Positions 1 to 54,785 of a DNA stretch of 54,785 nucleotides are shown here, in pieces. The translations under genes were made by a program, and so were the position numbers. The notes under the pieces were generated by a model, which was not told the DNA's origin, made no database searches, and worked only from the letters and a program-made list of their open reading frames with translations. Source of the stretch: Basidiobolus meristosporus CBS 931.73 (Eukaryota > Fungi > Basidiobolomycota); contig MCFE01000598.1 in assembly GCA_002104905.1 (NCBI GenBank), positions 1-54,785 on the forward strand, in the 5' to 3' direction. How positions within the stretch are numbered: the stretch's first letter is position 1; the number at the start of each line of letters is the position of its first letter.

Positions 1-453
1 TCTATACAACAAACACTCGGTGTGTATTGTAGATTTGCTTGTGTCGGTCAATACATGCTTAACCAGTGGTGAGTACAATTTTATCTTCCTTTTTAGCAAC
101 AATACTCTTGATGGTAGTTGCAGCTATGGGTTCAGTGTTTCCCGAGGCATTGACTGTTGAGCGCGCAATGGTAACTCTCTCAAACCGCAAGTCAAAATGA
201 AGCGAAAAACTACGTTTAGCTTCTTTGCCTTTAGTATTGGCCTCTGTTCTCCTGGAAAGAACCTTCTTGTACAGAGTTCTGTTCTCTACAAAGCTTCACC
301 AGTCCCTCGAGTCTGAATTCCATAGGTGTGTAAAAAAATGGCACTCAGACAAAGGATGGTGTCAGGATTGAATATATCACAGGCAATAAGAAGGGTATTC
401 ACATCCACGTGTATCAATATTGACTATATTTGTTTCCAAGAGTCACAACAAGT

Positions 454-586
454 ATATTTCGCAACACAAATTAGAGAACCAGGGAGAACTAGGGAAATAT
501 TGAATATTTATGGGCTAAGGTACATTATAAATATATTTCGCAAACAGATTAGAGAACATGAATTATTTATAAGCTAAGATACATTG
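454..586. repeat. Imperfect direct duplication in an AT-rich stretch
   Basis: atatttcgcaacacaaattagagaac (~454) recurs as atatttcgcaaacagattagagaac (~533). gaatatttatgggctaaggtacatt (~502) recurs as gaattatttataagctaagatacatt (~560). Confidence 0.55.
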
Positions 587-626
587 ATTAGGATGCGCAT
601 TGGGGGTGTTCATTGAGCGGAGCACA

Positions 627-2485
627 TCACTCAGACACTAAATTGCGCTTCTGCATCCTGATGTATTTAATTCCCAAGCTGAACAGGAATAGCAATCCAG
701 ACATTCCAATGGCGATGTAAAAGATGGTACGTAATACATGAACATACACCCCCATCACAGCTAGTCGTTCTTCTGTGGGTAGGGTGTCCATGAATTGGAA
801 GCTATTCGTCGCCTCCTGGATTGGGATATTATAGCTTAACTTGGACAGTCCAGTGACCAACTGGTTGTTGTATATTGAGCCGCATATGGCGATTCCCAAC
901 ACTCCACCAACCGAGCGGAAGAAGGATGACATAGTTGTCACTACACCCATATCTTTCGGAGACACCTCTGATTGGCCCGCCAAGATCAATGTTTGAATGC
1001 AACAACCAGCTCCAGCTCCCACGATGATCAAGAAGCCAATCTGCTCGCCATGGCCAGTATTGGCATTCCAAATGGTCAGCAATCCTACACCCACCGTCAT
1101 GACTGCTGATCCGACCCAACACCAGACGACGATCACCCCGGTCTTCGAGATGAAGAATCCGGAGACAATACTGAATAGTGAAGCGGAAAGCAGCATGGGC
1201 AGCATCTGGAGTCCGGAAGTGGTGGCAGAATCCCCACGGACAACCTGGAAGTACATTGGGACGTAGTATACCAATCCAAAGAATGCCATACCAAAGAAGA
1301 ACTGGGCGATGAAGGAGAACAACGGATTACGCATGCCAAACAACCGACAAGGGATGATTGGCTCGGCTGCAAATCGGTACTCCACTACGATAAATGCTAT
1401 CAAGAGTGCTCCCGAAACACAGTAAAGAGATATGATTCTTGGTGAGCTCCAGGGGTAATCTGCACCTCCCCATTCGGTGGGCAATAAGAGAGTGATGATG
1501 CATGCCAGAAGCAGCGCCGTCCCGAGGAAATCGATTCTCCGGATCTTTTCCTTGAAAGAGCCTGTCGGCGTAGGAAGTTGCAGGAACAGAGAGACGATCA
1601 CTACGGTAAGCGCACCGATTGGCAGGTTGACGTAGAAAGACCACCTACAGCGACAAGTGTTAGTCAGCCATCTACCAAGAGTGAGGGAAGGGGATCAAGG
1701 TTACCTCCAAGTAGTGTCATCCGTAAAGATGCCACCGAGTAATGGGCCCAGAACAGATGCGATACCGAACTGTAGATTCAACGAGGTTTAGAACCAGCGA
1801 TATAATCAACTATCAACCGCTTCCTTGACTTACTGTAGCGCCGATGAATCCTTGGTACTTTCCGCGCTCTCGGAGCGGGACGATCTCGGTGATAATAATG
1901 AAGACCATACCCTCGACTGAGAAAAGAGCGAGTTAGATACGCGTCAAAAGAGTTCGGGAGGGATAAATACTCACTGCCTCCACCTCCGATTCCTGAGATC
2001 GCTCTAGACACAATCAGCATGGTCATGTTCTTGGAAGCTCCACATAGCGCGCTGCCCACCTCAAAGATGACAATGGCGAAGAGGAATACTATTTTACGTC
2101 CAAAGATATCCGAAAACTAGTTCACCTGGTTAGTACCATGAAATATGTTGCCCTGTATGAGGGAACTCACCTTTCCGTAGAGAGGCTGGCAAGCCGTAGC
2201 AGTCAACATGTAGGCAGTAGCCACCCAAGCAACCTGGTTTATTGCGCCAAAATCTGATGCGATTTTGGGCAGAGCGGTGGCCACGATTGTCTGATCAAGA
2301 CCAGCCAAAAGGACGGCCATTGCAAGGCCCAGAAAGACCAATAGCAGCTTTCCAAAAGGTAGAATCGCTGGATCATCCACCTCCAGCTCTGGTTTAGATG
2401 CGTTCTTTTCTAAATCCTCCAGCTTCAAGGGGCCTGAAGGAGCTGATTGCTTCTCAGCTAAGATGGCAGTAGGTTCGACCCGCAT
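627..2485 (-). CDS. MFS drug:H+ antiporter (DHA2/14-TMS family), 5 exons, about 540 aa
   Basis: GT-AG introns at 2117-2170, 1917-1974, 1770-1833 and 1645-1704 join the ORFs into a 1623-nt frame. Motifs include LDQTIVATALPKI, YGKFSDIFGRK, RERGKYQG, GPLLGGIFTD and WRWSFYVNLPIG. Confidence 0.93.
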
Positions 2486-3737
2486 TGTATGTTAGAGCTA
2501 TCAATCCAGATCACCTGTTTATATAGGAATGCGCAAGAGAACGGAAGGTATGTGCACTATTCCGCAACTCTAACAAGCCACGGAAATTCGGCTCCACTCA
2601 GATATACCAAGGTTGGAACAAGCCCAGTATACCAAACTTACACCCAAGCATTCCTTCCACCAGAAGAGAGTTTGTTTCTGCACCACTGGGACATAAGAAG
2701 GAGCGACTCTCTTCTGATTAGAGAATTCTATGGACTAGATCTAGATGTATTCTCGGCAATATCCCTCATTTGGCAGGAATTCTATCTGGGTTGGAAAATA
2801 ATAGGAATGTCTTGATTGGGCTCCAGTTGCTGCGAATCTCAGATCGAGGCCAATCAGAAACATTCCCAACCATGAATTGACCAACTCCTGCTTGACAGTT
2901 TTGACGTCATTATCTAGATTTGGTACCGGAATATCGGGTGGGGTTGAAAAGCGGAACAACGGATCGTGGTTTAAACTTGGGGGTAGGAGCTATTGATGAA
3001 TGAGGATGATGGCGAAACATGGCACTGACAGATATGAACTAAACAAACAAAAGTCATGTGAAATCGAGCGTTTAGGCTTTTCGGTCATCAAGTTCATCCA
3101 GCCACCGTAACGTTGGTGTTGCCAGAAGGCGGCTCGGGAAATCCTACCAGACGATATTATATGCTGGGGTGATAATTCGGCAGCGTACATGGAGACCCCT
3201 AGAAGTAACGGGTCATGAGTTTTGTATATCTAGTGGATTTACGGTTGAAGAGAGTTGATGGAACTTTCTCTGGTAGTTTACGGATTGTTGCTATGTGTAT
3301 TTTAATTGGAGTGAAAGTCATGATATACGTGTTGCACTTGAGCGATGTAAACTATAGCTTTGGCTGGTAGCCCATGGATGATAACCTAGAGCTCGTCGAT
3401 GTGAGCCCTGGAAATGATCAGTGGCGAATACATGCTTCTGAAAGACAATGCTTTATGCCAGAGAATGTGGTATAGTCTCTCCATTAGTTTTGAGAATTCT
3501 GAGTCGTTACTATATTCCTTGATTTATAGTAAACGTATGATTTGATTGTAATGCTATAGCAATAACTTTATCGCCTAGATCTTGGTCTATGATCCCAACT
3601 ATTCACTGAACTAATACTTTTTTGTATTTACTTGAATTATTATGACCAAAATGTCTGACTTCTAGAGAATTACATTCCACAAAGTTGCCCAAAAGACTCC
3701 AAACTCTGTTCTCTTGCTCTTTAACATATTTATAAAG

Positions 3738-4069
3738 TGTTGTAAAAGTTCGTATTTCCACCTAAATATTCACCTAACTTAGTCACTTAGATCATTACCT
3801 TCATATCCTAGAGAATACTGACCAAATTCCTTGTCGGGATTTACTTAGAATATTTACCCAGAACATGAAAATTAGATAAGTTGTCCAAACAGCCCCAAAC
3901 TTTGCACGCATGTTCTTGGGACCTTCCTTAACCTATTCTACGTGTTTGTTATGCCAAGACCAGGTAAAAGTATAAATACTACTTTTACATTCAATAAATC
4001 ATAAAGTGATAACCACATAATCTACTTGTTCTCCCAATCGCTTTCAATATCTCCAAGACTCTTACAACA
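3738..4069 (+). mobile_element. Ty1/copia solo LTR with 5-bp TSD
   Basis: Begins TGTTG and ends CAACA, flanked on both sides by TAAAG. The same family follows the copia RNase H remnant at 20336. Confidence 0.85.
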
Positions 4070-4221
4070 TAAAGAAAATTTGAAATCTAATTAATTATTA
4101 AATGAAAGCCTGCTGTAGTCTAGTCTATTTAGTTTGTAAGATATTGGTTGACTCTTAGAGTTAGTGAAGGCCTGGAAGCTATCAGCATTTTCTGACTTCT
4201 CCAAAAAAACTCCAGACTTTG

Positions 4222-4565
4222 TGTTGTAAGAGTTTTGGAGATATTGGAAGTGATTGGGAGAACAAGTAGCTTATGTGATGTTCACCTAACAACTTATTAA
4301 ATTTAAAAGAGATACTCATAAGTTTACTTTGTCTTGCTGAAAAACTGCAAAGAATATACTTAGGAAGGTCCCAAGAGCATGTGTGCAGAGTTTGGGGCTG
4401 TTTGGATAACTCTGGGATATTTCATTTCCTGGGTACCTAATGTTTTGGTGAAATATTTTAGTAAATCCCAACAAGGGATTTGGCCGGATTCTTGAAGATT
4501 TGTAGACAATGATCCAGGTGACCAAGTTAGGTAAATATATAGGTGCAATTACAACATTTGCAACA
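4222..4565 (-). mobile_element. Ty1/copia solo LTR (reverse) with 5-bp TSD
   Basis: Reverse-complement homolog of 3738-4069 with TGTTG...CAACA ends, flanked by CTTTG on both sides. Confidence 0.8.
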
Positions 4566-4779
4566 CTTTGCATGCAGTTAACTGAGACCTTCAATACTTT
4601 CGAGCTCTTGTGCAGCCATAAGTACATTGTTTGAACTCAACAAAGACCTAGTGAATACCATGCAATTCCGCTTGTTCTCAAATCACTTTCAGTGCTCCCA
4701 AGAATTGTACAACAGTTGGGACCCTACAGAATACAAATGCACTTGTCCCATCAAGACCATATAACCTCACATATATTGC

Positions 4780-5123
4780 TTATATTTTGTACTTACACCT
4801 AAATACTCTCCAGACTTGGTCACCTAGATCATTATCTACAAATCCCAGAGAGTTCTGACCAAGCTTCTTGTTGGGATTTGCAAAGAATATATTATCACCA
4901 AAACATCAGGTACCCAAAACATGAGATTTCTTAAAGTTGTCTAAACAGCACTAAACTTTGCATGCATCTTTTTGGGACATTCCTGCACATATTCCTCATG
5001 TTTGTTTTGCTAAGATTATGTAAAAGTAAAATACTGCTGTTATTTTCTATAAATCAATGGGTGAAACTACTTGATCTACTTGTTCACCCAAATACTTCAA
5101 ATATCTCCAAGACTCTTATATCA
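4780..5123 (+). mobile_element. Degenerate copia LTR copy
   Basis: Shares cacctaaatact..., ttgttgggattt, aaactttgcatgcat and atatctccaagactctta with the LTR family. Boundaries are approximate. Confidence 0.65.
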
Positions 5124-5743
5124 TATACCACCTTTGCACTATATAAAGTACTGAGTAAAAGCTGTAAAGTCTGCTTATTCTCTTAATCACTTCTAATATC
5201 TCCATAATTCATGCAATAGCTGCATCTAAGCAAATCTAGAAGATTTGAAAATACCAATAGGTCTCTGGCTCAGTATACTGTTAGATAGCTTACATAGCAA
5301 ACAGATGATAATATGTAATCTAGGCTTTGTCTTAATGTGTACTTGAGATATTTGAAGTGCTGATATAATTGGCTCATATAGACCAATGCTTCTAAGATAC
5401 TTGAGGATTAAGTTCAGTGTACTACCAAGTTATGAGTGACTTATTGACATTTGAGCTTGTATGATTTTTGCCAGTTTTTATATTACTGAGGCTATGGAAG
5501 CTATGTAGTACTGAAGGTATGCCATAATGCCCAAGATGTGTGCACTACTTTGTGCTATTTTTTTTGAAATGGTTATTTGATTTGATATACAAAGCTCTAC
5601 TCCCAGGATATATTCTGTACTACAGCTTGATGAAACATGTGATTACTTTATGACCCTACTAGCTCTTGAGGTCACTGTCAGTACTACTGAGTATTTTAAA
5701 TCAATATAAATATGTGGCATAGTAGAGATCTACTATTTGATGT

Positions 5744-6090
5744 TGTTGAAAAAGTTTGGAATTCCACTTAAATACTCACCTAACTTAGTCACTTAGATCA
5801 TTAGCTACAAACTTTATAGAATAATTGACCAAGCTCCTTGATTGGATTTACTGAGAATACTTTAGCCAAAATATCAGGTACCCAGAACACAAAAGTTAGA
5901 TAAGTTGCTCAAACAGCCCCAAACTTTACACACATGTTCTTGGGACCTTCATAAGCCTACTTTGCGTGTTAGTTATGTTAAGACCATGTAAAAGTTTAAA
6001 TACTACTTTTACATTCAATAAATCATTTAGTGAAAACCATATAATCTACTACTCCCAATCACTTCCAATATCTCCAAGACTCTTACAGCA
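5744..6090 (+). mobile_element. Ty1/copia solo LTR with 5-bp TSD
   Basis: TGTTG...CAGCA, homologous to 3738-4069, flanked by GATGT on both sides (5739-5743 and 6091-6095). Confidence 0.8.
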
Positions 6091-6104
6091 GATGTAAGTA
6101 CCTA

Positions 6105-6800
6105 GTATTGTCTGAGTTTCAGAGATATTAGAAGTGATTGACAGCATAAGTATATTTTGTGGTTTTCACTTAATAATTTGTTAAATATAGAGGTAGTTTA
6201 TATACTTTTTGATGGTCTTGGCAAAAAAACCCGTAAAATAGGTTTAGGAAAGTTTCAAGATCATGTGTGAAGAGTTTGGGGCTGCACACAGCTGAGCTGT
6301 TTGGAACCATCGATGTAGCTTCTTACTATAATCTTTACAAAGCTTACCTAACTATACAAGTACTCTATTTCAACTCAATAAGATAATAAGTGAATTACAT
6401 GCGATTTGAGTTCGCCAATACACTTGGTTCAAGTTGTGACGCTACCTTTGGCCCTTGAGACCAGTTGTCAGAGTTCTTGAGGTATTTGAGGTGACTGCGA
6501 GAACAAGTAGATTATCATTTATTATTTAATGAATCTACAAGTGAAGTGGTTACTTTAACATGATCTTGACAGCACCAGCACGTGAAGTAATGTTTAATAA
6601 GGTCCCAATAACATGTGCGTAAAGTTAGGAGGCCTTTGGACGACTTTGACAATTCTCATTTTCTGGGAACCTGATATTTTGGTAAAATATTCCTAGTGAA
6701 TTCCAATAAGGAATTTGAACAAGACATTGTAAGATTCAAAGAATATGATCTAAGTAACTAAGTTAATAGAACATTTAAGAGTAATTACGAAATTTGAAAT
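6105..6800 (-). mobile_element. Two fragmentary reverse copia LTR copies
   Basis: gagatattagaagtgattg...agtttggggctg (about 6110-6290) and gagaacaagtagattat...gtaactaagtta (about 6470-6780) match the reverse LTR consensus. Confidence 0.6.
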
Positions 6801-7077
6801 AACCTCTAGGCCTTTACTTGGATGATTTCTTAAGTAAACGATTCATAACTTGGCAGTAAGTTAAACAGAATCCTAAGGTATATGAACTTTCCGTTGTCGT
6901 ATTCCTAACCCTAAATCGCAGAGAACCCATGCTGCTTGAAATAGTAGTTACTTCAAACTAGACTAATCTAAAGATAGTAAGGCATGGTTTGCGAAAAATA
7001 AACTGAAAATGAGCCGAAACTATTGATTGGGTTTTATTGGGTTCAAATGCAAATTAATATAAGGTAGCTATTTACTT

Positions 7078-8895
7078 CTAGATGGCTTGACTAAATCCAC
7101 CATACTTCACCTTCCTGAGAGTAGGATCAAATAATTTACATACATTTCGTAGGAAGATGGTGCCCAAATAGTCACTTAGTACCACCAACTCTCCCTCTAG
7201 CAAAACCTTGTCATCTCTAGTGACTGGAGACCCGGAAAATTCCACGATCCCCTCTTCTTTCATCTCCTTCAGCTCGACATAAAACTCATCCGGGAGCAGT
7301 TGTGCCAACTCTTTGGTGATTACAACCTTTCCTTGGCAAGCAACATCCAAAATGGCCTTTTTGATGATCAAATCCTCCCTAGTCATCTCATGGCCCTTGA
7401 TGAGAGGGAGCTCGCCATTCTCAACTCTCTTGGTGTAATCCTTGACATTCTTCTCATTTTGGGCATAGCCATATTTGGCGTCACTGATGGCGGACATACC
7501 CAAACCGACAAGAAGCTGGGTTTTCTTGGCCACATAACCCATGAAGTTTCTGTGTAAGGTACCGTTCTGCTTGCCAATGAAAAGCTGATCTGTGGGTAGG
7601 GCGAAATGGTCCATACCAACATCCCTATAACCCATATCGGCAAATAGCTTCTTGCCTAACTCGTAAAGAGCGCGCTTATCGGTCTTAGAGGGCAGGTGAT
7701 GCTCGGTAAAGTTTCTCTGGCGAGGATTTACCCACGGGACATGCGCATAGCTGTAGTAGGCGATGCGGTCTGGCTGCAGGGAGCCGACCATGGTAATAGT
7801 CTGCTGCGTAGTCTCCATGGTTTGGTTTGGAAGGCCATAGATCAAGTCTAAAAATGGAATGAGTCAAAACGGCCCCACACGTCCACAGGATACAGAAACA
7901 TACCAAAGCAGATGGAGGTGTAGCCTATCCTCCGCGCCATGTTCATGACATTGTCCACGGTTTCGTAGGTTTGGACTCTGTTGATGATTTGCTGCACATC
8001 CGGATCAAAGTCTTGAATCCCCAGGCTAAGCTTCCTGAATCCAAGATCATACAATATCTGCAAATGCTCTTCACTTGTGCTGTTTGGATGTGCCTCGAAA
8101 CTGAACTCGTGCGAGGGATGAAGAGAGCAACCCTCCAGCAACCCATTGATCAACCGTTGCAAATTGCTAGGCGAGAAGAAGGTTGGCGTGCCCCCGCCCA
8201 AGTAAATCTCACAGATGTTGGGCTTTCCCGAGGTGGAAATCAAATAGTCTCTATAGATGGCCCATTCCTTGAGAACCGTATCGATGTAGGGGTCTTCGAC
8301 CTTATCATGATACTTGGTGATCACCTTCGTGCAGGCGCAGTAGTGGCACAGTCTGGTGATGGATTGAGCTTAGGGTCAGTACAATATTGCCACCACAATG
8401 CTTTGATACTACTTACTGCTCGCAGTACGGCAAATGTACATAAATGGCCATTCCAATGTCATCGTTTGTCTCGTCGAAGCATTTCTTGACAACCTTCAGC
8501 CAGTCGTCTTGTGTAGGCGCGGTTTCTGTTTTGTTCCAGAAGGGGACAGGTGGATAACTGGTGTATCGGGGTGCGGGAACGTCGTATTTACACACCAGAT
8601 CCTCGATGTCGGCCAAGCTGTCCAAGACTGACTTCTTGAGCTTTCTTTCTGCTTCTAGTGATCTGGCAGGCTTATGCTTTTTGATCTTCGAGCCCTCAGT
8701 AGTTTGTTCGGAGGTCTTAGCATCAGCATTGTCCTTGACCTCTGGAAATTGGGTAGAAACGCTCTTGGGGCATTGGGTGGAATCCTTCTCCTTTGCGGTG
8801 AATAGTCGCGGGATGAGATAGGATAGGACTACGGTGCCTAGAAGTATGTAGAACGATATGGTGAACGTTGAAGTACGGCCTACAGTTTCATCCAT
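7078..8895 (-). CDS. hemN: Oxygen-independent coproporphyrinogen III oxidase (radical SAM HemN) with N-terminal transmembrane extension, 3 exons, about 565 aa
   Basis: Introns 8353-8416 and 7848-7903 (GT-AG) give a 1698-nt frame. Motifs: KYDVPAPRYTSYP, IYVHLPYCEQLCHYCAC (CX3CX2CXC), YLGGGTPT, DLIYGLPNQT, YSYAHVPW, GMDHFA, LHRNFMGY and GLGMSAISD. Confidence 0.92.
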
Positions 8896-9230
8896 GACAG
8901 TTAGTAGAGATTTGCTGGTAAAAGCAATGTATCCGGGGAGGAAGGTTTTATCTACACTGGTCGCCACCAATTTGTATTAGTCAACCACCGGAAAAGCTCA
9001 GTCTAGATTGTCGATTTGATTCCAGACTACCAACAACTTCTATGTACACCAATAAGCACTCGGAGAGTCGTTGCCTCGACTATGATTAAGTAATCGTGAT
9101 ACTCGCAATTGATGGTATATATACATATTGTCGGGGCTCCAATTCTTCGGATTGTAGCCTATTTTAGATATTTGGTTCCGGATACCTATAAATGCCATCC
9201 TTCTCCGGGCCACCTTAAATAAATGGGATT

Positions 9231-9270
9231 AAAAGGCATTAAAAGGCATTAAAAGGCATCAAAAGGCATT
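9231..9270. repeat. 10-bp tandem repeat (AAAAGGCATT)x4 upstream of hemN
   Basis: aaaaggcatt aaaaggcatt aaaaggcatc aaaaggcatt read directly from the sequence. Confidence 0.9.
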
Positions 9271-10196
9271 ATATTGATTTCCTAAGATGATACTAACCTT
9301 TGGGTTTGAGATTCGTCCCCAAATCTCATCAACCAGTTGTCCCTCGCACGACTTGTATTAAATGATAGCACACTTAGATGAACGATTGCTCTCTACTATG
9401 CAAATCTAGGGTTAGGGTTCGCTAAAATGGCTGCTTACTTTTTGGACTTTAATTAATTGATTTCTGCATTGACGCTATATCCATGATTTGCATCAGCTAC
9501 TGTTTCCTGAGGGTGATATCATAAAACACCTACAGGTTTTCAGGGATGTTGGACGATAGATGGTTGGCAATTTGGTTGTATTCCCGTCGATATATTATGA
9601 CCATTCGCCATCCTCAGACCCCTCCTATTTAACTCCGACTTATCCTTATGTTCTTCTTCACCCACCTAATATACACTCCCTATTACTAGCGATTACGCCT
9701 GCATGCTAGGTATCTTATTCCTCTGCTTAATCCCTGCAGTTGGAGTCCTCTCAGTGCTATTTGTACAATGCTCTTTGGCCTTTACCCAGCAATATTCCAC
9801 ATCTTCAAATGCTAAAAACGAAAAGCCCGATCTTACCTCGGACCATCCCTTGGTCTGGCATTCACGAAATCATCCATCCATTTGGTTGAAACGACGTAAA
9901 TCCCGTAACAGCTGAGTGATGGATACCACCGAACAAGAGTATTCTTGGGACGTGGTGATGTACATTTGAAGAACTGCCTAAACCCCAGAGTATTCTAATT
10001 TTTGTAAAGAAACTTGTATATACCAAGCGTAGTAAACTGACTTAACCCCGGCAACATCTTCGACCCCTAACTAATAATATTGTTTGGTACGCTCACTATA
10101 TTCGGCTTATCTGTACGTGACAATGGTGACTCATAGACTACTACGTCATGATATTGGCTTATATAAACCAGTTAGATGTTCGGGTTTTAAATCATT

Positions 10197-11045
10197 ATGG
10201 AGTCTCCTAAGGTGCCCACAAACGCGAGTGACGATACTCGTAATGCTTCAGTTAAGCAAGTACATGATATAGCCGCAAGGGGATTTGAGTTGGACACAAA
10301 TGCATATGAAACAGCACGTCCCAGCTATCCTCCTGAGGCGATCGAACTTCTGCGAACGAAGCTGGGCCTTAAATCTGGCGAGTCACGTGTTTTGGACCTA
10401 GGAGCGGGGACGGGAATATTCACTCGTCTGCTGCAGCCATTCAATTATGACTTGGTGGCTGTAGAACCAGCGGCCAACATGAGAGCCAAGTTCTCTCAGG
10501 TGCTTCCTGACGTTCCAATCTTGGAGGGCACAGCCTGGAAAATTCCAGTGGAAGATAGCTCGTTGGATGTTGTCTTTGTTGCTCAGGCCTTTCACTGGTT
10601 CAGTGATGTCGCTGCCATCCAAGAGTTCAGCAGAGTGTTGAAACCAAACGGTTACCTAGCTCTGATATGGAACTTGGAAGACAGAGCTCAAGCCAAATGG
10701 GTTGGGGCCATCAGAGATATTTATGAAAAGCATGAACGTGGCTCACCCCAGTACCGGTTGGGCTTGTGGAGAAAAGTATTCGAGACCGAAGAATATCGCC
10801 GCCTCTTTGACCCACCCACTGAGGCCCATTTGCAACGTGAGGTATTGTCAGATAAACAGACCATTTGGACCCGTATATCCAGCAAGAGCTATGTCGCATC
10901 GCTGGATGCCGAGCAGAAGGAAACCTTGAAGCAACAAATCTTGGACACGCTCAACTCTGCGGAGGACATGGAGATAGACAAGGAGTCGGGTCTTGTCAAA
11001 TTCCCGTACGTTACTGACATCGTGTGGTGTCAAAAACGAGCTTAA
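10197..11045 (+). CDS. Class I SAM-dependent methyltransferase (Methyltransf_11-like), copy A, intronless
   Basis: 282-aa ORF with VLDLGAGTG (motif I), VAVEP, AQAFHWF and YETARPSYP. Confidence 0.9.
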   Translation: MESPKVPTNASDDTRNASVKQVHDIAARGFELDTNAYETARPSYPPEAIELLRTKLGLKSGESRVLDLGAGTGIFTRLLQPFNYDLVAVEPAANMRAKFSQVLPDVPILEGTAWKIPVEDSSLDVVFVAQAFHWFSDVAAIQEFSRVLKPNGYLALIWNLEDRAQAKWVGAIRDIYEKHERGSPQYRLGLWRKVFETEEYRRLFDPPTEAHLQREVLSDKQTIWTRISSKSYVASLDAEQKETLKQQILDTLNSAEDMEIDKESGLVKFPYVTDIVWCQKRA

Positions 11046-11151
11046 CAACAAGCATGGAAGTAAAAGGGCAATCGGATTCGTCTATGGGATTCTTTTATTA
11101 TTGTCAAATCAAGGCTTAATAAAGTCTACAGTGTAGATATACGAATGGTGT

Positions 11152-11296
11152 CTACCACCAAGTGTATTTGCTTACCTCGGAGGAGTTTGGATTAGCTATT
11201 CTTAGTCCTGATGTAGTGAGCTACTATCGATCCTAGTAAGGAAATATTCCAGTCCCACAGCGGCGACACCAGTGACGGCTGTTAACGGTAAGATAG
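11152..11296 (-). pseudogene. Decayed paralog of the 73-aa membrane microprotein
   Basis: Retains LPLTAVTGVAAVGLEYFLT and the terminal KYTWW* but has an internal deletion, an in-frame stop and no matching start. Confidence 0.7.
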
Positions 11297-11601
11297 CTGT
11301 TTATAGTGTTTATAGCAGTAGCTGAAACAACGTGGAATATGGAGGAGCTGAATAACAGTTACCTCTAAATAGGTTTATTATTCAGCAACACTCTTAAAGA
11401 GTCGTGAGAGCTGATATAAACACTCGGATACTCTTGGAATGATACTGTGTGTCTACCGAATTTATTCCACCTCCTTTTCAACAAATCATCATCAGGCTAT
11501 TATGTCACGCTCGTACGCGGATATAGATCAGGTGGGAAAATCATTGCGTTTCAAGAGATACCTGCGAACATGAGTGAAGATCTCGTCATGATGAATCAAC
11601 C

Positions 11602-12393
11602 ATGAATGTGCATGAAACCGCTGCAAAGGGCTTTGAGTTGGACACAAATGCATATGAAACAGCACGTCCCAGCTATCCTCCTGAGGCGATCGAACTTCTG
11701 CGAACGAAGCTGGGCCTTAAATCTGGCGAGTCACGTGTTTTGGACCTAGGAGCGGGGACGGGAATATTCACTCGTCTGCTGCAGCCATTCAATTATGACT
11801 TGGTGGCTGTAGAACCAGCGGCCAACATGAGAGCCAAGTTCTCTCAGGTGCTTCCTGACGTTCCAATCTTGGAGGGCACAGCCTGGAAAATTCCAGTGGA
11901 AGATAGCTCGTTGGATGTTGTCTTTGTTGCTCAGGCCTTTCACTGGTTCAGTGATGTCGCTGCCATCCAAGAGTTCAGCAGAGTGTTGAAACCAAACGGT
12001 TACCTAGCTCTGATATGGAACTTGGAAGACAGAGCTCAAGCCAAATGGGTTGGGGCCATCAGAGATATTTATGAAAAGCATGAACGTGGCTCACCCCAGT
12101 ACCGGTTGGGCTTGTGGAGAAAAGTATTCGAGACCGAAGAATATCGCCGCCTCTTTGACCCACCCACTGAAGCCCATTTGCAACGTGAGGTATTGTCAGA
12201 TAAACAGACCATTTGGACCCGTATATCCAGCAAGAGCTATGTCGCATCGCTGGATGCCAAGCAGAAGGAAACCTTGAAGCAACAAATCTTGGACACGCTC
12301 AACTCTGCGGAGGACATGGAGATAGACAAGGAGTCAGGTCTTGTCAAATTCCCGTACGTTACTGACATCGTGTGGTGTCAAAAACGAGCTTAA
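11602..12393 (+). CDS. Class I SAM-dependent methyltransferase, copy B
   Basis: 263-aa ORF that differs from copy A by 3 nt over about 800 bp, at an offset of 1348 bp. Confidence 0.9.
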   Translation: MNVHETAAKGFELDTNAYETARPSYPPEAIELLRTKLGLKSGESRVLDLGAGTGIFTRLLQPFNYDLVAVEPAANMRAKFSQVLPDVPILEGTAWKIPVEDSSLDVVFVAQAFHWFSDVAAIQEFSRVLKPNGYLALIWNLEDRAQAKWVGAIRDIYEKHERGSPQYRLGLWRKVFETEEYRRLFDPPTEAHLQREVLSDKQTIWTRISSKSYVASLDAKQKETLKQQILDTLNSAEDMEIDKESGLVKFPYVTDIVWCQKRA

Positions 12394-12499
12394 CAACAAG
12401 CATGGAAGTAAAAGGGCAATCGGATTCGTCTATGAGGTTCTTTTATTATTTACAAGTTAAGCTCTAATTAAGTCTACAGTGTAGATTTTTGTATGGTGT

Positions 12500-12721
12500 C
12501 TACCACCAAGTGTATTCGCCAATTTTGGAGTTGGGATTATATGCGGTTGTTGTCCTCATCACAGGGTTCGATTGATACCTGGCGGCGTATTCCTCGTTGG
12601 TAATGCTGGTAAGGAAATATCCCAGTCCCACAGCGGCGACACCAGTGACGGCTGTTAGCGGTAAGATTACTTGGGTTCCTAAGGACTTGGTGACCGGGCT
12701 GCGAAGTAAAAGTGTGGACAT
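12500..12721 (-). CDS. 73-aa single-pass membrane microprotein, hypothetical
   Basis: MSTLLLRSPVTKSLGTQVILPLTAVTGVAAVGLGYFLTS...EYTWW*. It has an acid-free N-terminus, a hydrophobic segment and a decayed paralog at 11152-11296. Confidence 0.6.
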   Translation of the reverse strand: MSTLLLRSPVTKSLGTQVILPLTAVTGVAAVGLGYFLTSITNEEYAARYQSNPVMRTTTAYNPNSKIGEYTWW

Positions 12722-13264
12722 TTCAAAGATGCTCCAACTGCGGGCAACTGTAAGATATTTATACATGCTGGATCTCTAAATTATCGGCCAGCCAACAATA
12801 GACTCTGTAGGAAGTTTGGATCTAGGTTAGGCCCAATTGGCCAAGTCTAGACTATATAGTATCCGAAGATCAAGGTGATAAGGAATTGGGCTAGGGTTTT
12901 TTAGGGTTTTCCACTCCAATTGATTTGGTTTTTGAAGGTGATTGATCTGTTTCCGTCATGCGAGCACTGCTACTGGGGATGGATCTGGACGCTGATTATC
13001 CATGTATCAGCGATTAGTCCCATCGATAAACGGGAAAATGTTCCGAGTGTTATAGGTGCTTTACTTATTCAGCATTATTTTATTCTGGATCGCTTCACAT
13101 TTCTGACTCTTGGTGGAATTCTTTGTTTGGTGTTTTCAACAGTAGCTATCAAGGAATGGTGGTCTTCATGCTGGCATATGTTGGTAATGATATATCAATG
13201 GGCGACTTTTTTCAAAATATTGCCGCCATTTTTTCTTGGGTTCTATCACCCAAAACTCATTACC

Positions 13265-13510
13265 AAGAGAGAATGTTTGTATTTCTGTATAGCAAGGAAT
13301 GCTACATACAAGCACTCTGCAGCCAGGCTGTTGAAAAATATACAAAACAAAAGGCAATGTAGCAACCATCTTTTTAAACGTGAGTATACCTGTTGCATAC
13401 TGAGTGTTGTTAGAGTTTTGGAGATGTTGGAAGTGATTGGGAGAACAAGTAGATTGTGTGGTTTTCACCTTATGTTTATTGGATGTAGAGATGATATTTA
13501 AGCTTTTAAA
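13265..13510 (-). mobile_element. Copia LTR end plus adjoining internal remnant
   Basis: 13405-13500 matches the reverse LTR. 13265-13440 is the reverse complement of about 17510-17690. Confidence 0.65.
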
Positions 13511-14244
13511 ACATGTAGAATGTGTTAGCAACACTTGCTTCAGCTTGAGATTTCGTTATTCAACAAATCTATAGTAATATATTTCATACTTCTCTTATAA
13601 CCACATAGTACGCTGCTCTTTTTCTCTGCATTTCCCTTAAGCCCCCCCCCCCCGAAAGCCTCGCGTACAGTATACCGTCAGTCAAATAGTGAGCCAAGTT
13701 CTGAGTCTCTTCAATGCTGATACACTAAAAACGAACAATGTATCTGATTTGGACAATATCTTGCCGATTGACGAACGGACTAGCCAAGGAATCATAAACA
13801 GTCTGGATATAGAAACTATTCATCTGCTTTCTTGGCATAAATTAGGGGAATGGTTTCCTCTAAACGGCCAAAGCTTATCACCAAGTTTGCACTGATGATA
13901 TCCATGTTTGTACAACACGAGGAATCAGATTATATGGAGAATCGATGGATAAATTCGGAGGGCAATGCAGCCTATTGCAGGGATTTTGATTACCTCGGTA
14001 ACAATGCGCAAATGATGATTGAGCCTACCAATCCCGTATCCCAACTAACAATCAAGGCAATGTTTGCCGTGAAATGAATCCCGTTTCCTAACCGAAGCAT
14101 GTGGTTGACAACCAAGTATGGGATTGGATGTGGAGTAAATATAGAAATTAGGGGTTTATTAGTCAGGATATATGGTCAAGTTTACAACACCACTGCGGTG
14201 GTTTAGAGAAGAAAAATTACAACGAGATGAGGGACGCGGGCGAT

Positions 14245-15459
14245 CTAAATCATGATGGACTGGAACCATCTATCCTGAAAGATCTCATCCACGGTGATAC
14301 GCGTGTCAGGGTTGGGGTCCAGCATCTTACGAATTAATGGGAACGCCGCCTCAGGGATGCGTGTGAATGACTCGCCATTCTTGCGGAATTCAAGGTACAT
14401 CTCGTAATTTTTGACCGAGGGTTTAGCCATGTCCCATGGGAACTTCCTGAGGACCATGCAGAGATAGATGATGCCTGCTGACCAGATGTCAGCCTTGGCT
14501 GCGTCGTATGGTCGACCGTCGAACACCTCTGGTGCTATGTATGGATCGGAGCCGGTTAGCTCGCTGGCTTTGGCTCGGTTCCCTTCGCTTAAGGGATCCA
14601 GGAAGATGAAGGCGCACCCGAAGTCAATGATCTTTAAGGTTCCGTTTTCATCCACACAGAGATTCTCAAGTTTAAGATCTCTGTGCGCCACCCCGCGGTG
14701 GTGCAAGTAGGCAAGTCCGCGCATCAACTGGCTGAAGTAAATATCGATCTCCTGCTGAGTCAGCTGGTTCTCCTTGACAACAGTGAACATGTCCTGAGGG
14801 CAGTATTCCATCACCTCGTGGATCTCATTGTTCTCCATGATGACATCCAGAGTCTGGATGACATTTTCATGAACCAGGGAGGCGGTGATGTAAACCTCAT
14901 TGCTGACCCACTCGTAATAGCGGTGCTCGTCTTCGTCAGGCCTCTTGGCACGGAAGCTTTTGACGGCGTATTTCCTGCCTGTGCGTGGACAGTAGGTTTG
15001 TCGAACGCCACCACCGGCTCCACTGCAGATGTCATTGGTGTAATCACCATACAGCTGATTGATGGATGGGGCGTTTCGCTTTCTTAGCGCGTCCAGCAGT
15101 GGCATGTAATCATTGGAGCGGGCCTTGGACTCGTGCTGTGATTTCAGGTGCTTCTTGCGCAGACTGAAGAATCCGAACTTCTTTTGCTGAGTTGATTTGC
15201 GATCCTTCTTGCTATCTCTGAACACAAATCTACTGGGGACTTTATATAGGGAGGACATGCCGGCGGTGAAGCAATCGTCCGAGGGAGTGGTTGTGCTGGT
15301 GTCGAGGTGGGTAGAGCTGTCGCAAGGGCCGGTGGAGTACTGACTGGCCAGACTTTCCTGTGAGTGGTATGGAATGTGGATCCCCTTGTTGGGAGCCTCG
15401 TGGTAGAGATGTAGATGGGAAAGCATTGGATACGAAGCTATCGGCGATTTGGAAGGCAT
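14245..15459 (-). CDS. NPR/HAL-family Ser/Thr protein kinase, copy 1, intronless
   Basis: 404-aa ORF with YAVK, HENVIQTLD, HRDLKLENL, DFG, GSDPYIAPE and DIWSAG. GSxPYIAPE is typical of the Npr1/Hal5/Sat4/Hrk1 family. Confidence 0.9.
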   Translation of the reverse strand: MPSKSPIASYPMLSHLHLYHEAPNKGIHIPYHSQESLASQYSTGPCDSSTHLDTSTTTPSDDCFTAGMSSLYKVPSRFVFRDSKKDRKSTQQKKFGFFSLRKKHLKSQHESKARSNDYMPLLDALRKRNAPSINQLYGDYTNDICSGAGGGVRQTYCPRTGRKYAVKSFRAKRPDEDEHRYYEWVSNEVYITASLVHENVIQTLDVIMENNEIHEVMEYCPQDMFTVVKENQLTQQEIDIYFSQLMRGLAYLHHRGVAHRDLKLENLCVDENGTLKIIDFGCAFIFLDPLSEGNRAKASELTGSDPYIAPEVFDGRPYDAAKADIWSAGIIYLCMVLRKFPWDMAKPSVKNYEMYLEFRKNGESFTRIPEAAFPLIRKMLDPNPDTRITVDEIFQDRWFQSIMI

Positions 15460-15960
15460 TTGGAGTCTCTCTTAGTTCTTCAGTGTTGATTTGAACAGTA
15501 AAGATGGCTCTCACCCAGCGGACCACAAGGACTTTTATACCTCATCCCAATCTATCCATCACACGGTGACGATAACCAATCGAGGTTTAAGTATATTGTC
15601 CGAATATCGGAGAGTGCGTCGGCTAGGAAGATATCCCTCGGCACGGAATGCCATCGGACCCAAGGGAGGGGAGGGATGATGGTAAGCCAGCGCTTGTGCA
15701 ATACATAAGAGTGATAATAATCACCAAAAATGGAAGTGTCCAATTTATCCGCTCCCCAGGATTACCACTGATATCCGACAGAAAGGAATTCCAAGGATTG
15801 ATTCTATTTTTATTCGTGAGTCATATAGCGATGTTGAATGGATGAGCTAATCCACTTCCCGTGGACACGTGTGGGCAATGATGGGTTCGTTGGTTTGGGC
15901 CTAAAAACGCATGCCCATCACTATATCGATACCCATATCACCAACACTAACTGAATACAC

Positions 15961-16021
15961 ATCTATGGGAGTCAAAGGTGCTTGGGAATGAATACATATC
16001 TACGGGAGTTGAAGGTGCTTG
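15961..16021. repeat. 24-bp imperfect direct repeat with 37-bp period upstream of kinase 1
   Basis: atctatgggagtcaaaggtgcttg and atctacgggagttgaaggtgcttg. Confidence 0.75.
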
Positions 16022-17329
16022 AGGCGGTAGTGACCTCAACACTGGCATCGTACAACATCCTCCGGCACCCGGATATTGCATTTCAGCGGACGATGGCTAA
16101 CCATTACAAATAGTGATCAAGCTTCGTGTGACTAGCCTTTGCACCATAGATGGTGTGCCCCAGGGACCAGGATCAAAGGGTTTGGATAAGCAAATAGTCG
16201 CATCATGCAAGGTTGCTATGGAGTTATTATAGCAATGTCGACACCAGGGTTGTCGATGGCTATTTCTACTTGGCCCTCTGACCATGGATGTATGGATCTC
16301 ACTTTGGAATACGGGCATATATCATATACCACGATTGCATGCTCGTGCTAGATTCTTCGATGGTTCCGTAAGTTTAGCATGGTTGGGTCTAGTGGGTAGG
16401 ATGCAGGATGTAGGATGTTTTCGTAATCAAAAAATCGGTTGAGGACCGAAAATTCATCAAAAATTCCAACCTCAATTTCCGCTCCAGGGACCAATCAAAA
16501 CCAGCAGGGTACCATCGTTCATCTCAATCTGTGTCCAAAATTTATCGGTATCAAGTATTCCATATGAGTAAGTGGTTGTCATGCAGTAGCGAGTTGCCCT
16601 GGGAACATGGTGATGAATCAGAACCATTGCGCTTTCACATGTTGGTTTGGTGCATGGAAGTAAGTAGAGCATCATAAAAGTAAGGATGGTTCTGCTTTGT
16701 CCCAGGTTGCTGTGTGCACAGTTTGGGTCTTTCATACATCACAGAATCAGTAAACATCATATGAAATGAATCCAGGCCAAGTAGGTACTTCGGCCTTATA
16801 AATAATTATCGCGCTCAATTGATCAACAAGTTGAGCCGATCTCGATCCATTAATACAATTTACAAGTTGGAATTTCGGCTGGATTATGTTGTGATTAGCT
16901 AGCGAAACAAATGTTTCTACTTCAAGTACCCACATTCTCGAATATTCTCTAGGAAAAATGGTTTCGGAGATTTAGAAATTCGATGAATTAAGGAAATCCT
17001 GGATCTACCAACTAGCAAATCTGTTCTGAAGATCCGAAACCTTGAACACTAACTCTTGGGACTTCGCTCAAATATTCACATCATCAATCGATGACTTGAA
17101 AATACCTCGAAAACTATACCATTTTTCCCTCACAAACATTTCCAAATCTCATGACTATCTGGCAATTGCGTTTAGGGAATTCCCACCTTTTACCATGGTG
17201 AAGAATATTTTAAATTTCTTACATACACCTGGACATTTACATTTGTTGTAAATGTCGTATTTGCGCCGAAATAGTTCCATAATTCATCAAGTTGCTTAGG
17301 TGATAGACTATGAACTTCACTATTTCCTG

Positions 17330-18875
17330 CCCGAACTCTCTGTCGGGATTTACTTCAAACATTTTCACCAAAATACCAGATACCCAGTACATAGATTTCT
17401 TTTCAGTTGTACAAGAGACTCCAAACATTGCGCACAAGCGTTTGGGACCTTTCTAGGAAAGACAGATGTACCACTTTGACCATCAAAAAATCATCAAGCA
17501 AAAACCATCTAGTCGCAATGTACTCCCAATCACTTTCAGCATCTGCAAAGCACTAACAACACTCAGTATGGACTAGGCATACACACATTCAAAAGGCACA
17601 TAGTTGCATTGCTTTTGGTCTTGTACATTTATCAGCAGCCTAGCTAGGGAGTGCTAATATGCAGCATTCCTTGATATACAGAACTAAACATATCATAATG
17701 TTATATCCAAGATGACTACAACACAATTCATTTAGTCTACAAGCCCCAATATTTCCCAACTCGACTATCTTACAGGAATTTCATAAGAAATATCCATGAG
17801 AATGTAAGTGTTGTAGGTTCTATAGTGACACTTAAGTACTAACCTAACTTAGTCAAGTATATCATGTTGTAAGAGTCTTGAAGATACTGGAAGTGATTGG
17901 CAGAACAAGTAGATTATGAAGTTTTCATTTGATGGCTTTTGAATGTAAAGGTAGTGTTTATACTTTTACATAGTCTTGGCATAGCAAACATGTAGAATAG
18001 GTTTAGGAAGGTCCCAAGAGCATGTGTGCAGCATTTGGGGCTGTTTGGCCAACTGATCTAATTTCATGTTCTGGGTACATGATATTTTGGTGAATATTGT
18101 TGTAAAAATTTAGAATTCCACCTAAATATTCACCTAACTTAGTCACTTAGATCATTAACTTCAAATCCTAGAGAATGCTGACCAAATTCCTTGTTGGGAT
18201 TTACTTAGAATATTTACCCAGAACATGAAAATTCTCAAAGTTGCCCAAACAGCCCCAATCTTTGCACACATGTTCTTGGGATCTTCCTTAATCTACTCTA
18301 CATGTATGTTATGCCAAGACCATGTAAAAGTATAAATGCTACTCTTATACTCAACAAATTATTAAGTGAAAACCACATAATCTGCTTGTTCTCCCAAATC
18401 ACTTCCAATATCTCCAAGACTCTTACAACATTTTCACCAGAGCTTCAGGTACTTGGAGAATGAAAACTCTCAAAGCTATCTCTATAGCCTCAAGCTTGGC
18501 ACACAGGCTTTTAGAGTCCTTCTAGACTAATATCATGTGCTTGTTTTGCCAAGGTCATGTCAGAGTGGAAATACAACATTTACATTCAGTGAATTATTAA
18601 GTAAAATTGGAACAATCTAATGGTTCTCCTAGTCATTGCCATGACTCAAAACCTATCCCAACAAGTCATGGGCCCTGAGCTGTCACTTTCTGAGCTCTCA
18701 CTCTGTTAGCTGCCTACTACTGCTACTAATGATGCCACCAGAGTTTTGTAAATATTGAAATTGATTGCAAGACAAGTAGGTTATGTGGCTTCCACTCAAT
18801 GAACCACTGAATGAAAAGGTGGCTTTTATTCTTTTACATGCTCTAGGCAAGGAAGCCACAAAGAACATGTTTTGA
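17330..18875. mobile_element. Nested cluster of copia LTR fragments
   Basis: Reverse LTR at 17865-18097, forward LTR at 18098-18430 (TGTTG...CAACA), and further fragments at about 17330-17460, 17500-17560 and 18740-18870. Confidence 0.75.
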
Positions 18876-20335
18876 TGACTGTGCAAACAAAACACAACAC
18901 TGATGGTACAATTGAAAGATACAAAGTAAGACCTCTGGCCAAACAATCCTCACAAACAAAAGGACCTAATTGAGTCCTTTGCACCAGTAGCCAAGTTTGA
19001 TTCTATCTGATTAGTATTAGCTATTTCAGCCAAATATACATTTTTTACTCATCAAATGAGTGTGAGAACTGCACTCCTGAGTAGGGAACTTGATGAGTAC
19101 ATGTAAATGAACCAGTCTGATGGGCTTGTTGACTAAGATAACCCTCATTTGGTCTGCAAGCTTAAAAAATTTCTGTATGGTGCATACAATCACCAAGAGC
19201 CTTGAATTGCAAGATAGATTGTTATTTGGAATATTTGAGCTTCCAAAGGGGGTACTGCTGACTATAGTATCTACTATATGCTAGATATAGCAAATCCTGA
19301 TCTAGCAGCTCCTTGTGTGGATGATCTGTTTATAGCTACCAACAACTTGGAAACATTGGAGAGATAAAATTCAACAAATCCAAGGATCTCAAGATGTCCA
19401 ATCTAGGAGAGCTCAGTTACTTCTTAGGGAAGTGGGTCTCCATAGAGAGTAGTACCCAGACTATTACCCTAAGCAAATCTAAGAATATTCAAGATATTCT
19501 AAAGAAATATCCAATGGAATACTGTAAACCAACAGCTACCCCAATGTAGACAAACCTTAGCTTGGCTAAAACACAACCAAACCAAGAGAGCTTGGTGCCA
19601 TCTGAAAGCCCAAAATTCCCTTACTAATCTATGGTCAGCAGCCTAATGTATATAATGCTTGGAACATGTACCTACATCTCATAATCAGTGGGAATTTTCA
19701 GCCAGTATAATAAGAACTATGGAACTGATCATTCTGCAGCAGTTAAGCAGATTCTTAGATACCTAAAAGGTGTTATAAGAGTCTTGGAGATATTGGAAGT
19801 GATTGGGAGGAAAAGTAGATTATGTGGTTTTCACTTAATGATTTATTGAATATACAAGTAGTATTTATACTTTTACATGGTCTTGGCATTACAAACATGT
19901 AGAATAGGTTAAGGAAGGTACCAAGAACATGTGTGCAAAGTTTGGGCTGTTTGGACACTTACCTAATTTTCATGTTCTAGGTAAATATTCTAAGTAAATC
20001 CCAACAAGGAATTTGGTCAGTATTCCCTAGGAATTGAAGATAATGATCCAAGTGACTAAGTTAGGTGGATATTTAGGTGGAATTACAAATTTTTACAACA
20101 GATTAACAATGTGTACAATTAGGTATATATCCAACTTCTCATGCTAGAACTAAGCACATAAATATTAGACATCATTTCATATGTGAAGCTATAGATAGTT
20201 ACTTAGTAAGCTTAGTTTACTCTGCCAAAGATGAAATGATTGCAAACATACTTACAAAACCATTAGCTAGTGACAAATTTAGTATCTTAGGTCAAAAATA
20301 GAACTAGTCAGTATGAACTTTTAATTGAGTGGTAG
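18875..20335 (+). mobile_element. Degenerate Ty1/copia pol remnant (RT and RNase H C-terminus), interrupted by a reverse LTR at 19771-20100
   Basis: Translatable fragments DGTIERYK, FAPVAKFDSI, LVCKLKK, CVDDLFIA (YVDD site), NLGELSYFLG, AVKQILRYLKG, then HARTKHINIRHHF and ANILTKPL. A purine-rich ttgagtggtag directly precedes the LTR start at 20336. Confidence 0.9.
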
Positions 20336-21010
20336 TGTTGTTAGAGTTTGCAATTCCACCTAAGCATTCTCCTAACTTAGTTGCTTAAGTCATTACCTAC
20401 AAATCCTAGAGAATACTTACCAAATTCCTTGTTGGGATTTACTTGGAATATTTTCACCAGAATATTAGGTATCCATAACATGAGAGTTTTCAGAGTTGTC
20501 CCAACAGCCCCAAACTTTACATACATGTTCCTAAGACCTTCCTAGTCATATTCTACATGTTTACTATCCCTAGACTAAGCAAGGCAAACAGGTATGTAGA
20601 GGTCCCAAGAATAGTTGTGCAAAGTTTGGGGTCTTTTGGACAACTTTGACTAAAATCATAATCTGGGTATCTGGTAACTTGGTGAGAATATTCTAAGTAG
20701 ATCCCAACAGAAATTTAGTCAGGTCAGAATGCTAATCACCAAATAAGATCTATGTGACTAAGTTAGCATGATTACTCAGGTAACAACTTAACATACAACA
20801 ACTAGCATATGCAAAAGTTACTACACTATATATAGCCCTCTGGGACTGTTGTCAAACACCAAGAAAATTGTTCATACAATGCTTGCCTGAAAGTACTAGT
20901 TGTCAGTCAATTAGCTGATGCAAGCTATACCCTTATCTATATACTCCAAATTCCTGTTGAGTGCTTGGAGATATTGGAAGTTACTGGGAGGACTAGCAGG
21001 TTTTGCTTAA
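20336..21010. mobile_element. 3' LTR of the copia remnant plus further reverse LTR fragments
   Basis: TGTTG start immediately after the PPT-like sequence. Homologous to 3738-4069 up to about 20570. Reverse fragments at about 20590-20780 and 20955-21010. Confidence 0.75.
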
Positions 21011-22928
21011 TAATTTATTGTGACATGTATGATATATTTAGAAAGACCTCAAGGCACCACATTCAACAATGCAGTAAATACATACATAGCCAGCTAACTA
21101 GATAAGTTATCTACTCACGTAACATTCCCGTTTTCAGCTATCCTTGACTCTAGGATAGTGAACCCGCCATTTCTATGATGTATTTGATTATCATTGTAAT
21201 TTGGCCTGAGAGCTAGGGTGTGATTAGACCTCCGTAAGCTAGCAAGTGAATATCATATGAATTATCTGGTTGCCCAAGAGGTTATATGCAAGGCCACTGC
21301 TGATTTGAGGAAACAGTGTATCTTGCCAATGTGCCTTTCCATATGCCTATTGTAGCTTTCATTCAGGTGAAGCACTATGCCAAGTACTGCTGTATAGCAT
21401 GCAAGCTTCCTGGGTATCACTTCCTATGCCACTATGACCGCTAACTAAAGTAATATGCCAGCCAAGAATTAGAACATCGCCAATGAATTCATTGGCTAGT
21501 AATTGTCAGTTGAGGGGAAATCTCAATAATTCCTCGATGATTACATTTCAGAAGTGTACCAAAAGCTCACGAACTTTTACTGGTTTAGAACATCAAATGT
21601 TTCATCGCTGGGGGTTTCATACCACAGGTTTGGTATGATTTCACCTCGTCATTCATATATATACCAGCATTTCATGGCTATTTGGGCGATTGATGAAATT
21701 GATTTTATAGGAAAGGAGAGATATCCGAAACCACCCACACATCCCAACCCTACCTTTTGGGGGAGAGTCTAGCGATATCAGTCACTAAACACCTCAACAA
21801 CTATATATATACTGCATAATACAACAAACCATTGGTAATGCTTCATCGCCCAGGCTGTAGACTAAAGCCTAAATTGGTTACTTGAACTGTTAGCATACGC
21901 ATTGAGTACGTTCATCGAGGTACATATATTAGCCGATCCCAACATTCTCGATAGTGTCCAGGGTACATGCATAGGCTTCGTGTTAGGGATTCTCGTGCCA
22001 ATTGGGTCTTGGCTATCTACTGGCTAAGAGACATTAATGCTACCAACTGCCAGGAGAAGATAAGAGATTGGTAGAAATTCTTTACCTAAAAGGTCGGTTG
22101 GGGTATGGAAGAATGATGGTAGGTATGATTACCTCGATTCTGGTAAAATCCATAAGTTCTTGCTACATAGACTAGTGTTGGGTATATATTTAGTAGTGTC
22201 CATGTAGAGAGGGAAGGTTGGGTAGTAGTCGTATTGAAGGGGAGGAATGTGAAAACAATGTTTCCAGCCTCATCCAGCCTTCAGCTCACTATTAATTCTA
22301 CCCAATGGCGCTACGTCTGTCAAATGATAGTAAAAATAGCCTGAGCAGTGTCACACCTCACTGTTTCATTGTCTGTGAGACCCGCCAGCGCCCTTAAATC
22401 TCCGAGCCTCATTGAATTCCGAGCGGTCCATTACAGAATAAGCAAATGAGGTCCATTCATTGGACTTGGGCTCGAGGGTCAAATCAACGCAACAATCATT
22501 CATATCATTGGCCTATGCCCATCATACCACGAGGAACAGTCAGTGTCCATTCACCTTGCTGCAGTCGCACCCAATGATGCTGCCTATATGACTCACGTAG
22601 CTGCTAATTAGAAATCCCGAGGCCTCAATGACAACCTTGTTGCTGAGGATACCACCCATAACGGCAAAACATTTTAACTCCTGATAATACGGATAACCAC
22701 CAATGAACCAGGTACGCATTTCCCCTTGCCGGATATGCTCCACTTGCGCTTGCTTCGAGAGCTGCGCAAAGCAAAAGGGTATTGCCGAGTGATGTGATGT
22801 ATGTAGTGATTTATTGTGAGGTAGCATTAATGATTAGGATTCTATGCTGTACGGTTGATGTTACAAATGTTACAATGTCTACGGGGAAATTTTACAGTGG
22901 AAATGGTCGAGGTGAGGGAGATGGATGA

Positions 22929-24173
22929 TTAGGCGATCAACGATTTGAACCAACTGTCTTCAAAGACCTCGTTTACAGTGATGCGGGTGTCTGGGTTGGG
23001 ATCCAACATCTTACGGATAAGAGGGAACGACTTCTTGGGGATGTGAACAAAGAAATCTTCGTTGTCTCTGTATTGTAGATACAGAGCGTAGTTGGCCTCT
23101 GATGGCTTGGCCACATCCCAAGGGAACTTGTTCAGAACCATGCAGAGATAGATGATGGCGGCTGACCAAATATCGGCCTTGGCGGGATCATATGCTTGAC
23201 CGCTGAAGATTTCGGGGGCAATGTATGGATCAGAGCCCGTGAGCTCGTGTGCCTTGGCGTGGCTTCCTTCGTGGAGGGGATCTAAGAATATGAAGGCGCA
23301 ACCGAAGTCGACAATCTTCAAGGTACCCTTCTCATCAACACAAAGGTTCTCAAGCTTGAGATCACGATGGGCTACACCGCGATGGTGTAGATAGGCGATG
23401 CCACGCATCAACTGTACAAAGTAGGCGTCGATCTCCCGCTGGGTTGGTTGGTTGGCTTTGATGGTGTTGAAAAGATCCTGTGGGCAATATTCCATCACCT
23501 CGTGGATCTGACCATTCTCCAAGACCACATCCACGGTTTGGATGACATTTTCGTGAACAAGCGAAGCACCAATGTACACTTCATTGCTGATCCATCCGTA
23601 GTAATGGTCTGCATTCTCCCCTCTTCCCATCTTACGGAAGCTTTTGACCGCGTATTTCTTGCCAGTTCGAGGGCAAGTGGTGATTCGGACTCCACCCATG
23701 GGGCCGCTGTAAATGGAATCGGTAAACGGACCGTACAGCTGGTTCAATGATGGGGCGGAGCGCTTTCTGAGTGCCTCCAGTAGAGGAGCACAATACTGGC
23801 TTACTGGGGCTGGTGAAGGCTCGTGGGATTTGGAGGATTGGTGGAAGATGGTGGAGAAGAATCCGCTGTGTCTGGTGGACTTGCGATCCTTCTTGGCATC
23901 CTTGAATCTAAATCTACTGGGAACCTTGCACAATGAGGACATGCTGACTGTGAAGGAGTCATGGGCGTTGTTGTCCGTATGGGCGCTGGGAGCGGAAGAG
24001 GCTATGCTGCTGACCCCGGATCTGATAGAACAGTTATCAAAGGTGGAGCATTGAGAGAAGAGAGATTCTTGGGAATGGAACGGAATATGAATCCCTTTGT
24101 TGGCCGAGTTGGTGCGCATGTGATTGATCCCTCCATGGTTGTAGGGAATTACCATTGGTTTGGTGACTGACAT
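22929..24173 (-). CDS. NPR/HAL-family Ser/Thr protein kinase, copy 2, intronless
   Basis: 414-aa ORF paralogous to 14245-15459, with HRDLKLENL, DFG, GSDPYIAPE and the shared N-terminal KGIHIPxHSQESL. Confidence 0.9.
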   Translation of the reverse strand: MSVTKPMVIPYNHGGINHMRTNSANKGIHIPFHSQESLFSQCSTFDNCSIRSGVSSIASSAPSAHTDNNAHDSFTVSMSSLCKVPSRFRFKDAKKDRKSTRHSGFFSTIFHQSSKSHEPSPAPVSQYCAPLLEALRKRSAPSLNQLYGPFTDSIYSGPMGGVRITTCPRTGKKYAVKSFRKMGRGENADHYYGWISNEVYIGASLVHENVIQTVDVVLENGQIHEVMEYCPQDLFNTIKANQPTQREIDAYFVQLMRGIAYLHHRGVAHRDLKLENLCVDEKGTLKIVDFGCAFIFLDPLHEGSHAKAHELTGSDPYIAPEIFSGQAYDPAKADIWSAAIIYLCMVLNKFPWDVAKPSEANYALYLQYRDNEDFFVHIPKKSFPLIRKMLDPNPDTRITVNEVFEDSWFKSLIA

Positions 24174-24483
24174 GGTGTTTGTGCAGCAAGATTACTATAA
24201 GTAAATCAATAAATAATGATACACAGGATTGCATACTGGTTGTCCTGCGGGTCCGTATATATAGCAAATCCATTCGGAAAATCGTTTTTTCTATCAACCG
24301 TCCCATCACTCCTCACCCACGATTATCTCCATATCTCGACTGCAATCAGATGAAGGGATTTTATTAGGTTGAAACGATCATTTGCCCATTCGATTGGATT
24401 GACACGATTCCAGCTGGCCAAGACCTCGCAGTATTCGGTTTAATTAACGTGATGACAGAGTCGACCCAGCGTGCATTGGATCT

Positions 24484-24547
24484 CATACCCCCCCCGCAAC
24501 GATCAGTACGATAGATTTCATACCCTCCCGCAACGATCAGTACGATA
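24484..24547. repeat. About 30-bp direct repeat with 35-bp period upstream of kinase 2
   Basis: cataccccccccgcaacgatcagtacgata and cataccctcccgcaacgatcagtacgata. Confidence 0.85.
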
Positions 24548-25816
24548 ACCAGGGGCGGGTATTCATAATGCCTCGCGCCATCGTAGTGCTGCCCAAGGAA
24601 ATACCTATTACCGATCTTGGTTATTTGTTATCTGGAAAAACCTTGAATAGCTTCGCAGCCAAATATGTAGTGTTGGTTTCTTTAAATGGCCCTACGAGGC
24701 CCATGATTAGCAAGCCCAAGATATCCCATCCCACTCGTGACTCAATCGATCTGCCTAATGTACTACATACACGCTGCGCTTGTTGAACTTGTCGGACTAA
24801 ATAATCCTGCCAATTCCCATTTGTGTTCAAGAACTCTCGTCAGTGAGCGAAGCAAGACTTATACCTCTTTAGGTAAGCTGGACAATGGTTATGGTGACTC
24901 AACCTCCATATTGTATTCTGTCACTTTGATAGGATACTTTAGGTTGCTTGATTTCTAGGAGTAGCGTTTAATTAAGCCCATCGGTCACTGGCTTTGGTGT
25001 AGAGTGGCACATATTTGCCTGAGTCGAGTGATACGCGAACAACATTCAGAACGAGGGTTGGGCTCAAGCGATAAGGAGCATATCAGTCAACATTGAGCGA
25101 GCCTAACTCGGACCATCAATGAACTGGCCTCGTCGCTCGAGTAGTCGGCCAATTATTTTACCATCAGTTGGCGTAGAGTGGCATCAGTGTTTAGGTGAGC
25201 GAATGTAGGCACCTGCCAAATCGATGTCCACTTGAGTTTGATTTTATCGATAACACCTGACTCCTATCGCTTTATACTACGTTGAATGGGAAAATACTGA
25301 ATAAGCTCGTCATAAGACAAATGGTTTTTCCTGGATCGCTTTGAATGCTAAACTTTTGGAATGGTGCATGCAATATCCTTTTCCGGCAGGCCCTCTGCCA
25401 AATTCAGTTAGCTATGAGGTCAGAGGGTCGTGGACAACGTTTATCCCGATCCGCGTAATCTTTTTGGAGGTTTTTCAATATGGCTGATTCTTAGCTGGAC
25501 GGCGATAGTGCCAGTCGGGTGTTTTAGGGCTTGGGAGCAATCGCCCCTGAGTGATGAGTAATTGCTTGAACTCTACATCAAGCAAACATCCCTAATTCGC
25601 TGAGCTTTTTTTACAAGTTGGCTGTGCTCATTATGTAATCAGATCATAGAGATAGGTAATACTTTTGCGAGATCCACTCTGCTTTATTCTGTGCAAAATA
25701 CCGGAGTCGAATGATATGGAATAGTATGATACTGGGGAGAATATCTCGTTTTACAGTGCGATGGGCATCTGGGTAACGCATCCATCTAGATCCAATCTTG
25801 TATGAGCCTCGTTATC

Positions 25817-28298
25817 TCAGGACTGCTTTATACCCACTAATGACAGACCAATCCTCTTTCTGGCTGGGTCAATGTTTTCTACGCGTACTTCACACACTTG
25901 TCCGGTGCGTAGCGAATGGTTGTTCATGTGTGAGGTGTGGATCAGCCCATTTTCATGGATCCCAATATCTACGAAAGCACCAAATTGTGTAACGTTGCTT
26001 ACCGTCCCTTCCAATGTCATCCCCCCTTTCAGGTCGTGAATATCTCGAACGTCAGGGTTCATTTCCGCCACAACAAAGGCAGATCTAGGGTCTCTTCCAG
26101 GCTTTTCCAGCTCGGCTATTATATCTTGGACAGTAATCACCCCACTATCGGAGTCCGGGTCAACGAATTCATTTGGATCAAGGCTGCGAAGCATACTGGG
26201 CTTGATGCTCTCTATGTCTTTGACCTTCAGTTTCTTGAGAATTTTCCGAGCGATATGGTATGCTTCAGGATGGATACCCGTCGAGTCTAATGGTTCCCGT
26301 TGTGCCTCATTTGGACTTTGCGGGTTTGGTGGGATGCGTAAGAATCCTGCGCACTGCTGGAACGTCTTCTTTCCCAAACGCGGAACTTCCAGAAGCTCCT
26401 TTCGATTGGAAAATGGCCCGTGGGTATCTCTGTATTTCACAATTTCAGTCGCCACCTTTTCTCCCAATCCGGAGACATAGGTCAAGAGTTCCGCCGAGGC
26501 GGTGTTCAGTATAACCCCAACAAGATTGACGCAGTCCTCTACTGTACAGGTAAGCGATTTCCCGAGCTTTCCGGGGTTTATGTCATGCTGATACTGCCCG
26601 ACTCCAAGTGATTTGGGGTCTATTTTCACCAATTCTGCTAATGGGTCTTGCAGTCGCCTGCCAATGGAGATTGCCCCTCGAATGGTTACGTCCAAGTCTG
26701 GAAACTCTTTTACGGCCAACGGTGACGCCGAGTACACCGATGCCCCTGCTTCAGAAACCACCACTTTGGTGGGTTTTTCGGGGCGTTTTTTAGACGACTG
26801 CCGATCATCAAACGAATCCAAGAGCTCCTGGACCAACAACGATGTTTCCCTTGACGCAGTTCCGTTGCCGATCGCAATCAACCCTACGTCGTACTCGACA
26901 CACAATCTCCTAAGGGCTTCACGGGCCTCGTCCCATTTGGCTTGAGGCGGATGCGGATAAATAACGCTATGGTGTAGCAATGCACCGGTGTCGTCGATGA
27001 CGGCTACCTTGACCCCAGTACGAAACCCTGGGTCAAGTCCGATGGTGGGCTTTCGGCCGGCGGGTGGTGATAACAATATATCTCGAAGATTTGAAGCAAA
27101 CACCTGGATGGCCTTTTCCTCAGCTTGGGCTTTCAGCTCTTTCATGATCTCCGTCTCGATTCTTTTGGCCATTTTGGTTGACCACGTCTGGTTGACGATA
27201 TCTTTCATGAAGTGCCTGTCGTAGTGTATCTGAAGGTGACGCATGATTCTTTTCGGATACTCCTCGGCATTCTTGATGGCGACCATGTCATCACTATGTT
27301 TCTGCCGGCCCAGCTCTTCGAATTTCCGTTTCGCGCTGGTCTTTGTCGGACCCCTCGTCCTGGTGGCTAGCTGGCAAGTCAGAAAGCCCTCGTTCTGACC
27401 ACGCAAAATGGCCATGAGCTGATGGGACGCGATTCTACGGATGCTCTCTTCTCGATAAAAATAGTCCCGATACAGGTCGGCACCACGCTTGGCTTCCGCC
27501 TGCTTCTCGCCTGCTTTCGAGCTCTTCTTTCCGCTTGGCTTGGGTTTTTTATTGGTTTCACTCTTGACGATTCCCTTTTTCGGAGTAACCATCAAGTAGC
27601 CATACTGGTTTAAATTCTCTCGGATCTCTCCGAGTCAAACCTGGATCCTCCGCGATGATGTCTATGATAAGTGCGATGGAGCCTTCGAGGGCGAGCTGGT
27701 GGTCTTTTCTATACTCCGAGGCCTCTTGGGTGACCTTGGAATCCAATCGATTCTCCCGGAGAAAGTCCTTGGCGATAGTCAACGCCAGAGCCCGGGTCTT
27801 GGGGTGGATGCTCAAGAGTTTTCTCGCCAATGGCTCGAGACCCGCTTCCGAGGCCAGCTTGGACTTGGTTCCTTTCCGCTTGGGTTTGAAAGGCAGATAG
27901 ATATCCTCCAAGTCGATCTTTTTGAACGTGTTCTCGATACGCTTCTTCATTTCCGCGCTGAGATTCCCCTCTTTTTTCAGCGTCTTCACGATGGCCAGTT
28001 TTCGGGATTCCAATTCGAGCATGTACTCCAGGCGCTCCTCTAGAGTACGCAACTGCACGTCGGTCAAATTCCCCGTCAACTCCTTACGGTATCTGGCTAT
28101 GAATGGCACCGTCATTTCCTCTTGTTTTAGAAGCCTGAGGACGGTTTTGATTTGGCCAGTGGTCGCCCGGAACTCGCCTGCGAGTACTTCTAGTGTGGCG
28201 GCGGGAAGCTTGGTAACTTTAGGAGAGTTCGACTCTGTAGAAGACTCAGAGTCCGAGTCCGGGTATTCTTCCTTTTTCCTCTTGTTCTTTGAAGCCAT
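25817..28298 (-). CDS. tex: Tex/YhgF transcription accessory protein (Tex_N, YqgF-like, HhH, S1) with one frameshift near 27635; about 826 aa if repaired
   Basis: TVPFIARYRKELTG, LEDIYLPFKPKR, GLDPGFRTGVKVAVID, IAIGNGTASRET, VSEAGASVYSAS, RRLQDPLAELVKIDPKSLGVGQYQHD and a C-terminal S1 domain (FGAFVDIG). The two ORFs join by removing 1 nt. Confidence 0.88.
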
Positions 28299-29109
28299 TG
28301 TAGGGAGTATTCGTTCAGTGGCTGTGTATGAAGTAGGAGTGGGCGTAACACAGTAAACAAAGGGCATTCTTGTTTTGACAAATCGAATAGATGAACAAGA
28401 GGGACAGCCAATCAGTGAGAAGGGGAAAAAAATCCAATCCCTCACAAAAATTGAAGATCCTTGTCCCATGATCTGCCACGGTCAATAAATACTTGAATCG
28501 CATGCATTGCGAACCTCATACATTAAGGCCCTATCGAAGCTCTGATGCATAGTTTTTCCATATGCCTATAGAGTCAATGTGTGGCCCATAAGGCGATAGT
28601 CCCAATAATGGCATATAGCGAAGCTCAAATAATTGTTGCTCGACTAACGAAACCATATTGGTATATAATCATCTCCCATATCTGCATAAATTGGACAAAT
28701 TAATTAATCACCGTGTCAAATCTACTGACAAATTACTGTGCCAACCACCGTCTCCACATTAAACCGTGTGCGGTCAAGGTCAAACCCCAAACTAAGGGCT
28801 GGAGTGGGAGGCACATTTTGGAGTTGTCACTCCGGAAATTTAAGCACGTTGCTGGAGTGTGCTACTGGAAGGATGATCGTTGTTAGGGATGCATTGGTCC
28901 TGGTACAGCTTACCAAGGTTAACTACAAACTACAGATCATACCATTTCTAGTCAAATGGATGTTTAGAAGGAGTGCATAGTAGATACCACCTAACTGGTA
29001 GATCTGACAATCCGATCAATGAAGACCTTATCGTGGATAAGTGTCCGACTTCAGTATATATACAGACACCATGTGCTGTGCAAAATCATATCACCATTAG
29101 TTTCCCAAA

Positions 29110-29457
29110 ATGTTCTCTCTCTTCCACGACGGACGTCCAATGGAGATGCCTGGATATATGGAAGTCCACCTTCCCAAAGAGAAGCGCCTCCGTATCGCAC
29201 TACTGCTGCAGAGCAGACTACGCGAGATAACGGATACCATGTTCTTGAATGGTAAGAAGTCCTCATCCTCCACTGACCCAAATCACCGCGATAGTGGGGA
29301 CTATCTGGATGACCTGGAAGGTGTGCGTATCAAGCTGAAGGAGGTGTTGTTTACCGACGCCATTACCATTGGGTTTACTGGAGACACCAGTGACTCCAAG
29401 CTCGAGACCCTAAGGTTCACTCTGACACCCAAGGTGGCACGCAGCTGGGATTCATAA
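29110..29457 (+). CDS. Hypothetical 115-aa protein
   Basis: ATG-started ORF with gene-like composition between Tex and the sHSP. No recognisable family. Confidence 0.5.
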   Translation: MFSLFHDGRPMEMPGYMEVHLPKEKRLRIALLLQSRLREITDTMFLNGKKSSSSTDPNHRDSGDYLDDLEGVRIKLKEVLFTDAITIGFTGDTSDSKLETLRFTLTPKVARSWDS

Positions 29458-29798
29458 TATCAAACTCATGTAGATATATGCATACAACCATTTTGAACCG
29501 AACTATTACCATATTATCGTTAATATTAATTCCCCCTAATGACAAAGAATACCTGGCTAATTCCTTAATCCAAGCGTCCCTAACCTCGCTGAAGTTGCTG
29601 CTTATGCCACGTAAACTTCCATTTTGATCTTGACATTGCGGTCGAAATCCATCATAGACCTCCAATCGAATTTTGACAAGAGTGGCCTCCAACGTGGAAG
29701 AAATCCCTGAATTCCAATGGAAAAACGTATCAATTCCATAGGGCATATAAGTATCAATCCCAAAGGGCAGGCACCTCTCAACCAACCAACCAACCAAC

Positions 29799-30242
29799 AT
29801 GAAAGCAACCAGCACCAGCTCCGTCCTCATCTGCCTTCTCGGCACACACCTTGCACAGGGTTTTCTCATACCAACCTTTGATATTCCAATGTTCAGCAAG
29901 ATGGATAGGGCCGTCTCTGCCTACCATAGCCGTACATATCCTGAGGAGTATATCCTTAATCTAGAGGTCCCGGGGATCTCTCCCGAAGAGCTGAGTATCT
30001 CTTACAAGAATTCACAGCTTATCGTCGAGGGTGAGCATCAATGCGGCACCGAGGAGGAGGCGCGTGGTTGTTTGCCAAAGCGTGTCGGCCAAGTGTTTAT
30101 CCTTCCACGGGATATAAACCCAGACAGCATCGAGTCCACGCTGGAGAATGGGGTGTTGACCATTCGTAGCGCCAGACATCAGGCACCAGTCAGGAAAGTG
30201 GTGATCAAAGCTGGTCATCCCAAAGCTGATAATCCAAGCTGA
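29799..30242 (+). CDS. Small heat-shock protein (HSP20/alpha-crystallin domain) with predicted signal peptide
   Basis: LEVPGISPEELSISY, LIVEGEH, FILPRDINPDSIESTLENGVLTI and a C-terminal V-V-I motif. The N-terminus MKATSTSSVLICLLGTHLAQG|F fits a signal peptide. Confidence 0.85.
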   Translation: MKATSTSSVLICLLGTHLAQGFLIPTFDIPMFSKMDRAVSAYHSRTYPEEYILNLEVPGISPEELSISYKNSQLIVEGEHQCGTEEEARGCLPKRVGQVFILPRDINPDSIESTLENGVLTIRSARHQAPVRKVVIKAGHPKADNPS

Positions 30243-30481
30243 TTTGTAACTTGCATGTAACCTCACCTAAATAAACACTTATTTCAACTCTCATTTCGGT
30301 GACGACATTCTCGTTTGTCCAGCATCGACCTCCGAAACTTGTCTGAAGCATGAAACCGATTCCAACCGACCCATGAAACCTGTGCGTAGCTACTAAAGAA
30401 CGGTCACTGCCTACATGCAACGTCCTAAATTCCTAATCGATCAACCTCCCTTCCTAACCTCTTAAATACTAACCCACGTTA

Positions 30482-30787
30482 ATGGACGCACTTCCCAACG
30501 AGATTCTATTAGAAATCCTCTGCCTCATGAATGGCTCGGAGATGGTAAGCCTTGAACTGGTGTGCAAACGCTGGAGACGCTTGGTTGGCTCGGAAATACT
30601 GTGGCATCAGAAGTGCACCCAGGAATTCCCATTTCTTTGTCTGCCCGCCGTATGCCCTGGAAACGCGCGTACCCTAGACAAACGCCATTTCTCTGTCCCA
30701 TTTTTACCCTCCTCTGCTTCAATAAAATTCTCCGAGAATTGGAGTTATCGCAGCATTTATCGAGAGTTGAGTAGAATCTGGGTTTAG
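30482..30787 (+). CDS. F-box domain protein (short; 3' structure uncertain)
   Basis: MDALPNEILLEILCLM...LELVCKRWRRLVGSEILWHQKC is a canonical F-box. No clear substrate-binding domain. Confidence 0.7.
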   Translation: MDALPNEILLEILCLMNGSEMVSLELVCKRWRRLVGSEILWHQKCTQEFPFLCLPAVCPGNARTLDKRHFSVPFLPSSASIKFSENWSYRSIYRELSRIWV

Positions 30788-30805
30788 ATTTAACCCCCCC
30801 TCCTG

Positions 30806-30844
30806 AACCTTAACCTTAATCTTAACCTTAACCTTACTTTAACC
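30806..30844. repeat. (AACCTT)n hexamer run
   Basis: aacctt aacctt aatctt aacctt aacctt directly after the F-box stop. Confidence 0.85.
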
Positions 30845-31115
30845 ATCAGCCTTAATCGTAATCGTACCGCATTTAATCAGCATGTAGAAACATCCACTCA
30901 TCACCACTTCGCATCCACATGTAGATCACTTCATGACAATTCAGTCTGTAGCCTGAAGATCCATAGACTACCTGGTAAATAAAAGGTCCATGGCTGCAAT
31001 GAACAAGACATGCTGTTTTGAGGCGGTTTATACATCACTAGCATTTATTCCGAGGGTTACTGAATCACACACAAATCATGCTGCCTATTATTACAGAGGT
31101 TGGGGGCTACTTCGG

Positions 31116-32754
31116 CTACATGGAATCCTCCTGAAGACTACATAGAAGTCGGATCACGTCGGTCAGGGAAACCACCCCAACTGGATGCCCATTGGCATCA
31201 GCCACCCAAATGCGATGCGCTTTGGTAGCAAGCATTTTGGCGACGGTATGACGGAGTGTGGCATCCGGTGGAACATCATAAATGGGCGCGTGGTCCTATG
31301 AAGAGAAAGGCGAAGTAAATACCGGTGTGGCTAACAGATCCATGCCATGCAAACGAGACATACAGCCCCACGCTCGAGTCCCTGGTCCAGACGAACTTGC
31401 GAGATGAACTGGATACAGTTGCCGTGAAGTACCGAGTGACGATAGTTCTTCTGGATATATTGCTGTTCGATCGCTTTCAGTAAGACGATGCGCCGTGTGA
31501 GGATCAAGAGCCGAAGGTACTTACTTTGACATCCGAGAGGGAGATGTTGCCGAGCACATGATCCGAATGATCAATGACCGCTACAGAAGACAGTCCAGTA
31601 CGAACTATGGTAATGAGGAATGAGCGGTGGGCAAGGTTCGTTGGTGCAACAATCTACAAAACTCCACTTACGCAACAATGCCATGGCGTCAATCACCCGT
31701 CGATCCATATTAATGGATATCACCTCGGATTTTCCGATGCTCAACTCAGGCAACTATCAACGAGCATCGAGTTAGCATATTGCACCCAACCTGTATGGCT
31801 CGACACTTACGGTTTTTTGGAAGAGGGCTTTCAGGTCAGGGTAATCCTGTAGCTGTGATGTGGAAGTGTGAATACCGGTTGAATACAATCCACCCAATCC
31901 TTCAGATGACTTACCTTATTGAAGATGAATTTCACGACAAGCGATTGTGAGAGAATCCCCTACACGCAATCCTATTCAGTGACCAGGCGCCGAGTGACAG
32001 GATCTACATGGCAATACGTACCCTGATGTTCCCACCATCATCAACGACAACGACTAGAGTTGGTAAGAGAATCTGGAGTTCAGTGTCTACACGCAACGCA
32101 ACGCAACAGCACATACTCAGAATATACCTCTATGAACCGAGGTGCTCAGCAGATCCAAGATTTGGATGAGGGAGGTGTTCTCGGTGATGGAATAGAACGG
32201 GTTTTGTTGGGATAGGTCTGGGAAGGTGATCAGCGTGCTGTCCGAGGGAGAAGGCGAGGGTTACGAGAAGTACCTGAGGCGAGTTTGACCGGGATTCTCT
32301 CCGCGTTCGAGGTTTTTTTTAGCAGGTCGGTGATTTCTTGTGAAGTTTCGATGTCGAGGATACTGCTTCGCTCCTTCACACCTAGCACGTACGTGAGCAT
32401 GTCGCGATAGTCGAACATCCCCACAAACGAGCCGGTTTCCCTATCGTAGATGGGGGCCGAGCTGACCCCGGTTTCGATCAGGGTCTATTCGTGGAGAGGT
32501 TTAGTTCGTAATTGGAGTTCTGGTTGACTTGACACAAGACAGTCTTACCTGTACGGCAGTTTCCAGGGTGACCTCACCATCACTAGTTTTAGTAAAACAG
32601 CTTAGTAAGCAGGGGGGGATGGGCACTACTCAACGACTACATACATGACGATGACTTCCTGAACTTTGATAAGATCCTTGGCTTTGATCATGCCCCAGTC
32701 ATTCTGAACTTCTGAAAGACCAGCACGATGGGCAGAATAGTCGGTTTGACTCAT
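31116..32754 (-). CDS. SDS23: Sds23/Sds24-like CBS-domain protein, 11 exons
   Basis: Manual splicing of 10 GT-AG introns gives MSQTDY...GVSSAPIYD...FVGMFDYRDML...VKLASDLSQQNPF...HRVVVVD...GILSQSLVV...GLSSVAVID...GNISLSDVK...LATKAHRIWV...GVVSLTDVIR...DSM*. Confidence 0.85.
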
Positions 32755-33299
32755 ATGGAGAACTAAGAAAAGACTAGAAATTTGATTTAATAATACGAAG
32801 GCTCGATTTTCGAAGAGTTCACGTATTTATTGCGTCCAAAGGAACGGAGCAGTCCCAAGCTTGGCTTCTAGATCCACTCATTGGTCACAGGTTTCAACCA
32901 CAATCCTAATCGATCCAGCTGGAGAAGTCCGCTGCGAGAGAATCGCACTAATTCGATTGCCATGAGATCATTTGATGTTGAAACCGTCATTTTATGGCAA
33001 TGGTTAGCGACACTACTCCAAAAACGCCTAAAATTGTGATCTGATGTGGTACTCATTGTAGCCACCAAGTGCTCGCATCATGTCAAATTCCGCACATTCG
33101 TAGTCTGATGACGGTCCCTACGAGAATCGCCATCCCGATCCGACCCAGCCCAACCCAACCCTAACCCTTACCGTGATCCTAATCAACCCCGCTAATTCCT
33201 TGCATTATTTTGCCAAACCTGCCTAAATAGCAGCGAGGTAAAATTGTGGGAATTTGGCGAAGGGTCGCTTGAGCGGGGTTGACCAATACTTCCCACAGA

Positions 33300-34818
33300 A
33301 TGACCGAAAAAAACACAAAAACCACCCTCTTCGTAGGCAAGTTAGATCGAACACCCACTCGACTTGGATCAGATGGAACCCGTACTGAACTAAATCATAG
33401 GTGGTCTCGACGAGTTGGTGAACGAGGAGATCCTCTCCGCGGCTTTTCTCCCGTTTGGAGATCTGGTGGAAACCCAGATCCCCAACAACCCCAGTTCACG
33501 TAAGCAGTGGTTCCTTTCCTGATGGACAACCAGTGCGGTCCACACCTCCCCCCCCACCACTCACCCCTTCGTTTTCCTCCCCCCTTAGGTGAGCAGCATC
33601 GCGGTTTTGGCTTTGTTGAGTTCGAGAACCCGGAGGATGCCCAAGCGGCCATCGACAACATGCATAACTCGGAGCTTTACGGAAGGGTCATCAAGGTGAA
33701 TCTCGCGAAACCAGGTGCCAGGAGAGAAGCGCCCACACGCGCCGGTAGGGTTCACTCAGTCATATTTCGCTCAGGACGAGGTGGTAACCTTTCGTTGGGT
33801 AGTGTGGTCCGAGGATGCCTGGCTCAAGGATAGTGCTCCTCCGGCGACGGAGGAACAGTCGGCCCCCGAGCCGGCTGCCAAGAAACCAAAGGTCGAGGAA
33901 AGCGCGGATACCCCCGTGGAGACCGGATATAAGAGCAATCCAAAGTAAGGCTCTCACGTTCACCTACGTGGTTTGATCGTCGTGGATTCGGCTAACCTAG
34001 CCTCAAACGTTAGGGTGTTCTTCGATATCGAGATCGGTGGGGCCAAGGCTGGGCGCATTGTTATGGAACTAAGGGCCGATGTTGTTCCTCGTACGGTCGA
34101 GTAAGTATCATGGGCCGCATATGGCTTGGGACGAACACTAACTCTTTGGCATCCGCAGGAATTTCCGCGCTTTGTACGTGCACTCGTGACATCCCTGGTG
34201 GGGCTGGCTGATTTCGTTAGTAAAGACCTGCTGACCCATTGAATTGTTAGGTGCACTCACGAAAAAGGATTCGGATACAAGGGCTCTTCGTTCCATCGTG
34301 TAAGTATCCCCCCATAAACCGGTGACCGTCACTTCGCTAACCCGCCATCTCAGATCATTCCCGAGTTCATGTGTCAAGGAGGTGAGAGGTGATCAACGGG
34401 GGAGGATTTTGTTTCCCTGCCGACTCACCGATTCTTCTAGGTGACTTCACGAACCACAATGGAACCGGGGGGAAGTCGATCTACGGGGGAAAATTCGCCG
34501 ACGAGAATTTCATCCTCAAGCACACCGGGCCCGGCATCCTGTCTATGGCGAACGCCGGACCCAACACCAACGGATCCCAGTTCTTCATTTGTACCGAGAA
34601 GACCGAGTGGTAGGAGGAGCATTTGTACCGCTTCCATACATGCGAACCATCTTGCTAACCGTTCTCCCTTCCCCCCCCCCCCAAGGTTGGATGACAAGCA
34701 TGTGGTGTTTGGCCAGGTTGTGGCTGGACTGGACGTCGTGCGCAGGATGGAGAAGCTCGGGACCAGCTCTGGTAAGCCAACCAAGAAGGTCGTGATCCGG
34801 GATTGCGGACAAGTATGA
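33300..34818 (+). CDS. PPIE: Cyclophilin E / Cyp33 (RRM plus cyclophilin PPIase), 10 exons
   Basis: RRM ([16 protein letters not shown]) joined to a cyclophilin domain ([55 protein letters not shown]). Nine introns, the first being GC-AG (33337-33400). Confidence 0.93.
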
Positions 34819-35004
34819 ATAGGTGGATGAAGATGGGGATAGACTGTTACTATACATATTCGATTGAACTTAATAAACCGACATCCAAAGGTACTCGGTA
34901 TCTGCTTTGGTGTCTAGTCATCAGGTGCAAGGGATGTTTATTAATGAGGGTAGGACAATAAGAATATTTACACAGCTCTCCGGCTGAGGTCTAGGTGGAG
35001 TGGG

Positions 35005-35997
35005 TTAGGCGGGAGGAGGTTGGTTCGGCTGAAATCTCGCCTGTAACACCGGGCACAGCTCGAGAAAGACTCGTTTATGATGCAGCAGTTGGAGTATCCT
35101 CATGTTACGGATTAGCACGCACCCCTTCACCTCCAATACGGAGAGATTGGTGCAGGATACCAACTGTGCCATGGAGCGATCGGTGATCGACGAGCAGTGG
35201 TTCAAAGAAAGACGCTCCAGCTGGCCCTTGCGATGCTGAATGAGGGCCAGGAGTCCTTCGTCGGAGACGTTGCATCCGCTAACCCCTAGAGTCGTGATGT
35301 TGGTGTTCGCGGCGATCTCCATGACCGAGCGGTCAGTGATATGCTCCCCGTCGCTGGTGCGGCCCACGTTCAGGAAACTCAGCGAGGGGCAGTTTCTGGC
35401 CACGGCCTGGATCCCGCGGTCGGTGACGTTGGAGCACGCCCGGAGGTCCAGGTACTCCAGGGAGGGGCAATGTCGCGCCAACAGCAGCAAAACCTCGTCG
35501 TCCACCTGGACGCAACCGGGGAATCGAACCTGGGTCAGGTTCGGGTTTTGCTTGATCAAGGTGCATATGGAGTCCAGTTGAAGGCGGTGGCAGATGAAGA
35601 ACTCCAACCGGTCGAGTCGAGTGAACGCCTTGTCTGCACCAAAGGTGGGGAGGGTGAGACTGCCTTTGAGCTGGACTATGCGGATGCTACGAGTGTAGCC
35701 TGGAAACACCGCGGTCGTGCGTTCGTTAGTGGTGTGGAGAAAGTTCTTGAATTCCGTCTCCTGGGAAAAGCTCAAGTTGATCCAGAGGACTCGGGCCGCC
35801 ACCGAATGCCAGAGTCTACTCACGAAAAGGCACGGATACACCGAGTTCCCCTTGGCGAGAAACCTGAACACCAGCGCCAGCACATCTGGGAGCTGTAGTG
35901 CCCGCGAGCGCGAGGGAGAAAGTTCGGTGGCCGGCGGTTGGCTTAGTGACATGTTTTTGAGACTCTTCCGTTGTTCGGAGAAGTGGGAGGCACCCAA
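35005..35997 (-). CDS. F-box/LRR (RNI-like, cysteine-containing LRR) protein, intronless
   Basis: F-box-like LQLPDVLALVFRFL...CLFVSRLWHSVAARVLW, followed by repeats such as LDLRACSNVTDRGIQAVA and LSLNHCSSITDRSM. The start may be the MSLSQPP Met at 35952. Confidence 0.85.
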   Translation of the reverse strand: MGASHFSEQRKSLKNMSLSQPPATELSPSRSRALQLPDVLALVFRFLAKGNSVYPCLFVSRLWHSVAARVLWINLSFSQETEFKNFLHTTNERTTAVFPGYTRSIRIVQLKGSLTLPTFGADKAFTRLDRLEFFICHRLQLDSICTLIKQNPNLTQVRFPGCVQVDDEVLLLLARHCPSLEYLDLRACSNVTDRGIQAVARNCPSLSFLNVGRTSDGEHITDRSVMEIAANTNITTLGVSGCNVSDEGLLALIQHRKGQLERLSLNHCSSITDRSMAQLVSCTNLSVLEVKGCVLIRNMRILQLLHHKRVFLELCPVLQARFQPNQPPPA

Positions 35998-36208
35998 GAT
36001 GAGCGATTACGTTGGCGGTAGTGGAGGATGATACTAGTTCAGATACCGGTGTGGGCACCAAGAGGTGGTGGTGAAATAGGTGTCAGGCTCTGACAGGAAT
36101 GGTGGGAAATCGGATGGTTGTTGTTGTGACTGACAAATGATCCTTCATATATATGGATCACCACCGCCCACCGGTCAATGACACAAAGACGAAACCGTGA
36201 ATGAATGA

Positions 36209-36243
36209 GGTATGTGGTATGTGGTGTGTGGTATGTGGTATGG
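36209..36243. repeat. (GGTATGT)x5 heptamer repeat upstream of the F-box/LRR gene
   Basis: ggtatgt ggtatgt ggtgtgt ggtatgt ggtatgg. Confidence 0.85.
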
Positions 36244-37028
36244 TTGGATTGAAACAACGACTCAACTACCATCCTGCGACCGAAACCGAATCCCATACTT
36301 TGGATATGGATTTCTCTTCTATTCTCGCAGTCCGGCCGCATGAAAAATGTCCGATAAATCTAGTGCGTGGGAATCCTCTTATGACCTGTCAATCTGGTGT
36401 CCCTATGCTGATGAACCTTTTCCATGAACGGATGCAATTTTCCCTGGTAAACTATATAGATGCTCGATGTCTCATCTATCTACCTCACCAGCCTGGCTGC
36501 TGATTAGGGGCCTGACGACTTGGCTTTGGGGTTTGATAAGCGGTAACTGTATACTCCTGATCCGCCAAATTATCTGCAGTGGTTGGTTCCTAAACAGGCC
36601 TCCCATTCTCCTTGGAATCCCCACTTCCAACCTAACGGCGCGCCCTCACCTTTGAAAGCGGTTCCAAATCTCTCATTTGTGTGACTACTTGAAATATATG
36701 TGATGGTGAGAAATAAAGGAAGCTTTGGGGTGCTCGGTTCGTGGTTCCCATTCATGGCAGTAACGTGGTTGGAAGGATGAGTGGAGAGTGGAGCCGGTGG
36801 TTGGATGATACGTGCCCAATGCTGGATAAATCATTGGTGCCGATGAAGATCTTGGGTTTCGGTTCCTTTAAAACCATTTTCGGCGATGATTCGGTCCTCC
36901 TCATTTGACTGGATCCAGTTGTTTACTAGGGTCCCGAGCAACATGACTATCCTTTCATGCGCCTTGTTCAGCTATTCTGGGGCTTTGGAGCTGGCTCTTG
37001 TGATCAGCGGCCGAGTTTGGGTGCTTAG

Positions 37029-37238
37029 AGTTACAAAGTAGGGGCTGGGGATAAGTGTAGACCCTCGGCCACGCAATGTCCATTTCAACTTTGGATTTCC
37101 TCACCAAGCGTTATGGAGAAGTGCTTGCCAGAAGCACCAGAAAGACAAGAGTGCTAGGGACAAGAGGAGGATGCGGAAGATGAATATGATGCGTCAGCTG
37201 GGAGCCTACCACCTCCGTATTCAAGTACTAATTTCCAG
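37029..37238 (+). pseudogene. Possible decayed gene 3' end with acidic tract and PPPY motif
   Basis: Frame reads ...PEAPERQEC*GQEEDAEDEYDASAGSLPPPYSSTNFQ* with an in-frame TAG. Family not recognised. Confidence 0.3.
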
Positions 37239-38224
37239 TAGCGGTTGAAACAACAATTACAGATGTCCAGTTCATTTGTTGGCGTATTGCGTGCCGGTTA
37301 TACATGGTAACATTGATTTAGCCTCAAAATCTTCCATCATGATGGTTTCACAGCTGGCCAACCTTAGACATCGAAATTGTGGATGCATTGAAAGGATGGG
37401 ATACCGGTGAAGATTTGGTCTAAAACATCTACCAAATGCATGCTAAATACACTGCTATACAATAACTTGAAATGGTTGCAAGGGTGGTAGAAATGTTGGA
37501 AGTGGTTGGGAGACCTGGCAGATCTGACTTATATAGAATACCTCATCTCCTGGCTTTCAGTTGGTTCTTATTTGAGATGACCCAACCTGTTTTTGCTGAA
37601 CATTAGACTTTGCAATTTATAGTAGATCAAGTGTCTCTAATTCCTCCTAGAAGTCTATTACATATAGACTGCTACAATATTCATTAATTGTTGGATTAGG
37701 CATAGCTTTCACTTTTGCATACTTGTATGAGTAGCATATAATCTTGATAGGTCCCTTGGATGGGGCTTAATCTTACCAATATGTTATATGTTGGCATTAC
37801 CTTAGTAATCTTCAAGCTATATAAGCCAGAATACTTTGATTAAGCATCATTAACACTCAGTTACTGCAGTAAGCATTGTGATTGTGAAGCATATGGGCAG
37901 CACAGAAGGTATTTACAAGAGTATGGCTAGTGTCCTGCCTCCCAAATCTTGCTTTTAGGCATATTATTCAGGGCCACACCTATGAAGTGTGGATAGCCAC
38001 CCAACAGCTTAATGACAGCACTCAGCTATATTCTCCATCTTGCCTAAACCAAGCTGAGCAGGTGCAAAGCCCTCTTGGCTCACCTAGCCATTTTAGGCAT
38101 TACCCAGACAGTGATGATAAAGAATCTCAGGTACATTGTCAGCTTATAGCCCAGATCAATGATACCCCATTGAGATTCTGCATAGTCACAGTGTCTGAAA
38201 GAATTATTGCACAGGCACCATAAG

Positions 38225-39320
38225 AGAAAAAATTAAGAAACGGCCTGCTGAATACAATCATAATATCAGCTGAATTCCAAGTTTCTCAAAACTGACAACA
38301 CTCAATATCTCAGGTACCAGCAAATTGGTAGCAAGCAGACATACTCTCCAAGAGGAGATTAAGTCAACTAGCATTTGTGCCAAACCTGGTTACCAGCCAC
38401 CCACTACTTCCATCAAAATTGAAACTGAAAATATTGCCAAAAAACACCAGCTCAATACCAGCAGAACACCAGCTGAAAATCAGATGAATTCTAAGCTTGG
38501 AGATTATTGATAGGGGAAACAATGCTCATAAGACTTTGCAGGGCATTGTGCACTCATGGATCTACTTATGATGACTAATACAAGACATTGACTTGAGAGA
38601 TAGTATGGTATATCCATGTCAGTACAGCAGAGTATTAGGACTAACCACTTCCACCAGTAAGCATTCTACAAGGATGCAACTTTTCAATGGTATCATGCCA
38701 ATGGGCAACCATATAGAGAATAGCAATTCATAAGCTGGATATTGGTTGATCATGAGATGTGAGATCCTCTCTATGGTATTAGCACATACACACAACTCTA
38801 CTTGGGAGTTTTTTCTGGCAATAGCATAAAATATGTTACTTTTGCACTAAATGATATATTGCCAATAATGTTTGATGGCCACCTGTTCTCACCATTTTCA
38901 ACATGCCTCAAATGTTTTTGTACTGTGTAAAGACCATAAACAAATTGCACCACCAATTTCACAACAAACTTGGTAAAGATTTTTCATCATAACAATACAT
39001 AAGTGGCTTGGTATTCCTAAGAAAAAAATTAAGAAAAGGCCAGCAAAATACCATCATAATATCAGCTGAATTCCAAGCTTTGCAAAATTGACAACTCTCA
39101 ATATCCTGTTGTTAGCTTATGAGCAGGCAAGCCAACAAACTCTCCAGGAGAAGACTAGGCCAACTAGCATCCATACCAAATTTGGTAATTAGCTGCCCAT
39201 TACTTCCATCAAAAATTGCATTCAAGATTTTGAACCAAAAATACCGGCTGAATGCCAGCAAATACCCATTAGAATACCAGCAGAATACCAGCTGAAAATC
39301 AAATGAATTCCAAGTTTGAG
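38225..39320 (+). repeat. Two ~290-bp direct copies of a motif-rich (ccagc/aatacc) transposon-end-like sequence
   Basis: 38225-38505 and 39020-39320 share aaaaaattaagaaa...catcataatatcagctgaattccaag...gaattc(c/t)aag. Confidence 0.65.
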
Positions 39321-39619
39321 ATTTTTCATAGGGATATTCTGCCACTTTCTAATCCCATATGCTCAATTGCCTTCTACATTTGTGTACATTAATTGGGTAT
39401 TGCCATTTTTTCACACCCCTTACTTCCCAACTCAAATAATGCACTTACTTTTCATGCCTATAAATTGGTGTATTTCTGCTCAACAGTGGTGTTTGGCTGG
39501 GAAGCCAACAGCTTTGCTTTATTCTTGGTGGAATATTTATGAAAGTAAGTCAAACCAAAGGGGTAAAAGTGTTACATATACATGTTTGTGGTGCCACAAC
39601 TTTATTCATAACAGACTTG

Positions 39620-40840
39620 TTCCATTAGATAGTGCCACATTGAGGCATGAGTGCCAAATGATGCCATAGTGTGCCAGGGAGGCCAAGTGGACTTATACTT
39701 GGCCACAGAGTGTGAAACATAGAGCTTCATCTTCAAGTAAAGCAGCCCCTGTGTTTCACCAATTGTGCTGGAGAAAATCCATTTTTTGCCCTTTTTTCAG
39801 ATCAATGTTGTGCATGATGTGAAGAGGACAGAAGGACTGAAGGCATGCTTCAGGTACTCAATACCCATGGCACTCTGAATATAGCTCCTATGGCTTGTTG
39901 TTATGAATAGACACAAGGCAGGAGAGTAGAGCTTGGCAAGGCAGGACCAGGGAAGGACTTGGGTGTGGATCAACAAGGCAAGGCTGTTTATTCAAGACCT
40001 GTGTTTATCAGACTGAGGAACACATCAGGGGGGATAGGACTATATATACTTTTTGGCAATATGGATGCCAAGAGATACTGGCTAATACTAATGGGGTTCT
40101 GAGGTGAGGCACAGTAAATGTGTCAAGATAGAAATATACTAAAGAACAGACTAGAATATCATATGGGGAAATGTCAGGGGTCAGCTGATCATGTGGCATG
40201 CAATTACCATATATGGCATTTGGCTACATACATTCCAAATGGGAGCTTCATTAGAATGTTCCATTGTGTAACAGTGACTTGCAGCTTTCCAGAAGTTGCT
40301 AGAGTGCAGTAGAACTTTCTAGAAGGAACTGGGATTTCTTCAGCAACTTGAGTTAGCTTGAGCATAAGAGACCAGGGATATCATGTGATCCTGAGACTTG
40401 TAACATGTCACAAAAATGCATGGCACTATCTTGGTCCACTGGTACTATCTGGCACTATAAGTGCTTTGTATAGGTCTTACTTTAGGGCTAATATTTAAAT
40501 ATAGTGCCTGATAGTACCAGTGGACCAAGATAGTGCCATTCATTTTTGTGACATGTTATAAGCCACAGGAGCTAAATTCAGAGTGCCATGGGTATTGAGT
40601 ACTAGAAGCATGTCTTCAGTCCTTCTGTCCTCTACACATCATATGCAACATTGATCTAAAAAAAAAGGGCAAAAAATAGATTCTCTCAAACACAATTGGT
40701 GAAACACAGGGGCTGCTTTACATGAAGTGGAAGATCTATGTTTCAAACTCTGTGGCCACGTGTAAGTCCTCTTGGCCTCCCTGGCACACTATGGCATCAT
40801 TTGGCACTCATGGCTTAATGTGGTACTATCCAACGGACCA
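39620..40840. mobile_element. Foldback/MITE-like element, copy 1, split by a ~500-bp LTR-like insert
   Basis: Arm at 39645-39898 (+), internal hairpin at 40406-40556 (tgtcacaaaaatg...catttttgtgaca) and arm at 40557-40813 (-). Confidence 0.75.
39899..40405 (-). mobile_element. LTR-like solo element
   Basis: Ends TGTTA...TAACA. On the minus strand it contains a TATA-like run, AATAAA and ttctagaa motifs. No TSD at these boundaries. Confidence 0.5.
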
Positions 40841-42399
40841 AGTCTAATGCTTACTGTGGTGGGTCATCATCAAATCATACATTCATATAGGTGCAATGTC
40901 TCAAATGCAAAACTGTTTTAAAGTCAGATGGGTATTTACAAAATAGTGATGTAATAACATTATGCTGATGAGTGTCATGCTGTTTGCCCATCTCCAAAAC
41001 TATTTTGATTTAATGCCTGAAAAGACAAGAAAAAGACCATGTTGCTATTGTTACAAGCCTGTGAGTCATGAAATACACAGACAGCATAGGAAGTTTTGCC
41101 AGGATCTTGACCAATGAGTTGTCACCCAGGTCATAGTTGAGCATTCATCAGTCATTACAGTACCAAAATATCTTGCTGGCCATGTACACTTCTATGACAG
41201 CACCAAGCTGCACTTACCACCTTGTGCAAACTGAGTTAGGCAAGTTTGTGATGCCTTTTGGCTCACCTCAACCCTCTGAATAAAATCTGTTAGTGATAGC
41301 TATAAAGTAGTAGGCTCATTGATAGATTCTGAGCCTATCTCTCATCAAATAGTGCCCTTCATGAGCCCAGCTACATCCCAATATGCAATATGACAACACT
41401 CATGGAGAAAATGCAGAGGATACCCTATGGAGCCAAGTGAGCCCAGTAATCTGTATACAAGTGAATGATGCAATGTTAAGGCTAGAGAAGTGGTGTGTTT
41501 CACCAATTTTAGTAATGGGGGCTTCAAGGATTTAGTGCTTCTTCTTGCCAAGATTATTCTAGGATGCTACTTACCATATGCATGATACAGATAGACAATT
41601 CTCATGCAGATGGCAACATATGCCCTATAAAAAATAATTTGGTCCTGCAGGTGAATCCAATCCAGATCAGCCATCAAGATCCCATCAGAAGACCATGTTA
41701 ATAGCAGTGGCTTGGAATTAATGGCTATCTACACAATCCAGCAACAGGATCACAACAGTGTTTTGCTAATTTTACAGCCAAATAAAGTTGATAAAATATG
41801 ATGTTGTTCATACGGTGTTTTGCCAAGGGTGGCATGGCATTGTTGCAGTCTTAGTGTGGCTTATGACTATCTGAGTGGATCTTACAGGCCAGTATATCCA
41901 ATTGCCTTATAGGGCAAAAAATATGATGGTGTTTTGACAGCCTCTTTGCAAGCCTTTGATGGCATTATCATGGCAGTATGGCAGCCTACAGCTAGTTCTG
42001 TATAATGCTACCTTACCAATTTACCAAATGGTATTTCCTTTTTCTACCTCCCCTTGCACAATTCATATATTCCACTGTAGAATCACCCCTCTTTATTTAC
42101 TTACACACTACTACCTTGGGTATTCCACATATAGTTTGAATCAAAAATACTATGGCCTCCTGCTTACTAGCCTCCACAAACATGCACACCTGTCACAATT
42201 TCCATACTTCTGTTACCTCAACTTTACAGCTTTTTAGTGTGATGTTTGCAAAGTTGCAATTTATCTTGTATTGCTGGTAATATGTACATCTTACAAACAA
42301 ATGCTTGGTTGCTGCCACTTCTGCCTTGAATACCCCTGAATATCCGCAAAGAACTTCTTGGTATTTAGCCAATATATTCCTTCTCCCCACTGGACTCCA

Positions 42400-44260
42400 G
42401 TCCCCCTTTTAGGTGTGCTCTAGCTCTTGTTTGTGTAAAATCTGTATTGAATGGTGTAGAAATTGGTTTGCTACCAAGAGATATCTGGCATGCTTTGGTA
42501 GAGTCTTCCTAATAAAAACTAGTTGCTTGTTGCACCCAGCCCAACTTTGCATTACTTAACTGATTACCCACCAATTGGGGCTGCTTAGCTTCTTAATGTC
42601 ATAAGCATAGGTGTCTCCATGTGCCTATCTGTCCTCAGTACTTTCCAACGCTTCCTGGCTATCCTCCATGTGCCAACTCATCACATCCATGACAGACCTG
42701 AAGGTATTATTCTTGATGAGATTGGGATATGGGGCACCTGCAAGTTGACTTGTCTTCCTATCTCCCCACACATCTGCTCCATAGGAAGCTTCCAAAAGGT
42801 GAAGCAGGGTCCAATATTTTCAACACACTAAGCAAGATGGAGTAGCAAATGGATACAGTAGTGGCAGATATCTATGTGTTCAGCTTTAAATTTGGAGTAT
42901 AGCTGCTCAAATCCCATCACAAACTCTTTACACAAAAGCTGTAGATGCAACAAGTTGGCATTGGTGATGTGCTTCTGGATAAATATTCCTACAATGCCCA
43001 TATATGCTCCCAATGCTTCTAATGTACTCTTGGTAGAAGTGGACTCAGAAGGCCACTTGAATAAATAAATATCCAGTTCCTCCAGTCCTTGCACTTGTAT
43101 TGTTGCATATTTGTATGACTGCTGATTGGAGCCCATAAGAAGTACTTACGGCAGCTGATACTCTGTAATATCTTGACAATTCTTTCAAATTTCTCTGGTA
43201 TTTCAAAGGGCTTATTTAGCTTGGAATGCCCCATGCACAACTTGGTCATCAGTATAGGGTTATAGTTGAAAAGCAAGTGCATTGCTCCCTGTGAAAAGCT
43301 TTTGCTCCTACAGATACCCTCCATCTTAAGTATCTTGGGCTTGCAATTAATTCCATATCCTGACCAATGGCTTATGGCTTGCCAATGCTGCTGTAATTGC
43401 ATGCTGACTTCTCTATGTTCTCTCTATGGAAAGATAAGCTCTTAGTGTTGGTGTTTGGGTAATATTGATGTGGGTGAGTTATGGAACAAGTCCCCTGAAT
43501 CTCACACATTTGACAGCAATACCATCCATTGTGCCCAGAAAAGCCACCCATCTTGCTGATGGCAGGGATATCTCCAATGCAGATAATAATTTGTACTTTT
43601 ACATGATGGCCATTTACTGTTTTCCTGCCAGAAAGCATACAAAGTCACCCAGCAATGAATATAGGTAGCTAACCAGGCTGGATGGTGATTTAGGCCCAGA
43701 CACTAGTGAGACTACCATCAGATTTTGGCTTGGATACCATAAGATAGATGTCAGATTCTGGTTGATGCAAATGAGTGGCCAGCAGGACTTGCTGGTTGAG
43801 TACTTGTTTAATGAGAATCCATCAAGTGCCAAGGCAAAGGCATGGTCATACATACCTTCAAAGTAGTCCTTGCTTCTTAACTGTTTGTAATGTTGCCATT
43901 GAATATATTGGATACGTTTTAGCTTGGTTGATACTGAGTGTGGTACTCTATAGCTTCACAATATTTGTTGGACTGCATGAGCTTCTTTATACAGGGTATT
44001 ACTGGAATATATGCATAGTGTGAACTATGTTTCCCCCAACGGTGGTGGATTCCTGACAAGTTGGACACCTTGCAATGAAGGCATTTTCTGATGTGAACGT
44101 CATGCAACTGTTAACACATGCTGGTATCTGGATGGTCTCTGGGTAATATGTTGCCAGCCACATGATGGTTTGCCAGTTATACCATTTACACAATAAGTTG
44201 CATTGCAGGATGATTTTGGCAAGAAGTAGTAGTAAATCCTCAAAGCCCCCTTTACTGATA
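42400..44260 (-). mobile_element. Degenerate CACTA/En-Spm-type (Tnp2 family) transposase remnant
   Basis: Fragments LALDGF...SCWPLICINQNL...GPKSPSSLVSYL, IGDIPAISKMGGFSGHNGWYCCQMCEIQG and FVMGFEQLY...HLLLHL. Many stops. Confidence 0.8.
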
Positions 44261-44704
44261 CTAGTGGAAATTCACCACTTCTCTAGCCACAACATCACAT
44301 CATTCACCAGTAGATGGACTACTGGGCTCATTTGATTTGATAAAGTATCCTTGGGATTTCTTTCTACAGGTGTTGTCTCATTGCATAATGGTATTTTGCC
44401 AGGCTCACGCAGGGTACTGTTGTTAGGGAATATAGGTTCACAATCCATTAGTGAGCCTGCTTCTTCAGGGCTATCACTCTGCATGCCATATTTGGAAGGC
44501 TGGGGTAAGCCTAAAGGTGTCATAAGCTCCACTGATTTAGTTTGCCCAAGGTAACAAGTATAGACCAATGCCATTATAGAAGTATCAAGTGGCCAGCAAG
44601 ATTTTGCTGGTACAGTAATTACTGGTGAATGGCCAAATATGACTTGTGTGGCAAAACACTGGCCATGATCCTTGTCATACTTCCTATGCTGTCTGTGTTG
44701 TAAT

Positions 44705-47700
44705 GAGTCACAGTGACACCCACTGACAGATATGCTCATTCCTATATTTTCTACTTCCCTATTTCTCTACCATACTTATTTTAGTTTTATCCCATTTATC
44801 TTATTTGATCAGTACTATCCCATAAGCCAGCTGACTATCTCACCTGCTTACTGCATTGCATAAGTTATCCTGCACTTTATGTAAGATGACTAGCTGTAAG
44901 TGCTTCTATATTAGGCAAGTATATGCACCAGTACCTGTGACACATGGTCAACCCATGTCACCACCCCATGAGTGCCAAATGATGCCATAGTGTGCCAGGG
45001 AGGCCAAGAGGACTTACACGTGGCCACAGAGTTTGAAACATAGATCTTCCACTTCATGTAAAGCAGCCCCTGTGTTTCACCAATTGTGTTTGAGAGAATC
45101 TATTTTTTGCCCTTTTTTTTTAGATCAATGTTGCATATGATGTGTAGAGGACAGAAGGACTGAAGACATGCTTCTAGTACTCAATACCCATGGCACTCTG
45201 AATTTAGCTCCTGTGGCTTATAACATGTCACAAAAATGAATGGCACTATCTTGGTCCACTGGTACTATCAGGCACTATATTTAAATATTAGCCCTAAAGT
45301 AGAACCTATACAAAGCACTTATAGTGTCAGATAGTACCAGTGGACCAAGATAGTGCCATGCATTTTTGTGACATGCTACAAGCCTGTGGGGCTAGATTTA
45401 GAGTGCCATGGGTATTGTGTACCTGATGCATATCTTCAGTCTGTCTGTGCTCTATTAGGTCATGCACAATTTTGATCCCAAAAAAAAGGTTAAAATATTG
45501 ATTTTCTCCCGCACAGTAGGTGAAACACAGGGGCTGCTTTGCATGAATAAGCAGAACTATATGTCACAATCTGTGGCCAAGTTTAGGTTTGCTATGACTC
45601 TCAGGCACACTATGGCACTATTTGGCACTCATGGCTCAATGTGGCACTATCCAATGGAACAAGTCTATTGATTAGTGTGATCACTGCTACCTGCTGCTAC
45701 CTGAACTTCCAACCCCAGACCACAGGCCACTCCCAGGAAGCCATGCTGACAGCCAAATCACCTTGGAGGTACTACTTCTGAGGAATACTCAGAGTAGGTA
45801 TCTTTTACTATATTCAAATCTTTCCCAAGTGTGTTCTTGTACAAGCAAAGATATTTTTCTGTCTTTGTAACAGTTGACCACCGCTGCATTCTTATCAAGT
45901 GCCTGCTGGTGGAGTTTACAGTTGTTTTGACTTTGGAAGCTTTAGTACATTGTCATCTAAAAAGATGCTGAACCCTGCACATACTTTTGTTAAGATGGCA
46001 ACTAAGTTGGGGATTGTGGCTCAATAGTTTTCCCCTGACAAGCTTTTGGCTTTACTCCCATCATACTATATTAGAGACAGAACCCAAGTGTTCCTAGCAA
46101 GCTTTTGCCAGAGGTTGTTGCACCCAGTGAGCACCCTATGCACAAAAACTCTTGAAAAGTTTGGATGTATCTCTCACTTGGACTTAAACACTATTACAGC
46201 ATGTTTCATGGCTTAGAGGCATGCTACAATGATCACATGGTCATATTTCTCTTCTCTTAAGGTGTTGAGTCAGAGTAATATTGTCCATGGGGCAAACAGC
46301 TTGACACTTAACAATGTAACTCTATAATATCTCTCTTTTGTCAATACTCATGTGAATTTAAGACAATCTTGTATTTGAGATATTTGCCTACATGAATGTA
46401 AGATTTAATGATGACCTGCCATTGTAAGCATTATAAATATAGTTGTGGTACCACATACACATGCATATGTAACACCATCTTCCCTTTGGATTGACTCACT
46501 TCCATTTATGTGCTGCCAAAAAATAAAGTAAAGTTGTCTGGTTCCTAATCAAACCCCACTGCTGACAGCAGTAGAAGAATGGTTGGACAACAGCTTGCTT
46601 TGATATTTAGTGCAACAAGTGGGGCTATAACCAAAAAAGGCCCTGTGGACAGTGTGCCCACTGAAGGTAATAATGTGGACTCCTCAGGCTCTTAGTCAAG
46701 TAGGCAATTGGAAATCTCTGTGGAGCTGCAAGCTAACTATAATGCTCAGACAGATGAGAAAGAGCAAATGCAATACCTCTTGTGGAGGACCAGCAAATGG
46801 CCATCATAACATCACCACTACCAGTGGTAGCCAGTATGTTGTTGGCTCATATTAAAGCATTAATGAGGCAATTAGGTGTAGTGGCTAATAGGATAGATGC
46901 ATGGCCCAGAGAAATTGGGAAGTAGCCCCAAAACAGGATGAGCAGATAAAAATGTAGAGCAATTAATATCCCAGGTAGAGAAAGTATTATCTTTGCTGCA
47001 AAGAAGGAACTCAAGTACCTTAATATCACAGCTAAGAATTAAGCCACTTCCCAATGTAACAGCAGAGAAACACTGTACAGTCTTTGAAGCACAACAATGG
47101 TGCTCAAAGATAAAGCCCACAAAAAAACCTTTAACAGCATGGGAGAGAGAAAATTTAATGTCTATACCAAAGCCTATAAATCAAAAGACATTGAAGATCC
47201 ATGAAGCCACTGAGTGCATGATGAAGAGTAGGCTGATATTCAAGAGGCTGTTAGAAGTGTAGCATGCCAACACCTCAAGGCCAGCATACCATGGGACCAT
47301 CAGGAACTCAAGGCCAAGTAGAATGAGCTTGACTTGCTCCATGAGCATTATCCTGGATTCAAAGAAGCAAATGAATTTTGGGCCAGCATGGGTATGCTGA
47401 GAAAGTATTTCAAGAATAGCAGGAACTATTAAAGGCAGAAGTACAAGGGTGCCATGGCTAAAAACCAGCAGCTTCCTCAAGAGCCCATTACAAGCAGGGC
47501 CAAAAGCTCCAAACAAGCATCAAACAGGCATCAGGTAGCTAGAATAGTGCCAATAAGGGAAAAGCATGCAGACGCCAATGCACCAGCCTGACATTTACCA
47601 AGGAAACAGCAAAGTTCTACTCAAGAAGCACTCACTCAAGGCAGCTGCAAAGGATTTGGTCATGATAAATGCAAGCAGCTACTGTAGGAGCCTGTTGCAG

Positions 47701-50700
47701 CAGGGCTGAGAGCTCAAAAAAGTGGCAAAGCAGTGTCAGGTTGCCTGCCAAGTGCCAGCAAGGAACAAGCAGGCCAAAAAAGATGCATTGGAGCAATATT
47801 TATCAAGAAGAAAACATGGTTCAATACAAGAAGCACTTAGACAAAGTAATAGTGAAAGCCCTGGCAGTGACAGAGGAAGAGATAACAGGGAAACGTCTAC
47901 CCAAGCCAGAGACAGGCAAGTGTAAGAAAAAAGCTGCAGTTCTTGCCTATTCATGCTGTAAGCTCTGAACAGACTGAATCCTGTCATAGCCAAAAAGAGT
48001 TACCAGCAAGTAAACAGCTGTTCTCACAAGAGTTGGAAGCACAGCCAGTTGAGCTACACTCCAGTGAGGTAGATGAGCTTACAGAGAAAGGCAACTTGCT
48101 TACCACAGCCTCCATGGCCACCATTGCTGATAGAGTGGAGATTCCACTGACAGAGAAAGCAACAACATCAAGAGCTCAAAAGGATAATACAATGCCTTTG
48201 GTGGATTTTTGGAACAATAAAAGGCACACCAAGAGGTTGCAGTATTTCTTCAAGAGTAGTGCTCAAGAAAATGCACCATAATATTGCAAGGACTTATTGC
48301 AAAGACTAGCAGATGAGGAGCTAGACCTTGCAGTGCTGGCTGAAGACCAGGATGTATGGGAACCAGTTAATGAACAATAGCATAAAGCCATAGGGTTCCT
48401 GCCAAAGTCATGAAAACAGTATGTTACAGTAGAAATACTTATAGAGTGGTGGATTTCAATGAAGTTACTTGTTGAATGTTGAGCTGATCTTGATGTTAGT
48501 ATACAGTATAGGGACTTGTATTGCTCAGTGTAATTTGCAATTGAGGTACAACCAAAGTTTCAATGGATATAAATCAATTTGTATGCATAAAAAGTAAGAG
48601 AAACAGTTGAGTCAGGTAGTAAGGAGCATGAACAAGAGGCAATAGCCAATCAATGAGCACAAGCATAGGATGTGATAGAGTGTTTAGGATCAGAAAGTGA
48701 GAAAATTGGCAGAGAACTGATCAAAAGACACTTTTGTATTGTTGCAATGAGAAATTCTGATCAAGTTTTTTATGATATCTGCGGTTTGATTATTTTTTGG
48801 CAGTCTTTACACAGTGTCTGGATGGAATCAATACCTCTTAACCATGTGACTTAGAACTTGTGATGGCCTTTTGACAGGATCATCACAATCATTGTTCATA
48901 GGGATATGCCCTTTGCCTGTGATTGTGGTGGGACCCTACAGATTTATGCAAATGTTCATGCACTGGTCCCCATATGTCCTGGGCTTCAGCCAGCACTAAG
49001 AGGTTTGGCACCTTGTCTGCCAGCTTTTGCAATAAGTCCTTGAAATACTAGGTGCATTGTCTTGTGCATTGCTCTTAAAGAAGTGCTGCAACCACTTGTA
49101 GTGCCTATTGCTGCTCCATGATTCTGCTGAAGATATTCAGATGATCTGCTAAATTCTTGACATTGTTGCGTTGCTTGTTAGTGCACTCTCCACTCTTTCT
49201 ACAATGGAGAATGTTGGGGCTGTAGTAGATAACTTGTCTCTCTCTGCAGGCTTATCCACCTCAAAGGGGTGTAGCTCAACCAACTGTGCTTCCAATGCTT
49301 ATGACATCAGCTATTGTCTTTTAGGTAATTCTTCTTGGCTATTAAGAAGTTTAGACTGTTTTAGGCCAATGGTATCAGCTGGTGAGAGCTGCAGCTTTTT
49401 TCTCATGCTTCCCCGGCTCTTGCTTGGGTACACTTTCTTTCCTTTACCTCTGCCTTTAGCACTTCTAGGTTTTTGACTGCTACTTTCAGTCAGGGCTTCA
49501 ACTATGGTATCACATTGTCTCCTTGCTAAATGCTACATGGGTACATTCACTTTTGCCTGCTTGTCTCCTATATACACTCTTCTGGGTACCTAATATATCT
49601 TTGCTGCTTATGTTGAGCATTAAGTCCTTTATGTGACAGGAACTTGAGAAAACTGCCAGCTTTTTTCAGTGCCTGGTTGCTCACAGTACTTTGAATGATT
49701 GCTTCCTGATAAGTTCTACATTGTTGCCTTGATAAATACAGCACTGGCGCATTCAATTCTGCCTACCTGCCCTTACTGGCACTCTTCTTACTACCTGACA
49801 CTTCTGTTCTGCTTATCTAGAGCTTTCAGCACTGCTTGCATTGAGCTTCTGCGGAAGCCACTGACTTTGAACAGTGACACCATTGCTCCTCTGTCTTTGA
49901 GTACCTCTGCTGTTCTGGAGATACTTTCTTAGCATTGTAGTGGGGTCACAGTGACACAAACAATCCAGCATGCTCATTCTCATATTTTCTACATCCCTGT
50001 TCTTCTACTACCCTTACTTTAGGTTTATCCCATTTGTCATATCTGATTAGTACTATCCCACAAGCCAGCTAACTAGGATACCAGCTTATTTATTGCACAA
50101 GTTATCCCTCACTTTATGCAAGAATTCTGGGAGTAAGTGCTTCTATATTGGCAAGCTCCTGCTCCAGGGCCCATGACCCACAATCAAGCTGTGTCTCCAT
50201 CCTTACCATTTTCATTCCATGTATGGCATTCCTATGTAGCACACATGTGAGAATACTGATCAATGGTTGATTGGATGTGCTTTGCCTCTTAGAACCTTCT
50301 GGCATCTACTTAGAACATTGTTACTCATTCTGAAGTCATTAAGACTTCTATTAATCTCTGGAACCTTCTGGAACACCATGATTAGTAATCACTTGGCCAT
50401 TGAGAAAACCATATAAGTGAGGTAATCCTTTGACAATATATCATCATCCATCTTATCAATATTCTGACTTGTTGATTATTGTGAGCACTGCTGCCTGATC
50501 TTCCAATCCCAGGCCACAGGACACCACCAGGAAACCATGCTGACATTCAACATACCTTCAAGGCACTACTTCTGAGGAATACTCTGAGTAGGTATCTTTT
50601 GTAATATTTGATTCTCTCACAGGTTTGTTCTTGTACAAGTAAAGATACTTTTCTGCCTTTGTAACTATTGTCCATGGCTGCATTCTTATCAAGTCCCTGC

Positions 50701-52915
50701 TGGTGGAGTTAACAGTTGTTTAGACCTTGAAAGCCTTGGTGCATTGTCATCTCAAAGGATGCTGAACGCAGTACATACATTTGTTAAGACACTAACAAAG
50801 CAGAGGGTTGTAGCTCAATTGTTTTCCATTGACCAGTGTGTGGCTTTATTCCCCTTCACATTAGAGTAGTGACAGGACCCAAGTATTCCTATCAAGCTTT
50901 TGCAAGAGATTATTGCACCCAGTGAGCAATCTACATACAAAACACTTGAGAAGTGTTAGACATATCTCTCCCTTGGACTTATATATCACCACAGTATTTC
51001 AATGCAGGCCAAAAATTTATTTGCTTGTTTGAGTCCAGAATAATGCTCATGGAGCAGTTCAACTACCTTCCCTATGAACAATGACTCTAATGATCCTATC
51101 AAATGGCCATCAAAAAGTTGAAATCCTATGACAAAGAAGTATTAATGACACTGGGTCACCATATAAGACTGTCAAAAAAAATTGCACTGCAGATTTCACA
51201 CAAAACTTGGTCAAAATTCCTCATCACAACAGTACATACATGGTTTTGATTAGTTTTATACCACTTCTCTCACTCTCTGATCCCAAACACTCAATCACCT
51301 CAAAATTTTTTTACAATGATTGGCTATTGCCTGTCTTACACTCATTACTTCCTGACTTCACCAATGCTCTTACTTTTCTTGCAAACAAATTTGTTTACTT
51401 CAATTAGGACTTCAGCTGTAGCTTGATATGCCAACTATACTGATATATACAAATCCCCATACCCAAAGTCAACATTGAGTGCAACTTCTCACTCAGTGAG
51501 TAACTCCACAAAAATCTACCACTTTACAAGTATTTTTGCTGAATCACCGTTTTTCCATGACTTTGGCAGAAGAGTTTTGGCTTTATGCTTTTTTTCACTC
51601 ACTGGCTCTTAGATGCCCCGGTCCTCAGCTGCCACTGCAAGGCTTAGCACCTTGTCTGCCAGTGCTTACAATATATCTTTGCTATATTTGATTGTGTTTT
51701 CTTGAGCACTTCTCTTGAAGAAGCACTGCAACATATTTGTGTGCCTTTTCATGTTCCAAAATTCCACTGTTGGCAATGTAATAGTTGTCTGAGCTCTGGA
51801 CAATACTGCCTTCTCTGTCACTGCAACCTCCACTCTGCCAATAATGGAGGACGTAGTAGTGGGGTGACAGTGACACCCACTGACAGATGTGCTCATTCCC
51901 TTATTTTCTACTTCCCTATATCCCTACTACACTCATTTTAGTTTTATCCCATTTGTCTTACCCAATCAGTACTATCCCATAAGTTGGTTGACTATCACAC
52001 CTGCCTACCTTATTGCATAAGTGACCCCTCACTTTATATAAGATTACTAGCTACAAGTACTTCTATATTAGGCAAGTACCTGTGCCAGTACCCATGACAC
52101 ATGATCAACTCGTGTCACCATCCCTACCATTTCCATACCATATATGGTATCCCCATGTTACACAGGTTTCAGAATATTGATTCCTGATTGGTTGGATGTG
52201 CTGTGCTTCTTAGAACCTTCTGGCACCTACTTAGAACATTCTTAGGTCATTCTGATGTCATTAAGATTTCTATTGATCTCTGGAACTTTCTGGAACACCA
52301 TGATTAGTAATCACTTAGCCAGTGAGAAAAGTATATAAGGGAGGCTATCCCTCTACAATAAATCATCATCCCTTTTATCAATATACCAACTTGTTGATTA
52401 GTGTGATCACTGCTACCTGCTGCTACCTGAACTTCCAACCCTAGATCACAGGACACTCCCAGGAAACCGCGCTGACAGCCAACTGACCTTGGAGGCACTA
52501 CTTGTGAGGAATACTCAGAGTAGGTATCTTTTATTATACTTGATTCTTTCCCAAGTTTGTTCTTGTACAGGAAAAGATACTTTTCTGTCTTTGTAACTAT
52601 TGACCACAGCTGCATTCTTATCAAGTCCCTGCTGGTGGAGTTTACAGTTGTTTTGACTTTGGAAGCTTTAGTACATTGTCATCTCAAAGGACGCTGAGCC
52701 CAGCACATACTTTTGTTAAGATGCCAACTAAGTTGGGGATTGTAGCTCAATAGTTTTCCCTTGACAAGCTTGTGGCTTTATTCCCCTTCACATTAGATTA
52801 GAAACAGAACCCAAGTATTCCTAGCAAGCTTTTGCCAGAGGTTATTGCACTCAGTGAACACCCCACACACAAAACACTTGAGAAGTGTTGGACGTATCTC
52901 TCCCTTGGACCTATA
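44705..52915. repeat. Three decayed same-orientation copies of a composite repeat (LTR-like segment plus ~500-bp coding-like segment)
   Basis: Segment 1 (cagtgacaccc...ctcatt...tactatccc...gcataag) at about 44705, 49945 and 51865. Segment 2 (gattagtgtgatcactgc...tgcattcttatcaagt.cctgctggtggag) at about 45670, 50470 and 52396. Confidence 0.75.
44966..45668. mobile_element. Foldback/MITE-like element, copy 2 (~700-bp imperfect palindrome)
   Basis: Arm at 44966-45222 (+), hairpin at 45223-45377 and diverged arm at 45378-45668 (-). Confidence 0.8.
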
Positions 52916-53530
52916 CACCACCACAACATGAAGGCTGTAAGAGACAAATTGCCTCTCTCTTTAGACTCATTTACTTCACTGGATTGTAGCTCAACTGGCA
53001 GTACTTGCAACTCTTGAGAAAAAAGCCGTTTCCTGGTTGGTTATTCTTTTTGACTTTTATGGGAATTAGCCTGTTATAGGCTGATGGCAACAATGGGTGA
53101 TAACCTCAGCTTTTCTCTCACACTTACCAGTCTCTGGCACAGCTAGATTTTCTCCTTTTAGGTTTACTTTTATTGATGCCCTTATCTTCACTGCTACTTT
53201 GACTGAGGGCTTATTGAATTGCAACTCATTCTCTCCTTGATAAATGCTTTGCCAGTGCATCCATTCCTGCCTGCTTTTCACTCACTGGTATTCTTTAGGC
53301 TACCTGATATTTCTTTGATGTTTGTTTCTAATTTTCAATCCGGCTTGTGACAGGATACTGAGGGAGCTGCTGGTTTTTATCACTGCCAGGTCCTTCACTA
53401 CTATTTTGACTGAGCACTTCTTTTCTTGAACAACAACATTTTTCTTAATAAATGTTGCACTGGTGAATCTGCTTCTGGCTGCTTATCTGTCAGTGGCACT
53501 CTTCCAGCTACCTGATGATCCTTTGCCCTT
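47480..53530. repeat. Four decayed copies of a K/E/A-rich coding-like repeat
   Basis: Homologous stretches at about 47480-48420 (+), 48960-49930 (-), 51560-51860 (-) and 52960-53530 (-), e.g. aagagtagtgctcaagaaaatgcacc versus ttgagcacttctcttgaag. Confidence 0.6.
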
Positions 53531-54229
53531 ACTGGCCCAAAATCCATTTGCCTTTTTGATTTCAGGGTAATACTCCTGGAACAGATCCAGTGCATTCTGT
53601 TTGGCCTTGAATTCCTGATGGTCCCATGGTATGCCAGTGTGGTGAGGTAGATGTACCCCTGGGAAACACTATACAACTCAAGGTGTCTGAGGTGTCTGAT
53701 GGGTGCAAGAACCTCTAGGGCTAAGCTGCTGGTGTCTCTGTCACTATGTTACTATAGTAAAAGCTCCTGCATCTCAACCTCCTTAGGTGCTCTGAGTGTC
53801 TACAAAGGCCTCTGTGCATCATGTGCACTCCTCTGAAAAGCTCCTTGATGACAGGTCTGAGGTGTAACTGTTGAAGTTAGGTGCAGTGAGCAGCTGCTAA
53901 TCAATAAGGGGTAGATATTACTGATAGTGTTGAAATATTGTACTATTGAGTATCATTCAGCATGTAAAAATGTACTTAACAATTGTGAAATAGTCTTGGT
54001 TACTCTAAAACTAACTAAGAGCCCTAACTTTGCCACTTTCTTCAGATCTATAATCCAATGATTCTTTCCCAATAGTCAAGATCAAATTGGCACTCTAACC
54101 AAATGTTATGTACTAACCCTGAAACTGTTACAGAATACTCCGGAGTGTTGAAAAGCTCTCCTTACTTAGTGTTATAGCTGTAATACTTTGACAAAGGTAT
54201 AAATACTGAGTTTTTTTATGAATAAGCAA

Positions 54230-54620
54230 TAGCTCAACTATTATAACTATATCTTGATATGTTCCTTATATGCAAATCACTTTTCAAATTGCAACAACAG
54301 CCACTCAAATCCCACCACAAGCTCCTTGCACAAAAGTTGTAGAAGTGTCAAGTTGGCATGGTAATCCACTTCTGGATAAATATTCAACAATGTCCACATA
54401 TGACTCACAATGCTTCCAATGCACCCATTGTACAAATGCCTCAGAGGCCACTTGAATAAATGTATATCCAGTTTGTCCGGCTCTTGCACTTGTATTGTTG
54501 CACATACATATGAATATTGACTGGAACTTGTGAGAAATATCTGGGTAGCAAGTACTCTTTAGTATCTGGCCAAATCTTTCAGATTTCTCCATTATTGCAA
54601 AGGGCTCATTTGCCCTAATC
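54230..54620 (-). mobile_element. Second Tnp2-family transposase C-terminal remnant
   Basis: LDIHLFKWP...HANLTLLQLLCKELVVGFEWL parallels LDIYLFKWP...NANLLHLQLLCKEFVMGFEQL at 42828-43136. Confidence 0.75.
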
Positions 54621-54785
54621 TATTCTAAAGATGACATCAACCAGCAAACAAAATAATACCAACATCTTCCCTGTTAAGGAGAGGTCTGATGGGAAGAACT
54701 ACAGAATCTGGAGAATCAAGATGAAAATCTACCTTGAGGAAAGAAAGTTTTAGAATATAGCAACAGGAAGAGAAGTTGGGCCCAA

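Follow-up and report, generated by a model that had tools for sequence, protein, structure and literature searches.

A domesticated bacterial-type HemN in the fungus Basidiobolus, a candidate for an oxygen-independent step of heme synthesis

The window analyzed here comprises 54,785 nt of Basidiobolus meristosporus CBS 931.73, a member of Basidiobolomycota in the NCBI taxonomy (the complete 54.8-kb scaffold MCFE01000598.1), and harbors a minus-strand gene of three exons and two introns, for which positions 7078-8895 span the stop codon to the ATG exactly (Table 1). Splicing yields a coding sequence of 1698 nt and a protein of 565 amino acids; if the introns are left in place, stop codons interrupt the reading frame. 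The spliced product is residue-for-residue identical to the GenBank protein of B. meristosporus, where the gene is already named HemN, and splicing and expression are predictions that rest on sequence logic and this public gene model. Both introns fall inside conserved motifs, the first interrupting the Q160 codon within the CX3CX2CXC iron-sulfur motif, and the second the D310 codon of the conserved DLIYGLP motif. A first-pass annotation of the locus had described a spliced reading frame with HemN motifs, and indeed all motifs that it quoted are found in the 565-residue product. Around the gene lie genes for a protein kinase of eukaryotic type, for two methyltransferases in tandem and for an MFS transporter, the last interrupted by intron sequence.

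Table 1. Features of the HemN gene and its surroundings (nucleotide positions in the window; residues of the 565-residue protein).
Feature	Position	Strand	Residues	Details
Exon 1	8417..8895	-	1-159 + 2 nt	ATG at 8895; phase-2 boundary; holds the fungus-specific N-terminal extension, the PRYTSYP region and YVHLPYCE(Q)
Predicted membrane helix (codons)	8800..8868	-	10-32	TFTISFYILLGTVVLSYLIPRLF; sole strongly hydrophobic segment; kept in B. ranarum
Intron 1	8353..8416	-		64 nt, GTAAGT...CAG; TACTGAC branch-like site
Exon 2	7904..8352	-		449 nt; radical SAM core with LCHYCAC, GGGTP, E246, Q273, R285
Intron 2	7848..7903	-		56 nt, GTATGT...TAG
Exon 3	7078..7847	-		HemN C-terminal half with YSYAHVPW, RNFMGY, I430; stop TAG at 7080..7078
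16-residue insertion	~7294-7341	-	~519-534	DDKVLLEGELVVLSDY; C-terminal domain, relative to bacterial HemN
PRYTSYP			109-115
YVHLPYC			152-158
CEQLCHYCAC			158-167	CX3CX2CXC motif
GGGTP			212-216
EAHPNSTSEEHLQILYDLGFRK			246-267
YSYAHVPW			341-348
RNFMGY			409-414
10-bp tandem repeat	9229-9268	+		unit TTAAAAGGCA x4; ~335-375 bp ahead of the HemN ATG
Class I SAM-dependent methyltransferase genes	10197-11045, 11602-12393	+		intron-less tandem duplicates upstream of HemN

Against the HemN equivalog model TIGR00538 the fungal protein scores 388.2 bits (E 4.9e-116, profile positions 6-454 of 454), above the curated cut-off of 324.95 bits, and the homologue of Basidiobolus ranarum reaches 406.8 bits. 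The matches of the individual exons are collinear, with exons 1, 2 and 3 covering profile positions 6-60, 63-205 and 208-454, respectively; exon 3 alone yields 194.6 bits over positions 208-454, and exon 2 matches Pfam PF04055 (E 3e-13). The HemW model TIGR00539, on the other hand, returns 154.7 bits, under its curated cut-off of 205.4 bits, and the protein likewise stays below every cut-off of the HutW/ChuW, HemZ and STM4012 family models.

The residue-level comparison is congruent with the profile scores. C158, C162 and C165 are the [4Fe-4S] ligands and C167 is the fourth cysteine, aligning with C62, C66, C69 and C71 of E. coli HemN, and all four are invariant in an alignment of 70 HemN sequences, of which the 33 invariant columns are kept in the fungal protein without exception. 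The PRYTSYP segment aligns with E. coli residues 21-27. In the E. coli structure 1OLT, Y56, H58, GGGTP, E145, Q172, R184, D209, F310, Q311 and I329 are what we take to be the SAM-site residues. A five-sequence alignment finds both fungi identical to E. coli at Y56, H58, C62, C66, C69, C71, G111-G113, T114 and P115, as well as at E145, Q172, D173, R184, D209, F310 and I329. The equivalent of Q311 is a methionine in the fungi, as it is in 46 of the 50 Bacteroidota-clade rows of the phylogeny described below and in 16 of the 27 rows outside.

Among solved structures, only 1OLT, the HemN of E. coli, matches strongly (residues 12-454, 266 bits), and exon 3 aligns with it as far as residue 454. The AlphaFold model of the fungal protein, which was built on the alignment of 70 sequences and has a mean pLDDT of 89, places 1OLT at rank 1 in Foldseek (E 3.4e-41, TM 0.89 normalised on the target, 454 aligned columns), and the second match (E 6e-10) is ~31 orders of magnitude weaker. 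Compared with E. coli HemN/CgdH, the fungal protein is hence collinear over 12-454 at ~32% identity, shares the fold and conserves CX3CX2CXC, GGGTP and the equivalents of E145, R184, F310 and I329. It differs in the methionine that replaces Q311 and in a separate placement among the HemN clades, and adds an N-terminal extension of ~95 residues (one membrane helix, then a linker predicted as disordered), a 16-residue insertion, and two introns.

In a eukaryote, one would ordinarily expect a HemN-like protein to be RSAD1. Heme chaperones of the HemW (bacteria) and RSAD1 (eukaryotes) type belong to the same radical SAM superfamily and have the same domain order as the fungal HemN, however HemW-like proteins, human RSAD1 included, are N-terminally truncated and devoid of the fourth cysteine (PMC11442138), in agreement with how the first-pass annotation had characterized them. 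Since the N-terminal region and the fourth cysteine are both present in the fungal protein, it is not this usual eukaryotic HemN-like protein, and the earlier proposal of HemN rather than HemW/RSAD1 is borne out by TIGR00538 being passed and TIGR00539 failed, with the PRYTSYP region and the fourth cysteine in place. Profile, motif and structural comparisons identify the gene as a bacterial-type HemN (CgdH), a family member of the radical SAM coproporphyrinogen III dehydrogenases.

Two large searches, which include NCBI, UniRef and EukProt proteins and of which the best 120-150 matches were inspected, were exploited to shed light on the origin of the gene. With exon 3 as query, HMMER was run exhaustively against 1.84 billion cluster representatives and recovered identities of at most ~51% over long stretches, with short fragments reaching up to 60%; the top matches are nearly all ~450 amino acids, the bacterial length, and the named ones are Bacteroidota. 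With the full protein, a word-indexed search of 5.8 billion proteins returned B. ranarum as the sole eukaryote among the best 120 matches (560 amino acids, 78% identity), the remainder being Bacteroidota and unnamed metagenomic proteins at 50-55% identity. The genera among the matches are Marinifilum, Labilibaculum, Halosquirtibacter, Pontibacter, Rufibacter, Fulvivirga, Mucilaginibacter and others. Within the best 120-150 matches of both searches, which cover deposited proteins, eukaryotic HemN is confined to B. meristosporus and B. ranarum. A pattern-based scan of contigs was also run; it favors sequences that share peptides with the query, and the donor affinity is not based on that scan alone.

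The closest relatives are accordingly Bacteroidota HemNs (Marinifilaceae, Prolixibacteraceae, Hymenobacteraceae, Fulvivirgaceae and others), with 51-55% identity across the HemN body and with RNFMGY and YSYAHVPW in common with the fungal protein. Unlike the latter, they are soluble proteins of 452-468 amino acids encoded by intron-less genes.

We then placed the fungal sequences in a tree of 79 rows, containing labelled Bacteroidota, unlabelled representatives, E. coli, Rhizobium, Methylocella and a Bacteroides plasmid HemN with HemW as the outgroup (IQ-TREE, LG+C20+F+G4 PMSF, support as ultrafast bootstrap/SH-aLRT). The HemNs of B. meristosporus and B. ranarum pair with 100/100 support, and the pair is placed beside Marinilabiliales, inside a 10-row clade (99/97) with Marinifilaceae, Prolixibacteraceae (Halosquirtibacter) and a Bacteroidetes MAG. 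This clade in turn belongs to one of 26 rows made up mostly of Cytophagales (100/98), itself inside a 52-row clade (100/95) in which all labelled bacterial rows are Bacteroidota. HemNs from proteobacteria and from the Bacteroides plasmid branch elsewhere. Forcing the 50 bacterial rows of the 52-row clade together without the fungi, a group that was defined only once the tree was known, lowers the log-likelihood by 57.4 units, and the AU test rejects this arrangement (p 0.0036). The stem branch of the fungal pair measures 0.7 substitutions per site, and its sister relation within the 10-row clade receives 93/72.

Searches, maximum-likelihood tree and AU test thus all agree with the horizontal transfer from Bacteroidota that had been suggested from the wording of the motifs, and the phylogeny, one of the checks proposed at that stage, nests the pair in the standard Bacteroidota HemN clade, neither with HemW nor with methyltransferases. 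On this phylogenetic evidence HemN was acquired horizontally from a Bacteroidota bacterium before the split of B. meristosporus and B. ranarum, and the closest sampled HemNs are those of Marinilabiliales and Cytophagales. Considering identities of at most 55%, the stem of 0.7 and the sister support of 93/72, the donor is resolved no finer than to phylum or order. That no sampled bacterium exceeds ~55% identity implies that the actual donor is unsampled or that the transfer is old.

The nesting also bears on vertical inheritance of an ancient eukaryotic or fungal HemN that was lost nearly everywhere else. A few protists and algae are listed with homologues of HemN, and the inspection covered the best 120-150 matches, which would give room for such a history. 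It is nonetheless scarcely credible, as the pair lies three well-supported levels within Bacteroidota, the AU test rejects a position outside, and no further eukaryote is present among the listed top matches of both large searches.

Transfer into this genome would not be an isolated event: 806 HGT candidates, ~5% of the genes, have been reported for B. meristosporus CBS 931.73, some from Bacteroidetes (Tabima et al. 2020, PMC7466969), and these display host-like GC and codon usage and are set among fungal genes (PMC7466969). Whereas the candidates of that survey have a median of zero introns, the HemN gene has two. In the independent assembly of B. ranarum the order of kinase, methyltransferase and HemN recurs, and the HemN introns of that species (67 nt and 58 nt) occupy codons and phases identical to those of B. 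meristosporus, with exon 2 being 449 nt in both, splice sites intact in both, and intron sequences that are unrelated. The same positions in the two species indicate that the introns were gained prior to the species split. The composition fits the host too, with a GC3 of 0.60 for the HemN gene against 0.53-0.74 in neighbouring open reading frames. The kinase, both methyltransferase genes and HemN recur on a second scaffold, MCFE01001080.1, in 11.2 kb of sequence that is 99.36% identical (compared with window positions 1-18895) and encodes an identical HemN protein; this copy is probably the other, uncollapsed haplotype or a very recent segmental duplicate.

Bacterial contamination or an assembly chimera, to which one might be led by the best non-fungal matches all being bacterial, is refuted by the introns and by the gene order common to both species, and its probability is practically nil. 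Two GT-AG introns reside inside conserved motifs of a frame that is broken without splicing, and the gene has eukaryotic neighbours, a counterpart on a second scaffold at 99.4%, a B. ranarum locus with matching neighbours, and host-like GC3.

Selection on the protein was assessed from the same species pair. The reading frames are intact in B. meristosporus (565 amino acids) and B. ranarum (560 amino acids), and the HemN core shows 85% protein identity and a dN of 0.086, while 66% of the 4-fold sites differ, near saturation. A conserved core combined with near-saturated 4-fold sites points to long-standing, strong purifying selection. Thus, it is highly improbable that the gene represents a decaying or silent relic without present function: although its expression is a prediction from sequence, frames and splice sites have stayed intact in two species despite the near-saturated synonymous sites. 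Aggregated, the two introns common with B. ranarum, the host-like GC3, the eukaryotic neighbours, the purifying selection and the added membrane helix considered next substantiate the earlier description of the gene as domesticated.

Residues 1 to ~95 have no bacterial counterpart. This N-terminal extension is far less conserved between the two species than the core, with 46% identity and a dN of 0.48. Among 19-residue Kyte-Doolittle windows, only residues 9-33 exceed 1.6, in both species, and the AlphaFold model has a helix at 10-32, a disordered linker at 33-74 (~45 residues) and a helix at 80-104 leading into the HemN N-terminus. The flanks of helix 10-32 are alike in both species, with acidic residues before it, and PRLF and basic residues after. 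Since no in-frame ATG exists upstream and the next methionine is residue 129, beyond PRYTSYP, the extension must be translated. Its extreme N-terminus is acidic, and it is therefore unlike a matrix-targeting presequence. Judging by how its charges are distributed, the N-terminus is probably a signal anchor, with the catalytic domain remaining in the cytosol; on this basis, both where the anchor resides and how it is oriented are guesses. The 16-residue insertion near the C-terminus is also common to B. ranarum and is modelled, with high confidence, as extra beta strands.

We next considered what such a protein would do. If it functions as E. coli HemN, the reduced [4Fe-4S] cluster would cleave SAM to a 5'-deoxyadenosyl radical, which would abstract hydrogen from the propionates of rings A and B, leading to decarboxylation to vinyl groups and thereby to protoporphyrinogen IX from coproporphyrinogen III without O2. 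HemN depends on a donor of single electrons and on a terminal electron acceptor, and the fungus would have to provide both. Yeast Hem12 and Hem13 are cytosolic and, by analogy, coproporphyrinogen III is made in the fungal cytosol. Helix 10-32 and the disordered linker would probably tether the catalytic domain on the cytosolic face of an organelle membrane, a site that may give access to SAM and to the cytosolic iron-sulfur assembly for cluster loading. The coproporphyrinogen oxidase of eukaryotes, Hem13/CPOX/HemF, catalyzes the identical reaction, from coproporphyrinogen III to protoporphyrinogen IX, however it is an unrelated protein that requires O2. In the oxygen-poor vertebrate gut HemN may keep the coproporphyrinogen step going where an O2-dependent Hem13-type enzyme would stall. 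Basidiobolus both passes through and inhabits vertebrate guts, as a symbiont in amphibians and reptiles (PMC7466969).

It is possible that the transferred HemN-family gene instead encodes another activity: a heme chaperone of the HemW/RSAD1 kind, a radical SAM methyltransferase of class C, or an enzyme for another tetrapyrrole or a secondary metabolite. HemN-like proteins are frequently misannotated and have diverse functions, the fungal stem branch is fairly long (0.7), the protein has gained a membrane anchor and 16 residues near its C-terminus, and Basidiobolus is rich in transferred secondary-metabolism genes. We deem this reading unlikely, given that the HemN equivalog cut-off is passed while those for HemW, HutW/ChuW, HemZ and STM4012 are failed, that the fourth cysteine and the N-terminal region absent in HemW are both retained, and that the protein nests in the standard Bacteroidota HemN clade rather than among methyltransferases and keeps all 33 invariant columns of the 70-sequence alignment. 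We consider it likely, with reasonable confidence, that this is a real nuclear gene, a HemN gained by horizontal transfer from Bacteroidota with a presumed bacterial-type function in the gut.

The first-pass annotation went further and headed the locus as a candidate for oxygen-independent heme synthesis. This stands in part: HemN would remove one late step that requires O2, however protoporphyrinogen oxidase, the next step, is a second such step and is also O2-dependent in eukaryotes, such that HemN alone does not make heme synthesis anaerobic. To a proposal restricted to the coproporphyrinogen step, in which Basidiobolus would set a precedent among fungi, and among opisthokonts at large, by running it without O2, via a membrane-tethered, bacterial-derived radical SAM enzyme that obtains its cluster from the cytosolic iron-sulfur machinery, as an adaptation to the gut, we give roughly an even chance.

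How new this is depends on the level considered. HemN-type genes are known from some algae and homologues are tabulated for a few protists; the Basidiobolus gene is thus not the first of its type in eukaryotes. Large-scale transfer into Basidiobolus, partly from Bacteroidetes, is already published, which limits the surprise. The main text of that survey (PMC7466969) deals with secondary metabolism and makes no mention of HemN, heme or radical SAM; our literature search found no paper with both "Basidiobolus" and "coproporphyrinogen", and nothing relevant in the literature on anaerobic gut fungi or in an HGT survey of 44 early-diverging fungi. In the literature searched, then, we found no report of a fungal HemN.

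If the proposed function is true, it would contradict the textbook view of the coproporphyrinogen step as O2-dependent in all eukaryotes, with an intact and constrained HemN in a culturable fungus of oxygen-poor guts as a concrete and directly testable exception. The locus is also a clean, datable case in which a bacterial iron-sulfur enzyme was domesticated: the gene gained introns, its composition matches the host, and the protein has a new membrane anchor. It would also offer a route to asking how a eukaryotic cytosol provides the electron donor and acceptor of HemN. It would further add to the picture of gut adaptation in Basidiobolus, beside the transferred siderophore genes.

The elements around the gene were inspected as well. 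The tandem methyltransferase genes are ~97% identical in DNA and score under every curated NCBIfam cut-off, and B. ranarum has one copy at the corresponding site. Co-transfer of HemN with these neighbours was considered and rejected: they are generic class I enzymes, unlinked to hemN in Bacteroidota, where 80 loci gave one weak match only for a hemN-methyltransferase linkage. Similarly, the 10-bp repeat was rejected as a conserved regulatory array, as a counterpart is absent upstream of the B. ranarum gene. On a conjugative plasmid of Bacteroides xylanisolvens, pFunn3_1, an MFS transporter gene, hemN and hemG lie in succession, and this hemN falls outside the HemN clade of the fungal gene; the pairing of hemN with hemG on such a plasmid shows that genes for O2-independent late steps of heme synthesis move between Bacteroidota of the gut. 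Finally, long open reading frames at 25817-28298 on the minus strand of the window encode a candidate bacterial-type Tex protein, and may represent another transferred gene on the same scaffold.
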